From a virus (taxonomy: Duplodnaviria > Caudoviricetes): a stretch of DNA of 64,000 bases. Numbering within the stretch: position 1 is the first letter of the stretch; each line of letters opens with the position of its first letter. The stretch lies in the IMG/VR virus record IMGVR_UViG_3300028048_000121, positions 17,751 to 81,750 of that record. One strand, written 5' to 3'. Made by a program: the position numbers and the translations under genes. Of the stretch, positions 1-64,000 are shown piece by piece. The notes below the pieces were generated by a model. The model was given only the letters and a program-made list of their open reading frames with translations, did not search any database and was not told where the DNA came from.

Positions 1-2
1 AT

Positions 3-293
3 AAAGATATTCAAGAAAAAATAAAATAGGATTATGGAATAACTTATTCTATTACATATCTATCTGCGGTATGGCGACAAAAAATTCCTAAAATAATTTC
101 TGAGAAAGCAAAAGAAGAATGGATTATTTGGCATTATACTTTTGAAGAAAAGGGAAAATGGAAAAAATGTTCTCGTTGTCATTAGATTAAGCTTGCCCAT
201 CCTTATTTTTTTACAAAAAATAAAACTGCAAAAGACGGTTGGTATAGTATGTGTAAATGTTGCAGAAATAAAAAGAAAATTAAAATTAATTAA
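3..293 (+). CDS. 3' end of a conserved phage protein with C-terminal Cys4 zinc finger (partial; TAG read-through)
   Basis: Frame from nt 3 is open to TAA 291-293 if two TAGs are sense; CSRCH*IKLAH...YSMCKCCR. Confidence 0.6.
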
Positions 294-295
294 AT

Positions 296-339
296 GGACA
301 AAAATCTTTAATTTGTATTAATTTTTTTTATATAATATA
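296..339 (+). promoter_or_regulatory. Putative phage-specific (late) promoter motif GGWCAAA..TAA..TTTTA
   Basis: Fixed-spacing motif found 8 times in the window; this copy is just upstream of the SD and ATG 361. Confidence 0.6.
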
Positions 340-360
340 AATAAGAAAGAAGGAAATGTT

Positions 361-1701
361 ATGGCAACAAAAAAATTAAAAGGACAACAAGAAGATGCAA
401 ATGGAAAATGTCAATGTTAGAGATGCGGTAAACGCATTGGTCAAATAAATTTTTATACATATAAAGATGGTAGCAAGTGTGAAATTTGTAAACCTTGTCT
501 AACAGCTCGTATTGATAATTTTGATCCTACTACTTTTGAATGGATTCTTGAAAAAATGGATGTTCCTTATGTACCAACTGAATGGAATGTATTAAGAGAT
601 AGGGCTTTTGCTAAAGATCCGTACAAAATGAATGGAATGTCTGTTATTGGTAAGTATCTTGCAAAAATGAAACTGAAACAGTGGAGTAAATATGGATACG
701 CTGATACAAAAAAGATTCAAGAAGAAATGGAAGCTGAAAAGGCTAAAAAGGAGAAAGCAGAAGCTGATGAAAAGGCACGATATGAAGCTGAGCTTAAAGT
801 AAAATTAAGTTAGGGAAAAATATCTCCCGCTCAATATCAGACTCTTGTTAGCACAGAAACTCAAAATAAAGAGTTACTACGTTGGGGAGATGTAATCACT
901 GGTTAGCATTTAGGTCAAATATTTTAGACTAATGGTCAACCGCAATCTTATGAGGAAGCATTAAAGCAAGCAAAAAATCCTTTTCAAGAACAGAATTTTA
1001 TGTCTGAAAGTGATATAATAGACCCTGGCGCTGATTTAGATAAAGAAGATAAAATGTATCTTGCGGTTAAATGGGGAAGGCTTTATAAGCCTAGTCAATG
1101 GGTTGCTCTTGAACAGTTATATAATGAATTTATGGATTCTTTTGATATTCAAGGCGCGGCACGTATAGATACATTAAAAATGATTTGTAAAACTTCTTTA
1201 AAAATGAATGAAGCAATTGATTGCGGCGATATTGATTCTTATCAGAAACTATCTCGTGTATACGATTCTATGATGAAATCCGCAAAATTTACAGAAGCAC
1301 AAAATAAAGATAAAGATGGAGATGCTATTGATTCTGCATCTGCTATTGTTGATTTTGTTGAGGCTCATACTGGTGAAATTCCACGTTATGAATGTAAAGA
1401 GCCACAAGATATTGTAGATCAAATTATTGCTGATTTAAAAGCTTATAATAAGAGTTTAATTTATGAAGATAAATCTTTGGCTCAAGAAATTGAAAAATAT
1501 TTACAAGATAAACGAATTTCAGAAGAAATGAAAAAAGATAAAAAAGATGCAAGAGCAAAAGGTTTGGAAAATGTTGAACTTGAAGATGATGATTTTACTG
1601 ATTATAAAAATTCCTTAAATCATATGAAATCTCATGATAAAGATTTAAATGATGAATTAATTTAGGAAGAATATATAAACAGGAGGGTTCAACACGAATG
1701 A
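361..1701 (+). CDS. Zinc-finger protein upstream of TerL, candidate terminase small subunit (TAG read-through)
   Basis: ATG 361 with SD; same frame as track ORFs 556 and 1000; only TAG interrupts; TGA 1699-1701 overlaps the TerL ATG (ATGA). CxC*RC and CxxC motifs; function inferred from position. Confidence 0.6.
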
Positions 1702-3434
1702 ATTTAAAAGAGTTATTAAAATTATCTTCTGACAGAGAATATAAAAAGCAAGGAATATCAGAATAGCGATTATTAAAAGATATTACTGGATTAAGAAAAT
1801 TAATTGCTTATTTTAGATAGTATCCTGATATTTTTGTTGATTTTATAAAAGGAAAAGATAGTACATTTAATTTTTTATTTTATCAAAGAGTGTTTCTTAG
1901 AATTGTTATGCGGCATCGTTATGTGTACGCGACTTTTCCGCGCGCTTATTCGAAGTCTTTTTTGTCAATGATGGCGCTGATGATAAGATGCATTTTATAT
2001 CCTAACTCACATTTGTTTGTGACCACTGGCGGCAAGGAACAAGCAGCTAGTATCACAATTGCTAAGATCTAGGAAATATGTAAACTTATACCTGGTTTAA
2101 ATAATGAAATTAACTGGGATCGCGGTGTTTCGACTAGATCAAAAGATAATGTTAAATATGTATTTAAAAATGGTTCTACTATTGACATATTGGCGGCAAG
2201 ACAGTCTTCAAGAGGACAACGTAGAACTGGTGGCTTGATGGAGTAGTGCGTTTTAATTGATGGTGATATTCTAAATGAAGTTATTATTCCTACAACAAAC
2301 GTTGATAGACGCTTGTCTGATGGTACTCGTCATAAAGAAGAGAATGTTAATAAATCACAGATTTATATAACCACCGCTGGATGGAAAAATTCGTTTGCAT
2401 ATCACAAACTGATATAGATCTTGATTAATTCAATTTTAGATCCAGATGAATATATGATTATGGGGGGAACTTATTAGACTCCAGTTATTTCTGGTCTATT
2501 GGATGAAGATTTTGTATAGCAATTAAGATTACAAGGTACATTTAATGATGAATCATTTAATAGATAGTATCGTAGTATTTGGTCTGGTGATGTAGAAAAT
2601 GCATTTTTCTCTTCTGAAAAATTTGATAAATATAGAGTATTATTACAACCATAGTATGAATATAGCGGGCGGTCTGCAAAAAATGCATATTATGTATTTG
2701 GAATAGACGTTGGGCGTGTAGGATGTACAACTGAAATTTGTGTTTTTAAAGTAACACCGCAAATTCAAGGGGCAGCTCATAAGACTCTTGTTAATATTTA
2801 CACTTATGATGCAGAACATTTTGAAACTCAATGTATTCATATAAAACATTTATATGCAAAATATAGACCTCGAAGAATTGCAATAGACGCCAATGGCTTA
2901 GGCGTTGGACTAATAGATTATTTAGTAAAAACACAAGATACAGAAGATGGCTAGTATCTTGCTCCTTTTGGAGTTTATAATACAGATGAATATCCTGAAT
3001 ATAAAAAATTTATAACTCCAGATACAGTACGAGATATTTTATTTTTAATAAAAGCAAATGCTCCTATTAATACTGAAGCATATAGTTATGCACAAACTCA
3101 AATGTTTAGTGGTAAAATTAGATTTTTAATTGATGAAGGATTAGCAAAAACTAAATTAATGTCCACTAAACAAGGTCAAAATATGAACATTGATGAAAGA
3201 AATGAATATTTAAGACCTTTTATTTTAACCTCTATTTTAAAAGAACAAATGTTAAATTTAGTAGAAGAAAATGAAGGAGTTAATATTATTCTTAAACAAA
3301 GTAATAGAAGTATCAAGAAAGATAAATTTTCTGCTTTTATTTATGGACTTTATTATATTAGATATGAAGAAGAATTAAATAAAAAGAAAAGAAAACGTAA
3401 TATTTCTGATTTTTTATTTTTTACTCCAAGTTAA
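1698..3434 (+). CDS. terL: Terminase large subunit (about 10 in-frame TAG)
   Basis: Walker A FPRAYSKS, RGQRRTGGLME* Walker B, ITTAG coupling motif, FNR*Y, nuclease GIDVG and KDKFSA motifs; one frame joins track ORFs 1890 and 3102. Confidence 0.9.
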
Positions 3435-3478
3435 GGTCAAATTTTATTAATGTTATAGAGAAAATTTTATAATAATAG
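3435..3478 (+). promoter_or_regulatory. Putative phage-specific promoter motif
   Basis: GGTCAAA at 3435, with TTTTA ending at motif position 35. Confidence 0.55.
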
Positions 3479-3583
3479 TGAAGGAGAAAAAAGGGAACAA
3501 TAGATTAGCTACCTATTGAGTAATGTTTACTCCTTTTAAACAAGCTTTTTTCTTTTTAATATTTTTATAAAGGAGATAAAAAT

Positions 3584-4489
3584 ATGAAAAAAATGACGAT
3601 AGGAGAATATAATAAAAAGTTACAAGAAAAATATCCTAAAGATAATTTATCTTGTCTTGAATATTCTTTAATGACAAAACCGTGTATAATTCAATGTAAT
3701 AACTGTGGTAAAATATATTCTTTTACTCAGGGGCAATTTGCTTTAAAACGAAAAGATATATTTTGTAAAAAATGTAAAGATTCTAATAGATGGAGAGAAA
3801 CTAAAGAAAAATTTAAAGATTGGTTAAATTATCAATAGAATTTTACATTAATAGATGATTTATCAGATATTTATGATTCACAACAACATGTGAAATGTCG
3901 ATGTAATAAATGTGGAAAAATTCAAGAAAATAAAAAAATTTATGATTATTTACGAGGTGTTCGATGTTATTGTGAAACTAAAAGCAGTAAAAAGACAGAA
4001 TAGATCTTGAGAAAAGAGTTGGATAATGAATATGATTTTTCTTTTGAAGAATATGTAAATACAGATACAAAAATGAATTTTATACATAAAAAGTGTGGAC
4101 AGAATTTTATTTATACGCCAAGGGATTTATTACGTAATTATGGGTTTTGTCCTAATTGTAATAAAAATCGTTCACATGGTGAAAATACAATTCATAACTT
4201 ATTAGTTGATGCTTCTATTTCTTTTATAGAAGAATATCAAATTAATATAGATAAACGAACCTTGAGATTAGATTTCTTTTTACCAAAAAATAATATTGCG
4301 ATTGAATTTAATGGGATTCAACATTATCAATCTATATAGCATTTTGGTGGATAGGAAGCCTTTATAAAAAGACAAAGATATGATAATATAAAAAAACAAT
4401 GGTGTGAACATAATAATATTAAATTAATTATTATAAAATATGATGAAGATATATTAAAAAGGTTAGAGATGGAAGGGGTTATAAAATGA
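3584..4489 (+). CDS. Free-standing homing-type endonuclease: CxxC repeats plus PD-(D/E)XK/Vsr-like domain (TAG read-through)
   Basis: Joins ORFs 3584 and 4007; SHGE...LRLDFFLP...IAIEFNGIQHY..I*HFGG*EAF; TGA 4487-4489 overlaps the next ATG. Confidence 0.75.
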
Positions 4490-4842
4490 AGGCATCGAGA
4501 GGTGAAATAAAGATTTTTTAGATTCTAAAATAGTCTGGATTAGAGTTCGCAGAAGAATACTCTTTTCCAGATTTAGTAAGTAATATGGGTCGTCCATTAA
4601 GATTTGATTTTGCGGTTTTTGATGATTAGCATAATATTGATTTTCTTATTGAATTTCAAGGTATTCAACATTATGAAGCTAAAGAAAAATTTGGTGGTTA
4701 TAATGGATTAAGAAAACAACAATATAATGATATGAAGAAAAGATAGTATTGTCGAGATCATGGTATTAATTTAGTTATTATTCCTTATTGGGATTAGGCA
4801 ATAGTAACCTATGATTATATTCTCAATGCGGCGGGCTATTGA
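4486..4842 (+). CDS. Small PD-(D/E)XK/Vsr-like nuclease in the packaging module (5 TAG; absent from track)
   Basis: MKASRGEIKIF*ILK*SG...LRFDFAVFDD*HNIDFLIEFQGIQHY...KKR*YC...IPYWD*A; ends TGA. Confidence 0.75.
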
Positions 4843-4862
4843 AGAAGGAGAGGTATCTAAAG

Positions 4863-6443
4863 TTGATTAATCGAATGGCTTAGATAAAAAAGAAAGGCTT
4901 TAATATGATTGGCACTGAAGATGATCAAATTCTTAATTAGGCTAATGGTTCTTATGTACCTGTTGATTTTGCAAAAATTCGAGTTGGAGTAAAATCTGTT
5001 TCAGATGCAATTCTTAAATTAGGTGATTTTCGTAAAATAAGTCCACAGTTAGCAGATAAGGTACAAGTTTTAAGAGCGATTCATTATGGTGACCTTGATA
5101 GAATGAGAGATATATCTAATTATTTTTATAAAATTAGTGGTATTTATCAAAGGTTATGTCGTTATATGGCATATATGTATAGATATGATTGGCTCGTAAC
5201 TCCTTATTATGATACTGATACAATTAAACCAAATAAATTACTCGATGGTTTTAATAAAGTTTTAACATATTTGGATAAATTTTAGGCGAAAAAATTTTTT
5301 GGTGAAGTTGCTTTAAAAGTAGTTAGAAATGGCTGTTATTATGGTTATTTAATTGCACGTAATGGAACTGTTGTTGTTCAGGAGCTACCACCAAAATATT
5401 GCAGATCACGTCTTATTGTAAATGGACAACCAGCTGTTGAATTTAATATGAAATATTTTAATGATATGTTCATGGATACAGAACAAAGAGCAAGAATGTT
5501 AAAAATATTCCCACCAGAGTTTGAAAAGGGTTATAAATTATATAAACAAGGAAAATTAAAACCTGAATTTCCTGGAGATGAATCTGGTTGGTATTTACTT
5601 GAAGTTGGTTCTGTTATTAAATTTAATTTAAATGGAGAAGATTTTCCACCTTTTATTGCGGTTATTCCTGCAATCATTGACTTAGATGCAGCTCAAGATC
5701 TCGATCGCCGCAAGATGCAACAGCAATTATTAAAAATCATTATTCAGAAAATGCCTATTGATAAGAATGGTGATTTGGTATTTGATGTGGATGAGGCACA
5801 ACAACTCCACAATAACGCAGTGCAAATGCTATCAAAAGCTATTGGTATTGATGTTCTAACAACTTTTGCTGATGTTGAAGTTGCAGATATGGCAGATAAT
5901 AAAACATCAACAACTACAGATGATTTAGAAAAAGTGGAACGCACAGTTTATAATGAAGCTGGTGTTTCACAGATGCAATTTAATACTGATGGTAATATTG
6001 CTCTTGAAAAATCTATTTTAAATGATGAAGCTTCAATGTGGAATTTAATTCAACAATTTGAAACATTTTTAAATATTTTATTAATACCATATAATAAAAG
6101 TCCAAAGAAAGTAAGTTATAGAGCGCAAATTCTTCCTACTACAATTTATAATTATAAAGACTTAGCTAAACAATATAAAGAACACACTCAATTAGGATAT
6201 TCAAAAATGTTACCACAAATAGCTTTAGGACAATCTCAAAGTGCAGTATTAGCTACGGCATACTTTGAAAATGATATTCTTGATTTAGTTAATGTATTTA
6301 TTCCACCATTAATGTCTAGTACAATGAATGCAGAAGTATTAAATCGTAATAAAAATAATAGTGGAGAAGGGGCGGGTAGACCTGAAAAAGCTGATGATGA
6401 AAAGTCTACTAAAACATTACAGAATCAAGAATCATTAAGTTAA
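4863..6443 (+). CDS. Portal protein (TAG read-through)
   Basis: TTG start after AAGGAGAGG; joins ORFs 5103 and 5448; about 526 aa between TerL and the head protease; C-terminal GRP motif typical of portals. Confidence 0.8.
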
Positions 6444-6462
6444 AAAATTTTTAAAATTTTTT

Positions 6463-6507
6463 GGACAAAAGTTATTAAAGAAAAAAGTTAATTTTTTATT
6501 ATATATA
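6463..6507 (+). promoter_or_regulatory. Putative phage-specific promoter motif
   Basis: GGACAAAA..TAA..TTTTTTA upstream of the head operon. Confidence 0.55.
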
Positions 6508-6534
6508 TGAGGGATGAAAGGAGAATTTTTACTT

Positions 6535-7875
6535 ATGCATCAATCAGTTGCAACAATTGATTCTCCAGAATTTTTAAATCTTCAACCTCTTGATATTAAC
6601 CCTTTAATGTCAAAATGTGAAATTAAAGTCCTTTATGTAGGAGCTAATAGAAACCACACTTTTATTAGTGAAGAAGTTGCGGCTGAGATTGGTAAAACTC
6701 TTCGTGGCGCCCCTATTGTTGGTTATTATAAATAGAGTAAAGAAGATTTCAGAGATCATGGAGAAAAAGTAATTATTGATGATGAAGGAGTTAAATTCGA
6801 ATGTCAAACTATTCCTTATGGATTTGTAGCACCAGATGCTAAAGTTTGGTTTCAAAATTTTGAAGACCATGATGGAATGGGAAATTCAGTAATTCATAAA
6901 TATCTTATGACTACTGGTTATCTCTGGACAGGTCAATTCCCAGAATCCAGCTTACCTGTGGAAGAAGGTCGTCCGCAATCAATGGAACTTCAAAATGAAT
7001 CTGTACAAGGACATTGGGAAACTAATTATGATAATGGAATGGACTTCTTTATTATAAATGATGCAATTATTCAAAAAATTTGCATATTAGGAGACGATGT
7101 TGAGCCTTGCTTCGAAGGCGCTTCTGTAACGGCTCCAGATGTAAGTACAAAATTTACATTAGACGATAATTTTAAGCACACACTTTATAGTATGATGCAA
7201 GATTTAAAGAATGCCCTAAACGGAGGAGGACAACAGATGGATAATCTTGAAAACACTGTTTCTGTTGAAGAAGAGACTGTAACACCTGTATCTGATTTTA
7301 CTCAGGTAGACGAAGTAGCTTCTGAAACAGTTTCAGAGGTTAATGAAAACATAGAGGATACTTCTGCTCCTGCTGATTATGTAAAAGAAGACGATGAAAA
7401 GAAAGAAGAATCTGATGATTCTGATTCTGATTCTGAATCTGAAGATGGTAATGATAAAGAGGATGAAGATAAAGAAAAAGCTAAAAAGTATGATTTACTT
7501 GAAGAGTCTTTTAATATTTTAAATGAATCTTTTAATACTTTAAAAGATTCTTATAGCGCACTTCAAAGTCAATATCAAGAACTTGTAAATTTCAAGAGAG
7601 AAATTGATAATCAGAAAAAGGATGCCCTTATTGCTGAATTTTATATGCTTTCCGATGAGGATAAAGCAGATGTCATTCAGAATAAAGAAAAGTATACTTT
7701 AGAAGAAATTAAAGCAAAACTTTCTGTAACTTGTTTTGATAAAAAAGTTAGTTTTTCTAAAGAAGAAACTAATAACAAGGAAGAAGAAATTGTTACTTAT
7801 ACAATAAATGATAATGAAAACAACAGCCTACCAGATTGGGTGAAAGCTGTTAAAGAACAAGAGAAACTTGGTTAA
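6535..7875 (+). CDS. Prohead protease / scaffold fusion (1 TAG at 6733)
   Basis: VLYVGANRN, PIVGYYK*SKEDFRDHG, GYLW, QSMEL, CILG..VEPCFEGA protease motifs; acidic coiled-coil C-terminus. Confidence 0.75.
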
Positions 7876-7900
7876 TTAATTTTTAGGAGGATGCTTAAAA

Positions 7901-8488
7901 ATGGCAGATATTAAGAGAAAAGGCTATGGACAGGTTGAGCCTAATCACCTTTCTGGTATTGTCACTGGTCAGATTTATGCACAATTACCTGCAATGACTA
8001 TTACTACAACTGGTTCAGGTGAGAGTGCGGTAACTACAAAGACTCCAATGAATCAGCTTGAGCAGGGTCAATTTGCAAAATATGATTATGCGGCTGGCGC
8101 TGTAGATTTTACCGGTGAGGGTGAATTCATGCTTGTCTATAATGAAGAGAAACTTTATGATGAGAGAAAACAATCTCATAAAGATTTTGTTTATAAGGCA
8201 ACAGATTTTACAGATGGAAAAATGTTTCCACGTTTAATTAGAACTTATATTGGAGATATTTTTACAACTAATATGATTGGTGCTGCTAATACCGCCGATA
8301 GTGAAACTGATGTTACTATTGGTACAGATGCAACTTTAGTGGTCGGAGCTTATGTTGCTCCAAATGCAAATACTGGAATTTTAACAGTTTCAGCTAATAA
8401 ACCAGCTAGTGGTATGGCATGGAAGATTGTTAAAGTTTATACAATGCCAGACGGTCAGTTTGGTGTTAAGATTCAAAGAGTACAGTAA
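7901..8488 (+). CDS. Head structural (decoration-like) protein
   Basis: Strong SD; lies between protease/scaffold and capsid; TAG-free. Confidence 0.55.
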   Translation: MADIKRKGYGQVEPNHLSGIVTGQIYAQLPAMTITTTGSGESAVTTKTPMNQLEQGQFAKYDYAAGAVDFTGEGEFMLVYNEEKLYDERKQSHKDFVYKATDFTDGKMFPRLIRTYIGDIFTTNMIGAANTADSETDVTIGTDATLVVGAYVAPNANTGILTVSANKPASGMAWKIVKVYTMPDGQFGVKIQRVQ

Positions 8489-8505
8489 TAAGGAGGAAAG
8501 AAAAA

Positions 8506-9582
8506 ATGGCATTAACAAGAGATCAACTTATTGAGTTAGCTAGAGCCAATGCGAAAGCTTCATTAAATCCTTCTGTTGCTTATTCTTTTGGCGGCGAAAA
8601 GCTTTCAGCGGAAGCTTTGAATAAAACATTTATTAAGGAGTTAAATGAACTTGGTTCTACTCCTCAGGATTTTAGAGAAAATAAAAATCTTATTTATACA
8701 TTAATGGAAGTCGGTCTTACTGAGGTTCTTCCTCAGAAGGTAATGCAAGCTTATGGACAGTTTGCTGATGTTCGTACTTTTGCACAGGGTGTGAAACCTG
8801 TTTATAAAGTAAGAATTAGTGAAGCTTCCAAGAAACGTGCTAAGCAGTTTGTTACTAGAGTCGGTCTTGCTGGTAGATATGAAGTCTTTAAACTTGATGG
8901 ATATTCACTTGAAGTTCCTACAGCTGCTTATGGCGGAGCTTCTCGAATTGAATGGGAAGAGCTGCTTGATGGTCGTATGACTATGAATGATTATTACAGC
9001 CTTGTTCTTGAAGGAATGGATGAAGCTGTTTATAAAGAAATTGCAAAAGCACTTGAAGCATTAATTAATGTTGTTCCTGCACTTCAGAAAGTTGTAAGAA
9101 GTGGATTTAGTGAGACACATATGGATCAGCTTCTTTCTATTGCAGATAGTTATGGTGGAAAGAGTACAATTTATTGTACTTTTGAATTTGCTACTACAAT
9201 GCTTCCTTCTACAGCAAATAATTATGCTTCCTGGTCTGATGCAATGAAAGATGAGATTTGGGCAAATGGATATTTTGCAACGTATAAGGGACATAGAGTA
9301 ATTATCTTACCACAGTCTTTAGAAGATAATGCTGGTAAGACTGCAACTCGTGTAAATAAGGTTATTAATCCTCAGTTTGCTTATATTATCCCAACTGGCG
9401 CTGAAAAGCCTGTTAAGGTTGCATTTGAGGGCGGTGCTCAGGTGAAATCTTTTGATAACCGCGATTGGTCTACTGAAATTCAGACTTATCAGAAACTTGG
9501 TGTAGCTACTTATTTAGTTAATCCTGGAATTTGTGTCTACCAAAATGAAGCTTTAAATCCTTATATTGGATTGCTTAACTAA
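8506..9582 (+). CDS. Major capsid protein
   Basis: 358 aa, AAGGAGG SD, position in the head operon, followed by a terminator; TAG-free. Confidence 0.8.
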   Translation: MALTRDQLIELARANAKASLNPSVAYSFGGEKLSAEALNKTFIKELNELGSTPQDFRENKNLIYTLMEVGLTEVLPQKVMQAYGQFADVRTFAQGVKPVYKVRISEASKKRAKQFVTRVGLAGRYEVFKLDGYSLEVPTAAYGGASRIEWEELLDGRMTMNDYYSLVLEGMDEAVYKEIAKALEALINVVPALQKVVRSGFSETHMDQLLSIADSYGGKSTIYCTFEFATTMLPSTANNYASWSDAMKDEIWANGYFATYKGHRVIILPQSLEDNAGKTATRVNKVINPQFAYIIPTGAEKPVKVAFEGGAQVKSFDNRDWSTEIQTYQKLGVATYLVNPGICVYQNEALNPYIGLLN

Positions 9583-9600
9583 TAGTATTTAAAATTACAT

Positions 9601-9637
9601 AGGGGAGGATTATTAATAATTCTCCCCTTATTTTTTA
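9601..9637 (+). terminator. Rho-independent terminator
   Basis: AGGGGAGGATTATT-AATAATTCTCCCCTT hairpin followed by a T-run. Confidence 0.75.
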
Positions 9638-9665
9638 TAATAGGAGATAAAAGGAGTTTTAAATT

Positions 9666-10250
9666 ATGGATAAAAATAAAATGGTAAAAGTTATTAATAA
9701 ATTTAATGGTATTGTTGGATATGAAGTTCCAGAGTTAGGTGTTAATAGAACTTTTTATCCTAGAGAAAGTAAAAATATTAGTTATGATGAATTAGAAAAG
9801 TTATCATATTTACCTGGCGGTTCTTCTATTTTAAGAAATTATCTTGAAATTACTGATGAAGAAGTTATAATGGAATTGTTTAATATAAAGCCTGAACCAG
9901 AGTATCATTATTCTGAAGATGATGTAAAAAAATTACTTATAACAGGTTCATTAGATCAGTTTTTAGATTGTTTAGATTTTGCTCCTCCAGTGATCATAGA
10001 TATGATTAAAGATATGGCGGTTACACTTCCGCTTAATGATATGGCAAAAAGAGAAGCTATAAAAGATAAAATAGGTTTTGATGTAACAAAAGCTATTGAA
10101 ATTAAAAATACTAAATATGATGGAGAAGTAGAAAATGATGTTGAAGAAAAAGTTTCAACTTCTGGACGTAGAACAGCTCCAATTAAAAATGATAATTCAT
10201 CTGCTGCCCCATCTGGACGTAGATATAAACCAATTACTAAAAATGATTAA
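9666..10250 (+). CDS. Hypothetical virion-associated protein
   Basis: Intact ORF with SD in the morphogenesis cluster. Confidence 0.55.
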   Translation: MDKNKMVKVINKFNGIVGYEVPELGVNRTFYPRESKNISYDELEKLSYLPGGSSILRNYLEITDEEVIMELFNIKPEPEYHYSEDDVKKLLITGSLDQFLDCLDFAPPVIIDMIKDMAVTLPLNDMAKREAIKDKIGFDVTKAIEIKNTKYDGEVENDVEEKVSTSGRRTAPIKNDNSSAAPSGRRYKPITKND

Positions 10251-10271
10251 TTTTTATTAGGGGGTATATAA

Positions 10272-10985
10272 ATGAATACAACTTCATTTTCACTTGTATA
10301 TGACTCCTTTCTTTCAAAAATTACAGATGATATGTATCTAGAATTAACAGAATTAGATACATTTAGAATGTTAGAACAACTTTTACTTTCTGCTATTGAA
10401 AAATTTGAATTTCCCAGAGTAAATTTATGGGATTATGAATTATTTGAAATTGTAGATGAAGTAACTTACAATGGAATAGAAAGCAATTATCAGGATGTTC
10501 AAGCGATTATTTATGATGGTGGTTATTTTAATAATAATTTAACTCATGAAGAAATTAATGTTTTAGCTGTTTACATGATTGTAGAATGGTTAAGTCAACA
10601 ATTAGCAAGCGTTGAAAATACTCGAATGAAGTATAGTGGTTCTGATTTTAAATTTACTTCTCAAGCTAATCATATGCAAAAACTTTTGCAAATGAAGAAA
10701 GATTATGAAAGAGAAGGTTTTCATCTTCAACGATTATATAAAAGAAGAATACAGGATAAAAGAGGTGTTATGCGTTCAACTTTTGGAGTTATTATGCAGC
10801 CTACATTTTATCCATCAGATGATCTTACACAAGATGAATATAGAAATAGAAATGTTATTAATTATGAAGATTTAATTAATAAACCAAAAATAGAACATCA
10901 TGAATTAATTAATGATAAAACTTTTGATGAATTAGATATGTCAAGAATTGATTTTGATGAGCTTGATAATATCACTTCATCATAA
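10272..10985 (+). CDS. Putative head-tail adaptor
   Basis: Position; FS.VYDSFLSKITD start and SDFKFTSQANH motif. Confidence 0.55.
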   Translation: MNTTSFSLVYDSFLSKITDDMYLELTELDTFRMLEQLLLSAIEKFEFPRVNLWDYELFEIVDEVTYNGIESNYQDVQAIIYDGGYFNNNLTHEEINVLAVYMIVEWLSQQLASVENTRMKYSGSDFKFTSQANHMQKLLQMKKDYEREGFHLQRLYKRRIQDKRGVMRSTFGVIMQPTFYPSDDLTQDEYRNRNVINYEDLINKPKIEHHELINDKTFDELDMSRIDFDELDNITSS

Positions 10986-11001
10986 AATGGGGGGTGTAAA
11001 T

Positions 11002-11412
11002 ATGCCAAAATATTTAGACTCAGATGGTGTTGCTTATTTATGGGGAAAATTAAAGAATAATTTAAATAATAAAATGATTTATTATTCTAAAAAGAAAGCT
11101 GAATGGGATTTAAATAAAGACCTTATATCTTAGAAAAATGTTCTTTATATTTATTCAGATTATAAAAGTGTAAATAAAGATACAAAATAGGTTTTTATTC
11201 CTGGATTAAAAATTGGGGATGGAACTACTTATTTAATTGATTTACCTTTTATTAATGATACTGCTGGAGGTAGTGAAATTGAATAGATGATATTAGATCA
11301 TATCAATAATAATATAATTCATATTTCAGCAGAAGAAAGAAACTTTTGGAATAATAAATTAAATTTATTATTATAGCCTGAATCATAGACTCTTATTTTT
11401 AATAGATATTAA
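11002..11412 (+). CDS. Small virion/fibre-associated protein (TAG read-through)
   Basis: YLDSDGVAYLW start, LKIGDGTTYLIDLPF, HIS.EER.FWNNK; ends TAA 11410-11412. Confidence 0.6.
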
Positions 11413-11425
11413 GGAGATTATAAAA

Positions 11426-12499
11426 ATGCCGACACCTTAGATTTCGAAGATCACATTACCAAGTGGTCAAACTTATTTTATAAAAGATGCAGAAGCAAGA
11501 TCTCAAATACAGGCTTTAGTTGGCGGTGATGCAGTTGTTTTTATGGGAGTTTCTACTACAGAAATTACAGATGGAGGAAGTGAAATTCCAACTATAGGAG
11601 GAGAAGTAGTTACTCCAGCTACTGGTCAATTATTCTTTTATGGAACAGAATAGTTTGTTTGGGGGCCAGATGGAACTTGGCATGAATTGGGAAGTTTAGA
11701 TTCTTTAGGAGCTTTAGCTTATAAAGATTCTGCTACTGGCAATTATACTCCTTCAGGAACTGTTTCTCAACCAACTTTTACTGGTACGAGTAGTACAGTA
11801 ACAATTACCGCAGAAAATAATAATTCTGGGAATTATCAACCAGCGGGGACTATTTCCGGTGGTGCCTTCACTGGTTCTAATACTACTTTTACTGGAAAAT
11901 TTACCCCTTCGGGAAATATAACTACAACTACAGCAACTACTGAAAATAAAACAGCTACAGTGAGTAAAGCAGCTTCTGGCACTGCAACATATACTCCTTA
12001 GGGATCTGTTGAAGCACCCACTATTTCAGTAAAAACAGCTGGTTCTACAACAACTGTTAAAAATCCAACTTCTGTGACTGTAGCAAAAACTGTTATTGCG
12101 GCTGCTCCTGGGACAACAGCTCCTGATAATTCTTTAACTTATTATTCTGTTAGTAATGAAACTTTAAGTTTATATCAATTAGGATATACAACTGGAGATT
12201 CTATTACAACAAATAACGTAACTGTAAAAACTGGAGATGCTGCATATGAAGCTACCGCACCAACTTTTACAGGAACTGGCGCTAGATTGGTAACTGACAA
12301 TATAGTCGTGCCAAAAACTTATACTAGTACTTTTAATGGTACAGAGGGGAATGTTAGTACAAGTGGTACGCCAAATGGTAGTAATAGTAGTATATCATTT
12401 ACTGGAACTAAAGTTCAAATTTCTGGTACGACAACTGCAAATGGTACAGTTTCTCAACCAACATTTACTGGAACACAAGATTCGGTTACTGTATCGTAA
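11426..12499 (+). CDS. Thr/Gly-rich fibre-like protein with GTVSQPTFTGT repeats (3 TAG)
   Basis: Joins ORFs 11687 and 12074 in one frame from ATG 11426 with SD. Confidence 0.7.
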
Positions 12500-12514
12500 T
12501 AAAGGAGGTATCAC

Positions 12515-13144
12515 ATGGCTGATATTTCCAAAATCATACTCCCAAATGGAGATGAATACAATTTAAAAGATTCGACCAGTGGTTATATTACTGGGATGAC
12601 AATACTTTCATATGGAAGTAGTACATGGGCTGATTTTCTTACCGCATATAATGCAAAAAAAGTAGTTTATTGTAGAGCATCATCAAACGCAAATCCAGCA
12701 ACTGGTTCTCAGACAAGACTCGCATTCATGGCGTATGTTAATAATGCTACAACTCCTACTGAAGTTGAATTCCAGTATTATAGGTCTATGTCATCTCACA
12801 GTGCTACACAGCAGGGCGATCAAGTGTATGTTTATAAACTTACATCAGCAAACAAGTGGACTGTTACTGTTAGAGAATCATATACAAAAATTATCGCGGG
12901 GTCTGGACTTTCAAGTTCATACGCCAATAGTGCTATAACACTTAGCACAACTCATACTGTTAACACCGATGTACCTGCAAATGCTCATTTTATGGAAGTT
13001 TCTTCAACACAACCTTCAAATCAAGCTACAGGAGATTATTGGTTTGTATTAGAAGAAAATATAACATCTGATTATCAATAGGTATCTAATACTTATGGGG
13101 GTAATACAGCATATATATCAAGTACAGTTTAGGAGGGGGAATAA
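12515..13144 (+). CDS. Fibre-associated structural protein (TAG read-through)
   Basis: MADISKIILPNG start resembles the previous gene; reading through two TAGs ends at TAA overlapping the next ATG (TAATG). Confidence 0.65.
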
Positions 13145-13383
13145 TGGCTTTAAACAAAATAATATATAAAGATAGAACCCTCATAGATTTAACTAATACT
13201 ACAGCTGTAGAATCAGATGTTTTTTCAGGAAAAATTTTCCATAAAGCAGATGGAACAACCGCAGTTGGAACTGGCGGTGGATCATTAAAATTATATTTAA
13301 AACATTCAGCTGGACAATTTACCCCTCCAGCTGGATGCTCTTAGGTTACAGTTGGTGAAATTGGTTTTATTATTGAAAAATAA
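13144..13383 (+). CDS. Small fibre-type protein
   Basis: NKIIYKDRTLIDLT..TAVESDV..GKIFHKADG motif; one TAG; TAA 13381. Confidence 0.55.
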
Positions 13384-13403
13384 CTTTTCTGGAGGGTAAA
13401 AAT

Positions 13404-13754
13404 GTGATTTTAAAATATAATATAAAAATACTTGATGAAGATATTTCTAATAGATTACAAAATCTTATAAATCAAGTATATAAGCTTTTACCAATCAGAG
13501 AAGAATAGGAAGATTGGGAAAAGCCTTTAGAAACAATATTGGAATAGCTTGCTGGGATGCAAAGATTAATGAATAATAATTATTCAGAAATTTTTTTTCC
13601 ATTATTAAGTAAGCTAGAAGGACTTTATTCATTAATTGATGATGAAGATTTTTCTTGTTATAGAAGGACAATTTTTGAATGTTTAGGATTGATGAATGAG
13701 TTGCAAAAAGTAATAATTTGTAAAGGAGATGTAAAATGTCCTTAGAATTATTAA
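13404..13754 (+). CDS. Hypothetical neck-region protein (TAG read-through)
   Basis: GTG after GGAGG; YKLLP..EE, FEC motifs; same frame as track ORF 13557. Confidence 0.55.
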
Positions 13755-14722
13755 ATAAAAGATTGCAATATCAAGGCGGGAATCAAGAACAAAGATTTAT
13801 CAATGATAAATTAAGAAGTTTAAAAAGAGCTTTATTATATTCCTACCAAGCTGCCACGGCAATTTTATCAGATGGAAAAGAATTTAGATGTTTAATTAAT
13901 CCAGATAAAAACAAGCCTGCTTATGATAATAAAATTATTTCTATTCCATATAAAGACATTTGTTTAAATGCTCCAAGAATTGGAAAAACTTCATAGGGTG
14001 AAATTGATATAAATATAAAAACAGGTGATGTTTTTACTTGGAAATAGACAAATACACATTGGTTAGTATATTTATAGTATATAGAAGAAGATGCTTATTT
14101 TAGGTCAGAAATTCGTAGATGCGATCAAGAAATAAAAATTGGAAATAATTCTTATTGGGTTTATATTCGTGGTCCTGTTGAAACGTCTATTGAATGGACT
14201 CAAAAATCTGGTATTGAATGGAATACTTTAAATTATTCATTGGTTATGTACATTACCGCTGATGAAAATACTAATAATTATTTTGAAAGATTTAAAACAG
14301 TAAAAGTTTTAGACCCAAGATATAATACAGAAAAAACTTGGCAAGTTGTTGGCGTAGATCCATATTATGGCGATGGAATTATTCAAGTGTTTTTAGATGA
14401 ATATTTTGAAAATTCAATAGCTGATGCGGTTTAGACTGAAAATTCTACAAATACTAGTGAACAAGATCCTATAGATGCGGCAGCCGCTTACATTGATGGA
14501 CCCACTACTGTTTAGAGATACAGTAAAGCATATTATGAAATTCATAATGCTGAAAATGGACATTGGTATTTAAAATGGGATAATAAAGAACAAGATTTAA
14601 AGAGTTCCTTAAAAATTATTCCATTGAGTATTACTATTGATAAGGTTGGAACTTTTACTTTAATATATAGAGTTGATGGATAGGATGATATTACATTAGA
14701 TGTAAAAGTCATTGCTATATAA
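13736..14722 (+). CDS. Putative head-closure/neck protein (TAG read-through)
   Basis: Joins ORFs 13736 and 14240; ends TAA 14720-14722. Confidence 0.6.
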
Positions 14723-14747
14723 GAGATAAAAGGAGTAGACAAAACAT

Positions 14748-15350
14748 ATGAAAAAAGATTTGGCTTTAAGACCAGTTGATTTTACTTCATCATTTTTATC
14801 TTGTGAAAAAGATTTAGAAGAAATTTTACGAAGACTTTTTATAGAAAGTCAACCATATAGTGATGAGTTAAAAAAATTATTGGTAATTAATACAAAAGAT
14901 TGTTTAGATAATAAAACAAGTGAAGTATATAAAAATGCAATAAAAGATATGAGTTTAGCAAAATTACGAGATGATGGTTATATTAAATTTGAACCTAAAG
15001 TAAAAATGCCTGAACATGAAGAAATTAAAAGTTATTTAATTTTTTCTTTTGACAATTTTACTACTAATCAAAATAATCCAGAATTTCGTGATTGCAATGT
15101 TTATATTGATATATTATGTCATACAGATTGTTGGGATCTTGGTAATTTTAGAATTAGACCTTTAAAGATAGCTGGCTATATTGACGGTATTTTAAATAAG
15201 GCTAGACTATCTGGAATAGGAACTTTCCAATTCACGGGGTGTAATGAATTAGTCCTTGATGAAACTTTATCTGGTTATACTTTATCATATTCTGCAATTC
15301 ATGGAACAGATGATGTTTTGCCAAGTTCTCATGACTGGATAGAAAGATGA
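14748..15350 (+). CDS. Putative tail terminator/completion protein
   Basis: Position before tail tube; DILCH.DCW...RPLKIAGYIDGIL. Confidence 0.55.
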   Translation: MKKDLALRPVDFTSSFLSCEKDLEEILRRLFIESQPYSDELKKLLVINTKDCLDNKTSEVYKNAIKDMSLAKLRDDGYIKFEPKVKMPEHEEIKSYLIFSFDNFTTNQNNPEFRDCNVYIDILCHTDCWDLGNFRIRPLKIAGYIDGILNKARLSGIGTFQFTGCNELVLDETLSGYTLSYSAIHGTDDVLPSSHDWIER

Positions 15351-16087
15351 AAAATATTGATGATTTGCTTTTATTATCTGGTAACGATCTTCCTTTTTTA
15401 GAAGCAAGATTAACAATTCATCAACCGCGTATAAAAGAAATAGCTTATATTACTGAAGGGCATTTTTGGTCTGCATGTGAATTATTAAAATTTGATAAAG
15501 AAATTTTACCAGATTAGGACAAAGTTGATTTATTAAATAAGTCAAATTTTAATATAATAATGATGATGATACAAGAAAAAAGTTTGGAATCTCAACAAGC
15601 TCAATTAAATCTTGTATCTCTTCTTGCATTATTATTTCCAACAGATAAAATTTTGTTGAATAATAAGACAATTCAATTACAAAATTATTAGACTAATGAA
15701 ATTAAAGAAATTAATGAAGAAAATTTTGAAAGTTTTAAGGAAATTGTAATTAATATGTTTTGTCTTACTAGCAAGGAAAATAAATAGTATAATCCAGATG
15801 GTGCTTTAGCTAAGAAGATTGCAAATCAGCTTAAAAAAGGAAGATAGAAAAAGGCGAAGCTGGCGCCGCAAACTAAAATTTCTATTTTAAGTAGGTATGT
15901 ATCTATTCTTGCTGTTGGAGAACAAAAAGATATAAATATTTTAATGAATTATACTGTTTATCAATTAATGGATGAATTTAACCGATATATGTTAAAAATG
16001 CATTATGACGCTTGGGAAAAATATAGAATTGCGGGAGCGACTGGTATGGAAGATCCTGAAGATTGGTTAAAAGATATCCATGAGTAA
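15347..16087 (+). CDS. Hypothetical tail-assembly protein (TAG read-through; absent from track)
   Basis: ATGA overlap with the upstream gene; IHQPRIKEIAY, YTVYQLMDEFNRY; ends TAA. Confidence 0.6.
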
Positions 16088-16141
16088 AAAATTAAATTGA
16101 AACAATAAATATTTTGTACAAAATATAAGGAGGAAATCCAA

Positions 16142-17152
16142 ATGAAATTTGGTGTACGTGAAATTGCTAATGTAGTGTTCAGAGCCAAAAATGAACAAAG
16201 AATTGGTAACCAGACTTTCGCAAAAGGTCAGCCAGTTTTTTATCTGGATACCGCAAAAACATCTTCTATGGAAGGTGCTGCAACCACTGTTTATGCTACT
16301 GGTGGTCGTGGTAATACTCGTTTAATTGCTTGGGAAGGTGAGAAAACTTTAACTTTCACAGTTGAAGATGCTCTTCTTTCTCCTATTAGTTTTGCTATGT
16401 TATCTGGTGCTGGAGTTATTAAGGGTGCGGCTGATTCCACTAAAGAAGTTCACTTCCATCAGACAACTAATGCTGTTATTGGTGCTGCTACTGGCGGTGG
16501 ACTTGAAATTGATTTAAATGACGCTTTGGAGTCTACTGAAAAGATTTGCCCAACTGCTCCAATTTATATTATGAAACTTGATTCTTATGGTGATTTAACT
16601 GGTGAAGTTCTTTCTGGATGGAGTGTTGATAGCACTGGTAAGAAATTAACTCATGGTAATGTTGCTGGTCTTACTGGCGCAGTCATGGTTGACTATTATG
16701 TACTCAAGAAAGAAGGAACTGTTTCCGAACTTCAGATCGATGCAGAACACTTTGGTGGATACTACTATGTAGAAGCAGATACTCTGTTCAGACGTCAGTC
16801 TGATGGTAAAGATTTACCTGCTAACCTTACATTCCCGAATGTTAAGATTCAGTCTAACTTTACTTTCTCTATGGCTTCTACTGGTGATCCAAGTACCTTT
16901 ACATTTACTATGGACGTGTTCCCTGGATATACATACTTCAATAAGACTAATAAAGTTCTTTGTGCTATCCAGGTTGTTGATGATGCAACAGAAGCTAAGT
17001 ATGAAGCTAAACCTTTGTTCCCACATCCAACTGGCTTCATGATTGAGGAATCTATTCCGAGAGTTGAAACCGATGGTACTGTGACCAGATATGGTGATTC
17101 TGTCGACGGTGCAGATGATGAATACGAGGGCGATACCCCAACGCAGGGTTGA
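16142..17152 (+). CDS. Major tail (tube) protein
   Basis: MKFGVREI, ATGGRGN..LIAWEGEKT, MASTGDPSTFTFTMD; strong SD; TAG-free; followed by a terminator. Confidence 0.75.
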   Translation: MKFGVREIANVVFRAKNEQRIGNQTFAKGQPVFYLDTAKTSSMEGAATTVYATGGRGNTRLIAWEGEKTLTFTVEDALLSPISFAMLSGAGVIKGAADSTKEVHFHQTTNAVIGAATGGGLEIDLNDALESTEKICPTAPIYIMKLDSYGDLTGEVLSGWSVDSTGKKLTHGNVAGLTGAVMVDYYVLKKEGTVSELQIDAEHFGGYYYVEADTLFRRQSDGKDLPANLTFPNVKIQSNFTFSMASTGDPSTFTFTMDVFPGYTYFNKTNKVLCAIQVVDDATEAKYEAKPLFPHPTGFMIEESIPRVETDGTVTRYGDSVDGADDEYEGDTPTQG

Positions 17153-17172
17153 TGATTAATTAAAATAAAATA

Positions 17173-17205
17173 GGGAGGGTTATTATATAATCCTCCCATT
17201 TTTTT
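17173..17205 (+). terminator. Rho-independent terminator
   Basis: GGGAGGGTTAT-TAT-ATAATCCTCCC followed by a T-run. Confidence 0.7.
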
Positions 17206-17229
17206 ATTAGATTGGTGGTATATAGAAAC

Positions 17230-18462
17230 ATGGAAGCAACTATTTATCATGATCATGAAGAAAATAGAAAAGTTATTTTTTCAGGTATTCAATCAAAAAT
17301 AAAAAATGGATTATAGTAGGATGGATTAAATTATTATACTAATATGACAAAAGATTAGATAGAAAAAAGATTAATTGATTATAAAACTGGTTTTTTAGAT
17401 TATAAAAATAAATTATCAAATACAGACAGTATTTAGGAATATTTTAATGCATATTAGTATATTTTATAGTTTAGAAAATTTATTTTAGGAAATTTAGGAG
17501 AAATTAATTACACTTTTGTTATTAGAACAAATACAAAAGATTTTGTTAATATTCAAACTCTTACATTGGGGTCAGCATCTTTTATAGATTTAATAAAAAA
17601 TTAGTCTGGAGTTATTACTGGTTTAAAGAGAGATGGAGATAATATTAGAATTTCTGGAATTATTCCTAAATTAAGAGAATTAATTGTATCTATACAAGGA
17701 CAAGGAATGCAAATAAAAATTTCTCAAAATTGTAGCTCTTTCGTTTTAACTAATGATAGACTAGGTACTCGACAAGAGTTTTCAAATGGAAAATTATTTA
17801 AATCATATATTTAGACTTTACAAAGACATCAAAATGCTGGAAAATGGTATGATTTTGAATTAAAAATTAATAAAGATAATTCTACTGAGAGTGAGACTAA
17901 AGTTTTTAGTATTGAAATACTAAATGTGCATAATAGTCCTAAATCTTCTAGTATTTTTTCTGCAATAGGAAAATATTTTACTGATGAGACAATTGCTAAA
18001 AAAAATATTGCTAATTTAGCTAATATAAGTATAGATTCTAATATGCCAAATGCAGGTAATTTAACTGAATTATATATTCTTGCTAAGGCAAGATTAAATA
18101 ATGGACAAAATAATTTTTATCATCCTCGTAGACAACCTGTAAAAGGATAGGATCTTTTTGCATTATACAAATAGGTAAAAAGTAATACTAATCCTTTTTA
18201 TTCTGGTGGTGACTTTTTAATGAATCAAATAAAAAGTTTTCTTGGTTCCAATCCATCTTTAACTAGTTATAAAACAATAAGAAAATCAATTGAGAATTTT
18301 TATAATGCATTAAATTCTACAAATACATAGACAATAAAAGAATCTCTATCAAAATTATTATTACAAAAATCATCTACTTAGAATACTATTACTGAGATTT
18401 AGAAAGATTTAAGTAATGACATAGCAAATGCTTTTGAGCAATTTTTTAGTAAATTACAATAA
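17230..18462 (+). CDS. Hypothetical protein, about 410 aa, very TAG-rich
   Basis: Frame is open for 1.2 kb except for about 13 TAG, including tandem TAGTAG at 17314; ends TAA. Confidence 0.65.
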
Positions 18463-18494
18463 TTTTTTATTTAGAGTTAAAAGGAGAATTAAAT

Positions 18495-19049
18495 ATGAAA
18501 GTATCTTATGCAAATATGAAGTTAAAAGTTAATACTTCTGTGAAAACTTTTGATTTTGGCGGGCAGAAGGTAGAAGTCCTTCAGTATCTTCCCGCACAGG
18601 ATAAGTATGATTTGTTAATGGTAACATTACAAAAGTCAATGGAGAATGGTGCTTATAATGAATTTAAATTAAATTTATATTTTGAATTAAACTTAGTGTA
18701 TATGTATACAAATATTTCATTCACTGAAAAGCAAAGAGAAGATGAATTTAAGTTATATGATACATTAAAAAGTAATGGATTTTATGAACCATTTTTCCAA
18801 GCAATAAATGAAGATGAATATAATGAACTTTTTGCACAACTTAATGCTATTAAGGAAGCAAGTTCTGCACATAGAATGAGTGCGGGGGCGTTGATTAGTT
18901 AGTTAATTGATGACCTACCTGCAAATGCGGAAGCTGCTGCTAAGATTGTTGAAAACTTTGATCCAAAGCAATTCAAAGCAGTTGTTGATTTTGCCACATA
19001 TGCAAATGGTGGTAGAAATATTAAAACAAATTTACCAATGAGTGAATAA
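18495..19049 (+). CDS. Conserved phage protein, possible tail chaperone (1 TAG)
   Basis: SD AAGGAG; EVLQYLP, YTNISFTEKQ; extends past TAG 18900 to TAA. Confidence 0.6.
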
Positions 19050-19091
19050 AAAAGAGGGCAGATGATTTAATCATCTGCCCTTTATTTTTTT
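19050..19091. terminator. Bidirectional terminator at the convergence of the late and replication modules
   Basis: A-run, AGGGCAGATGATT-T-AATCATCTGCCCT, T-run. Confidence 0.8.
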
Positions 19092-19092
19092 A

Positions 19093-19533
19093 TTAAAATT
19101 TCCCAGAGTCCCCAAAACCCGAACTACCGCGTTCTGTGTTAGAAAGTTCATTTACTTCATTGAATTTCATTTCAATATATGGAAGAAGAATCATTTGAGC
19201 AATTCTTTCTCCAGGCTCAATGCTTTGCATTTCATCAGTATCGTTGTGAAGTGCGACAATATATTCTCCTCGATAATCTGAATCACAGATACCAGTACAA
19301 TTTGCGGGGCGAAGACCGCGTTTAGTAGCAATACCTGACCGCGCATATATTGCTGCAAAAGTTCCTTCTGGTAATTCAAAAGAAAGACCTGTTCCAACTT
19401 TTATAGTAGAATGAGGCGCAATATCAAGAATCTAGTTGGTTGCCGCATATAAATCATAACCCGCCGCGTCTGAAGAACCCCTTGTTGGAAGTTTTGCAAA
19501 TTCATTTAATTTTTTAACTTTGATATTTGCCAT
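19093..19533 (-). CDS. dut: Trimeric dUTPase (1 TAG; absent from track)
   Basis: AAGYDL, ARSGIA, CDSDYRGE, RIAQM, RGSSGFGDSG motifs I-V. Confidence 0.9.
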
Positions 19534-19535
19534 TA

Positions 19536-19781
19536 TTAGTCTACCTCATAATTAATAGTTACCGTAGAATCGGGTTCTTTAATATTATTAAAAATTTTTG
19601 TTAAAGAAAGTTTCCAATATTCATCAATAACTTCGCCTTTTGATTTTTGCTCTTTGTGTTCACTAGTATATTTTCCAAGAACATAAGATTTATCTGCTTT
19701 GGCTTCTTCAATGGCTCTTGTTGCTTCTGCTTCTGTATCAACTCTATAGGTTTCTACTGTACTAACTAAATATTTTGACAT
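19536..19781 (-). CDS. Hypothetical protein
   Basis: Intact ORF with SD. Confidence 0.6.
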   Translation of the reverse strand: MSKYLVSTVETYRVDTEAEATRAIEEAKADKSYVLGKYTSEHKEQKSKGEVIDEYWKLSLTKIFNNIKEPDSTVTINYEVD

Positions 19782-19800
19782 CCTTTTATCTCCTTTATTT

Positions 19801-20061
19801 TTAAATACATTTAATAATTAATTTATTTTCATTGTATTTAGTAATTTCTTTTTCTTGAATTTGTTTAATCAATCCTTTTGTAAAATGCTGCGCTCCAGAT
19901 AAATCAACTTGATAAACATCATAAGTTTGAGACAATTCAAAAATAGTATCTGGTATATCTTTTACTTTTGTTTGGACTACTTCAAGTTTATTTCCATCCT
20001 AATAGACATAGAAAGTTTGATATATATCAAAAGGATGAATAATTCCAATAATTTTCTTCAT
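19801..20061 (-). CDS. Hypothetical protein (1 TAG)
   Basis: MKKIIGIIHPFD...YVY*DGNK; SD AAGGAG; fills the gap between neighbours. Confidence 0.6.
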
Positions 20062-20078
20062 AAAAAATTAACTCCTTT

Positions 20079-20468
20079 TTAACATTGGATTACCCAATCA
20101 TCACAATTAAATAAATAATAAGCAAAAGCTTCTCCATCAATATTTAGCCAAATTTCCCAAGCATTATTAATAATGTTGGAGTCTTTTTCAATAGAAAGAA
20201 TATTTCCTCTATTTTTAAGTAAATCAATAAGTTCTGTTACTGCAATTTCACAAGGATTAGAATTTTGTTTTTCATACAAATGAAATATTGTAAAATCATG
20301 TCTTTCACGACAGAGCAGCATAGCATAACCATCTATTTGCCAATTAAACCATTCTTCAAGTTCTGGTTTAATTGAATTAATTTTTGATTTACTAAGTTTA
20401 TTTTCTTTTGACATTATTTGCTTATTAAAATCATAAAGGGTTCCAAGTGAAACATTATTACTATTCAT
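20079..20468 (-). CDS. Hypothetical protein
   Basis: Likely start at MNSNN after AAAGGAA. Confidence 0.55.
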   Translation of the reverse strand: MNSNNVSLGTLYDFNKQIMSKENKLSKSKINSIKPELEEWFNWQIDGYAMLLCRERHDFTIFHLYEKQNSNPCEIAVTELIDLLKNRGNILSIEKDSNIINNAWEIWLNIDGEAFAYYLFNCDDWVIQC

Positions 20469-20596
20469 TATTAAGTTCCTTTTCTTTAGCTTCTTTAACT
20501 GTTTTATATTGTGGATTATAATCTTGTCTATTGCAAATTTCATAATCACACATAATACAACCATTTTCTATAGTGCAATATTTCATATTTTATACC

Positions 20597-21076
20597 TTAA
20601 CTAATTTTTTCTGCATATTGATTATCTGATGATAATTTTACACCTAATATTGAATCGAGATGAGGTTCTTGATTCGGAATGTATCTTCCATATTTAATAA
20701 TAATATTTTCATATTGTTCAATATATTTTATAAACCAATTAATTTCTTCTTTTGTGTATCCTGTATAAATTACTATATCATCTAAACATTTATATTTTAC
20801 ACGAAGCCAAAGTATTAAATTCATAACATCAGAAAAAGAATCAAAAGGCTCTAATCCTTGCATTACAATTGCTTTTGTAATAGGATTATTAATATATCTA
20901 GTTAATAATTTATCATAATCTATTTCAATATTAGGTTCATTAACTAAATCACTATTTTGACATACTTGTTGCCCGCATTCCTTATCACACTTAAAAGTGC
21001 AATAAGGAAATTCAATTACCATTGCGGGCTTTTTATAATTTACAAAATCTTCATCAATTAATCCTTTAACTATCAT
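20597..21076 (-). CDS. nrdG: Anaerobic ribonucleotide reductase activase (radical SAM-like)
   Basis: CTFKC...C, GLEPF, IVIYTGY, KYGRY, SDNQ; adjacent to nrdD. Confidence 0.85.
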   Translation of the reverse strand: MIVKGLIDEDFVNYKKPAMVIEFPYCTFKCDKECGQQVCQNSDLVNEPNIEIDYDKLLTRYINNPITKAIVMQGLEPFDSFSDVMNLILWLRVKYKCLDDIVIYTGYTKEEINWFIKYIEQYENIIIKYGRYIPNQEPHLDSILGVKLSSDNQYAEKIS

Positions 21077-22994
21077 TTACTTTTTCCCATCTTCTCATAT
21101 TATACTCTAATTTTCTTTGAGTAGACCATGATTTTATTGGAGTATAAAAACCAACAATTCTTGTATATTCAGTTTCTATTGCTTTCCCGCAAACTGGACA
21201 GGTAGTTCCATAGAAAGCATGATTATCTTCACAACTTTGGATTTTTGTATTAAACGCAAAATATGTGACACCTTGGTCTGCGATATATTTTACCATATTC
21301 CAAGCTTTATCAAAACTATCGAATGGAGCATCTATATTTGCATGTAAAATAGAACCTCCATTACAATAATGGTCAAATAAAGCTTGAATCTTAATTCTTT
21401 CTTGTAAAGTTGTTTTTATACCAAGAGGAATAAATTGATTTCCATAAAGTGGCAAATCATATATATTAGCATTTGGATAAAAGAATTTATCTTTTTTCAT
21501 TAGTTTATCTGCGGCTGTTTCTCCTGGAATTTGTTCAGTATTTATTTTATAATCAGCACCAATTTTTTCAATAAATGCATCTGCTGTTGAATGAATTACA
21601 TCAAAAATTTTTTCACCAAATTTAGAAGCTTCTTCTGTATAAAAAACATTACCAAATTCATCTTGTTTTGTATATCCAAAAGCTTTCATAGTTTCATAAA
21701 TACCTAAAAAACCAATTGTATTATATAAATGCTCAAAATCAATTAATTTATAACTATAATTAGGAAGAAGTCCTTTTTCAACATTTCTTTTAATAATATG
21801 TCTAACACAATCAAGAGCTTGTAAGCAAACAATTGTTCTTCTTTCAAGTTCTTTAAGATATTCTTCTTCTGAACTAGTATCTAATGCTAATCTTGCTAAA
21901 TTAATTGTATTTACTTTAACAGAACCAACTTTTAACGCAGTTCCACCAATAGAATTAAAATAACCAAGGTCTCTAACATTACTTTTTAATCTACAACAAT
22001 TAGAAAGGCTATTAACGCTATCATCAACAAATAAATTACTATCAGACCATTTCATATTATGTTTAATTGCCCATTTTGCAAAATCTTTATCTACAAAATC
22101 ATTATTTTGATATAATAAAGATATTGTACTAACAGGGAATGTCATCATATTTTCAGAACGAATATCTGACATGGTTTTCATATATAATTTTTGAAACTCA
22201 ATGATTTCATCTTCATAATCAATCATAAAAGTTCCATCAGGAAAAGTACTACCGCCAAATAATGCTTCAAAATATGGTCTATCAAATACAGATGTATTAG
22301 TAAATGCAGATTGAGATCCATCTCTTACATAAGGCTGATTTACTGCATAAATAAATCTTTGGAAATTTTGAACTGCATATCTTTCTGGATCGCCTTCCCA
22401 ATATTTATTATCAATATCTTTTTTCCAAAAATAATACATATATGGAATTAGATTAGGTAAACCGACCGCACCAGAAGTTCTATTACTATTGTATGAGATA
22501 AATTCTTTTACAAAATCAACAAAAGTACCTAAATGTTGCGGCGGTTTTGCATTAAAATTTTTTCCTAAGAAAAATAATCCTTTTTCCGCAACTTCTTTTA
22601 AATCATATGCAAAACAATAACTTTTAAATGTAGATGTATCAGAATCATGCATATATAATGCACCAATCCATTCTAATTTTAACCATTCATTTGCTGCCTT
22701 AAATCCGTACTTCTTTTGCATTTCATAATGAATTTTATTAAATGCTAAAAGTTTTCTATGAGATTTTGGCATTTCATTTAATAGTGTTACAATATCTTTA
22801 TGTGAAACATTTGAATTGCCATCAATACTAGCATCTGCCACTGTTGTTTCATTAATAAAATTACTAATAAAATCATTATATGATAACTGTTCATCTGCAA
22901 AACCATTAATTTTTGCAATCTCAGTTCCATATTCAGCTTGCAATCTGTTGTATGCTGTTGTAAAATTTTTATTTAATCTAATTGTAATATTCAA
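21066..22994 (-). CDS. nrdD: Class III anaerobic ribonucleotide reductase
   Basis: YCFAY, SNCCRL, CPVCG, TRIVGFY glycyl-radical loop. Confidence 0.92.
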   Translation of the reverse strand: MNITIRLNKNFTTAYNRLQAEYGTEIAKINGFADEQLSYNDFISNFINETTVADASIDGNSNVSHKDIVTLLNEMPKSHRKLLAFNKIHYEMQKKYGFKAANEWLKLEWIGALYMHDSDTSTFKSYCFAYDLKEVAEKGLFFLGKNFNAKPPQHLGTFVDFVKEFISYNSNRTSGAVGLPNLIPYMYYFWKKDIDNKYWEGDPERYAVQNFQRFIYAVNQPYVRDGSQSAFTNTSVFDRPYFEALFGGSTFPDGTFMIDYEDEIIEFQKLYMKTMSDIRSENMMTFPVSTISLLYQNNDFVDKDFAKWAIKHNMKWSDSNLFVDDSVNSLSNCCRLKSNVRDLGYFNSIGGTALKVGSVKVNTINLARLALDTSSEEEYLKELERRTIVCLQALDCVRHIIKRNVEKGLLPNYSYKLIDFEHLYNTIGFLGIYETMKAFGYTKQDEFGNVFYTEEASKFGEKIFDVIHSTADAFIEKIGADYKINTEQIPGETAADKLMKKDKFFYPNANIYDLPLYGNQFIPLGIKTTLQERIKIQALFDHYCNGGSILHANIDAPFDSFDKAWNMVKYIADQGVTYFAFNTKIQSCEDNHAFYGTTCPVCGKAIETEYTRIVGFYTPIKSWSTQRKLEYNMRRWEKVNDS

Positions 22995-22995
22995 T

Positions 22996-23196
22996 TTATT
23001 TTTGCTCCTTTATCCAATTTACAGCTTTAGAAAAATTTAAATATTGATCATTAACTTTTAAAATAGGAGCTTCCATAAATCCTAATTCAATAAGTTCATC
23101 TATATTATTTGATATTTCAAAATCTATATTAAGACTTTGAAGTTTTTGTTTTAGAACATTACATTTTGGGCAATTCGTTGAATATAATGTAATCAT
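22996..23196 (-). CDS. Glutaredoxin/NrdH-like protein
   Basis: CPKC and APIL motifs; adjacent to nrdD. Confidence 0.8.
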   Translation of the reverse strand: MITLYSTNCPKCNVLKQKLQSLNIDFEISNNIDELIELGFMEAPILKVNDQYLNFSKAVNWIKEQK

Positions 23197-23237
23197 AAAA
23201 AAACCTCCTGTTTTAGTAAAAATGATCTAAAGTTGTC

Positions 23238-23281
23238 TATATTATTTAAAATTATTTTAATAAGATTTATTATCTTTGACC
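23238..23281 (-). promoter_or_regulatory. Putative phage-specific promoter motif
   Basis: GGTCAAAG..TAA..TTTTA (position 35) upstream of the glutaredoxin-nrdDG-dut unit. Confidence 0.55.
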
Positions 23282-23701
23282 AATTTCCTCTCTAAAAGTA
23301 ATTGTTGGTTTAATATCAGTTGTATTTTGAATAGGGTTTTCATTTTTTGGATAATGGAATTCTCTTTTTCCTTTTCTCCATTCCAAATCGCACATTTCTG
23401 GACATTCTTCTTCCATTTGCAATGCTCCTAAAATATTAAATGCGGCTGCTGCTAGATGATCTTCATCATCCCACCCCGCGATGTATTTAGCTAAATGTCT
23501 TTCTGCTGAATCAAGAAAAGATGATAATGGAATACCCTTTAAATAATTAAAACGTCCATATTTTTTTGCACCTTCTTCATAGTGACGCGACAATCTAAGT
23601 AATGCCATCATAGGAAGGGAGAGCATATCTCCCTTCCCTTCATGCATATCTCTAACTGCACCAGTGTTAAATTCTGTTCTTTCACCAGAGTCTTTAATCA
23701 T
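23270..23701 (-). CDS. dATP/dGTP diphosphohydrolase-like (DUF5664) protein
   Basis: F.TGAVRD..EGKG, GAKKYG..N..KG, DSAERHL, EDHLAAAAFN. Confidence 0.75.
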   Translation of the reverse strand: MIKDSGERTEFNTGAVRDMHEGKGDMLSLPMMALLRLSRHYEEGAKKYGRFNYLKGIPLSSFLDSAERHLAKYIAGWDDEDHLAAAAFNILGALQMEEECPEMCDLEWRKGKREFHYPKNENPIQNTTDIKPTITFREEIGQR

Positions 23702-23703
23702 AT

Positions 23704-26700
23704 TTACTCCTTTATATTAATTCTTTCATGTTCTAAAGTCATATTTGAACCGTTAATATTTACAATTCTATATAATTGATGTGTTGAGGTTGTTTTATAA
23801 GTTTTAGCAACAAATGTATCTTCTCTTCTATATCCTGTTACCATAATTTTGGTTCCTCTAGAAAACCATCCTTTTTCTAATACTTTTTTACTACCATCTG
23901 TTTGTACTTCTGAAATTTGACGATTATACATGGCATAATATTCTTTAGTAAATTTTACATTAACAACACCTTCTGTTGTTAAAACCATAACCGATGCTTT
24001 TGTATTATTTTTACTAATAATTGTTCCTGCAATTTTATATAATTTAAAGATTGGAATATCTCTACCAGCTCTTTTGAAGAAATAATCTATTTCAGGTTCA
24101 TATGATAAAGTTGAAAAATTAACAATACCATATTTATGTTTATCAATATTAGCTAATTCATGTTCATGATAGTAAAAACACAAACTTTCCATTTCCCATG
24201 CGGAAATATTTCCAGTCGCATATTTATTCCATGTTTCATTAAATAACAAATTGTTATATTGATTTAATACTTCATTTTGATTTTCTTTTAACCAATTTCT
24301 TGCTTCATCCATTTCTTTTTGATAGATTTTATCCCATTTTGTTTGGAGAATACAAGTAATTCCATTAATAACATCAAGTTCATTTAAATCATAATATTGT
24401 GAATAAAAATTTAATGAACCTTCATCAAACACATAATATTTACCAACTTTTTTATTATCCTTAAGAAATTTATTAAAAACAAATACTTGTTTTTGTTTAT
24501 TTAATTCTTCTGGTACTAATCCACTTTTTAACAATCCATTAAAGTTCTGTAAAGTTAATCGTTTCTTTGGATCGCAAATTAATGATATATAATAAGCCAT
24601 AATTGAATATCTTGGATTTTCTTTACAAATTTTTGATGCCCATTTATTATCAATCTTATCAAAGGCTCCTGACTTAATTAAAGATACCATTTGAGTTTTA
24701 TTTAATGGGCATCTGCTCATAAAATCAATAATACCTTTATATGGGCGGCCGCTAATAATTTGATCAATTACTGGTCCACCAATTTTATTAACACCTTTTA
24801 GTCCAAACAAAATTTCATTATTTATTTCATCTGGTTCAAAACTAAAACCAGATTTATTAATATCAATTAGAGATACCTTAATTCCTCTTGATGTTATATC
24901 ACCAATGGCTTTTGCTAATTTGGAATAATCAGTTGATTTATCTTTTGTATTACCATCATCGTCATCGTCTTCTTCATCTTCAAGAGATGCGCTATTAACA
25001 ATGAGACAAGCTGTATTCCAATAAATTGGATTCCAATGAGTTGCAATATAAATTGTTTGCACTCCGATAAATGAATACGCAAGAGCGTGAATAATTGAGA
25101 ATGAATACCCCATCTGAGGTCCAACACCACATTCCCAAATATATTTACCAAGAGCAGGACTTGTTGCCTTATCCAAAATTTGTTGATGCAATTCTGGAAT
25201 TTTTGCCATTTGTTTTTTACCAACAATCTTGCGTGCGGCGTTTGCTTCTTTAAGAGAGAAACCACAGATTTTATCATCCATCAACATTCGCATTAACTGT
25301 TCCTGAGATGGAGGTACTCCATAAGATTGTTTAAAATATGGTTCAACCGCAGTTTGCTCTTCTTTTGTTAAACCAGCTCGATCCATTTCTTGATACCATA
25401 ATGATAAATTATTTTTATAACGAATATATTTTTCCATTGGTGTTTCTGCGCCTTTTTCTGCGGTCATAAGACGCATCAAACCATTGGCATCCGCCATCTC
25501 CAAAATATTCGTTGGTTTAATTTTTTTTGCCGCCTGAGAACCGACATCTGAATCAAACTGAAATATATTTAATACACTACCCTCTTGTAGAGCTTTCCAT
25601 ATTTCTTTTTTATCTAATGGCAAAACTTCTGGATGAAGATATTTATTATATACTTCTCTTAGTGTTAAATTACTATCAATTTTATTATATTTTTGAAGAA
25701 GTCTAATAGTTTCTGCAATTTTGTCTTGTACTTCTGTTACAAGAAAATCATACTTTGTCATACCACATGCTTCACAATTATGAAGATCCCATTGTGTAAT
25801 AATTTCACCTTTTGGAGTCTTCATGAAACATCCAAATTCATATGGATCTTCATCAAACAAAATTACACCTGAAGCATGACTAGAACGTTTATTAACAATT
25901 CCCTCTATCGCCATTGCAATATCTAAAAGACCAGGATATTTGTTTATTTCATTAATAAAAGCTGTAATGGGTTTTCTATCTTTATCTTTATTACCATAAA
26001 CGACATCTTTAAGAGGCCAGAGAAATCCTCTTTCACTTGGAATCAATGATGATAAGTATTGTGCTGTATCTACATCTATTCCATCTCGATAATCAGTTAT
26101 CCATCCATCTTCATTTTCATTTGTTGGTCCAGATACAGTATATCCAGATCCTTGACCCCTATATCCTCGACAAGCTGTAAGAATCGCACTCTTTGTTCCC
26201 TCGGTTCCAAAAGTGGCAATAAGAGTACATCCAAGATTTTTCCTTGAAAGTTCATCAATTTCATTTGAAAAGTTTGCACCACGTTCCTTTTTTATTTCTT
26301 GAAGAATTAATGGTCTTTTGCTTGGACACAGATCGATATCGATGTCGCCAAGTTCTACACGGTCTCGATTGAGATATCTCCAAAATGGCAACTCCCACTG
26401 AATAGGGTCAAGCTGAGTAATACCTAAAAGATAATGATTTAATCCTGAACATGATGAACCTCTACCAGCACCAACTGTACTACCACATTCCCAAAATAAG
26501 TCAACATAATGTTGAAGAGTAATTGGATAACTAAACATATTAGTTTCAAGCTTTTTACTAATCGTTTTTTTAATATCTGCTTCTTCTTCAAGTCGAGAAA
26601 GATAAATATCATTATCTTTATTAAGTTGTTTTAATTTTATTAAACATTCATTTACCCAATATCTTTCATATTTATCATTTGATATTTTCATATTATATAA

Positions 26701-27678
26701 ATTTGGATATTGAGATAAACTTTTATCTTCATATGGAAGATAATTTTTTACTTCTACTTTTGGAATAGTTTGTTTATGTCTAATATCATAATTTTCAATT
26801 TTATTATAAATCTCATATGAATTATTTACTAATTCATCATAATCTAATTCAGATGGAGCAATATTTTCTTTTATATCATTTTCATCTTGAAGATATGTAT
26901 ATTCATAAAATGCATCAACTTCACGTTCTCCACCTTTTGAATTAAGATATGCTTTATGAACAAATCTATCTTCTTTTTTAAGATAATGAGCATCTGACCC
27001 AAGAACCATTTTACATTTAAATGCGGCAGCCACAGCTTTAAGACGCCTATTAACCGCAATTTGTTCGTTTGATTGACCTGGTGCACATTCAATATAGAAG
27101 TCTTCATTAAAAAGATTTTTACACCATAAAATAAATTTTACAATATTATTATGGGCTTCTGTAATTCCTATTGTATCTTTATGTTTTTCAGCTTTAATAA
27201 GATTTAAAACTTGTGATGATACTTCTCCGCCTAAACAAGCTGTTGTTGCAATTAAACTATTTGGATATTTATTAACAATTTCCTCAAGTTCATCATAAAT
27301 AGTTGGAACTCTTTCAAGTCCTCTATCCCAATAGCTGTTCATCCACGCCCTTGAAGATAATTCTCTTAATGCTCTAAAACCAGTTTTATTTTTTGCAATC
27401 AAAATAAAATGATAATATTTTTGACCCATTTCTCTATTTGGCGTTAAATATATTTCATTACCTAGTGCAACTTTAAAATCTGGATGTTCTTTTAATATAT
27501 CTTGAGCATAAAAATTTGCTTGCGGCGCCCCCGATAGACATTCATGATCCGTAAGTGCCAATCCGCATAAACCTATTTCTATCGCTCTATCTATAAGAGC
27601 TGGAATTTTTATTATACTATCAAGCAAACGAATATTTGAGTATTCACTGTGCGAGTGCGGCTCAAAGCGTTTTATCAT
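23704..27678 (-). CDS. dnaE: DNA polymerase III alpha subunit (family C)
   Basis: PHP HSHSEYS/LTDHE, GRGS, DIDID, HASGV, KYDFL, YSFS..HA; 1324 aa with no TAG. Confidence 0.95.
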   Translation of the reverse strand: MIKRFEPHSHSEYSNIRLLDSIIKIPALIDRAIEIGLCGLALTDHECLSGAPQANFYAQDILKEHPDFKVALGNEIYLTPNREMGQKYYHFILIAKNKTGFRALRELSSRAWMNSYWDRGLERVPTIYDELEEIVNKYPNSLIATTACLGGEVSSQVLNLIKAEKHKDTIGITEAHNNIVKFILWCKNLFNEDFYIECAPGQSNEQIAVNRRLKAVAAAFKCKMVLGSDAHYLKKEDRFVHKAYLNSKGGEREVDAFYEYTYLQDENDIKENIAPSELDYDELVNNSYEIYNKIENYDIRHKQTIPKVEVKNYLPYEDKSLSQYPNLYNMKISNDKYERYWVNECLIKLKQLNKDNDIYLSRLEEEADIKKTISKKLETNMFSYPITLQHYVDLFWECGSTVGAGRGSSCSGLNHYLLGITQLDPIQWELPFWRYLNRDRVELGDIDIDLCPSKRPLILQEIKKERGANFSNEIDELSRKNLGCTLIATFGTEGTKSAILTACRGYRGQGSGYTVSGPTNENEDGWITDYRDGIDVDTAQYLSSLIPSERGFLWPLKDVVYGNKDKDRKPITAFINEINKYPGLLDIAMAIEGIVNKRSSHASGVILFDEDPYEFGCFMKTPKGEIITQWDLHNCEACGMTKYDFLVTEVQDKIAETIRLLQKYNKIDSNLTLREVYNKYLHPEVLPLDKKEIWKALQEGSVLNIFQFDSDVGSQAAKKIKPTNILEMADANGLMRLMTAEKGAETPMEKYIRYKNNLSLWYQEMDRAGLTKEEQTAVEPYFKQSYGVPPSQEQLMRMLMDDKICGFSLKEANAARKIVGKKQMAKIPELHQQILDKATSPALGKYIWECGVGPQMGYSFSIIHALAYSFIGVQTIYIATHWNPIYWNTACLIVNSASLEDEEDDDDDGNTKDKSTDYSKLAKAIGDITSRGIKVSLIDINKSGFSFEPDEINNEILFGLKGVNKIGGPVIDQIISGRPYKGIIDFMSRCPLNKTQMVSLIKSGAFDKIDNKWASKICKENPRYSIMAYYISLICDPKKRLTLQNFNGLLKSGLVPEELNKQKQVFVFNKFLKDNKKVGKYYVFDEGSLNFYSQYYDLNELDVINGITCILQTKWDKIYQKEMDEARNWLKENQNEVLNQYNNLLFNETWNKYATGNISAWEMESLCFYYHEHELANIDKHKYGIVNFSTLSYEPEIDYFFKRAGRDIPIFKLYKIAGTIISKNNTKASVMVLTTEGVVNVKFTKEYYAMYNRQISEVQTDGSKKVLEKGWFSRGTKIMVTGYRREDTFVAKTYKTTSTHQLYRIVNINGSNMTLEHERINIKE

Positions 27679-27729
27679 TACTCTACTACCTCTTTCATTA
27701 TATTATATTTATATTATAATATAAATTAA

Positions 27730-27906
27730 TAAAAAAGTCAAGCGAGTTGCCCCGCTTGACTCGAATCAAAAATAAATATTAATTTACGTTGTCCATTGGA
27801 GTGTACCTCCTATAAAGTATTAAGGTATTAATTACAAAAATATTAAATTACTGCAAATTACCTGTACATTGGACCGTACCTCTCTTTCATAATATTTATT
27901 TCTTAC
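27730..27906 (-). ncRNA. Candidate small structured RNA, copy A
   Basis: Own TTGACA-17-TATAAT promoter (27941-27913) and terminator hairpin (27737-27760); no long ORF; conserved blocks shared with copy B. Confidence 0.55.
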
Positions 27907-27948
27907 AATTATATTATACCAAAAATTTTTTATTTTGTCAAATTTTAT

Positions 27949-28395
27949 TTAAATTGGATAATTTAATTCTTTACATTTTATACCATGTGAACAAAAATAA
28001 TCTTGTAAAGCAACTCTTTCACTACATAAATTATTTGGCGCTTCATAAACTATTAAAACAATAGTATCTTTATTAAATTTATTTAAACAAAATTCAAATG
28101 CTTTTATCATTTTATCAAAATCAACAGTTTCAAGTAATTGTCGGTATTCTTTCATTGTAGGACAATTTCCTTGTAAAATGTTTTTATTTTCACAGGGACA
28201 ATAATGAGTTCCCTGAGACTGGACTATAAGAGGTTCATATCGAAGTCCGCATACTATTCCTCTTTTATCTCTATAATATTCTTCGCCTTGAGGCGGGCGG
28301 TACCAGTCTGGATCGCGGAGGCAGGTTGAAACAGGTATGAGATTAGGGGTAAAGTTCCTAATCTGATAAAAATAGCTAGTTTTTATTTTTATCAT
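27949..28395 (-). CDS. DUF488-like protein, paralog A
   Basis: IKTSYF start, YE.PNNLCSER motif; clearly similar to 29383-29829. Confidence 0.65.
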   Translation of the reverse strand: MIKIKTSYFYQIRNFTPNLIPVSTCLRDPDWYRPPQGEEYYRDKRGIVCGLRYEPLIVQSQGTHYCPCENKNILQGNCPTMKEYRQLLETVDFDKMIKAFEFCLNKFNKDTIVLIVYEAPNNLCSERVALQDYFCSHGIKCKELNYPI

Positions 28396-28581
28396 TATAT
28401 TCATTTATCGCTTTCTTTAAAACTTCTTTTGGTATTATTTCATAATTTCTTTTATTAAACCAATAATATCCAGGTTTATCTTCTACTGTTTCAAAAGTAA
28501 AAATTATTTCAATTTCCTTCAATCAATCTTCTTAATTCGCTTTCTTCTACTAATCTATATTTTTTCATAAAATCCCCTTAT

Positions 28582-28935
28582 TTAATAATATCCTACTTTA
28601 TCATACATTTGAGCATATGTTTTTACATGATTATGAGTTAAAACACCTAATAATGTTTCTTTATCATCTTCTTCTTTTATATATATACGTGCTGTATCTG
28701 TAGTGATAGCAGAACGTCCTTTAGGTCTAGTTAATCGTTTAGCGCAATTCTCAATTCTTTTCATATCAGTCGTGTTTAACTCCATCCGACCTTCTGTTCC
28801 CACTACTACAAAGATAGGTTTTCCATTTTTAAATATAGGTTTGGTGTCTTTTATTTTACCGCACCATTTAATACTATATTCTTCATGCACGTCTGTTACT
28901 ATAAGGTGACTCTTTATATTAATTTCTTCTATCAT
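28582..28935 (-). CDS. Hypothetical protein
   Basis: Intact ORF with SD. Confidence 0.55.
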   Translation of the reverse strand: MIEEINIKSHLIVTDVHEEYSIKWCGKIKDTKPIFKNGKPIFVVVGTEGRMELNTTDMKRIENCAKRLTRPKGRSAITTDTARIYIKEEDDKETLLGVLTHNHVKTYAQMYDKVGYY

Positions 28936-28936
28936 T

Positions 28937-29143
28937 TTATTTCTCCAAAGAATTAAAAAAATCCATTATATCATTACTTACTTCTCTTGTAATTATGTTC
29001 TCACTTCGAGGAGCATCTTTAGATTTGTGATAAGGATGAATTTCCTTCCAGCATTTTAGCATATGCTTTCTAACTTTATCTTCTATTTTAAATTCTTTAC
29101 TACAAGTTGGACATACATACATTTTATTATTTACCTCTTTCAT
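28937..29143 (-). CDS. Small C2H2-like zinc-finger protein
   Basis: YVCPTCSKEF....VRKH; may start at MYVC. Confidence 0.55.
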   Translation of the reverse strand: MKEVNNKMYVCPTCSKEFKIEDKVRKHMLKCWKEIHPYHKSKDAPRSENIITREVSNDIMDFFNSLEK

Positions 29144-29174
29144 TTATATTATATTTATATTATAATATAATAAA

Positions 29175-29340
29175 ATAAAAAAGTCAAGTGGGAAACAATC
29201 CCACTTGACATATAAAATAAATATTTTTAAGCTACATTGTCCATTGGAGTGCCCTCCATAATTCTTGTTGAAGCGTCTACGGGTTACAAATTATTTAGCC
29301 CATTGGACCGTACCTCTCTTTCGTAATATTTATTTCTTAT
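29175..29340 (-). ncRNA. Candidate small structured RNA, copy B
   Basis: TTGACA-17-TATAAT promoter (29375-29347), terminator 29181-29210, same conserved blocks as copy A. Confidence 0.55.
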
Positions 29341-29382
29341 AATTATATTATATCAAAAATTTTTGAAGTTGTCAAATTTTAT

Positions 29383-29829
29383 TTAAATTGGATAATTTAA
29401 TTCTTTACAATTTATACCATGTGAACAAAAATATTCTTGTAGACACTTTCGTTCACTACATAAATTATTGGGAGCTTCATATACCATTAAAACTATAATA
29501 TCTTTATTAAATTTATTTAAACAAAATTCAAATGCTTTTATCATTTTGTCAAAATCAATAGTTTCAAGTAATTGTCTATATTCTTGCATAGTAGGACAGC
29601 TACCTTTTAATATTTCTTTTTCTTCGCATGGGCAATAATGCGTTCCCTGAGATTGGACTATAAGAGGTTCATAGCGGAGACCGCATATTATTCCTTTTTT
29701 GTCTATATAATATTCTTTTCCTATTGGCGGTTTAAACCATTTAGGATCTGATAGACAAGTTGAAACTGGCACCATATTTTGTTTAAAATTACGAATTTGA
29801 TAAAAGTATGAAGTATATATTTTTATCAT
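29383..29829 (-). CDS. DUF488-like protein, paralog B
   Basis: IYTSYF start; near-duplicate of 27949-28395. Confidence 0.65.
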   Translation of the reverse strand: MIKIYTSYFYQIRNFKQNMVPVSTCLSDPKWFKPPIGKEYYIDKKGIICGLRYEPLIVQSQGTHYCPCEEKEILKGSCPTMQEYRQLLETIDFDKMIKAFEFCLNKFNKDIIVLMVYEAPNNLCSERKCLQEYFCSHGINCKELNYPI

Positions 29830-30215
29830 TAATAATATCTTAGAGGAGCTGAGTAATAAGGAAATAAAAATTGCATTTGATTGGAATATAATAATTGTTG
29901 TTTACAACTATTTAATCTTTCTTGCAACATTTTAAATTCCATATCATGCAATCTTAAATCAGCTAGTATTTTTGCTTGAACATCAGAAGAAGGAACTTCA
30001 TCTACTTTATAATATTTTCTCATAATTTCATTTTCTTGAGAAAGCTTATCTATTTCAATGACCCGATTATTTAATGTGGTATTATTATTTTTTAAAATAT
30101 TATTTTCTTCTTTTAAATCATCAATTGTTTTTTGAAGCTCATCGCAACTTTTTTGCCAAAAAGCCAAATCTCTCTCTAAGGATTCAATTTTCTTTTTATA
30201 TTTATTAAAAAACAT
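29829..30215 (-). CDS. Coiled-coil hypothetical protein
   Basis: Intact ORF, TAATG-coupled to the next gene. Confidence 0.55.
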   Translation of the reverse strand: MFFNKYKKKIESLERDLAFWQKSCDELQKTIDDLKEENNILKNNNTTLNNRVIEIDKLSQENEIMRKYYKVDEVPSSDVQAKILADLRLHDMEFKMLQERLNSCKQQLLYSNQMQFLFPYYSAPLRYY

Positions 30216-30391
30216 TTAATTTAGAACCTCATTTAATTTATTTATAATATTCGTACTTTAAATTAATCCATTCAATAAATTTTTCAGTTGATTCATTATA
30301 TAAATCATTATAAATATCAATTTCCTCATCAGATAATAAGTCAAAAACAACTTTCATTTTGTCAATAAAAATAATTATATCATTCATATTG

Positions 30392-31573
30392 TCACCTTAC
30401 CAATACTAATTTTTCACTAGCTCTTGTACAAGCTGTATATAACCATCGAATATGTTCTTTTTTATCAAAAGGAAAAGATTCCTCCAAAACGAGAACTTTA
30501 GACCACTCTGACCCCTGTGACTTGTGGCATGTAATCGCATATGCATAAGTAAATTCCTTCGGCACTATTTCACCATATCCAAGCTTCAGTTTTCCAAGTT
30601 TATAAGACAGCTTCCAATCACAACATTTAACTCCAGACATAATCATTTGTCTATCCATTTCTGTCATTAAATACACATCATCCATATCTGGAATAACCAA
30701 ATCTCCCATTAATACATCAAATTTTCTAATATTACTTTTTACAAACCGCGGGATTTGTCTCCAAGTTTGAAAACTGTTTTGAAGAATACCAATAGTACCA
30801 TTAATTAGTGGGTCTCCTTTATTACTAAGGTCATCCCAATAATTACGTAGACAAATCATTTTATCTCCGTCTACAGGATAGTCTGGATGGTTTAACAACT
30901 GTCTCATTTGATTATTAATAGATTCACGTTTAGCATTTGTTGCAGTTAATACTTGATCTGCCCACTGTAATGCTCCAGTATTAAGTTGAGAGTATGGAAT
31001 GATTTTTACTTCTTTCCCATCATAATAATCAATTGGTTCATTGTTTCTAATTTTCATTGTAAGTCGAATAATTTCTGATTCTTGCGCTTGCCGCATAATT
31101 TCATCCAGAAAAATATGAGGATGGTCTAATAGATGATTATCTTCATCCTTATCTATTGGCGGCAACTGACCAGGATCACCTAAACAAATTACATATACAT
31201 TATGAGTAAATAATAAATCTATTAATGTTTTAGGAGCCATACTTACTTCATCAACGACGATAATACTATAATCTAATTGCGGTTTTGGTTTTCTAAAAAA
31301 TCCACCATCAGGCTTTGGAATGGATTCATATAAAAGTTTATGTAAAGTACAAGCATTTTTATTACCTTTTTTGCGAAGAACCTCTGCAGCCTTACCAGTG
31401 AAAGCACAATAACATACATTATCTTCATCAACATCTAAAGCTTCAATAATAAATCGCACAAGCGTACTTTTTCCACTACCCGCGTAACCACTAATTACTG
31501 TATATTTTTTACCTGCGTTATATCTATCTATTGAAATTAATAATCCTTCTGCTTGTTTTTTTGTTAAAATCAT
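30392..31573 (-). CDS. SF1B RecD/Dda-like helicase
   Basis: GYAGSGKS, DEVSM, GDPGQLPP, YAITCHKSQGSEW, YTACTRA. Confidence 0.9.
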   Translation of the reverse strand: MILTKKQAEGLLISIDRYNAGKKYTVISGYAGSGKSTLVRFIIEALDVDEDNVCYCAFTGKAAEVLRKKGNKNACTLHKLLYESIPKPDGGFFRKPKPQLDYSIIVVDEVSMAPKTLIDLLFTHNVYVICLGDPGQLPPIDKDEDNHLLDHPHIFLDEIMRQAQESEIIRLTMKIRNNEPIDYYDGKEVKIIPYSQLNTGALQWADQVLTATNAKRESINNQMRQLLNHPDYPVDGDKMICLRNYWDDLSNKGDPLINGTIGILQNSFQTWRQIPRFVKSNIRKFDVLMGDLVIPDMDDVYLMTEMDRQMIMSGVKCCDWKLSYKLGKLKLGYGEIVPKEFTYAYAITCHKSQGSEWSKVLVLEESFPFDKKEHIRWLYTACTRASEKLVLVR

Positions 31574-31710
31574 TTAATTTACTCCCTATAATTTTCTCTT
31601 ATATATATTATATCAAAAAATAAGAAAAAAATCAAATTAAGAAAATGCGTTTGAAAAAATCCAAACGCATTTTTTGTTTCCATGTTAGTGGTCATATACG
31701 CGCCGAGCAA

Positions 31711-31926
31711 TTAAGAAGATACTCCTAATGAATCTAAAAAATTTGCTATATGCATAGCACAAGTAGGACATATTTCAATATTAGATAATTCTATGTCAGA
31801 TTTAAATTTAGCTAATTTAATTCCATTTTTCATTGCATATATATATTTATTGGTTGGAATTGACATTGTTATAAATTTATTGTCTTCACATACTTTTTTA
31901 CATATATCGCATTTATAAACTATCAT
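31711..31926 (-). CDS. Small Cys4 zinc-binding protein
   Basis: CDIC and CPTC motifs. Confidence 0.55.
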   Translation of the reverse strand: MIVYKCDICKKVCEDNKFITMSIPTNKYIYAMKNGIKLAKFKSDIELSNIEICPTCAMHIANFLDSLGVSS

Positions 31927-31939
31927 TTTTTATTTCCTT

Positions 31940-32626
31940 TTATAAATATTCCCAATGATAACCACCGCTTGTTTTTTGAGCGCCTCTACAGGTTGCGGCT
32001 ATTCCAGTGTGTGCAATCCCTGTTTTTTGGCTAGCTTCACGAGTTGATTGAAAAATTTGATTTAATTCAATACATAAACATTTTTTACCATTACTATGTT
32101 TACCATAATTAGGGTTGTTTGAGCCAGACATTCTTTTACTATGATTAATTTTCCATTCTTCATCATGTTTTATTTGTGGAGATGGATGAGTTTTCCAATA
32201 CTATTTTAAAAATATAGAATGTTCTTTTCTTCTTTTCTAACCTTCTTTAGTTTGATAATATTCTTTTTTTAACTAACTTTGTTTTGTTTTCCATTCTTTA
32301 GATGGATGCCAACCAGAAGTCCCCTAACCACCTTCGGTTAAATTATAATGATTTGGATTTTTAAAACTATTATAATGATTTATCCAAAATTTTTCTCTAT
32401 CAGAAGCAATTAATGAATATTGCTCTTCAGGGATGTTTTCTATAATAGATAGTATAAAATTATCCTTTCCATATTTATTAATAGCATGATTTAATGCCGC
32501 ACATCCTTTTCTATTATATTTTGCCTCAGATAAATGTGTACTCCAACGATTTTCAATATTTTTGGCCTTGCCAATATAAATATGATGATTTATTTTATTT
32601 TCAATTTTATAAATTCCACAACTCAT
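31940..32626 (-). CDS. GIY-YIG homing endonuclease with NUMOD-type C-terminus (TAG read-through)
   Basis: GIYKIEN..YIG, YNLTEGG*G, C-terminal HTH/NUMOD1-like GGYHW; joins ORFs 32324 and 31940. Confidence 0.8.
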
Positions 32627-34407
32627 TAAAAATAATACCCCTCATCTATAATTTCAATATTTTCAACAATTAATTGAGGATAAATTTTATTATTCCAAAA
32701 ATTTTGATTGCATTTGCAAATTGCATTTGCTTCTTTAAATTTATCTGGTTGAACAGTAAATTTTTCAATCTATTCTTCAGTTCCATTAAACTTAATAATA
32801 GATAATCCATTTTTAAGATTAAATTTTAAAGTATTACTTTTCATTATTTGAAAATTAGAATTTGTAATTTTAAAATTAATATTTACATAAGCTCTATCAA
32901 TATCTTGTCCCCAATAGTCATTCATGTTTGCAATATCTAATATTGTTTGATTATTATTTTCATTTTCTTTAAAATCATAATCAATTCTGTAAATAGGCTC
33001 AATAGATACATCTTCTAATAGTTGATCAATATGATAAAGAAAATTATTAACTTGATTTCCTTTTATTCCAATACCATGTGCATTATCATGTCCTTCTACA
33101 TAAATTACTTCAGGACATTGTTCAAGAATTTCTTTAAAACTATTAATTCCAGTTTTTGTATATCCGCGTCCAGAACCTTCATATGTTTCCTCACCTTTTC
33201 TATTGGTTCTCGTTAATAAACAACATGGTCTTTGATATTTTGCCATAAATTTATTTGCAATCAAACCGCGAATTTCAGAATCAATTTGACCAGGTTCTAA
33301 TAAAAATAAAAGAATTTTATGGTCAAGCATATGATTAGTTTCAATCATTTTCTCTAACATAGCCAAACCTGCATCTTCTGCTCTTGTCTGTCTATTTTTA
33401 ACATTTGTAACTATTCTAATTGCTTGTAAAATTAATTTTTCTGTCTCTCCTAATTTATGTCCATGTTTATTTGAAATAACTTCTTCAAATGCTTTATGAT
33501 TTAGCATAGCATTAAATAATAAATTTTTCTATTCTATAGTGCCACTTCTGGTAATAGCATTAACAAAAGGAACAATAAAAAAGGCGGCGCCGATAGAAGT
33601 ACAACTCATATCAGAATTAGAAGGAATATAGTCTGGTTTAGTTAATGGAAAAGAGTTTTTATCAAGCATATAATCAATAAAAGGATTTTTTATATTCTAT
33701 TTTTTAAATCCTTTTGTAATTAAATAGCGAGTTTCAAATGAACGTAAACTCATCATATCTGCATCTAATCCAAGAGCAACTAAATCAATAAAATTATCAG
33801 CATAATTTACATTTAATATACTATCTATATATCGACAAAATTGCCAGACTACGCCAACACCAGATAATTCTTTATTAGGATAATCAGATAATTGATTATT
33901 AATAATTACTGCATATTCACTAATATGATCTGCTAAATGGTGGTCTAATACTAATACTCCTATTCCTTTTTTAAATAGTTGATAATGATAATCATAATCA
34001 TTGCTACTTGAATCTGGACAAATTACTAATGAATAATTATTAGATATTTTATTTATACAATCAGATAAGCCATGCTGCTTACTATCATGCATTATCCATG
34101 TTAAATGATTATTAATCCAAGTTGGAAATATTGAATATAAATAATTAATTAAAAGGGCGGCTGATGTATATCCATCGCAATCACAGTCTACAACAATTAA
34201 AGCATTTTGATTCTTTGATATTGTATTAAGTAATAATTTTAATCCATCTTTTAAATTTTTCTATCCTAATAATAAGGGTGAATTAATATCTTTATCTGAT
34301 AAATTTATATAATGTAATATATCATTTTCTGCAATACCTCTATTATATAAAACTTGTTGAATTGCTGAAAAATTTTTATTTGGTTTATTTATTAATTCAT
34401 ATTTCAT
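32626..34407 (-). CDS. recJ: RecJ-like DHH ssDNA exonuclease (TAG read-through)
   Basis: DCDCDG, PDSS, LDHH, ADMM, GSGRG, GHDNAHG; joins ORFs 33697 and 32770; TAATG coupling at 32626. Confidence 0.85.
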
Positions 34408-34466
34408 TTAATTACTTCCTTTTATTTTAATATTTATATTTATTATATCAAAAAAAGAAAGAATTG

Positions 34467-35141
34467 TCAAGTCAATTCTTTCTTTTTCCAATAGTAATTT
34501 TTATATTTAGTATGTAATTCTATTGCTCTAGTTAAAGGTTCGTAACAAGTAATATTTAAATAATTTAAAGCTTCTTTTTTAGAATCAAATGTTTTTAATA
34601 AAATTTCATTATCATCAAACATTTGGATAGCAATTTTATTATTTGGTTTTCTTAATTTAGCTTTTTCACTCATAATTTTTTTAGCTTCAGTAGAATGCTT
34701 TTTGCCCTTAAAAGGATTTTCATGCGTTAAAAAATATTCTTTTTGTTGTTTGCTAAGTTTAGCTTTTTCTTTTTTACCTTTATCAGTCTAATAATACTTT
34801 TTTAAAGAATTACTAATTTTTAATTTTAATTCATCGGTTTTTTCTGGGGTTGCATCTCCACCTGCTGTTTGATTATATCCATATAAACTATTATTAGTGT
34901 TATATAAAGCAATTAATTCAATTTCTTTTTGTTTAGCCTATTGCTCTGTTAAATTTGTAAAAAGAATTTTATGCTAAAAATTATTCCATCCATATTTCTA
35001 AATTGCTTTATAAAAAATTTGTCGTTTATAGCCTAAACCATTTTTCCATCTTTTATTTGGATCTTTTTCTGATGTAATACCAATGTATTTTTTATTATTA
35101 ATTTTATTAATATGAATATAAACTTGCCACTTATTTTCCAT
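34467..35141 (-). CDS. GIY-YIG homing endonuclease (TAG read-through)
   Basis: VYIH.N..N.KKYIGIT, GYNQTAGG, NUMOD3-like GKKHSTEAKK; ATG overlaps the primase end. Confidence 0.75.
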
Positions 35142-36246
35142 CGGCATCTAACCTTTCTTGTAATAATTGTAAAAATATTTCTTTTCCCTTGTCAATTGGA
35201 GCATCTTTGTAATCTAATAAATTTTTAGTATCAAATATAAAACTAATATTACAAAAATTTCTATATTTTTGAGAAATCTTTTTTAATTTATTAATCCATA
35301 TTTGATATTCTTCATCTCCTATTTTTTGATATTGTCGATCAAAAGCAATTATAATTTCTTTTACCCCTAAATTATAAAGTAATAAAAATTGATAATTTAA
35401 TAGATTACTACCACAAACCGCCCCTGTAATATCATTTTCAATACCAAAATAACTTGCATATTTTAAGCAACTTTTTTCTGATTCAAAAATAATTGCTTTT
35501 TGAAGTTTTTTTATATTCTCTTTTGAATTATTTAAATTATAAATATTAAAAGACAAAGGATGATTATATAATTTGCCATTTAAATAAGCAGGACGATATT
35601 TACCTTGTATTTGTTCATTCTCTTTGATAAGAGTTCTTTCCCTAATTCCAATAAGATTTCCATCTATATCATAATGTGGTATTACAATACCCTCATTAAT
35701 AGGATCATAACATATTCCTCTTGATTCTATAACATTAAAAGTTATATCTTCTTTTTCCCATGGAATGATGCGGGGATGAGGTAAATATCTTAATATTTTA
35801 TTATCATAAACTTTTAATTCTATAATTTGCGGTTGAGTTTTTTCTTTGTTTCTTTTAAAATTATTAATAATTTGCCAATCTTCATTTGCTTCTTGATTAT
35901 CTTCAAAATCAAAAGTTTCTGCTGTATATCCAAAATATTTAGCGACAAAAGCAATAGCACGAGGTAAGGAAAAATTTTGGATACCAGCAGTTTTATTTAC
36001 TCTTAATACTAAATCATATATATCAAATGAAGCATCTCCGCATCCTGTGTAACAATGAAATAGATGTGTATTTGAATAGTAATAAAGTTTGTGACTCGCA
36101 TTAGTTAAATCACTATTATGACATATTGTTTTACAAATAATACAATTATCTTTAAGAATTGGCTCTGCCCCTAATTCTGTTAATAAATCATAGACTTGCT
36201 CTAAAGTTAATTCTTTTTTTAATTCTTCTTTATCATATTTATACAT
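35131..36246 (-). CDS. DNA primase (zinc finger plus TOPRIM)
   Basis: TICH..HCYTGC zinc finger, IIFESEKS, AFD TOPRIM motifs; TAG-free. Confidence 0.8.
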   Translation of the reverse strand: MYKYDKEELKKELTLEQVYDLLTELGAEPILKDNCIICKTICHNSDLTNASHKLYYYSNTHLFHCYTGCGDASFDIYDLVLRVNKTAGIQNFSLPRAIAFVAKYFGYTAETFDFEDNQEANEDWQIINNFKRNKEKTQPQIIELKVYDNKILRYLPHPRIIPWEKEDITFNVIESRGICYDPINEGIVIPHYDIDGNLIGIRERTLIKENEQIQGKYRPAYLNGKLYNHPLSFNIYNLNNSKENIKKLQKAIIFESEKSCLKYASYFGIENDITGAVCGSNLLNYQFLLLYNLGVKEIIIAFDRQYQKIGDEEYQIWINKLKKISQKYRNFCNISFIFDTKNLLDYKDAPIDKGKEIFLQLLQERLDADGK

Positions 36247-37258
36247 AGCTTTCTATTGCCCTATAAACAGTTCTTTCTGAACATCCAATTTGATTTGCAA
36301 TTTCTTTTTTTGTAAATTTTCCAGTTAAATATAATTTATAAATTTGTTCATATCTTTCAGATTGCATTTTTTTATTTTGTGGATTATAATTATTTCTATT
36401 ATAAATAGGATATTCTTTATAGGTTTTTCCTTTTAACATATCACAAAAAGCATCATAAGATATTTTGTCAGCTACTTCGCTATTTTTCCAAATATCTTTC
36501 ATAGTTAATTGGGTATTTTTATATTGAGTTCTATATTTTATAACTTGTTCTTTTGAAAATTTAAATTGTTTAATTAAATCTCCATCAACATCTTTTCTTG
36601 TTTTTCCAGTTGTTAAGGATGAAATTTGACTTGTTGTTGTATTATATTTTATAGCTAAATCGGTCGTTGGTATACCAGATTTTCTTAATTCACGAATCTA
36701 TTTTACTTGATTGTCGGTAAATTTTTTAACTCCATTTAATTTGCTTAATGGATATATTTCTTTATCACTATGCCAAGTTCTACCAGTATTTATTGCACTA
36801 ATCATTCCCATTGTTGCTTGTGGAATAATTAATTGTATTTCTTTAACAGATTTACCCTTTTTTAATTCTTCTCTTATTATTTTCGCTTCTTGCTAAGTAA
36901 TTTTATGATTTGGTCTTTGTTCACCTTTTAAATGTGGATAAGTCTGTCCTCCAATAGTATGATTATATCCATTTGGAGTTATACTATTAAATTTTCTTAT
37001 ATAATATTGCTCTCTTTCATCCAATAAATTTTCAGAACAATATTCAATTATTTCAAAATTAAAATCAGAATCATTTTGACTTTTCATCATATCTTGATGA
37101 ATTTCCATATTTACTTCTGTTTTTAAGCTACTCTATTTATATTGATCTGGATGTAGAAAACACCAATGACGCCATTTTCTATTTTGTAAATCTACCGCAC
37201 GTCCAATATAAATTTTATTATTTTTTAAATTAGTAATTTTATAAATACCGCTTTTCAT
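36239..37258 (-). CDS. GIY-YIG homing endonuclease with HTH repeats (TAG read-through)
   Basis: SGIYKITN..YIG, GYNHTIGG, C-terminal HTH; joins ORFs 36893 and 36239. Confidence 0.75.
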
Positions 37259-37321
37259 ATGCTATCTCCTATCTGACACAACCTAAATTTAAATAAAGTT
37301 CATTTCTTTCTCTTCTGTGTC

Positions 37322-37365
37322 ATAATATATTAAAATTACTAATAATAAATTAATTAAGTTTGTCC
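37322..37365 (-). promoter_or_regulatory. Putative phage-specific promoter motif
   Basis: GGACAAAC..TAA..TTTTA at position 35. Confidence 0.55.
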
Positions 37366-37368
37366 AAA

Positions 37369-37821
37369 TTATTCATAATAATCTTTTAGTTTAATTTTCA
37401 ATCCAGAAGTTAATATTTGGATCATTTGTAAAATATCGGCATTATCAAAAATAATAAATAAATCAACCATATTATATTCTTCAATATTCCAATCAAAATT
37501 AAATACTTCTCCATGATGAGGTATAATACAAGTAGCTCCAAAATCGCCATCCGTAACCATAATTTCACTATTTATTATATCTGGGCTATATTCCGCAAAT
37601 ACGATTCCACCATCTGGATATTCTTCTATTAATTTTTTAAATTCATTTTTATTTATAATTTTCATAAATCTCTCCTGACTGTCACCACCATGACAAATTG
37701 TGCGGGCGGTGAATAATCCATTTCCCATTGTAGGTTCTCCGCCCAATTCACTTACAAGGTCAAATACTTCTTCTATTGTTAAATTTTCTTTTAATGTATC
37801 TTTATCATATTTGAACCTCAT
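37369..37821 (-). CDS. Chimeric ORF: primase N-terminal remnant (about 48 aa) fused to an unrelated small protein
   Basis: KYDKDTLKENLTIEEVFDLVSELGGEP...TICHGGDS aligns by eye with the N-terminus of the primase at 36246; an internal AGGAGAG-ATG (MKIINK) follows. Confidence 0.6.
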   Translation of the reverse strand: MRFKYDKDTLKENLTIEEVFDLVSELGGEPTMGNGLFTARTICHGGDSQERFMKIINKNEFKKLIEEYPDGGIVFAEYSPDIINSEIMVTDGDFGATCIIPHHGEVFNFDWNIEEYNMVDLFIIFDNADILQMIQILTSGLKIKLKDYYE

Positions 37822-37831
37822 ATTAACCCCT

Positions 37832-38017
37832 TTAATGTAATATCATAGCAAAAAAATTTATAATTGGATGCTGTTTTGCGATTATATCAATTTTTTGACA
37901 AGTTTCTTCAGCTTTTCTCCAATTCCCGCACCATAGTACAAAACCCAACCAGCTCCATAAGGATTTTAATTCTTTATATGTTTTCATATTCTTTAATATA
38001 GGCTTGTAAACAACCAT
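37832..38017 (-). CDS. Small hypothetical protein (probable start MKTYK)
   Basis: Short ORF in the operon gap. Confidence 0.4.
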   Translation of the reverse strand: MVVYKPILKNMKTYKELKSLWSWLGFVLWCGNWRKAEETCQKIDIIAKQHPIINFFAMILH

Positions 38018-38390
38018 CTTTTGGTAATATTACAACAGTTTTATTAACTGAAGATTTTGTTATAATATCTCCAATCCATTTATCCCAATTTATTTCAATT
38101 AAAGCTGTAAAATCAATATTATTTCCTCTTTTGATATATCTATCTTTATAGATAGAAACATCAGTAAAAGGAGGCACTACAACAGTATATCTTACTTCCA
38201 TTTGTTCAAATTGTTCTAACAACTGAGGATGAGTAGACACCATAACATTATATCCATTATCACTCATGTGTTTTGCTACTTTTGCATAACGAACCCAATC
38301 TTTCTCAAATGGGGTACTTTCTAAATCTACCCAATTAGAAAATTTTGCTAAGATAGATTTTCCAACCCCAGGAAAACCACAAATAATCAT
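37974..38390 (-). CDS. P-loop nucleotide kinase-like protein
   Basis: IICGFPGVGKS, DLES motifs. Confidence 0.65.
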   Translation of the reverse strand: MIICGFPGVGKSILAKFSNWVDLESTPFEKDWVRYAKVAKHMSDNGYNVMVSTHPQLLEQFEQMEVRYTVVVPPFTDVSIYKDRYIKRGNNIDFTALIEINWDKWIGDIITKSSVNKTVVILPKDGCLQAYIKEYENI

Positions 38391-38563
38391 TTATTTATTT
38401 CCTCCTTATATTTTTTTATTAACTCTAATGCGTCAGCAGTTAAATGTTGAACACATATTCTTGGAGGATAATTGTCATAATTACAATCACTACAAGCATC
38501 TGGAACTCCACAACAACATCGTTCAAGTGACCAAATAATATTATCTTCTGTCATTTTTTCTCC

Positions 38564-41117
38564 TTAAAACGCACTTGCTTCAATTTTAGGTGTAACTTTA
38601 ATTTTTAAATCTTCAATATCCATTAGTTCATAATTATAATTAGTTATAAATATAGGATCAATACGACATATTCCTCTATCAGATTTACACCAAAGAAGAA
38701 TATCTTTATATCTTCCTCGTCTATTTTTATAAACAGAAATTTTTATATCAGGCATTTCAATACCCATAGAATTAACAATATTTTTTAATGCTTCTCTATC
38801 ATCTTGACTGACTTGAAGCATAATCATACCACAGTCAATTTTATCTGCAATAGCTTTTGCCATATACTCCAATATTTCTATTGGTACTGACTATATTTTA
38901 ACAACATATGTTGCTATATCTCTTTCGATTTTTCAGATGCTTCGTTTCCTAAAACATCGCTACGTGCTAATAGTAGCTCTACTCCCCAGCATTTCAACCT
39001 AAGGGATAGTCGATAGCCCGCTCTAATTACTTCTCATCATAAAAAGATGGATTATTAATCATTTTCCATAAAGTGCCATAACCCACATAACACTCAGGAG
39101 TTTTACTAAATTTGTTTAATGACAAACCACTTTCTTTATATAACTCAGTTATCAAATCTCGATCTTGTTTAGAATATGCTCCTTTATGAGGATTATTTTT
39201 GAAAACCTCTGCTTTAATATGTTTCCAAGTTTTTCCATGCCACATTCTTAAAAATCCACTATAACTTATTTTATTTAAAAAATATTGATTATAAATATCC
39301 CGACTTCTTAATCCTTTTTGATAACATTCTCTACAAAAAACAACATCGCTTTCTGATAATAGAGCCATCCCATGCTCTTCTCCTTTGTGGATTGTATTAT
39401 ATCCAGGTAAATCTCCACCAGGAGTTTCATTATAATGCTATCTATTATTATAAGTATTGAATTTATTAATCCAAAAAATTTCTCTTTGTTTCATAGTTTC
39501 AACATCTTTTAAATTATCTTCTAAAATTTTAAAATCAAAATTATCAATTCCATATTTTCTAATTGCACGATGAATTGCTAAATTATAATCTTTGTTATTT
39601 ATATTAAAAGATGCTGAAAGATGATCATTATAGCGTCTTTTTGGATCTTTCGCAAATCCAATATACATATGTCCATTGATTTTATTCGTATATTGATATA
39701 TACAATTCAAATTTTTACCTCCTTTCTTTTTATTTTATTGGGTTAAGTAATTAGAATGAGACGGGATTGCCTTCAGCTTAACCTGGTCAGGTTTCCCCGT
39801 TAGCCGCTTTATTCGCGACCCCTCTTAGCAAAAGAGGATAAGATATATTAAGGCACAAATAATTATTCTACCTCTCAATAAATTCTGATCATATTGTTGA
39901 GCTGATACATAATCTGCATTTAATTGAGTAGCTGACATTACAAAAACGCCATATTGATTACATAAATCTTTAATTCTTACACTAATCATAAAAAGAATAT
40001 TATCTTCTCTTAATCCTTTAACTCCAGCTTTTGAACTAATTTCACTAAGAATTTTCATACTTGAATGAATATAATCCATAAATACATATCTTACATCATA
40101 TTGACGAATACCAAATTTAATTGTATTTTCAATATCTTGTAATGAAAAATCTGGAAGTTTTTTAATATATAAAGGACTTTTTGAAAGAATTGCGGCAGCT
40201 TCACTTACTCGCTCCCACTCACCTTCGGTATATGTATTTTCAAGAATATGATCTTCATTTACTCCAGATAGGAAAGCAATCATCATGGTTTGGATTTCAT
40301 CTTCTTCCTGCTCTGTAGTTATAAATTGAGTTGGTTCTCGAGTTCCATTATCTTCCCATTGTTTTGTTTCAAGATTATAAATTTTATTACAAGCAATAGA
40401 ACAAGCATCTGCAATCATGGAACGAGTTTTTCCAACACCAGTAGCCGCAGACCGCAAATAAAACTTTTTTAATCTTGCTCCTCGGTGGATTGCATTAACT
40501 AACCTTCCGTAAAGAGGATAACCAATCTCTGGATTATTTTTTAATCTTTCAAGAAGTGTTAATGCACCATCTCCAGCCTGAATCACTCCATCTTCTGAAT
40601 TATCTACATATTTAGCTTTAATTTCATCAATTTTATCATTAATAACATTAGCAATTTCATTGATTGGAGTATTATCAAACCATGATTCTTGTGCTTCTTT
40701 CTTTTTTGCATCTAATACATTATCAGGATCGTATAACCATGATAAATCCATTCCAACACTTTTATTATACATTCTTAAAAGTGTCATTTTTTTCATACGA
40801 TTATAATAATAATCAAATGCTGCAAGTTGGCATATTTCTTTAATATTTTCCAAATATTCAGAACCTTTGTTTACTTTATATATAGCATATTTTTTTGGTC
40901 TTTGCTCTAAATATTTTTCTATATCTTCAATAGAAATCTGCTTTGCCCCAAGTTGATGAAGATTATAAATAGAACCAAATAAAATTCTATGGAATTCTTG
41001 CGGGAAGTCTTGCTCATTAAATTTATATTTATCTTCTAAATCCAAAAGAGAAGGATTAATAAAAACATCTCCAATTACTTGCATATTTGCAGATACATCA
41101 ACATATTTTGAACTCAT
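38564..41117 (-). CDS. dnaB: DnaB-like replicative helicase, two exons (41117-39870 and 38860-38564)
   Basis: AATGVGKT, ITTE, FMDYIH, SATQLN; the spliced junction restores LLRG|AKAIADKID, then VYKNRRG. Confidence 0.88.
38861..39869 (-). mobile_element. Group I intron in dnaB
   Basis: Exon ends in U; GAGGU pairs with IGS GCCUU (U.G); UUUGU pairs with 3' exon GCAAA (P10); P7 GACUAU/AUAGUC; terminal G; in-frame exon join. Confidence 0.9.
39027..39710 (-). CDS. Intron-encoded GIY-YIG endonuclease (1 TAG)
   Basis: CIYQYTN..N..YIG, NR*HYNETPGG; TTG start after GGAGG; joins ORFs 39438 and 39027. Confidence 0.85.
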
Positions 41118-41632
41118 CCATTATCTCCCTCTTCCAACCACATATGCGGTGGCCGCACATATACTCGCGGTGATTCAATATTTATTATTCTTTCTTTTGG
41201 TATCGTAAAATTAGAAATATCTTTTTCTTTATTTATTAATTGCGCCTGGTATAAAGCATAATAATAATTTAAGGCTTGCTTATAGATATAAGGAATAATT
41301 CCTATACTACCATTACTTTTGTCTAAAGAATTACCTTCTTTTTCATAATACCATTTAAGAGTTTTTAACATTCCGCTATATGTATAATTATTTTCTTTTA
41401 CATATTTTTCTGCTAATTTTTTAGTTAATAAATAATTATAATCTTCTCCAAATAAAATTTTTACATAATTATAAAAAGCTTCTATATCTTTTTCTTCTTC
41501 TGTCATGTTGGCTAAATGATTTTCCCAACATTTAATATGAGCATATCTACGAGCGGAGACCTGTTTTGTTGGTTCATTATCTCTATCAAACTGTTCACCG
41601 CAATATAAACATTTTACATAATGATGAGCCAT
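41114..41632 (-). CDS. Zinc-binding protein coupled to dnaB
   Basis: CLYC..H..C; ATGA overlap with dnaB. Confidence 0.6.
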   Translation of the reverse strand: MAHHYVKCLYCGEQFDRDNEPTKQVSARRYAHIKCWENHLANMTEEEKDIEAFYNYVKILFGEDYNYLLTKKLAEKYVKENNYTYSGMLKTLKWYYEKEGNSLDKSNGSIGIIPYIYKQALNYYYALYQAQLINKEKDISNFTIPKERIINIESPRVYVRPPHMWLEEGDNG

Positions 41633-41729
41633 ATAATCTCCTTAAAAATTTTCTATTTATATTATAACAAAAAAAAGAAAACTTGTCAAAGTAATAAAAC
41701 CTTTGACAAGTTTCTTTAAAAATATATAA

Positions 41730-42770
41730 TTATTCTGAAGGAAATTCTTTGGAAAGTAAGAGGAGATCATCATAAATCAAAGATAAAGCTTCAACCTGTT
41801 CTCTCGAACACTGACTCATCTTTTGACCTTTACCTAAATATCTATCAGTAATCTGAACGATACGAGGCTGATAAAATTCTCTAAAGATTTCTTCAGAATT
41901 ATTATCAATCATTCCCTTAATTAGATTATTACAATTCTTCATTAACTCATCAAAATTAAGGTCTTTAGTAGTATCTGTATAAAGATTATTTTTCTTATCT
42001 GTAAAATATTCTTGTCCATCTTCTTGAGCTTGTTTATCAATTGCATCAGAAATAGCTTTAACAAGATTATCATAAGAAAAATCAATATAATCTGGTGTAT
42101 ATTTAAATCTAGAACCAGCTTCATATCTTGGAGTGCCACGCATAAAAAGCTTAGTTATATTATTGCCATCTTTATCCGTAACAATTCTAGAATATCCAAT
42201 AATATCTGCCATTCTAGCTACAATATTATTTGCTCTTTTATCAAGAGTTGGAACAATCTTATTATACTCTGCACCAGCTTCATCTTTAAAAACCTTATCT
42301 GTTGCATGAGAAATAAGAATAAGACCGTAATCCATCATAACAATAGATCTAAGACATTCATCAAATTCTTTTGATACAAGTCCATATCCTTTACCAAAAG
42401 GAATGTCACTAATACTATCAACCCCATAGCCGCCATCTGAACGAAGTGCATTGTCACAAATATATTTAGTGCAATAATCATAAGCAATATCACAAGTATC
42501 AATAGTAATAGTATAAAATTTTTCTTTTGCTTTTGGATCTTTGAGCTGGCGGAGAACTTTCCTAAATTCTGCCCAGTTATTAATAGGCTGCGCCATTACG
42601 CCAGGAATGGCATTATAACCTTTTTCAAAAGCTAAAAGAAGGTTATTTTCAAATTTTGATGCGGTTGTTGTCTTACCAGACTTTGGTTCTCCGTAGAAAA
42701 AGATCGAGTATCCGCGAAGATTTCTACTCACTTGATGCGGCTAAATGTTAAAAATATTAATATCTGCCAT
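41730..42770 (-). CDS. AAA_24/Sak4-like ATPase, putative recombinase (TAG at codon 10)
   Basis: YGEPKSGKTT, ITIDT, LISH; ATG 42770 with SD AAGGA. Confidence 0.7.
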
Positions 42771-42822
42771 AATGATAATATCCTTTCTTTATAAGAAAGG
42801 GAGAAAATTAATTCTCCCTTTA

Positions 42823-43812
42823 TTAAAATTTAAACTCTCCTACGGAAACGGTATTCTGAGCAGCTTTTGTTGCAGCCGCAACATCAAAATTTGCCCCATT
42901 CGTTGCTTTGGTTGTCTGACGTTCATTAAATCTCTTTTCAACTTCAGCAAGCTTAATCTGACGATCCTGAGCCATCTTACTTACATCTGTTGCAGTAAGA
43001 ACTTCTTCGTCACCAAAATCATAAGGAACTTTTGCAGTACCAGTAATCACATATTCACGGCTCTTTCTTTCATAAGTCTGAACTGCCGCCTCACCAAATG
43101 CAGATTCTTCCTTCTTTTCCGTCTTAATTGTCATGCAATTAATGCGTCCCCAAACTTTTGTAAAAGTAGGATTAGAAGGAGATGCATCAAGTCCTTCAAA
43201 ATAGCTCATTCCCATTGCATTACGAACAACGAAAGATACAGGAAGAAGAACTGGACCATAACCAAAAATTGCGCCACTAACTGTTGCAAAATCTTCTGTA
43301 ATATTCTTATCAGGATCCGCATCAACATGAGTTACTTTTGTAATAAGCATGTCAGTGGAAAAAGTACTTCTCTCTGCTTCTGGACCAAATTCAGCAACGA
43401 TGGTGCAGAAACCGTTTTCATTCCTTGGCGCAGCTACCTTAGAACCATCTGCCGCAATAAAATCATTAATACCGATAGATGTTCCAGTACACTGAACCTT
43501 AAAAGCATTTTCCTTGCCGCCATTAATCCAAGTCTTATCTGGATTATCAATAATCTTCTTTAATGCAACATATGTATTATTGGTCTGACCGCTCTTTGCA
43601 TATGTAGGTGTTACATAAGAATAATGAACTGTAACAACATTCAGACCATTTTCATCTGTTGCAATATCGAGGTCACCTGCAATATATTTCGTACCAGGGT
43701 TTTTTGAATTTTCTCCAGTTACTCTTTCAGAAAGCTGATTAAAATTACTACCTGTGCTATAAACATATCCTTCAATTTTCTCTGTGTTAATAAATTTTGC
43801 GTTTGTTTTCAT
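42823..43812 (-). CDS. Putative single-stranded DNA-binding protein
   Basis: Adjacent to the recombinase; beta-rich; ends in F; high-expression codon use. Confidence 0.55.
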   Translation of the reverse strand: MKTNAKFINTEKIEGYVYSTGSNFNQLSERVTGENSKNPGTKYIAGDLDIATDENGLNVVTVHYSYVTPTYAKSGQTNNTYVALKKIIDNPDKTWINGGKENAFKVQCTGTSIGINDFIAADGSKVAAPRNENGFCTIVAEFGPEAERSTFSTDMLITKVTHVDADPDKNITEDFATVSGAIFGYGPVLLPVSFVVRNAMGMSYFEGLDASPSNPTFTKVWGRINCMTIKTEKKEESAFGEAAVQTYERKSREYVITGTAKVPYDFGDEEVLTATDVSKMAQDRQIKLAEVEKRFNERQTTKATNGANFDVAAATKAAQNTVSVGEFKF

Positions 43813-43875
43813 TAAATTATTTTCTCCTTATTAAATCAACTTTATTTCTGTATTTATATTATATCAAAAATTTTT

Positions 43876-44283
43876 TTAATTTTCAAGTTGATAACTCTTA
43901 CCAGCTTCAGTAAGAGAATATTTAACAGGATCCTTTCCTGTTTTTTCAACATAACCATCTGCAATTAGTTTTCGCATAGAACCAGCAATAGAGCGGCCGC
44001 TAGTAAAAAGAGCCTCCGCCGCCTCCTTAGATGTAAAAACATTAGACATTGCATCTGTATTCTCTTGCATCCAAGAAAGCAACTTTTTGCCATTTTCTGT
44101 TATTGCTGCTCCTGAATCTTTTACTTTTCCGTCTTTAAAATCTTTCCAAAACTCCATCGCAATATCATAATCATTTGTTGTAATATTATATTTTTCACTT
44201 ATATCATTCATATAAGTTATCTCATCTTCAGCAATTTTAATTGCAACCTCAATAAATTTAATAAAAGTTTCTTTCTTAGTCAT
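43876..44283 (-). CDS. Winged-helix DNA-binding protein
   Basis: FTSKEAAEAL..SGRSIAGSMRKL..DGYVEK. Confidence 0.6.
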   Translation of the reverse strand: MTKKETFIKFIEVAIKIAEDEITYMNDISEKYNITTNDYDIAMEFWKDFKDGKVKDSGAAITENGKKLLSWMQENTDAMSNVFTSKEAAEALFTSGRSIAGSMRKLIADGYVEKTGKDPVKYSLTEAGKSYQLEN

Positions 44284-44351
44284 TTGCGATTTTTTCCTTT
44301 TTATTTATAATATAATTTTTATCTTATAATTATATTATAACATTTTATTTT

Positions 44352-45251
44352 TTATTTTTCAATTTGAAAAGGAATATTTTCATCATCAAAAATTAAATAT
44401 TGAGCATAAGGAAGCTCACGTGCCCATTTAATAAAATTTATTTTAGATGGGTCATCTTGCCCGCTCCACTCATTTAATTTATGATTACGTCTTTGTCCAG
44501 GAGAACAAATGGCGCGGATAGTCTCATAATTAGCTGTCCAAGTTCTCGTTTGAAGCCAACTTTCAGGCAGCCACCGCACAAGTTCTTTCCAATATCTTTT
44601 ATCTTTTGTTTCAAGATATTTTTGACGAAGAAATTCGAGTTGTTCAATTAAAAGTTCAGAGAACATATTAATATCATTTTCAGCAGGTCCGCCCGCATAT
44701 TCTGGGATGCTATAATAAATTAAATCAGAATGCATATCATCTGTTTCAAAACAATCAAGAGTAATTGGCGTTACAGCTAATTTATGCATTTTAGATGTAC
44801 TATTAGCAACAGTAGCAACTTTGTAGGTGTCAATTTCGCTCCAAAAATACATTGGCGCAGTAATATCAACAGAAACAAAAATTTGACGTAAAAACTTGCG
44901 GTGTTCAGGACCAGCTTTAATTAATGTTTGAGCGAGCTTCATATCATTTGGTCCGATAAAAGCTACTTCTGCAGCGCCATCGCATTCATTAATTTTTAAT
45001 ATACCATTATTAATTAATTTTTCAGAATATTGCTCACAAAGGCTATCACCTTCTTCAGTATATTGATCCGGCCAGTTGAGATCTGGATGTGATAAATTAA
45101 TCCAATTATCTGCAATTTCACTTTCATGAGGATATTCATCAATATTAATAATCCCAAAAAAACTATCACTATTATTCCAACTGTTTTTAGGATTTCTCAT
45201 ACCCCGTAGGGCGCCTTCAAAATTAGATACATATGTATTTTCAAATTTCAT
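44352..45251 (-). CDS. ThyX-like flavin-dependent thymidylate synthase (phage type)
   Basis: HRKFLRQI, APMYFWSEIDTY, NSTSKMH, LPESWLQ, HKLNEW. Confidence 0.65.
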   Translation of the reverse strand: MKFENTYVSNFEGALRGMRNPKNSWNNSDSFFGIINIDEYPHESEIADNWINLSHPDLNWPDQYTEEGDSLCEQYSEKLINNGILKINECDGAAEVAFIGPNDMKLAQTLIKAGPEHRKFLRQIFVSVDITAPMYFWSEIDTYKVATVANSTSKMHKLAVTPITLDCFETDDMHSDLIYYSIPEYAGGPAENDINMFSELLIEQLEFLRQKYLETKDKRYWKELVRWLPESWLQTRTWTANYETIRAICSPGQRRNHKLNEWSGQDDPSKINFIKWARELPYAQYLIFDDENIPFQIEK

Positions 45252-45254
45252 ATT

Positions 45255-46172
45255 TTAACCATTTCCTTTTGTAGAATTATAACCAAATTTATTACTTTGA
45301 TACATGTTTATCCAAAACTTTTCTTTTTCATTTAAATTTTCTTTTGGACATTCTTCTAATAATTCAAAACTAAAATTCCAAATTTTATCTCGTTGCATGG
45401 CATTATATAAAATATTTGTTGCAGAAGCTTCAATACCCAAACCGCATTTACAATGTTGTTTCCATCTATCACTAATATTAACGCTTTGTCCAATATAACA
45501 TTGTTCAGTTAATAAATTAGTAATTTTATAAATTCCACAAACTATTTTTTTACCTAAAATTCTATCACATAACTCTGTCATTTGTTTTTGAAAATATTGA
45601 GTCCATATAAGTTTACTTAAAACAACAGGTTTATGAAAAGAAGTTTTTAGATTTTCTAACATTTTTACATCAGATAAATCAGCATCATTTATAGATAATT
45701 TATAAAATCCTATTTTATCTTTCTTCTATTGTTCGCGGAGACGTGCCTATACACCTGCACTTAATGAAGCTTTTAATTTATTAATTTCATTTTGGATATT
45801 TTGTTTTTCAATTTCTGCATTTTTTTGAAAACATTGTACATCATATTTTATATCTTCAATTTGTTCTTGTGCAGATTGATTTGTTTTATTAATAGCCTAT
45901 TTTGCAAGCTATTGCTGACTTTCTAAATATGTCTCAATTTCTTTTTTTCGAGATTCTTGAAACTATAATAATTCTTTATTTAATTCTTTCTTTTGTTCAT
46001 TTTTAAAATTAAGTAAATTATATTTTTCTAACTGTAAATTATTAATTTCACGATTTAATATTTTTTTATACTATTCTTGTTGTTCATTTTTATTAATTTT
46101 AATTTGATTAGCTTTATAAAAAAGAATTATTCCACATATTAGAAAAATAAAAGCTAATATTAATGATGTCAT
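45255..46172 (-). CDS. Membrane-anchored coiled-coil protein with C-terminal GIY-YIG domain (TAG read-through)
   Basis: Hydrophobic N-terminus at 46172, heptad region with several TAG, CGIYKITN..CYIGQS. Confidence 0.7.
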
Positions 46173-46236
46173 TATTTTTCTCCTATATACAAAACAGGGA
46201 TTAGATATTTTATCTAACCCCTGTTATACAGCTAAA

Positions 46237-46524
46237 TTAGTCCTCTGCGTTAGGATCAAACGCACGACCAGCATCGGTGAGCTGAATGAACTTAATTGCC
46301 TTGTGGAGACCAGTTTCAGGGTCTTCAATCTCTGCAGGAACACGAACCATAAGCGGAACTTCATTCTTATCCTTATCCTTATGACGCTGGAAAGCAGAAG
46401 TTACAATACCATTAACTGTTCTTACACCAAGTCCAGTTGCATCTGCAATATCCTGAGCGGTAAAATCTTCTCCATCGTGTGCCTTAACAAAATCATAAAC
46501 AATCTTACTATTTTCTTTTAACAT
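46237..46524 (-). CDS. Small winged-helix DNA-binding protein
   Basis: FTAQDIADATGLGVRTVNG; high-expression codon use. Confidence 0.6.
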   Translation of the reverse strand: MLKENSKIVYDFVKAHDGEDFTAQDIADATGLGVRTVNGIVTSAFQRHKDKDKNEVPLMVRVPAEIEDPETGLHKAIKFIQLTDAGRAFDPNAED

Positions 46525-46612
46525 AAATTTTTTTCTCCTTGTATTTAAAATATTATATTCTTAAGATGAATTATTTTTTATCATCTACAATTATATTATA
46601 TAAAAAATTTTT

Positions 46613-48556
46613 TTAATTTTCAACATAATTCTTTATAAAGTCTAGTTCTGACATAATTGGTATATTGCGTTCTTTTGCTGCCTTATTTTTAGATGATGTG
46701 CTATTTACATCATTGTTGATAAGTATATCAGTTTTTGCAGAAATAGAATCAACAACCTTACCTCCATGATTTTCAATAATTGTTTTTAATTCAGCTCTAT
46801 TTTTAAAATTTGTAAGTTTTCCCGTAATAACTATAGTTTTTCCTGTAAGACTATTATTTATTTGATTTTTGTTTACAACTGGGGCTTCAATAAATAAAAG
46901 TTTAGAAATTCTATCAGCTTCCGCATAATTAAAATTTTTAATACTTTTATCCATCTCTTCACCAAAATTATCTAAATCATAAAAATGATAATTCTTATCA
47001 TTTACAGCATTACGAAAATCCTCATAAGTTTCAAAATAATTAGTTAAATCTTTTGCAACTGCCCGCCCAATAAGAGGAATTCCAATAGCAGAAATAAATG
47101 CATCTAAAGTTGTATGTTTACTTTCTTCTATTGCATTTAAGATTTTTGTAACTGATTTAATTCCGAAACCAGGTTTAAGAATAAAGTTTTCCCTGTACTT
47201 CGTCCCGATGTTATATAAATCCTCTATGTTTTCTATCCATCCCCATTCAATAAACTTTCCAAGAGTTGCTTTTGATAATCCTTTAATATCAAGCCCCTTT
47301 TTTCCGCAAAAGTGGTCAAGTCTATTAACTAATCGTGATTCGCATTGTTCATTGGTACAATATAACACCTCACTATCATTATCTTTTCTAATTTCTGTTA
47401 GATGTCCGCAGTATGGGCAAATCTTTGGAATTTGAATTCCTGGAATATGATTAGGGTTATTAGTTTGTGCGCTCTCAACTTGAGGAATTATTTGATTAGC
47501 TTTATAAATAAAAACTTTTTGACCAGGATATGCCCTGCCCATAAGTTGAGTCATAACCGTAATATTATGCAAACTTGCTCTATTACAAATTGCGCCATCA
47601 ATTTCAATATCATTATAAATTAAGACTGGAGTAAGCTGACCAGTTCTTCCCATTGTCCATTCAATATCTTTTACCTCTGTTTCATAAGTTTCATCATAAA
47701 ATTTATATGCTATTGCATTATTAAAATGATGTGCGGTATATCCTAATTCATTAGATATTTCTCGACTTTCAATTTTAAAAACAACTCCATCAATTGGATA
47801 AGATTTTTTATTTGATAATTCTTTTATTTCTGAAATATCATCTTCTGCTGTGGGATTATCTCCAGTCCATGGGACAACTGTAAAACCAAGTTTTTCTGCT
47901 TCAAGTAACCTATTATGAAGATAATCATTTTTAAAACCTTTAATAATATCCCAAACTACAAAAGTTAAATTTCTTGAAAAACATTCTTTTGAATCTAATA
48001 ATCTAATACTACCAGAAGCAAAATTTCTTGGATTTTTATATTTATCTTTAAATTTTTCAAAATTGGAATAAGTACAAATAATTTCTCCATCTACAATTAA
48101 TTCTTCAAGATAATTAATTTTTTTAGGAATTGAAGGAATAACTAAAGCATTATGAAGAATATCTTCACCAGTTTTTCCATCTCCGCGGGTTTCCGCAGAT
48201 ACCAATTCTCCATTTAAATATCTTAAAGAACAGGTTAATCCATCTAATTTTGCCATTGCAATAAAATCATAATTTTGCAAAAATTTATCAATATTTTTTA
48301 CATCTTTTGTTTTATCGAGAGATAACATTAAATGATTATGATTAACTTTTTTTAATTCAGAAACTTTTGTAAAATGGATTTTTTGAGTTGGTGAATTTGG
48401 AAAAATAATACCTGTTTCTTCTTCTCTTTTTTTTAATTTAAAATATAAATCATCCCATTCTTTATCAGACATAATAGGATGACCCGCATCATATTGTTCG
48501 GTAGCTTCATTTAATTTACGAATTAAGGCGGCGATTTCTAATTTATAACTACTCAT
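46613..48556 (-). CDS. ligA: NAD-dependent DNA ligase
   Basis: MLSLDK, KLDG, TRGDG, DGVVFK, Cys4 finger, BRCT. Confidence 0.93.
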   Translation of the reverse strand: MSSYKLEIAALIRKLNEATEQYDAGHPIMSDKEWDDLYFKLKKREEETGIIFPNSPTQKIHFTKVSELKKVNHNHLMLSLDKTKDVKNIDKFLQNYDFIAMAKLDGLTCSLRYLNGELVSAETRGDGKTGEDILHNALVIPSIPKKINYLEELIVDGEIICTYSNFEKFKDKYKNPRNFASGSIRLLDSKECFSRNLTFVVWDIIKGFKNDYLHNRLLEAEKLGFTVVPWTGDNPTAEDDISEIKELSNKKSYPIDGVVFKIESREISNELGYTAHHFNNAIAYKFYDETYETEVKDIEWTMGRTGQLTPVLIYNDIEIDGAICNRASLHNITVMTQLMGRAYPGQKVFIYKANQIIPQVESAQTNNPNHIPGIQIPKICPYCGHLTEIRKDNDSEVLYCTNEQCESRLVNRLDHFCGKKGLDIKGLSKATLGKFIEWGWIENIEDLYNIGTKYRENFILKPGFGIKSVTKILNAIEESKHTTLDAFISAIGIPLIGRAVAKDLTNYFETYEDFRNAVNDKNYHFYDLDNFGEEMDKSIKNFNYAEADRISKLLFIEAPVVNKNQINNSLTGKTIVITGKLTNFKNRAELKTIIENHGGKVVDSISAKTDILINNDVNSTSSKNKAAKERNIPIMSELDFIKNYVEN

Positions 48557-48640
48557 AAAATCATCTCCTATATATTTTTCTATATATATTATAATATATT
48601 TTTTTATAAAAAACAAGTGAAGGATATAAATATCCTTCAC

Positions 48641-50992
48641 TTAAAATTTTACAATAGAAGAAATATTAGATTTAACCATTATATTACCAAAACTTGTTCT
48701 TGTTAATAAAGGTAAATCTGTTGCGGCGATGCATATAGAACTAGGCTGACCAGTTAATAAAATTGTATCATTATCAGAAATAACTGTAGCTCCTGCAATA
48801 TTTCCATAGATTGCACTTGGTCGATAAATTACCAATCCTTTTCCGCCTCTACCTTGCAGAGTAAATTCTTTAATAGAAGTTTTTTTACCATATCCTTTTG
48901 TTGAAAATATGGCAATATTATCATCATCTGAATGAATTGGAAGTCCTACAACGACTTCATCATTCTCATCTAATTTAATGGTCTTCACGCCTGCCGCAAT
49001 TCTGCCAATAGGATTTACATTTTTACTTTCAAAATGAATTGACATTCCATTTTTAGTAATAACAAGAATATTCTCTTCATTAATGAATTCAACATTGGCA
49101 ATAGAATCACCTTCATTAATTTTAATTGCCGCAATTCCTGTACTACGTTTTACTTTTGTATATTCATCAAGAAATGTCTTTTTCATTAATCCTTGTTTTG
49201 TAAAGAATACTACATATTTTGCAGTGTTACTTCTAGCAAGAGAAGTGATAGCAATTACTTCATCGTCATGTTCCATATTAATTAAAGTTCCAACATGAAC
49301 ACCTTTTGATGCATTAGTTCCAATTGGTACTTCATCCACAATAATCTTAAACATTTTACCTTTTTTAGTAAATAAAAGTAAATTATCAATAGTGTTAGTA
49401 GATATTGTGGACATAATTACATCATCTTTAGTTTTTACACCCTTACCGTTCTTTCGTTGTACTTTAAAACTATTTTTAGGTATACGTTTAATGTCTCCAT
49501 TTTGAGAAAGAATTACAACGCAATCTTCTGGAACAACTTCCTCAATTATTTTTTCTTCTGGTTTAATTTCAATATGGGTTAATTCTGTGCGACGGGCATC
49601 TCCATATTTTTTAACTAAATCCGCAAGACGAGATTTAAGAATATCTTTTTGACGATTTTCATTTGCAAGAATATTCTTTAAATCTTCAATTTTATTTTCA
49701 AGTTCCTTTGCCTCTTGTTCTAATTCAACTTTTTCAAGTTTTGCAAGAGAAGAAAGTCTCATAGCTAAAATTGCTTTAGCTTGATTTTCTGTAAATTGAT
49801 ATTTTTTAATTAATGATTCTTTTGCGGCAGTTGCGTTTTCAGAGCCTTTAATCAGCGCTATGATATTGTCAATATCCTCGAGTGCCCGCAATAAACCATT
49901 AACAATTTCAAGTCTATCAATTGCTTTATCTAAATCAAATTTTGTTTCATTAATAATACATTTAATATTGTGATTTACATAAATATCTAAATAGTCTTTT
50001 AAAGTTAATAAAGCAGGGACTCCTTTGTCCGTTAGAGCATATTGATTAGCATTAAAAGATTTTTGCAAACTAGTTTTTGAATATAATTTTTTTAATATTG
50101 CAGCTGGATTTGAAGAACATTCAATTTCAATACAAATATTTTTACTACTTTTATTAATTACATCTTCAATTCCACTATTTTCTTCTTCTACTGCATATTT
50201 TTTAATTTCTTCAATTAAAGGTTCGACATATACTTGATATGGAATTTCTGTAATAATAATATAATTATTTTTAATTTCAGCTTTTCCTCTTAATATAGCT
50301 TTTCCTTTTCCTGTTTTGTATATAATTGGAAGTTCTTTTTTATTAATAATAATACCGCCACTTGGAAAAGATGGTGCAATATTATCATAATCTATCTCGC
50401 CTGTTGAGACATATTTATCAATAATATTAGCCATTTCTGTAAAAGAATGTGGTAGCCATACATTAGCAATTGTACTGCCAATTCCTTGACACCCATTTAC
50501 CATAAGTCTTGGAAAGATAGCTGGTAAAACGACGGGCCATTTATCATCATCAGAAAAATTTGGTTTCATTGGAACTGTATTTTTATTAATGTTGGCAAGC
50601 ATGCCTTCTTCAACAATTTTAGTAAGTCTTGCTTCTGTATATCTACTTGCTGCAGGCTCTCCACTAATTTGTACAGAACCATTTGCTCCATGCCAGTCAA
50701 TTTCAGGAATATTATTTATCCATTTTTGAGACATTCTTGCAAAAGTTTCATAGATGGCTGTATCCCCATGAGGCCACCAATTTGCGATTACCCCACCACT
50801 AATTTTGGCAGATTTTACATGAGGTTTGTTACTTTTATATCCTTTTTGATACATTTCCCAAATACAAGCTCTCTGGCCTGGTTTCAATCCATCTCTAGCA
50901 TCAGCAAAAGCTCTTTGATAATTTACCTCATGAGAAAAATCAAGAAAATTTTGTGATAATTCTTTTGTTAATTCAATAGTATTCATTTTCAT
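48641..50992 (-). CDS. gyrA: Type IIA topoisomerase subunit A (gyrase A-like)
   Basis: DGLKP, PHGD, AASRYTE, QRKNGKG beta-pinwheel repeats. Confidence 0.92.
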   Translation of the reverse strand: MKMNTIELTKELSQNFLDFSHEVNYQRAFADARDGLKPGQRACIWEMYQKGYKSNKPHVKSAKISGGVIANWWPHGDTAIYETFARMSQKWINNIPEIDWHGANGSVQISGEPAASRYTEARLTKIVEEGMLANINKNTVPMKPNFSDDDKWPVVLPAIFPRLMVNGCQGIGSTIANVWLPHSFTEMANIIDKYVSTGEIDYDNIAPSFPSGGIIINKKELPIIYKTGKGKAILRGKAEIKNNYIIITEIPYQVYVEPLIEEIKKYAVEEENSGIEDVINKSSKNICIEIECSSNPAAILKKLYSKTSLQKSFNANQYALTDKGVPALLTLKDYLDIYVNHNIKCIINETKFDLDKAIDRLEIVNGLLRALEDIDNIIALIKGSENATAAKESLIKKYQFTENQAKAILAMRLSSLAKLEKVELEQEAKELENKIEDLKNILANENRQKDILKSRLADLVKKYGDARRTELTHIEIKPEEKIIEEVVPEDCVVILSQNGDIKRIPKNSFKVQRKNGKGVKTKDDVIMSTISTNTIDNLLLFTKKGKMFKIIVDEVPIGTNASKGVHVGTLINMEHDDEVIAITSLARSNTAKYVVFFTKQGLMKKTFLDEYTKVKRSTGIAAIKINEGDSIANVEFINEENILVITKNGMSIHFESKNVNPIGRIAAGVKTIKLDENDEVVVGLPIHSDDDNIAIFSTKGYGKKTSIKEFTLQGRGGKGLVIYRPSAIYGNIAGATVISDNDTILLTGQPSSICIAATDLPLLTRTSFGNIMVKSNISSIVKF

Positions 50993-51698
50993 TCTCCTAT
51001 GTTAAAATAAAATTAGATGTTGTTAAAAGTAAATCTTCAATACATAGATTTTTATGATAACAAGGAATACGAATTAAAGGGATATTGTTTTTAAAGCAAA
51101 AATGGTTTTTTTCTAAATCTCGTTGATGTATATCACTTAACAATTCTCGATTTTCTCTTTGTTCAAAATGTTGTATTCCATCATATTCAATAATATATGA
51201 ATTATTTACATAAAAATCAAATCTATAATTTTTTAATAAAATTTTTTCTTGTTCAAATGAAATATTATTTTCTTTTAATAAAGCTGCAATCTTATTTTCT
51301 CCTGTTGATCTCAAACAACCACAACTTTTTGTATCTCCATTTAATAAATATTGAGCTTCTTTCTCACAAAAATTTCCACAATCACATCTGCATTTCCAAA
51401 AATATGTTCTTCCTTTTTTCTCCGATCTCTCTAATACAACTAATTTTCCAAAACGTTGACCTGTTAAATCTTTAAAGTATGGAGTTTTTATATTTTTTAA
51501 ATTTTTTAAAGAAGAACATTTTTTACACATCGTAATTGGATTAGGCTAATTTAAATGACTTCCTCTTACCTGCCAAAGATCATGACAAATAGGACATTCA
51601 CAATTCCACATGGCTTCTCTATTTTTATTTCCTGCATAAGAAATAATTTTAACTCCAGAAGATGTTATTGTATTGGATCTATCTTTAATCCGACTCAT
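50973..51698 (-). CDS. Free-standing endonuclease between gyrB and gyrA (TAG read-through)
   Basis: DLTGQRFGKL..WKCRCDCG..TKSCGC, RFDFYVN..IEYDGIQHF; ATG overlaps the gyrB end. Confidence 0.75.
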
Positions 51699-53592
51699 TT
51701 GCCTCTCCTTCGTGCTGTAACAAAAATCTCCTTCTTGGAGGAACTGAAGTTCCTAAAAGGATCTCTATCATTTGCTTTGCTTCATTTTCATTATTTACAA
51801 TAATTTTTGCTATATTTCTTGTATTAGGATTAACAAGAGCATCCGCAAGTTCTTCGCTATCTTGTTCACCCAAACCTTTATTTCTATTAATTAAAAATTT
51901 TTCATTTTTATGTTTATCTTTATATTCATTTAATTCATTTTCGTCTTTTAAATAAATATATTCATTTTTCTTTGTGGTAATTCTAAAAAGTGGTGGCATG
52001 GTTGTATATATATGTCCATTAAGAATTAATTCTGGGCATAACCACCAAAACATTTCGATAAGAAGATTTCTAATACTAGCCCCATCTGGATCTGCATCTG
52101 CACATAACAATATTTTTCCATATCGAAGTTTTTTAACATCATAAATTAATTTATTTGTTTTTGTATCTAAATCTAATCCTATTGCTTTAATAAGATTAAT
52201 AACCTCTTGATTAGCAAAAATTTTTTCTGAAGAATTTTTATACGCAGCAATAATTTTTCCTCTAATTGGAAAAATAGCATTAATTTCAGAATTTCTACAT
52301 TCTATAAGCCCACTTGCCGCAGAATCGCCTTCTGCAATCATCAGCTCACAGTTTAATCTATCTTTTCCCCAACAATCAACTAATTTAGTTGGAAGATTTA
52401 AAAGTTTTTGTTTTTTATTTTTTCCAACTTTTCTGGCTGCATCTCTTGCTTTCTTTGCGGCATCTCGCGCTTTACGTGCGGCAGCCGCTTTTTCAAAAAT
52501 TACTTTAATATCTTTTTCATTTTTATTAAACCAATCATATAAATTATTAACAATAGATGTTGTAAATGGTGACATGTCAATTTTTACAATACGTGATTTG
52601 GTTTGTGCATCATATGACACTCCAGGAGCAGTTAAGTTAAAAGCAATAAACATTCCTTCTTGAATATCATCACCACTTAAATTTTCATCTTTATCTTTTA
52701 ACCATTTCTTTTCTTTAAAAAATTTATTAAATTCTCTGGTTAAAATAGTTTTTATCTGAGTAATATGTGGTCCAGCATCTGTGCTGCCGGTGTTAACATA
52801 TGCGATCATATTTAATGAATATTTTGATGTATAAGTAATAACCATATCAAGTTTATTCTTACCTGCATCAAAATTCATATTCATACGAGAATTAATGATT
52901 TCTGAATCGCCAACTGCATCATCTACTAAATCATTTAATCCATGTTTAGATGTAAAAATTTCTTCTTTATCATCTATCGTTAATTTAATAGTTAATCCTA
53001 CACATAAGCAAGTCAAAATATGAAATAGTTCTTTTACTTTATTTATATCAACTTCTGGATGTGTAAAAAATTCTTCTGAAGGCTGCCATCTTACATAAGT
53101 TCCATTTGGTTCTTTTGATTTACTGACTGATCTATTGACAAAAATTCCTTCTTCAAAAAAGATACATTCAGTTTGTCCATCTCTCCACGTTTCAACTTCC
53201 ATTTTATGTGAAAGGAAATTCGTAAGTTTAGAACCAATACCATTTAAGCCAAGAGCTGTTCCTTCATATACTCCATCATCTGAAAATTTACCTGAAGTAT
53301 TTAATGTATCAAAAGAAGCTTGAAGGATAGTTTTTCCATCATCTCTCATAGAATTAACAAGAAAACCTTGAGCATAATCTCGTACCATATAAGAGTTTTC
53401 TTTTGTATCTATTTTTACTTCAATTAAATTTCCATGTCCTGCTTTAAATTCATCAATAGCATTAGAAATTATTTCGATTAAAAGCTGTGTAGAATATTCT
53501 GTAGAACCACAATAAACTCCTGGGCGGAGACGTGTAAACTCACGAGGGTCTAATGATTGTATACTATCTTCCGTATATAATTTATTATTCAT
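51685..53592 (-). CDS. gyrB: Type IIA topoisomerase subunit B (gyrase B-like)
   Basis: EIISNAIDE, GLNGIG, AEGDSA, PIRGK, DADPDG, KGLGE. Confidence 0.93.
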   Translation of the reverse strand: MNNKLYTEDSIQSLDPREFTRLRPGVYCGSTEYSTQLLIEIISNAIDEFKAGHGNLIEVKIDTKENSYMVRDYAQGFLVNSMRDDGKTILQASFDTLNTSGKFSDDGVYEGTALGLNGIGSKLTNFLSHKMEVETWRDGQTECIFFEEGIFVNRSVSKSKEPNGTYVRWQPSEEFFTHPEVDINKVKELFHILTCLCVGLTIKLTIDDKEEIFTSKHGLNDLVDDAVGDSEIINSRMNMNFDAGKNKLDMVITYTSKYSLNMIAYVNTGSTDAGPHITQIKTILTREFNKFFKEKKWLKDKDENLSGDDIQEGMFIAFNLTAPGVSYDAQTKSRIVKIDMSPFTTSIVNNLYDWFNKNEKDIKVIFEKAAAARKARDAAKKARDAARKVGKNKKQKLLNLPTKLVDCWGKDRLNCELMIAEGDSAASGLIECRNSEINAIFPIRGKIIAAYKNSSEKIFANQEVINLIKAIGLDLDTKTNKLIYDVKKLRYGKILLCADADPDGASIRNLLIEMFWWLCPELILNGHIYTTMPPLFRITTKKNEYIYLKDENELNEYKDKHKNEKFLINRNKGLGEQDSEELADALVNPNTRNIAKIIVNNENEAKQMIEILLGTSVPPRRRFLLQHEGEANESD

Positions 53593-53704
53593 TTATTTTA
53601 CCTCTTTTTTATTATATACATATATTATATCATAAATTATTAAAAAAATCAAAAAGATTAAGAAGAAAGTCTCTTCTTAATCTTTTCTAAAATTTTAATG
53701 ATTT

Positions 53705-54988
53705 TTAAATTTCAAATTCATAATCTTTTTCTGGTAAGACTGCATTAAGCACAACTCCAAGAATTGCCGCAATAGCTAAACCAGTTAATGTAATTGTTGC
53801 GGAACCAATATTAAATGTAACTCCGCCAACAGAACTGAATCCCAATCCACTTACAAACATTGTTGCAATAACAATTAAATTGCGGGACTTAGTTAAATCA
53901 ACATTATTCTCAACCATATTTCTAACACCAACAGCAGAAATCATACCATAAAGAATAAAACTAATTCCTCCTATAATGGCGGTTGGGATAGAATTAATCA
54001 ATGCCGCGAATTTTGGAGAGAAAGATAAAATAATTGCAAAATATGCTGCTAATCTTACTACTCTTGGGTCATATACTTTTGATAATGCTAATACGCCAGT
54101 ATTTTCTCCATATGTTGTGTTTGCGGGTCCGCCGAATAATCCAGCAAATGAAGTCGCAAGACCATCACCAATTAATGTTCTATGAAGTCCGGGGTCTGAA
54201 ATGAAGTTTCTTTTTGTTGTAGAAGAAATTGCTGAAATATCACCAATATGTTCCATCATTGATGCAATTGCTATTGGAGCCATAATAATAATTGAAGTAA
54301 AATCAAATTTTGCAATTGTAAATTTTTGTATTCCAATAATACTTGTATTTTGTACTGTACTAAAATCGACTAATCCTAAACATAAAGCAGCAAAATAACT
54401 TATTGCTATACCAAGTAAGATAGGAACAATTTTAATCATTCCTTTGCCCCAAATATTAGCTATAACAATTACTACAATAGCAAGAATTGCTAATCCCCAG
54501 TTGGTTGATGCATTTGAAACTGCGCTTCCAGCAAGATTTAATCCAATCATAATAATCATTGGACCAGTAACAGTAGGTGGAAAATATTTCATTACTTTTT
54601 TAGTTCCAAGAGTTTTAAACAATAGGGCTAGAACTAAGTAAAGTAAACCAGCAATTACTATACCACCAAGTGCATGTGCAAGTTTATCATCTGGAGTCAT
54701 TGTTGCATATTTACCTGTATTTAATGCGGAAACCGCTTGAAATCCTCCAAGATATGCGAATGAGGAACCTAAAAATGCTGGTATCTAAAATTTAGTACAT
54801 ACATGAAAAAGCAAAGTTCCTAAACCCGCAAATAATAGAGTTGTTTGGATACTTAATGGTAATCCATAACTTTGAACTAAAATAGGAACTAATACTGTTG
54901 CTCCAAACATTGCAAATAAATGTTGAAAACCTAAAGTTAACATTTTTGGAGTCCCAAGCTATCTAGCATCATAAATTTCTTTTTCCAA
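53705..54988 (-). CDS. NCS2-family uracil/xanthine permease (2 TAG near the N-terminus)
   Basis: [35 protein letters not shown] signature; about 427 aa with many TM helices. Confidence 0.88.
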
Positions 54989-55034
54989 TTTTAATTTCTC
55001 CTTTTTCTTTTTATTATACCAAAAAATTTTAAAT

Positions 55035-55535
55035 TTAGCAAGTTATAACAATATGATTCTTTAGTATAATATCAGAAAATTTAGATTTGTTCATAGTAGC
55101 AAGTGCATCTGCAAGTTCATTACCTATCATACCTTTATGACCATCAACTTTAATTATATATATTTGATTTATGAAAAAATTTATATTATAATATTCATAT
55201 AAAGATAAAATTATATCTAAATTTTTTATTGTTTCATTTTTACTATTTTTCCAATTGTTTTTACTCCAAGAATAAATCCAAGAATTGAGGATATTAACAC
55301 AATATGCAGAATCAGAATAAATAGTTGCTTGTTGATTTTTATATTTGGTATTTAATAATTCAAATGTTTTTAGAAATGCTTTTAATTCCATTTGATTATT
55401 TGTTACATTGTGAAAATTTTCACAATAAGCATCAATTAAATGATTATCATTATCAAAAATTACAATACCAAAACCACCCTATGAATTCTATTTACCATTA
55501 CCGCGACAAGAACCATCTATATAAATATATAACAT
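55035..55535 (-). CDS. rnhA: Ribonuclease HI (2 TAG)
   Basis: IYIDGSCRGN, TNNQMEL, YSDSAY, KNLD, VDGH..GNELADALA. Confidence 0.88.
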
Positions 55536-55609
55536 ATAATAAACTCCTATTTCATTTTATTATAAATTATATCATAAATATTTTTATTTTGCAAATAGAG
55601 ACAAAAAAA

Positions 55610-55646
55610 TAGGTAATTTAATAGCTTTAGCTATTAAATTACCTAT
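55610..55646 (-). terminator. Terminator after the lysin
   Basis: TAGGTAATTTAATAGC / GCTATTAAATTACCTA perfect inverted repeat. Confidence 0.7.
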
Positions 55647-55654
55647 ACAAAAAA

Positions 55655-57091
55655 TTATCTTAAATATTTTTTAGAGCAGAATCCAGTATATTTACCATAT
55701 ACAACATAATACCAATCTCCAGTATAATAGCCATAACAGGTAACTTTACTACCATCTGGCATAACTGTGATAATTGGTTTAGATAAACTTGCCCCTGACC
55801 GCAATCTTAAGTTTGCTGTTGTAGTATATGTTTTTGCAATATTTTTATTAAAAGATTGAGCATAATCAACTTTTATTGTAGATGGAACAGTAGGTGGATT
55901 TACTGTTGTAGGAATATTTCCAACAGTAAATGTTTCTTTTTGCTATTGCTTTGTTCCATATTTAGGTTTTGCATAACCGCGAATACATCCATACCCAATT
56001 GGAATAGTTCTACGACCAACTTTTCCACCATTCATGTTACCTTCAATAACAGTTATATTATTACCAGATACAGATTCAACCATTCCAATATGGTCTGCAT
56101 ATCCATTATTCGGTTGAGTTGTATCATCCCAGTTATAAGTAATTAAATATCCTTTTTCTGGAACTATTGTACCATCTTCTTCCCAGATACCAGCTTTTTT
56201 AAATAATGCGATATGATTTTCAACACCACATTCAGTTCCACCAATTAAATCTACTGCATTTAATTTAATGAAAATTGCACTAATAGTAGTGTCACAATAA
56301 GCATCCTTATAAGTTACTTTATAGCCTCTTGCTCTTGGTGTATAATTATTATAAGTATCAATAATTACTTTATGAGTACCTTCAGAACGAGATAAACCAA
56401 TCCATGATCTAAAAATATTTAAAGCATCATCTGCGGTAACAGTATTATCATTTTTATTATCCACGATTACAGCTGGCTATGGTTGAGCTATTATATTATT
56501 TAACATTGTTTCGTCAAATAAATAATTCATATCAACATATCCATTAATGCCATTAATTCTTCCTGTTGATGTATATTGTTGCATAGCGCATGGATAATCG
56601 GGGGCACCCGCATAATCTGCTAACCAAATAGGATATTCTGAAAGTTGGTTCCAATTATAATAGTTCTTATAATAATCTGTATTAGTATAAATAAATAATT
56701 TTGTACACCCAAGAGATTTTAATGTATCTAAATACTATTTTGTATATGCTGTACATTTTTCTCTTGTGCAAATTTCTTTATTTTTCTTCCAAGTGTCATA
56801 TTCAAGATCTACGGCAATCCATGTATTTATTGGATTTAAACCAGCTTTTTTAATATTATCAAATGTTGCTTGAGCATTTTCTTTAATAGTTGCTCCATTG
56901 GTATAAACAAAATGATATACCATAATTGGAATATTATTATTTTGACATTCTTTTACATATTCAATAAATTTTGCGTCTATTGCTTTTCTATAACCCTATC
57001 TAAGAACAATAAAATCTACTTCTTTACTATTTTTTACTTTTTTAAAATCTATATTTCCTTGATGATAGGAAATATCAATACCTTTTAACAT
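55655..57091 (-). CDS. Endolysin: GH25 muramidase + CHAP + SH3b (4 TAG)
   Basis: GIDISYHQG, DLEYD, QQYTSTGRI.GI.GYVDMN; YCD..S, DHIGMV, IEGN; NLRLRSGAS...WYYV. Confidence 0.88.
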
Positions 57092-57103
57092 ACTAAACCT
57101 CCT

Positions 57104-57379
57104 TTATTTATTTTTAGGTTTAGGTTTATCGTATGTCATTGCTAATTTACTATCAGTTAAGCCTTCTGTTGTTGGGTCATTGATTGCATTCCATACTGAG
57201 ACAGCGATTAAACCTAAAACATAAGGATTTTGCAATGCTTCAATAAGAACTTTTCCTAATATTGCCCAAGATGTTAAATCTTGAAATGTTAATCCAGCAT
57301 ATGCTAAAATTGGTGTTAAAATTGCAAGAATTAATTGAACAATAAAAACAGGATTTTTAAATCTTACTTTAAAATTCAT
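57104..57379 (-). CDS. Holin (phiLC3-like)
   Basis: N.KVRFKN start, two TM helices, DPTT.GL.DS; immediately upstream of the lysin. Confidence 0.85.
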   Translation of the reverse strand: MNFKVRFKNPVFIVQLILAILTPILAYAGLTFQDLTSWAILGKVLIEALQNPYVLGLIAVSVWNAINDPTTEGLTDSKLAMTYDKPKPKNK

Positions 57380-57460
57380 TTTATTACCTCCTTAGAATAT
57401 AAAAATAAGGAACTATTTTTATAATAGTTCCTTAAAAAATATAATATTTTTGTTCTTGTA

Positions 57461-57503
57461 TATATTATTAAAAATATAATTTAAAAATTATTTAACTTTG
57501 TCC
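57461..57503 (-). promoter_or_regulatory. Putative phage-specific promoter motif for the lysis cassette
   Basis: GGACAAAG..TAA..TTTTA at position 35. Confidence 0.55.
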
Positions 57504-57517
57504 AATTATTAAAATCA

Positions 57518-58183
57518 TTAATTATTTTTTATATTTCGAAATGATATTCTCTTATCAAAACCATGATTTTCTAATTTATCAATATCTGTAATTCCTATTG
57601 ATTCTGTTCTTTCTGAAGCAGTTTTTTCTAATGAAAAATACTCTTCAATAGATAAATAAATATCAACTGGGTTAACAATACTTGCAATTCCACAAGCCTT
57701 TAAAAGAGGAATATCTTTTTTAATTTTCTTAAAACCACCTCGGAAATCTTGCCATATTGTATGTGTATTAAGATTTTTCTTAATTTTATAATCATTAGTG
57801 TTAATTCTTTGAATAAAAGTATTTAATGTTTTTTCATTATAAGTGTTTTTCTTAATTTTGTAAATGAATGGAAAAGAAATTATGTCAAGTTTAATTAATT
57901 CTCTTTTTTTATTATAATTCTTCCAGGTGGTTAACAGTTCCATATTATAATTTATAGGTCTATTATAAATATTTTTTTCCGTAATTTTTAACAAAAATAG
58001 CCAAAAAGTATTACAAATTTGAAGTAAAAGATATTCACTATCATCATTTGTATCCCAAATGTTACTACAAATAAAATCTTTTGTTAATAAAAATGAATTT
58101 GTTCTGTCAAAAACTAAAGAATTATCATAATATATATTTTGAATATAATCATAAAAATCTGAATTTTTATCAATAATTCTCAT
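57518..58183 (-). CDS. Hypothetical protein
   Basis: MRII....DFYD start, KLENHGFDKRISFR end. Confidence 0.6.
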   Translation of the reverse strand: MRIIDKNSDFYDYIQNIYYDNSLVFDRTNSFLLTKDFICSNIWDTNDDSEYLLLQICNTFWLFLLKITEKNIYNRPINYNMELLTTWKNYNKKRELIKLDIISFPFIYKIKKNTYNEKTLNTFIQRINTNDYKIKKNLNTHTIWQDFRGGFKKIKKDIPLLKACGIASIVNPVDIYLSIEEYFSLEKTASERTESIGITDIDKLENHGFDKRISFRNIKNN

Positions 58184-58185
58184 TA

Positions 58186-58467
58186 TTATATAATTCCTTT
58201 CTTTTTTAAATTACCTCTAAAAATTCTATAGGGTTCCTTTCTATTACCTTCTTCATCAAAGTTATGATACTTTATTTCAAGTTGGAAATCTTCATAATTA
58301 TAATCACTATAAAAAGGACGAATTTCAACATGATTTTTTTCAGCCCCGCAATAGATGCAATATAATTTCTTTAAATGTCCAGGTTCTTTATATCGTCTAT
58401 TTCTTGGAATAGGTATTCCTTTCTTCTGACAGCATACGCAATACATTTCAGAAATTTCAGTTGTCAA
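58186..58467 (-). CDS. Zinc-ribbon (L33-like) protein
   Basis: C..C...R.....GHLKKLYCIYC....H.EIR. Confidence 0.55.
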   Translation of the reverse strand: MTTEISEMYCVCCQKKGIPIPRNRRYKEPGHLKKLYCIYCGAEKNHVEIRPFYSDYNYEDFQLEIKYHNFDEEGNRKEPYRIFRGNLKKKGII

Positions 58468-58484
58468 TATATTTCCTCCTTTAA

Positions 58485-58715
58485 TTATTTTTCAATTACA
58501 TTGATAATAATTTTAGGTTGACCACTATCTTCCATGCGAATAACAAAAATAGGTTCATCTTCGTCTTCTGGATTCATTCTTCCAATTTTATAGTTTACAA
58601 TAGTCCATGGAATTTCAAATACGCATCCTTCAAAAATAGGTTCCTTATCATCCATGCCCCAAATTATTACATTAGTTAGACTATCTACATATTTTATCCA
58701 ATTTTTAAGTTTCAT
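58485..58715 (-). CDS. Hypothetical protein
   Basis: Intact ORF with SD. Confidence 0.5.
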   Translation of the reverse strand: MKLKNWIKYVDSLTNVIIWGMDDKEPIFEGCVFEIPWTIVNYKIGRMNPEDEDEPIFVIRMEDSGQPKIIINVIEK

Positions 58716-58822
58716 AAATATATACTTCCTTTCTTTTATTTAATTTTTCTATATATATTATAACAAAAAATAAATAAAAAAACAAGGTAGTAAAAAATTA
58801 CTACCTTATATAAAATATAATA

Positions 58823-59026
58823 TTAATTATTTGTAAAATTATCTACAAATTCTTCAATAGCTAAAAGCATTTCAGTATCTTCGATATAGAAAATGTCCGT
58901 ATGATATTTAGTATAATACCAAGAAATAAAATTTAAAATAAACTGACCAAATCTCCAATCATAAAGTTTTTTATGGTTTTCTCTAAGCTTATCATAAAAA
59001 TCATAAAGTCTATTAATATCTCTCAT
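58823..59026 (-). CDS. Small hypothetical protein
   Basis: MRDINRL..DWRFGQ; SD AAGGAG. Confidence 0.55.
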   Translation of the reverse strand: MRDINRLYDFYDKLRENHKKLYDWRFGQFILNFISWYYTKYHTDIFYIEDTEMLLAIEEFVDNFTNN

Positions 59027-59037
59027 ATATTTACTCC

Positions 59038-59472
59038 TTACCAATTATTTTTAAATCTTGAGGGACATTTTTTATTAAAAAGTTCTATAATATTTTGTAT
59101 ATCTACCTCTTTTATTCCATTACATAAATATTTTTCCCAAAGATTATATAAACAAATTTCTAAATAATCATCATTCATTTTTTCTTTATAAATTTCATTA
59201 TGCGGGAGTTGCTTCCAGTCAGGTTTAAGACTGGTTATTTTATCCCATACTGAATTCATTGTGCGATAACTACGACGAGTCATTTCTTCACGCACTTCTG
59301 CCGCATAACTAATAAAATGATCATAATCATAATCTAAAACAAAATTAACTAAAATATGATTTGGAGTTCCATTCTTTTGGATAGCTCTTGCAATGGCTGA
59401 TAATTCTCTCCATTGAGCAATAAGTTGTTCTCTTGGAAGTACTGAAATAAAATCTTTATGCCACAATCTCAT
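59038..59472 (-). CDS. Pyrimidine-dimer DNA glycosylase (T4 endonuclease V-like)
   Basis: MRLWH...LPREQLIAQWREL, EM.RR.Y, NL.EK. Confidence 0.7.
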   Translation of the reverse strand: MRLWHKDFISVLPREQLIAQWRELSAIARAIQKNGTPNHILVNFVLDYDYDHFISYAAEVREEMTRRSYRTMNSVWDKITSLKPDWKQLPHNEIYKEKMNDDYLEICLYNLWEKYLCNGIKEVDIQNIIELFNKKCPSRFKNNW

Positions 59473-59477
59473 ATTAT

Positions 59478-59660
59478 TTATTCTCCTTTATGAGTCATTA
59501 TGAAAATAATAATTATAATAATAATTATAAAAATACTAATCCAAAGCGGCCATAAGACTACCCACCAACTCCATTCAATAAAACCAGTTAATTTTAAAAC
59601 AATATTTATTAGCAAAAGGGCATCAAAGAAACCAATTCCTCCATATGTACTCTGTTTCAT
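59478..59660 (-). CDS. Small two-TM membrane protein
   Basis: LKLTGFIEWSWWVVLWPLW motif. Confidence 0.65.
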   Translation of the reverse strand: MKQSTYGGIGFFDALLLINIVLKLTGFIEWSWWVVLWPLWISIFIIIIIIIIFIMTHKGE

Positions 59661-59676
59661 TTAAAAATCCTCCTTT

Positions 59677-60102
59677 TTAAAATAGATAGGCAATTGCCGC
59701 AATATATTTTTCTTTAAGTTTTTCTGTAAGAGTTTCTGTTTGTGTAAAATGATCATATATATCAGCAAGTTTTACAATATATGCTGGCATATATTCAGGA
59801 TTATTTTTTGCCATTAAATAAATTTTTTCAATATATTTATTATAGTCTTCATCCTTTTCTTTTGTTAAAAGAGAAAGATTTTTTTCAAATTTTTCATCAA
59901 ACTATACGTTTCTTTTAATATCTGTATCTTCATATAAATCATGTGCTAAACCAAGCTGATAAACAAAATAATAAATTTCATAAGATAGGTTAAAAAAATT
60001 TGTAATTTCTTTTGCTTTATTTGCTACTCTTTTTGCATGTTCAAATGTTTTTTCATCATAATATAAATTACATAATTCTAACATAGCATTATTTGTCATC
60101 AT
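59677..60102 (-). CDS. HD-domain hydrolase, SpoT/Mesh1-like (1 TAG)
   Basis: H..RVA, AHDLYEDT, LLTK, IVKLAD motifs. Confidence 0.7.
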
Positions 60103-60203
60103 AAAATTTTCTCCTTATATTTTTAAGGTTCTAAATATTTCTTCTATATATTTCTATAAAAATTATAACAAATTTTTAATAAATAATCAAGAAATTTTCA
60201 AAT

Positions 60204-60250
60204 GGTCGAGAAGAGATAATTAACAGATAAAATTTTTTATATATATTATA
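60204..60250 (+). promoter_or_regulatory. Putative phage-specific promoter motif upstream of tape measure
   Basis: Variant GGTCGAG..TAA..TTTTTTA. Confidence 0.45.
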
Positions 60251-60288
60251 TAGGATTCTTCAAAAATAAGAAAAGGAGATAAAAGGAT

Positions 60289-63200
60289 ATGGCAAATGAG
60301 ATTAGATATCAAGTTGGCTTTGATGTAAAACAAGGCGACTTGAGTAAATTAAAATCTTCATTACAATAGCTTCAAAAATTAAAAATAAGTGATGTAATGA
60401 AGATAAATAGTACAGATGCAGCATCTGCTACAACTATGCTTACTAAAATAAAAACATAGGCAAAAAATGTAGAAGATGCTTTAAAAAATGCTTTTAATGC
60501 CAAATTAAACACTGTAAATATATAGAGTTTTAACAGATCTTTAAGAACTTCTGGTACTACTATATAGCAAATTTATAAAGCATTTAGTTCTGCGGGGACG
60601 AGTGGAGAAAACGCATTTAGAAGTTTGTCATCTCAAGTTTTAAGTACAAATATCCAATTAAAAGAAACACATGGTTTGTTGGATAAGATGGCAACAACAC
60701 TTACTAATACTATTAAATGGAATGTTGCTTCTGGTGCTGTGAATAGTATGTCTCGTGCAGTTGAACAAGCTTGGGGATATACTAAATCATTAGACACTTC
60801 ATTAAATAATATTCGTATAGTTACTGGTAAATCTGCTGAAGAAATGGGTAATTTTGCGGTAAAAGCAAATGAAGCTGCTCAAAGTTTAGGCAAAACCACA
60901 ACAGATTATACCAATGCTGCATTAATTTATGCTCAGCAGGGTTTGTCTGATAAAGAAATATAGGAAAGAGCAAGAATTACTTTAATGACAGCTAATGTTA
61001 CTGGACAATCTACATCAGATGTTTCTGAGGAATTAACAGCTGTCTGGAATGGTTATAAAGTAAATGCAGAAGAGGCGGAACTTTATATTGATAGACTTGC
61101 TGCGGTTGCTGCTACAACAGCATCAGACCTTGAGGAATTAAGTACTGGTATGAGTAAGGTCGCAAGTGCGGCAGCCGCGATGGGAGTTGGTGAAGACCAA
61201 TTAGCTGCACAATTATCAACTATTATATCTGTTACCCGCCAAGCTCCAGAATCAGTTGGTACTGCGTTAAGAACTGTGTATGCTCGTATTTCTGATATTA
61301 AAGCTGGTATTGATGAGGATGGAGTTACTCTTGGCAATTATTCTGGCAAGATGGCAGAATTAGGATTTAATGTTCTTGATGCTGCGGGTAACCTTCGCGA
61401 TATGGGCGAGGTTATGGAAGAAATTGGCGGTCGTTGGCAAGATTTAACCAGAGAACAACAGATTTCTCTTGCACAAACAATGGCTGGTCAGAGACAGTAT
61501 TCTAATTTAATTGCCTTATTTGATAACTTTGAAAAATATAATGAAGCATTAAATACTGCTCAAAATGCGGCAGGTACTTTACAAAAACAGCAAGATATTT
61601 ATATGGAATCAACTGCTGCTCATTTACAAACATTAAAAGCTGCCGTTGAAAACATATACGATAGTTTAGCTGATACAGATAGTATTAACAGTATAGCTGA
61701 TGGACTTGCAGTTGCCGCAAACTTAACTGCTAATTTAATTGATAGTCTTGGTGGTGGTAGTGCTGTATTAAAATCACTTGGTGCTATTGGTGTTACTGTT
61801 TTTAGTGAACAAATAGCAAAAGGAATAAATACCACTATTACCAATTTAGAGATTGGTCGAGACAATGCTATACAGTTTGATCAGGCTCTTCAAGCTACAA
61901 AAGATTGGCAAGGAATTCCTAAATTAGATGAAACTAGTAAAAAATTATTAGAAAATAGAGAGCAATTATTAGAATTATCTAGACTTATGACACCAGAACA
62001 ATTTTCTGGTATGCAAAAAATATTAAATGATATTACAAACTTAGGTAATGAAATAAAAACAATATAGTCTAAAATTTAGCCACTATCAACTGTTTTAAAA
62101 GATTTTACAAATACTTCTTTAACTGATGTTTTAGGTAATAAAGAAGAAATTGATAATATAATTACAGAAATTGATAAACCTATTGATGATTTAGAAAAAT
62201 TACAATAGAAAATTGAAAATGTAAAAGAAACTTTTAGAGATTCTTTTAGTGAAGCACAGGTTTTATTTAATAAAAATAAAAATATTGATACTTTTGATGA
62301 TGTATTTGATGAAGCTCAAATTAAAGTTATTTCTTTCTTAGATACGTTACATGATTTAAAAGAAACTAATGCTTTTAAAGGTCTTTCTAAAGAAGCAAAA
62401 GAAGAGTTAGATAAAATTGATATTGAATGGGATGAATTACAGGATAAATTAAAAACAATGTCTTCTGCTGAAGATAAATCTCAAGCTTTTAAAGCATTTT
62501 TTGATAAAATATCTGATGCTGCCTCTACATCTACAGGAGAAATTAAAAGAAAATATGAAGAACTTTTAGGAGTTTTAAACGATCCAGCTATTGTTAATTC
62601 TCTTGAATAGAAACAACAAAAATTAGAAAAAATGATGAATAGTTTTGTTACTGGTCAAGAGAGAATGCAAAGAGCTGCTAATATTGAGAATTGGGCAAAG
62701 GCTGCTGGTGGTATTGCACAAGTTGGTTCTGCAATTCAGCAAATACAAAATCTTGGTAGTATTTGGAAAAATTCTGACTTATCTGGTGGTCAAAAATTAT
62801 TTCAAACTATTACTAATTTATCAATTTCATTACCTATATTAGCTAATGGTTTTACAAAAGCAACGGTTGCATTAGGATTAATGAAAGTTGCAACAACAGA
62901 AGAATAGATTGCGGCTATTAAAGCAACAACAACTGAAATAGCTCATGCAGGAGCCATTTCATTAGTAGAAACAGCTTCTGGTGCAGCAGCGGTAAAAGTT
63001 CAATTATTAAATAAGACTTTATTACTTAATCCTTTTATATTAGCGGCCGCTGCAGTAATGGGATTAGTAGCTGCATATGATAAATTTACAATGTCTGCAA
63101 AATAGGCAGAATAGGCATTGTCTAATTTTAATAATAAACAAGCCGAATTAACAAAAAATATTTCATCTACTCAAAATACTGTTCAAGATTTAGAATCTTT

Positions 63201-64000
63201 AAGAGAAGAATATAATTCTTTATCTAACATTGTTGGACAATATGATCAAAACATTGATGCTCTTTCTGATAAAGAAAAAGAAAGATGGGAACAAATTAAA
63301 CAAAAAATTGTTGATGTTAATCCAGATATTCTTGCTGCTTACGACGATCAACATCAAAGAATTATAATAAAAAATGACGCACTTGATCAAACTATTGAAA
63401 AATTGTAGAAAATAAATGATTTAGAATTAAAAGAATTTGTTAATGGAGATGATTTTACTAAAGCTATTGAGGCAAAGAGTGTAAAATCTGTAGACGCAAG
63501 GAAACAAGCTGAAGCATAGCAAAAATCTCTTGAAAATGATTTTGGTTCTACAATTAGCGGACAAAATTTTAGTATAATTGATCCAATTATACTAAATGCA
63601 ACTAAAGCATAGGATATTTCATAGTCTGAAATTCAAGAATTTACAACGCTTAGTACAAAAACAATTTAGAAATTAACAAAAGAGTAGAAAAAGAGATATA
63701 ATGAACTTTTAGATTTATTTGCCAATAGTAAAAATCAAGAATTAAGTTCTTTTGTTTCTGAATATAAAGATGATTTATTATAGTCTATAGATGAATATTT
63801 AGGGGCTTGGGATGCGGCAAATGGAAAATTAATTGCTGCTCAAGAAAAAGCCAAATAGGCATCTAATGGCGATCCTACAATGTTAGTAGAAACATTAATG
63901 CTTGGAAATGAAAATAAGGCTAATTATGAAAGATTAAAATAGGCTGGTGTATAGGATCTTGAAGCAAGATTAACCGCCTGGGCTGAAGGTCATAAAGAAG
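60289..64000 (+). CDS. Tail tape measure protein (partial; many TAG)
   Basis: One frame from ATG 60289 to the window end with only TAG interruptions; TP901-type core (IRIVTG, YAQQG, GTALRTVYARI, AGQRQ). Confidence 0.88.

What the first reader, a model, noticed from the sequence alone, without database searches (positions are those of the whole stretch)
1698..4842. TAG appears to encode glutamate, not glutamine: candidate undescribed phage genetic code
Seen, compared with remembered family consensus: TerL Walker B GGLME* (TAG 2244) has TAG at the catalytic second acidic residue, where E->Q is the classic ATPase-dead change. Other Glu-like sites are TerL FNR*Y (2565, the FxxEY motif), GISE*RL (1764), FR*YPD (1818) and QP*YEY (2652). 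Outside TerL: I*HFGG*EAF (4337, 4352; consensus E.FGGEE), KKR*YC (4744), IPYWD* (4795), GIY-YIG TEGG*G (32324; GGE/DG), RecJ GTIE*K (33531) and TEE*IE, protease YYK*SKEDF (6733). A minority of sites fit Gln as well or better (KLI*IL 2415, CH*IK 183, TKF*IP). Known: phage TAG reassignment is described as Gln (table 15); TAG->Glu is known from eukaryotic codes 30 and 31. Inference: a tRNA-Glu-derived suppressor, or a tRNA-Gln(CUA) charged by a non-discriminating GluRS and escaping GatCAB amidation, could give Glu or mixed decoding.
Basis: partly seen in the sequence, partly recalled or inferred. Interest (0 to 1): 0.95.

Follow-up and report, generated by a model that had tools for sequence, protein, structure and literature searches.

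The report
Phage reads TAG as glutamate
This large gut or rumen-type phage uses the stop codon TAG inside its packaging, tail and lysis genes exactly where related phages have glutamate, so it appears to use a genetic code (TAG = Glu) that differs from the TAG = glutamine code assumed for all such phages.

Summary
TerL (1698-3434) has 10 in-frame TAGs and the two homing-endonuclease genes after it (3584-4842) have 9.

I mapped codons onto 79 related viral loci and 8 complete relatives. They split into a TAG-using clade and standard-code relatives with no in-frame TAG.

- **Comparative test.** In 33 standard-code subjects, the 98 alignable TAG sites fit Glu best (site-weighted logL -255.5, against -279.7 for Gln). 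All 8 columns that are at least 90% conserved are Glu.
- **Walker B site.** The TAG at 2244 is Glu in 33 of 33 relatives and in 56 of 56 diverse homologs. It aligns with the DE of T4-type gp17.
- **Within the clade.** TAG alternates with GAA/GAG, not with CAA/CAG.
- **Control.** The same method returns Gln for Phass-1, which is published as TAG=Gln.
- **tRNA.** All five complete TAG-using relatives carry one tRNA(CUA) with the acceptor and D-arm signature of Bacillota tRNA-Glu. None has a GluRS or release-factor gene. This contig ends before the tRNA array.

The papers I could search report only TAG=Gln in phages. Earlier unchecked notes of this scan report TAG=Glu on other DNA (at least 19 genomes). 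Peptide evidence is lacking.

The parts
1698..3434 (+). Terminase large subunit gene, 578 codons, 10 in-frame TAG
   Evidence: Whole only if TAG is sense. Matches phrog_2 'terminase large subunit' at 3.8e-17. The TerL profile hits gp17 structures at E 1.6e-5. TerL of cultured Bacillota phages is 32-45% identical.
2244..2246 (+). TAG at the second acidic residue of Walker B (catalytic Glu position)
   Evidence: Glu in 33 of 33 standard-code relatives, in 56 of 56 full-length representatives and in 6 of 6 cultured phages plus Phass-1. Aligned on the E of gp17 'DE'. Within the TAG-using clade the codons are GAA 22, GAG 9, TAG 9.
2565..2567 (+). TAG in the conserved F-x-R-E-Y motif of TerL
   Evidence: Glu in 33 of 33 standard-code relatives. 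In 56 representatives: E 45, N 10, Q 1.
2652..2654 (+). TAG at a conserved Glu column of TerL
   Evidence: Glu in 33 of 33. E in 44 of 56 representatives.
1764..1766 (+). TAG at a conserved Glu column of TerL (I-S-E-x-R)
   Evidence: E in 29 of 30 standard-code relatives. Within the TAG-using clade: TAG 29, GAG 4, GAA 4.
2070..2072 (+). TAG at a conserved Glu column of TerL (K-I-x-E-I)
   Evidence: E in 31 of 32. Within the clade: TAG 25, GAA 14, GAT 1.
3584..4489 (+). Homing-endonuclease gene (HNH-type by PHROG), 4 in-frame TAG
   Evidence: phrog_559 at 1.9e-49. The TAG sites are poorly informative: 4337 is S 16, E 8; 4352 is A 8, K 7, W 5.
4486..4842 (+). Short homing-endonuclease gene, 5 in-frame TAG
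   Evidence: phrog_9084 at 2.8e-27. 4795 is E in 28 of 29. 4519 is E 15, D 13. 4627 is E 13, D 9, N 7. 4744 is E 11 of 29, the commonest. 4531 is A 14, E 8.
4839..6443 (+). Portal gene, 3 in-frame TAG
   Evidence: phrog_2739 at 2.9e-84. 4881 is E 13 of 19. 4938 is Q 7 of 26, variable. 5283 is G 10, K 7.
55655..57091 (-). Endolysin gene, 4 in-frame TAG
   Evidence: phrog_6745 at 3.2e-47.
60289..63999 (+). Tail tape measure gene (runs off the window), 22 in-frame TAG
   Evidence: phrog_4211 at 9e-60. ORF list.
23704..27678 (-). DNA polymerase gene, 1324 codons, no TAG (example of the TAG-free replication genes)
   Evidence: phrog_405 at 1.2e-205. No odd codon. NrdD, helicases, ligase and both topoisomerase II subunits are also TAG-free.

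Best explanation
This phage, and a monophyletic clade of roughly 130-145-kb relatives, translates TAG as glutamate. TAA and TGA remain stops.

Shown by comparison:
- TAG behaves as a synonym of GAA/GAG.
- It sits at invariant Glu positions, including the catalytic Walker B Glu of the terminase.
- It is concentrated in packaging, minor virion, tail, lysis and homing-endonuclease genes.
- It is absent from replication genes and from several of the virion genes.

Shown in complete relatives, not in this truncated contig:
- One phage-encoded tRNA with anticodon CUA carries the acceptor stem and D arm typical of Bacillota tRNA-Glu.
- These relatives have no phage GluRS/GlnRS gene and no release-factor gene.

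Inferred:
- The host is a Bacillota bacterium.
- Its own GluRS charges this tRNA with Glu.
- Because the tRNA lacks U1-A72 and has a tRNA-Glu-size D loop, the Glu is not converted to Gln by the amidotransferase.
- TAG-bearing late genes can be fully translated only once the tRNA is made, as proposed for other recoded phages.
For: 1. **Two groups of relatives.** 43 loci use in-frame TAG and 36 have none over about 1,000-4,600 aligned codons each. In the standard-code genomes TAG ends 16 of 100 homologous genes; in the TAG-using genomes it is the first stop in 14 of 283.
2. **Standard-code subjects only** (33 after removing duplicates, including Enterococcus phage VRE9_4 and Geobacillus virus E3). 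Over 98 TAG sites the site-weighted logL is Glu -255.5, Gln -279.7, Asn -293.0. Glu failed to beat Gln in 4 of 5000 bootstraps over sites. Columns at least 90% conserved: Glu 8 of 8.
3. **Within the clade** (1,678 codon pairs), the query's TAG faces GAA 34.5%, TAG 31.4%, GAG 7.0%, CAA 5.4%. Conversely, relatives' TAG faces Glu 41.7%, TAG 28.8%, Gln 5.3% in this genome (n=1,730).
4. **Walker B.** TAG 2244 is E in 33 of 33 and 56 of 56, and aligns on gp17 'DE'.
5. **Positive control.** The same pipeline on Phass-1 gives Gln best (-436.1 against Glu -452.1). Its conserved columns are Gln 6, Glu 0, as published (PMC10607447, passages read).
6. **tRNA(CUA) presence.** It is found in 5 of 5 complete TAG-using relatives and in 0 of 3 standard-code genomes examined. 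RF00005 scores are 45.8-64.7 bits. Compensatory pairs are kept and G2.U71 is present in 5 of 5.
7. **tRNA type.** An anticodon-free pattern from it hit 80 of 80 examined bacterial loci that ARAGORN calls tRNA-Glu (76 UUC, 4 CUC), nearly all titled as Bacillota genera or families.
8. **No phage charging or release factors.** PF00749 is in 0 of 5 and PF00472 in 0 of 5.
9. **Amino-acid composition.** Glu is 6.17% in TAG-containing ORFs and 7.42% in TAG-free ORFs. Counting TAG as Glu gives 7.45%.
10. **Single origin.** The TAG-using clade is one bipartition of the TerL tree, with support 1.0.
Against: - No peptide or aminoacylation evidence. The amino acid is inferred from selection on sequences.
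- Taken singly, 44 of 98 sites lean to the Gln row and 54 to the Glu row. Most TAG sites are variable and carry little signal. TAG sites are less conserved than ordinary Glu sites (Glu share 30.7% against 48.7%).
- Two columns are 80% or more Gln in standard-code relatives (183 and 14075), against 1 of 111 such columns among ordinary Glu sites.
- The suppressor tRNA is not on this contig, which stops about where the collinear relative G001 reaches 81.7 kb; G001's tRNA array lies at 115-127 kb.
- The tRNA(CUA) misses some E. coli tRNA-Glu determinants listed in PMC9976931. It has a 5-nt variable loop (no deletion of 47), G2.U71 instead of U2-A71, and C34 and A36 instead of U34 and C36.
- Overall similarity to the phages' own tRNAs does not single out tRNA-Glu. 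Best matches of 66-71% include Asp, Lys, Trp, Met, Gln and Glu.
- The host and its Gln-charging pathway are not identified.
Confidence: 0.85

Rival explanations
1. Ordinary code 15: TAG is read as glutamine, and the Glu columns only reflect GAG-to-TAG mutation with tolerated E-to-Q changes.
For: - All published phage cases are assigned Gln: preprint 10.1101/2021.08.26.457843 (passages) and PMC10607447 (passages).
- Two TAG sites lie in Gln-conserved columns of standard-code relatives, 183 and 14075.
- One TAG in a GIY-YIG paralog faces CAA in another paralog of about 33% identity.
Against: - Gln is 24 nats worse than Glu.
- Gln is found in 0 of 33 and 0 of 56 homologs at the Walker B site.
- True Gln sites of the same genes keep Gln at 46-66% and show Glu at 5-7%. 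TAG sites show Gln at 6-7% and Glu at 46-47%.
- At 183 and 14075 the TAG-using clade itself has GAA/GAG/TAG, not CAA.
- The method does return Gln for Phass-1.
- The tRNA lacks U1-A72 and G73.
Confidence: 0.03
2. Ambiguous decoding: the tRNA(CUA) is charged partly with Glu and partly with Gln (by a host GlnRS or by partial transamidation), so each TAG gives a Glu/Gln mixture.
For: - Comparative data cannot exclude a minor Gln fraction.
- Gln-conserved columns are more frequent among TAG sites (2 of 10 at 80% or more) than among ordinary Glu sites (1 of 111).
- The Borges preprint says TAG suppressors are glutaminylated in E. coli (passage).
Against: - TAG is kept at catalytic and invariant Glu positions in many lineages: 9 of 40 clade members at Walker B, 23 of 42 at 2565. 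A large inactive Gln fraction would be costly there.
- Both Gln-like columns are GAA/GAG in clade relatives.
- The CAG-to-TAG transition gives a simple mutational reason for a few Gln-to-Glu replacements arriving as TAG (inference).
Confidence: 0.1
3. TAG encodes some other residue (Asp, Lys, Asn, or a non-canonical one such as pyrrolysine, the label ARAGORN gives to any CUA tRNA).
For: - ARAGORN labels the tRNAs 'Pyl', by anticodon alone.
- Asp is the second residue at some sites (2517, 2952, 4519).
Against: - LogL values: Asn -293.0, Lys -295.7, Asp -300.6, against Glu -255.5.
- Invariant Glu columns.
- The tRNA body matches the bacterial tRNA-Glu pattern in 80 of 80 loci.
- I did not search for pyl genes.
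Confidence: 0.02

Closest known systems
TAG-recoded 'code 15' phages with suppressor tRNA(CUA): crAss-like, Lak, Agate and others (preprint 10.1101/2021.08.26.457843; PMC9523058)
   Same: - In-frame TAG is concentrated in late structural and lysis genes.
- Early and replication genes are free of it.
- The relatives carry a phage-encoded tRNA(CUA).
- The host is presumed to use the standard code.
   Different: - The residue is Glu, not Gln.
- No RF2 gene was found in 5 complete relatives.
- The preprint states that only TAG-to-Gln and TGA-to-Trp were observed.
Phass-1 group (PMC10607447; OQ749652), about 136-kb human-gut phages related to Enterococcus phage EF1
   Same: - Same broad lineage: TerL is 44.7% identical.
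- Similar genome size and a large tRNA array.
- TAG in TerL and tail genes.
- Bacillota-phage relatives.
   Different: - Phass-1 TAG columns are Gln by my own test. Its tRNA(CUA) has U1-A72, G73 and a 4-bp D stem.
- Here the columns are Glu and the tRNA is tRNA-Glu-like.
- In the TerL tree the two are separated by standard-code lineages, so the two reassignments look independent.
NCBI tables 30 (peritrich nuclei) and 31 (Blastocrithidia): TAG = Glu in eukaryotes
   Same: TAG is read as Glu (table 30 reading checked).
   Different: - Those codes also read TAA as Glu. Here TAA ends 70 of 93 called ORFs.
- They are eukaryotic nuclear codes, not a virus-borne tRNA acting in a standard-code bacterium.
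Lak megaphages (PMC8346664)
   Same: The authors noted that some TAGs in terminase alignments faced Glu (passage).
   Different: They kept Gln as the translation and explained the Glu cases by GAG-to-TAG mutation. Here Glu is the calibrated best fit and Gln is rejected.
Bacillota tRNA-Glu(UUC)
   Same: - Acceptor stem G1-C72, G2.U71, C3-G70, continuing to G6-C67.
- A 3-bp D stem with U11-A24.
- An A-G-Y-G-G-U-U D loop.
- The same T loop.
   Different: - Anticodon CUA.
- A 5-nt rather than 4-nt variable loop.
- A D loop one base longer.
- C1-G72 in four of the five phage tRNAs.
- A different anticodon stem.

Membership tests
Stop-codon-recoded phage (TAG as sense) | Essential genes are interrupted only by in-frame TAG and become full length when TAG is read through | tested here: met
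   TerL, portal, tape measure and endolysin are restored. There are 155 TAGs in 44 of 94 ORFs, and every ORF closed within the contig (93 of 94) ends in TAA or TGA.
Stop-codon-recoded phage (TAG as sense) | Phage-encoded suppressor tRNA(CUA) | tested here: inconclusive
   - No credible tRNA on this 81.75-kb contig, which is 61% complete.
- Present in 5 of 5 complete clade relatives.
- The nearest, G001, is collinear with this contig, and its tRNA array lies beyond the contig's end.
Stop-codon-recoded phage (TAG as sense) | Recoded codon enriched in late genes and avoided in early/replication genes | tested here: met
   - TAG is present in TerL, portal, tape measure, endolysin and homing endonucleases.
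- It is absent from DNA polymerase, NrdD, helicases, ligase and topoisomerase II.
- Expression timing itself was not measured.
NCBI table 15 (TAG = Gln) | TAG columns hold Gln in standard-code homologs | tested here: not met
   - Gln share at TAG sites is 6.4-6.7%, against 36-46% at true Gln sites.
- LogL for Gln is 24 nats below Glu.
- Conserved columns are Glu in 8 of 8.
NCBI tables 30/31 (TAA and TAG = Glu) | TAG read as Glu | tested here: met
   (comparative inference, no peptides).
NCBI tables 30/31 (TAA and TAG = Glu) | TAA also read as Glu | tested here: not met
   - TAA terminates 70 of 93 ORFs.
- For G002 and G006 no in-frame TAA appeared in the alignments; G008 showed one TAA and one TGA, G002 one TGA.
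Bacterial tRNA-Glu identity set (as listed in PMC9976931) | G1-C72 | tested here: inconclusive
   G1-C72 in G001, the nearest relative. C1-G72 in G002-G005. U1-A72 in none.
Bacterial tRNA-Glu identity set (as listed in PMC9976931) | U2-A71 (E. coli) | tested here: not met
   G2.U71 in 5 of 5. The same G2.U71 is present in the 80 bacterial tRNA-Glu genes matched.
Bacterial tRNA-Glu identity set (as listed in PMC9976931) | U11-A24 and an augmented D helix (3-bp D stem, long D loop) | tested here: met
   A 3-bp D stem with U11-A24 and an 11-nt D loop in 4 of 5. G005 has a longer, different D arm.
Bacterial tRNA-Glu identity set (as listed in PMC9976931) | Absence of nucleotide 47 (4-nt variable loop) | tested here: not met
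   The variable loop is 5 nt in G001-G004. The bacterial tRNA-Glu genes matched have 4 nt.
Bacterial tRNA-Glu identity set (as listed in PMC9976931) | Anticodon U34 U35 C36 and A37 | tested here: not met
   The anticodon loop C-U-C-U-A-A-A is invariant. U35 and A37 are kept; 34 is C and 36 is A.
Bacterial tRNA-Gln identity set (PMC9976931) | U1-A72, G2-C71, G3-C70, G73 | tested here: not met
   None of these in any of the 5 tRNA(CUA). The Phass-1 tRNA(CUA) has U1-A72 and G73.
Terminase large subunit (gp17-type ASCE ATPase) | Walker A, and Walker B with a catalytic Glu | tested here: met
   - The profile A2 matches gp17 chains 3ezk, 2o0h and 3cpe at E 1.6e-5 to 6.6e-5.
- R-x-x-S-K-S aligns on gp17's G-K-T.
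- 'EE' aligns on gp17's 'DE'.
- That this E is the catalytic residue of gp17 is recalled, not tested here.

The most novel reading that the evidence does not exclude
A genetic code not in NCBI's tables (TAG = Glu, with TAA and TGA as stops) arose once inside a clade of roughly 130-145-kb phages of Bacillota. The ancestors used the standard code. The event was independent of the TAG = Gln reassignment in the related Phass-1 lineage. It is carried out by a phage-borne tRNA with a Bacillota tRNA-Glu body and a CUA anticodon. The host's own GluRS accepts this tRNA despite the changed anticodon, and the amidotransferase ignores it.
Probability: 0.75. Interest if true: 0.9.

Novelty: new variant of a known kind. 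Interest (0 to 1): 0.85.

Why it matters
- **Annotation.** Phage gene callers and databases translate every TAG-recoded phage with table 15. For this clade that puts Gln at catalytic and invariant Glu positions, for example the terminase Walker B Glu. That misleads annotation, structure prediction and proteomic searches, which would miss TAG peptides by 0.984 Da.
- **Biology.** The Borges preprint suggests that host GlnRS and TrpRS are intrinsically open to being repurposed for phage code change. This clade would show that a GluRS route exists as well, and that related phage lineages can settle on different meanings for the same stop codon.
- **Applied use.** It also offers a natural Glu-inserting amber suppressor for study in Gram-positive hosts.

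Tried and rejected
- **Single-sequence searches of TerL.** Pfam and PDB gave nothing. A 9-sequence profile gave only a chance hit. A 47-sequence profile was needed.
- **Overall similarity of the tRNA(CUA) to the phages' own tRNAs.** This did not point to any isotype. Best matches of 66-71% were spread over Asp, Lys, Trp, Met, Gln and Glu, so the tRNA is not a recent copy of the phage tRNA-Glu(UUC).
- **The tRNA-like element with a CTA loop, 13 kb before the window.** I rejected it as the suppressor. ARAGORN finds it only at a lowered threshold, and RF00005 gives no match at E up to 10. The homologous spot holds tRNA-Lys in G003 and G004, and a diverged element for which ARAGORN calls no tRNA in G001 and G002.
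- **GIY-YIG paralog alignment.** Too divergent (28-42% identity) to decide anything about Gln-like TAGs.
- **Phage GluRS/GlnRS and release-factor genes.** Sought and not found in 5 complete relatives. Other aaRS families and pyl genes were not searched.
- **Not examined or not attempted.**
  - G007 and G010 (standard-code records) were scanned for tRNAs, but their anticodons were not examined.
  - The host was not identified.
  - No read-level or expression analysis was attempted, because it cannot tell Glu from Gln.
  - Supplementary files of papers were not opened. The tRNA sequences and recoded-gene tables of PMC10607447 and of the Borges study are in supplements and could bear on whether any of their genomes belong to this clade.

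Full report
**What the window is.** The window is bases 17,751-81,750 of an 81,750-nt viral contig that CheckV rates 61% complete. GC content is 30%. Under table 11 the first 9 kb breaks into short ORFs. With TAG read as sense it becomes a tight row of genes: 361-1701, 1698-3434, 3584-4489, 4486-4842, 4839-6443 and 6514-7875. PHROGs name 1698-3434 a terminase large subunit, 4839-6443 a portal, and the two genes between them homing endonucleases. Over the whole contig I counted 155 in-frame TAGs in 44 of 94 ORFs, and the 93 ORFs closed within the contig end in TAA (70) or TGA (23). TAG occurs in TerL (10), tape measure (22), endolysin (4), portal (3), minor virion genes and homing endonucleases. 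It is absent from DNA polymerase, NrdD, helicases, ligase, both topoisomerase II subunits and several of the virion genes.

**Relatives and codon map.** A TerL search of viral contigs returned 79 loci at 59-98% identity. I ran tblastn with all ORFs of the contig (X at TAG) against them, and mapped each aligned residue back to codons on both sides. The loci split cleanly. 43 have in-frame TAG (6-90 each), and 36 have none over about 1,000-4,600 aligned codons. I then fetched five complete TAG-using genomes (G001-G005) and three standard-code ones (G006, G008, G009). I also fetched stretches of the cultured Enterococcus phage VRE9_4 and Geobacillus virus E3. In the standard-code genomes TAG is the first stop after 16 of 100 homologous genes. 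In the TAG-using genomes it is the first stop in 14 of 283.

**Which amino acid.**
- All loci together: the query's TAG faces GAA 36.2%, TAG 17.5%, GAG 9.9%, CAA 5.0% and CAG 1.1% (2,618 pairs).
- Calibration on the same alignments:

| Query sites | Subject Glu | Subject Gln | Subject TAG |
|---|---|---|---|
| True Glu | 63.8% | 3.8% | 4.0% |
| True Gln | 4.8% | 65.6% | 0.7% |

- Standard-code subjects only (33 after dropping five duplicates), each of 98 TAG sites weighted equally: logL is Glu -255.5, Gln -279.7, Asn -293.0, Lys -295.7, Asp -300.6. Glu failed to beat Gln in 4 of 5000 bootstraps over sites.
- The signal comes from the conserved sites. Columns at least 90% conserved: Glu 8 of 8. 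Columns at least 80% conserved: Glu 8, Gln 2.
- Taken singly, 54 sites lean to Glu and 44 to Gln, because most TAG sites are variable.
- The two Gln-conserved columns (183 and 14075) are GAA/GAG/TAG within the TAG-using clade. They are lineage-specific Gln-to-Glu replacements, not evidence for Gln.
- Inside the clade TAG alternates with GAA (34.5%), TAG (31.4%) and GAG (7.0%), with CAA at 5.4% (1,678 pairs). The reciprocal count gives Glu 41.7%, TAG 28.8%, Gln 5.3% (1,730 pairs). Exchange at this rate among genomes 75-90% identical fits synonymous turnover, not amino-acid replacement.

**The terminase sites.**
- In standard-code relatives: 2244, 2565 and 2652 are Glu in 33 of 33, 2070 in 31 of 32, and 1764 in 29 of 30.
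- Six cultured Bacillota phages and Phass-1 have Glu at 2244 and 2565.
- Among the 150 best representatives from a 1.84-billion-protein library, I aligned the 56 that are full length. 2244 is Glu in 56 of 56. 2565 is E 45, N 10, Q 1. 2652 is E in 44 of 56.
- A 47-sequence profile matches T4-type gp17 structures (E 1.6e-5). The family's R-x-x-S-K-S lies on gp17's G-K-T, and its 'EE' lies on gp17's 'DE'. That the second of these is the catalytic glutamate of gp17 is from memory.

**Control.** Phass-1 is a 136-kb human-gut phage with TerL 44.7% identical to this one. It is published as TAG = Gln (PMC10607447, passages read). The same pipeline on 41.6 kb of Phass-1 gives Gln best (-436.1, against Glu -452.1). 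Its conserved columns are Gln 6, Glu 0. So the method can return Gln, and two related lineages differ in the meaning of TAG. In a TerL tree of 73 rows (rows with under 90% coverage were dropped), the 38 TAG-using tips, 37 relatives and the query, form one bipartition with support 1.0. It is nested among standard-code relatives, and Phass-1 lies far outside.

**The tRNA.**
- Presence.
  - The window and the contig hold no credible tRNA.
  - The contig is collinear with G001 from about 2.7 to 81.7 kb, and G001's tRNA array lies at 115-127 kb.
  - Each of the five complete TAG-using genomes has exactly one tRNA(CUA). G006, G008 and G009 have none.
  - All five tRNAs pass the Rfam tRNA threshold (45.8-64.7 bits).
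- Structure.
  - They keep a cloverleaf with compensatory changes, an invariant C-U-C-U-A-A-A anticodon loop, and G2.U71 in 5 of 5.
  - Four of the five have a 3-bp D stem with U11-A24 and an 11-nt D loop. The first pair is G1-C72 (G001) or C1-G72, never U1-A72.
- Comparison with bacterial tRNAs.
  - I took a pattern from the G001 tRNA, leaving out the whole anticodon arm.
  - All 80 loci kept are tRNA-Glu by ARAGORN (76 UUC, 4 CUC), and nearly all titles name Bacillota genera or families.
- Identity rules.
  - A review of tRNA identity (PMC9976931, passages) lists the relevant elements. For bacterial tRNA-Glu: G1-C72, U2-A71, U11-A24, the augmented D helix, absence of 47, and U34-U35-C36-A37. 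For tRNA-Gln: U1-A72, G2-C71, G3-C70 and G73. U1-A72 is the mark read by the amidotransferase, with G1-C72 and a D-loop U20a as antideterminants.
  - The phage tRNA meets some Glu features and misses others (5-nt variable loop, C34, A36). It meets none of the Gln acceptor features. The Phass-1 tRNA(CUA) has U1-A72 and G73.
- No GluRS/GlnRS catalytic domain and no release-factor domain is encoded in the five genomes, so a host enzyme must charge the tRNA.

**Host and mechanism (inferred).** All cultured TerL relatives infect Bacillota: Enterococcus, Geobacillus, Alicyclobacillus, Brevibacillus, Lactococcus and Bacillus. I infer three steps. A Bacillota GluRS glutamylates the tRNA(CUA). The amidotransferase does not touch it. 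TAG-bearing late genes are then translated once the tRNA is present, as proposed for other recoded phages. None of these steps is shown. One compositional hint agrees: TAG-containing ORFs are short of Glu (6.17% against 7.42%), and counting TAG as Glu closes the gap (7.45%). Counting TAG as Gln would raise Gln to 5.04%, against 2.92% in TAG-free ORFs.

**Literature.** Seven searches found no report of TAG = Glu in a phage.
- PMC9523058 validates Gln by proteomics in two crAss-like phages (abstract in the listing only).
- PMC11210395 and PMC13037316 treat TAG recoding as table 15 (passages).
- PMC8346664 saw some TAGs facing Glu in Lak terminases but kept Gln (passages).
- The library lacks most subscription journals, and supplements were closed.

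**Earlier notes of this scan.** Unchecked notes report TAG = Glu with a tRNA-Glu-like suppressor in other genomes (at least 19). Notes on this same genome raise the Gln-like minority, the tRNA-like element and the uneven TAG use. I read them after my own counts.

**Verdict.** This is a new variant of phage stop-codon recoding. TAG = Glu is well supported by comparison, its tRNA is plausibly identified in relatives, and the charging step and the absence of Gln are still to be shown.

Noticed in passing
13,009 bases before the window's start (contig 4658-4741, minus strand): A GC-rich (56%) tRNA-like element with a good T arm and acceptor stem, and a CTA-centred loop on an elongated arm. ARAGORN finds it only at a lowered threshold and RF00005 gives no match. 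The syntenic spot holds tRNA-Lys(UUU) in G003 and G004, and a diverged element without a tRNA call in G001 and G002. In all five genomes it sits behind a conserved block of about 28 nt.
   Followed up: partly
G002 90222-90296 and G006 90065-90135 (loci L122, L143): ARAGORN calls a tRNA with anticodon UUA (reads TAA) in one TAG-using genome and in one standard-code genome. No in-frame TAA appears in the aligned genes of either.
   Followed up: partly
L059 10001-12584; also L028, L029, L047, L067: In the nearest relative and several others the TerL match spans about 2.5 kb instead of 1.73 kb, so the gene is interrupted by about 0.8 kb. TerL of Enterococcus phage EF1 is likewise in three pieces with an HNH homing endonuclease annotated under the match.
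   Followed up: no
window 3584-4842; 31940-32626, 34467-35234, 36239-37279, 45255-46172: Six homing-endonuclease genes: two between TerL and portal, and four GIY-YIG paralogs on the minus strand. All carry TAGs (4, 5, 4, 6, 4, 6). These mobile genes use the phage's altered code.
   Followed up: partly
L061 (whole locus): A relative only about 59% identical shows 6 in-frame TAGs in about 2,300 aligned codons, facing GAA twice and CAG, GAT, ACT and TCT once each in this genome. It may be a second TAG-using lineage. It was not placed in the tree because TerL coverage was under 90%.
   Followed up: no
L168 and L295 (Phage Phass-1, OQ749652): By the same codon-column test Phass-1 reads TAG as Gln, and its tRNA(CUA) has U1-A72 and G73. 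Two related groups of Bacillota-type phages therefore give TAG different meanings.
   Followed up: yes
whole contig: TAG-containing ORFs have 6.17% Glu codons against 7.42% in TAG-free ORFs. Adding TAG to Glu gives 7.45%.
   Followed up: yes

What the first reader, a model, noticed from the sequence alone, without database searches (positions are those of the whole stretch)
27730..29340. Two copies of an independently transcribed small RNA with conserved ends, a variable middle and two micro-ORFs
Seen on the - strand: each copy has a perfect SigA promoter, then GAAAGAGAGGTACGGTCCAATG, an unrelated middle of about 45-60 nt, a GGAG-loop-CTCC hairpin, CAATGGACAAYGTA, and an intrinsic terminator. 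GUCCA can pair with UGGAC to close the molecule. Each conserved block is also an SD+ATG giving tiny ORFs: M-Y-R-stop or M-G-stop, then MDNVN or MDNVA, all ending TAA. Inference: a trans-acting sRNA whose variable middle could be a targeting region, or a ribosome/termination-factor decoy. This is of extra interest in a recoded phage.
Basis: partly seen in the sequence, partly recalled or inferred. Interest (0 to 1): 0.7.

Follow-up and report, generated by a model that had tools for sequence, protein, structure and literature searches.

The report
Twin-RBS structured small RNA in phage
A stop-codon-recoded cattle-gut phage carries two copies of a small, self-contained and well-folded RNA gene of an uncatalogued family, built around two ribosome-binding-site look-alikes that pair with each other; what it does is still unknown.

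Summary
On the minus strand, each copy (A about 29177-29375, B about 27731-27941) has an exact TTGACA-17-TATAAT promoter, a 126/138-nt core and a terminator hairpin whose 3' arm carries the -35 box of the next promoter.

It is a family, not a chance repeat. I found 41 distinct versions in phage and metagenome contigs. It occurs once per genome except here. It was in 28 of 35 close relatives and in 0 of 45 distant ones. No Rfam family matches.

All versions fold alike: a closing helix between the 5' leader and the pre-terminator tract, an internal loop showing a long Shine-Dalgarno-like run, a helix between the two GUCCAAUG/CAAUGGAC boxes that buries both start codons, a variable-length arm (the "unrelated middle") and a GGAG/CUCC hairpin. 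A divergent version sits in a tRNA array near the amber-suppressor tRNA and has a different closing helix.

The micro-ORFs are present in 41 of 41 versions and never end in TAG, but show no coding signature. No antisense target rises above chance.

Best reading: a stable phage sRNA that engages ribosomes as an RBS decoy or minigene. The mechanism is unproven.

The parts
29347..29375 (-). Copy A promoter P1: TTGACA, 17 nt, TATAAT, with TG upstream of the -10 box
   Evidence: Exact consensus match; sequence read
29214..29339 (-). Copy A folded core (126 nt, subtype A): closing helix, SD-like internal loop, box1:box2 helix, short P2 arm, GGAG/CUCC hairpin
   Evidence: Model R1 scores 124.9 bits. 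MFE fold -26.1 kcal/mol, z -2.49, with 1 of 200 shuffles folding as well
29301..29322 (-). Copy A box 1: SD-like run plus GGTCCAATG. Micro-ORF1 (ATG GGC TAA) is at 29295-29303
29227..29249 (-). Copy A box 2 (CTCCAATGGAC...) with micro-ORF2 MDNVA-stop at 29227-29244
29177..29209 (-). Copy A intrinsic terminator: an 11-bp stem plus a U run. Its 3' arm holds the -35 box of P2 (29159-29187)
   Evidence: Fold; compensatory pairs; P2
27913..27941 (-). Copy B promoter P1
27768..27905 (-). Copy B folded core (138 nt, subtype B, with an extended P2 arm)
   Evidence: R1 scores 101.6 bits. MFE -29.0 kcal/mol, z -2.90, with 1 of 200 shuffles folding as well
27858..27888 (-). Copy B box 1 (27867-27888) with micro-ORF1 ATG TAC AGG TAA (27858-27869)
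27779..27801 (-). Copy B box 2 with micro-ORF2 MDNVN-stop (27779-27796)
27731..27762 (-). Copy B intrinsic terminator. It overlaps P2 (27713-27741), which serves the DNA polymerase III alpha-like gene (23704-27678)
   Evidence: Pfam hits for the polymerase
29383..29829 (-). 148-aa Cys-rich gene just upstream of copy A. Its 151-aa paralogue at 27949-28404 lies upstream of copy B. Both are part of the duplicated segment
   Evidence: Alignment A1; no Pfam family at E<=0.01

Best explanation
Each copy is a gene for a stable, structured small RNA of about 165 nt.

**Proposed sequence of events**
1. The host sigma-A RNA polymerase makes the RNA from a consensus promoter, and it ends at a strong intrinsic terminator. 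This is inferred from sequence only.
2. The RNA closes on itself into a three-way junction. The 5' leader pairs with the tract just before the terminator.
3. The two near-identical modules (SD, about 5 nt, UCCAAUGG) pair with each other and bury both start codons.
4. The second SD is held in a GGAG/CUCC hairpin. The first, long SD-like run (GAAAGAGAGGU) is left open in an internal loop.
5. My most likely mechanism, which is inferred and not shown: the RNA works through the translation machinery. The open SD run captures 30S subunits. They then either sit there (an RBS decoy, which also protects the 5' end) or melt the box helix and translate the 2-5-codon frames over and over, as minigene RNAs do. 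Either way, ribosomes, release factors or tRNAs are drawn off early in infection.

That it is a real, conserved, folded RNA gene I hold at about 0.8. The ribosome-engaging mechanism I hold at about 0.3-0.4.
For: **A real family**
- 41 distinct full versions, drawn from 31 viral contigs and from part of the 119 metagenome loci.
- Found in 28 of the 35 loci whose polymerase N-terminus is at least 78% identical, and in 0 of the 45 more distant ones.
- Each of 4 complete relatives has one copy.

**Fold**
- All 24 MFE folds show the closing helix.
- 87.9-88.7% of cells are paired, against 36-53% when the partners are slid.
- The cores alone score z -2.49, -2.90 and -2.05.
- The divergent member L227 (39.3 bits, E 1e-4) keeps the architecture but has a different closing helix, UAUCCUAAUG/CAUUGGGAUA, and a different P2 arm.
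- With L227 and L046 included, 13 of 34 pairs change on both sides, against 4.7 +/- 1.1 in shuffles; 0 of 500 shuffles reach 13.
- In L018/L034 the ATG-to-TTG change in box 1 is matched by U-to-A on the P2 partner strand.

**Ribosome link**
- The SD-to-start spacing is kept in 41 of 41 versions. This includes L046, where the 5' block is rewritten to AAGGAGG.
- Both frames are always short: 2-4 and 3-5 codons.
- The in-frame stop after box 1 comes sooner than in the other two frames (median 2 codons against 5 and 8).
- Stops are TAA 76, TGA 6 and TAG 0 out of 82, in a phage that reads TAG as sense.
- The same GGAGG-N4-UUCCAAUG form is the start site of a glyceraldehyde-3-phosphate dehydrogenase-like gene in a Clostridia MAG (L294).
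- Shorter minigenes give more peptidyl-tRNA drop-off (PMC2490762, passages read).
- Minigene RNAs that sequester a tRNA exist (PMC8501985, abstract read).
Against: - No transcript ends are shown. The RNA-library data are contigs only, and one exact 726-nt contig (X1) runs from copy B across its terminator into the polymerase gene, which fits DNA carry-over or read-through.
- On the unfitted alignment, covariation does not exceed shuffles: 4 pairs against 3.8. The significant result rests mainly on two divergent sequences and on a model-fitted alignment.
- Both start codons and the second SD are base-paired in the predicted fold.
- The frames show no coding signature. Codon 3 of ORF2 varies at its second position (AAT, AGT, ACT, AGG). 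The last sense codon differs widely, with 12 ORF1 and 13 ORF2 peptides, so no single tRNA is targeted.
- The G/C-rich rare codons (GGC, GAC, TAC, AGG) are equally explained by the helices they sit in.
- Five distant complete or near-complete relatives have no copy, although one of them (G005) carries tRNA(CUA). The RNA is therefore not needed for TAG recoding.
Confidence: 0.4

Rival explanations
1. A purely non-coding structured RNA that binds a protein or another partner. Candidates are a phage or host factor, or the neighbouring 148-aa Cys-rich protein. On this view the SD/AUG look is a by-product of the G/C-rich helices in an AT-rich genome.
For: - The fold is conserved, with a variable peripheral arm, as in many structured RNAs.
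- The start codons and the second SD are paired.
- The frames have no coding signature.
- In close relatives the element always follows the 148-aa gene, and in the window it was duplicated together with that gene.
Against: - The SD-like run is kept when its sequence is rewritten (L046).
- Both modules keep the spacing of a real start site.
- TAG never ends a frame.
- The tRNA-array members lack the 148-aa gene within the stretches held.
Confidence: 0.28
2. A cis-acting leader. The RNA acts on the polymerase that transcribes it, either by processive antitermination (put/EAR-like) or by attenuation. This would set how much P1 transcription reads through the terminator into the replication genes.
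For: - It sits directly upstream of the DNA polymerase gene in most relatives.
- The layout is a short leader ending at a strong terminator, as with the phage lambda late leader (recalled, not from a call).
- One exact RNA-library contig bridges copy B's terminator into the polymerase gene.
Against: - The downstream gene has its own consensus promoter inside the terminator.
- In all 24 folds the terminator hairpin is independent of the core.
- The downstream genes differ between relatives, and one lineage has the element in a tRNA array.
- No Rfam leader or antiterminator family matches.
Confidence: 0.12
3. Mainly a DNA-level element. Either a mobile promoter-terminator cassette (a moron) or a pair of quasi-palindromic protein-binding sites (GTCCAWTGGAC).
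For: - The boxes are quasi-palindromes, and the A-to-T change at their centre is the same site read on the other strand.
- The unit appears as an insertion: absent in distant relatives, duplicated here, and present as a 96-nt half-module between tRNA(CUA) and tRNA-Met in G001 but not in its sister G002.
Against: - The good complementarity runs from the left half of box 1 to the right half of box 2, not within each box. The other halves pair with other partners, which points to an RNA helix.
- The closing helix and the P2 arm covary in divergent members.
- The sites lie 35-120 nt downstream of the promoter, not over it.
Confidence: 0.1
4. A trans-acting antisense sRNA whose variable middle selects targets.
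For: It has its own promoter and terminator, and there are two subtypes with different middles.
Against: - The middle folds into an arm with conserved base pairs and a conserved loop motif.
- The longest perfect antisense match in the 81.7-kb record is 13 nt for both copies. Shuffled copies give 11-17 (A) and 12-18 (B) nt, most often 12-14.
- The host genome is unknown, so host targets were not tested.
Confidence: 0.05

Closest known systems
Toxic minigenes: phage lambda bar regions and synthetic 2-8-codon minigenes
   Same: Phage-borne, with a strong SD, a start codon, one to a few codons and a stop. Shorter frames give more peptidyl-tRNA drop-off and slower termination (PMC2490762, passages read, which cites the lambda bar work of Hernandez-Sanchez 1998).
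   Different: - No single last codon or tRNA is conserved here (12 and 13 peptide variants).
- Here there are two frames, set in a conserved three-way-junction fold with its own promoter and terminator.
- No toxicity data exist.
CreT tRNA-sequestering RNA toxins of CreTA modules
   Same: A small RNA whose active part is a minimal, highly translated frame. One example is a six-codon ORF (PMC8501985, abstract read).
   Different: - CreT depends on two consecutive rare codons for one tRNA, and it is repressed by a CRISPR-derived CreA RNA next to cas genes.
- Here there are no tandem identical rare codons. I did not look for a CRISPR context.
Leader-peptide attenuators and 5' SD-type stabilisers of Firmicutes mRNAs
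   Same: Short frames or an SD-like run near the 5' end of a transcript that ends at, or is protected up to, a terminator. The stabiliser comparison is recalled, not taken from a call.
   Different: The terminator does not take part in any alternative pairing. The downstream gene has its own promoter. There is no regulated or protected coding region.
Stand-alone three-micro-ORF unit of Lachnospiraceae/Clostridia genomes ('group X', found here)
   Same: Promoter-to-terminator unit with SD-N5-GUCCAAUGGG and GGAGG-AGAUUCCAAUG modules and 2-7-codon frames.
   Different: - Not matched by model R1 at E<=1.
- It has a third frame.
- Its frames do show a coding signature: MKGR(D/G)P with synonymous third-position changes.
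- Homology to the phage RNA is unproven.
   Same: None reaches threshold.
   Different: The best hits (Qrr at 25 bits against a cut-off of 50; L20 leader at 23.8 against 58.7) are driven by the terminator.

Membership tests
Any Rfam 15 family | Score at or above the family's gathering threshold | tested here: not met
   five hits at E<=10, all far below their cut-offs. on related loci found only tRNAs.
tRNA-sequestering minigene RNAs (lambda bar, CreT) | Strong SD plus a start codon plus a frame of about 2-8 codons | tested here: met
   41 of 41 versions have both frames, of 2-4 and 3-5 codons.
tRNA-sequestering minigene RNAs (lambda bar, CreT) | A conserved rare codon (tandem in CreT) that traps one particular tRNA | tested here: not met
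   12 different ORF1 and 13 different ORF2 peptides, with no tandem identical codons. The codons used are rare in the phage (GGC 10%, GAC 11%, TAC 8%, AGG 8% of their families), but they lie in helices.
tRNA-sequestering minigene RNAs (lambda bar, CreT) | Growth arrest relieved by peptidyl-tRNA hydrolase or by extra tRNA | not testable with these tools
   Needs expression in a laboratory Firmicute.
Leader-peptide transcription attenuator | The ribosome's position on the leader frame decides between terminator and antiterminator pairings | tested here: not met
   In 24 of 24 MFE folds the terminator hairpin stands alone. The ORF2 stop lies about 17-25 nt before the stem.
Leader-peptide transcription attenuator | The downstream gene depends on read-through | tested here: not met
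   An exact TTGACT-17-TATAAT promoter lies between the terminator and the next gene in both copies.
Trans-acting base-pairing sRNA | An unpaired, conserved seed with above-chance complementarity to targets | tested here: not met
   Longest antisense match is 13 nt against a shuffled spread of 11-18 nt. This covers the phage record only; the host was not available.
Structured ncRNA family (generic criterion) | Conserved secondary structure supported by covariation | tested here: inconclusive
   Not significant on the MAFFT alignment. Significant on the model-fitted alignment with two divergent members (13 pairs against 4.7, 0 of 500 shuffles), but that alignment leans towards the structure.

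The most novel reading that the evidence does not exclude
The RNA is an accessory part of the phage's code-change toolkit. It would be an early, abundant ribosome-engaging minigene RNA whose tiny frames end only in TAA or TGA. By tying up ribosomes, release factors or peptidyl-tRNA recycling, it would tilt the infected cell towards reading TAG as sense. This would explain why divergent copies sit beside the amber-suppressor tRNA.
Probability: 0.1. Interest if true: 0.85.

Novelty: new variant of a known kind. Interest (0 to 1): 0.55.

Why it matters
Little is known about how stop-codon-recoded phages take over a host that uses the standard code, beyond suppressor tRNAs and occasional release factors. 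The preprint on recoded phages itself raises "novel types of RNA molecules" as a possibility (10.1101/2021.08.26.457843, passages read). In term searches, 'small RNA', 'ncRNA' and 'non-coding' had 0 occurrences both in that preprint and in PMC10607447, a paper describing other TAG-recoded gut phages of about 136 kb.

This element is a compact, well-conserved RNA of an uncatalogued family in one such phage clade. Its architecture looks made for ribosomes, and it is easy to test at the bench. If it proves to be a ribosome decoy or a minigene, it would be a natural phage example of a mechanism known mostly from lambda bar and CreT. If it is a protein-binding RNA, it is a new structured family with a clear three-way-junction core.

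Tried and rejected
- **Rfam scans** of the region and of related loci found nothing but terminator-driven noise and tRNAs.
- **ARAGORN** found no tRNA or tmRNA in the window.
- **blastn** of the 1.7-kb region against deposited phage genomes gave no match.
- **RNA evidence.** 10 RNA-labelled runs from bovine gut hold the stretch. Four were laid and all four gave contigs on it. Contigs cannot show ends, strand or level, DNA carry-over is possible, and gaps in cover mean nothing. So there is neither support for nor evidence against a discrete transcript.
- **Antisense targets.** The first script timed out. The faster version found nothing above chance.
- **Group X** (Lachnospiraceae three-micro-ORF unit) was considered as the bacterial homologue. 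I did not file it as one, because model R1 does not match it.
- **A group-Y-specific 18-mer** gave no hit in viral contigs.
- **A +1-frame ATG-TAG read-through sensor** in subtype A was considered. I dropped it because it is absent in subtype B and has no SD at working distance.
- **A hammerhead-like look** of the group X terminator loop was dismissed as a plain hairpin.
- **Earlier-findings look-ups** by place and by sequence were empty.
Full report
**What is there**

Read on the minus strand, the region holds two units with the same plan. Copy A runs from about 29375 down to 29177. Copy B runs from about 27941 down to 27731.

Each unit starts with an exact TTGACA-17-TATAAT promoter preceded by TG. 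The window has 6 such exact sites against 0.16 expected, and 4 of them lie here. Next come:
- an A/U-rich leader;
- the block GAAAGAGAGGTACGGTCCAATG (two exact copies, 0.00 expected);
- a middle of 43 or 56 nt;
- a GGAG-loop-CTCC hairpin;
- CTCCAATGGACAAYGTA (two copies, 0.03 expected);
- the tract AATATTTATTTT;
- a G/C-rich hairpin with a U run.

The 3' arm of that hairpin contains TTGACT. Seventeen nucleotides further on is TATAAT. This is a second exact promoter (P2) that serves the next gene. Two other promoters in the window (34442-34470 and 41661-41689) are built the same way, fused to a terminator.

The two units are part of a duplicated segment of about 730 nt. That segment also includes the preceding 148/151-aa Cys-rich gene (alignment A1). 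Copy B is followed by a 1324-aa DNA polymerase III alpha-like gene (Pfam PHP, DNA_pol3_alpha, finger and HHH_6).

**The genome**

The window is part of an 81.7-kb IMG/VR virus record estimated 61% complete. It is 29% G+C, and reading TAG as sense lengthens many frames. A RecJ-like gene at 32629-34407 keeps its DHH and RecJ_OB domains across four in-frame TAG codons.

Four complete relatives of 133-144 kb carry 13-24 tRNAs, each set including a tRNA with anticodon CUA.

The nearest deposited phages are only about 40% identical in the polymerase: Enterococcus phage EF1 and SPbeta-type Bacillus phages. A Bacillota host is likely.

**It is a family**

- A 16-mer from the 5' block found 11 related viral contigs plus two unrelated G/C-rich chance hits.
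- I fetched 80 loci around relatives of the polymerase N-terminus and scanned them with a profile. The unit was in 28 of the 35 loci with at least 78% identity. Of the seven without it, four have no or under 650 nt of upstream sequence.
- It was in 0 of the 45 more distant loci. A covariance-model search agreed.
- In the distant relatives, the 148-aa gene is followed directly by a terminator/promoter module and the polymerase gene. The unit is therefore an insertion specific to one clade.
- A structure-aware pattern found 31 viral loci and 119 metagenome loci.
- In all there are 41 distinct full-length versions plus 3 partial ones.
- Every contig has one copy except the window's record, and each of the four complete relatives has one.
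- The window's two copies belong to two subtypes. Copy A matches the short-arm subtype and is nearly identical to L030/L170. Copy B matches the long-arm subtype and differs from L237 by one base. This is not a recent in-place duplication of one sequence.

**Fold**

Both copies, and all 24 first-round versions, give MFE structures with the same outline:
- **H1**, a 10-14-bp closing helix between the leader AAAUAAAUAUU and AAUAUUUAUUU.
- **An internal loop** that leaves GAAAGAGAGG unpaired.
- **H2**, the short helix UAC/GUA.
- **H3**, GUCCA/UGGAC. RNAalifold extends it to GUCCAAUG/CAAUGGAC with a central A.A mismatch.
- **A junction** bearing the arm P2 (AUGGG/CCCGU in subtype A) and the GGAG/CUCC hairpin.

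The "unrelated middle" is P2. It is short in subtype A. In subtype B it is longer, with an inserted hairpin in several members, and a UUUGUAAY motif is shared.

Without the terminator, the cores fold better than shuffles: z = -2.49 and -2.90, with 1 of 200 shuffles as good in each case.

*Covariation.* On the plain MAFFT alignment of 38 cores, 87.9% of cells pair against 39-49% for slid partners. But covariation does not exceed shuffles (4 pairs against 3.8), because most paired columns never vary.

Model R1 built from that alignment finds a divergent member in metagenome contig L227 (39.3 bits, E about 1e-4) and its truncated relative L133. L227 keeps the loop, H3, the hairpin and the junction. 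Its closing helix is UAUCCUAAUG/CAUUGGGAUA and its P2 is different (z -2.05).

On the model-fitted alignment of 39 sequences, 13 of 34 pairs change on both sides, against 4.7 +/- 1.1 in shuffles (0 of 500 shuffles reach 13). That alignment leans towards the structure, and most double changes come from L227 and L046.

A telling detail concerns the lineage L018/L034/L235, where both boxes read CCAUUG. There the box-1 change is compensated on the P2 partner strand: A-U becomes U-A.

I conclude that the fold is real, with moderate rather than strong statistical backing.

**The micro-ORFs**

- Both are present in 41 of 41 versions. ORF1 has 2-4 codons and 12 different peptides. ORF2 has 3-5 codons and 13 different peptides.
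- Of the 82 stops, 76 are TAA, 6 are TGA and none is TAG.
- After box 1, the in-frame stop comes sooner than in the other frames (median 2 codons against 5 and 8).
- The SD-to-start spacing is kept even in L046, where the 5' block is rewritten.
- The two modules are near-repeats of each other, for example GAGGUAUAGUCCAAUGG and GAGGUACACUCCAAUGG in subtype B.
- The same GGAGG-N4-UUCCAAUG form starts a glyceraldehyde-3-phosphate dehydrogenase-like gene in a Clostridia MAG (L294). These are credible ribosome-binding sites.

Against translation mattering for the peptide:
- Variation is not biased to synonymous sites.
- The variable codon of ORF2 coincides with an internal loop, and its constant codons coincide with helices.
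- The rare G/C-rich codons are what the helices need.
- In the predicted fold, both start codons and the second SD are paired.

**Link to recoding**

In L227 the element lies directly after tRNA-Tyr and about 170 nt before a tRNA(CUA). In L133 it follows tRNA-Leu and tRNA-Tyr.

In the complete relative G001, a 96-nt insert sits between tRNA(CUA) and tRNA-Met. It begins with a box-1 half-module: the SD run followed by TTG GAC AAT TAA. The sister genome G002 lacks this insert. Elsewhere in these genomes the box motif is rare.

This is suggestive, but two results speak against an essential role:
- Five more distant complete or near-complete relatives have no copy.
- One of them, G005, does carry a tRNA(CUA).

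- *Rfam:* no family, skipping-rope included.
- *Targeting middle:* the longest antisense match in the phage record is 13 nt for each copy, within the shuffled range. The host could not be tested.
- *Transcript:* 10 RNA-labelled bovine-gut runs hold the stretch. The four that I laid all gave contigs on it, including small contigs covering just the interiors of copies A and B, and one 726-nt exact contig running from copy B into the polymerase gene. Contigs show neither ends nor strand, and DNA may be present.

**How it most likely works**

*Shown:* the sequence features, the family, the conserved fold and the ever-present twin start-site modules.

*Inferred:*
- Transcription starts at P1 and ends at the terminator, giving an RNA of about 163-175 nt.
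- Paired ends give stability.
- The unpaired SD run meets 30S subunits. It is complementary to the 16S rRNA tail over about ten bases, which I state from recall.
- The outcome is either decoy-like capture or repeated translation of 2-5-codon frames. The known consequences of such minigenes would follow: drop-off and slow termination (PMC2490762) and tRNA sequestration in CreT (PMC8501985).

I rate the RNA-gene claim at about 0.8 and this mechanism at about 0.3-0.4. A protein-binding ncRNA is the main rival. A cis-acting leader, a DNA-level cassette and an antisense sRNA follow in that order.

**Comparison and novelty**

It works most like a minigene or RBS-decoy RNA, but it fails the defining test of the tRNA-sequestering minigenes, because no conserved rare codon or single tRNA is involved. 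It is not a leader-peptide attenuator: there is no alternative pairing, and the downstream gene has its own promoter. It matches no Rfam family.

Term searches in two papers on recoded phages gave 0 occurrences of 'small RNA', 'ncRNA' and 'non-coding' (PMC10607447; 10.1101/2021.08.26.457843). These were term searches and passages only; I saw no supplements. I ran only two literature searches, on recoding and on minigenes. My claim that the element is uncatalogued therefore rests on Rfam, on those two searches and on those two papers.

I file it as a new variant of a known kind: a phage-encoded stand-alone small RNA, here with a twin-RBS three-way-junction core.

Noticed in passing
L185 300-610; also L260, L262, L257, L283, L286, L289, L292, L293, L297, L303: Lachnospiraceae/Clostridia genomes (including Lacrimispora indolis, Ventrimonas faecis, Clostridium spp. 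and Parablautia) carry a stand-alone promoter-to-terminator unit with three micro-ORFs. The middle one, MKGR(D/G)P-stop, varies at synonymous third positions, which is a coding signature. The last is VKL..(H/C/S)-stop. The unit shares the SD-N5-GUCCAAUGGG form with the phage RNA, but model R1 does not match it. No Rfam hit.
   Followed up: partly
L325 168-263 (G001:C1:84317-84412): A 96-nt insert lies between tRNA(CUA) and tRNA-Met. It starts with a box-1 half-module (SD run, TTG GAC AAT TAA). The sister genome G002 lacks it; there the two tRNAs are 3 nt apart.
   Followed up: partly
L227 400-565: A stretch of about 170 nt, G/C-richer and looking structured, lies between the element and the tRNA(CUA). 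No Rfam match at E<=0.1.
   Followed up: no
L329 5223-5297 (G003): ARAGORN calls a tRNA with anticodon UUA (would read TAA) in a complete relative, besides its tRNA(CUA). Not checked further.
   Followed up: no
window 32629-34407 (-), 1656-3434 (+), 17191-18462 (+): Genes are open only if TAG is read as sense, with 4, 10 and 13 in-frame TAG codons respectively. The first is RecJ-like, with domains on both sides of the TAGs. TAG makes up 6.4 per 1000 codons in long frames.
   Followed up: partly
window 28376-28568 (-): Between the 117-aa gene and the 151-aa gene, a short frame starting at 28568 runs into TGA, and a +1 frame continues to a TAG at 28376. This may be a frameshifted or decayed small gene in the segment between the two copies.
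   Followed up: no
window 34442-34500 and 41661-41730 (-): Other early promoters are also fused to hairpin-plus-U-run modules, with the -35 box in or beside the hairpin. This looks like a house style of terminator/promoter junctions in this phage.
   Followed up: partly
L010 / L043 (polymerase codon 6): A relative has an in-frame TAG at a position where the other relatives have Glu in the DNA polymerase N-terminus. Recoding therefore reaches replication genes in that lineage.
   Followed up: no
window 29383-29829 and 27949-28404 (-): The duplicated 148/151-aa Cys-rich protein has no Pfam hit at E<=0.01. From memory, its ends resemble DUF488-like phage proteins (a recalled resemblance, not tested).
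   Followed up: no
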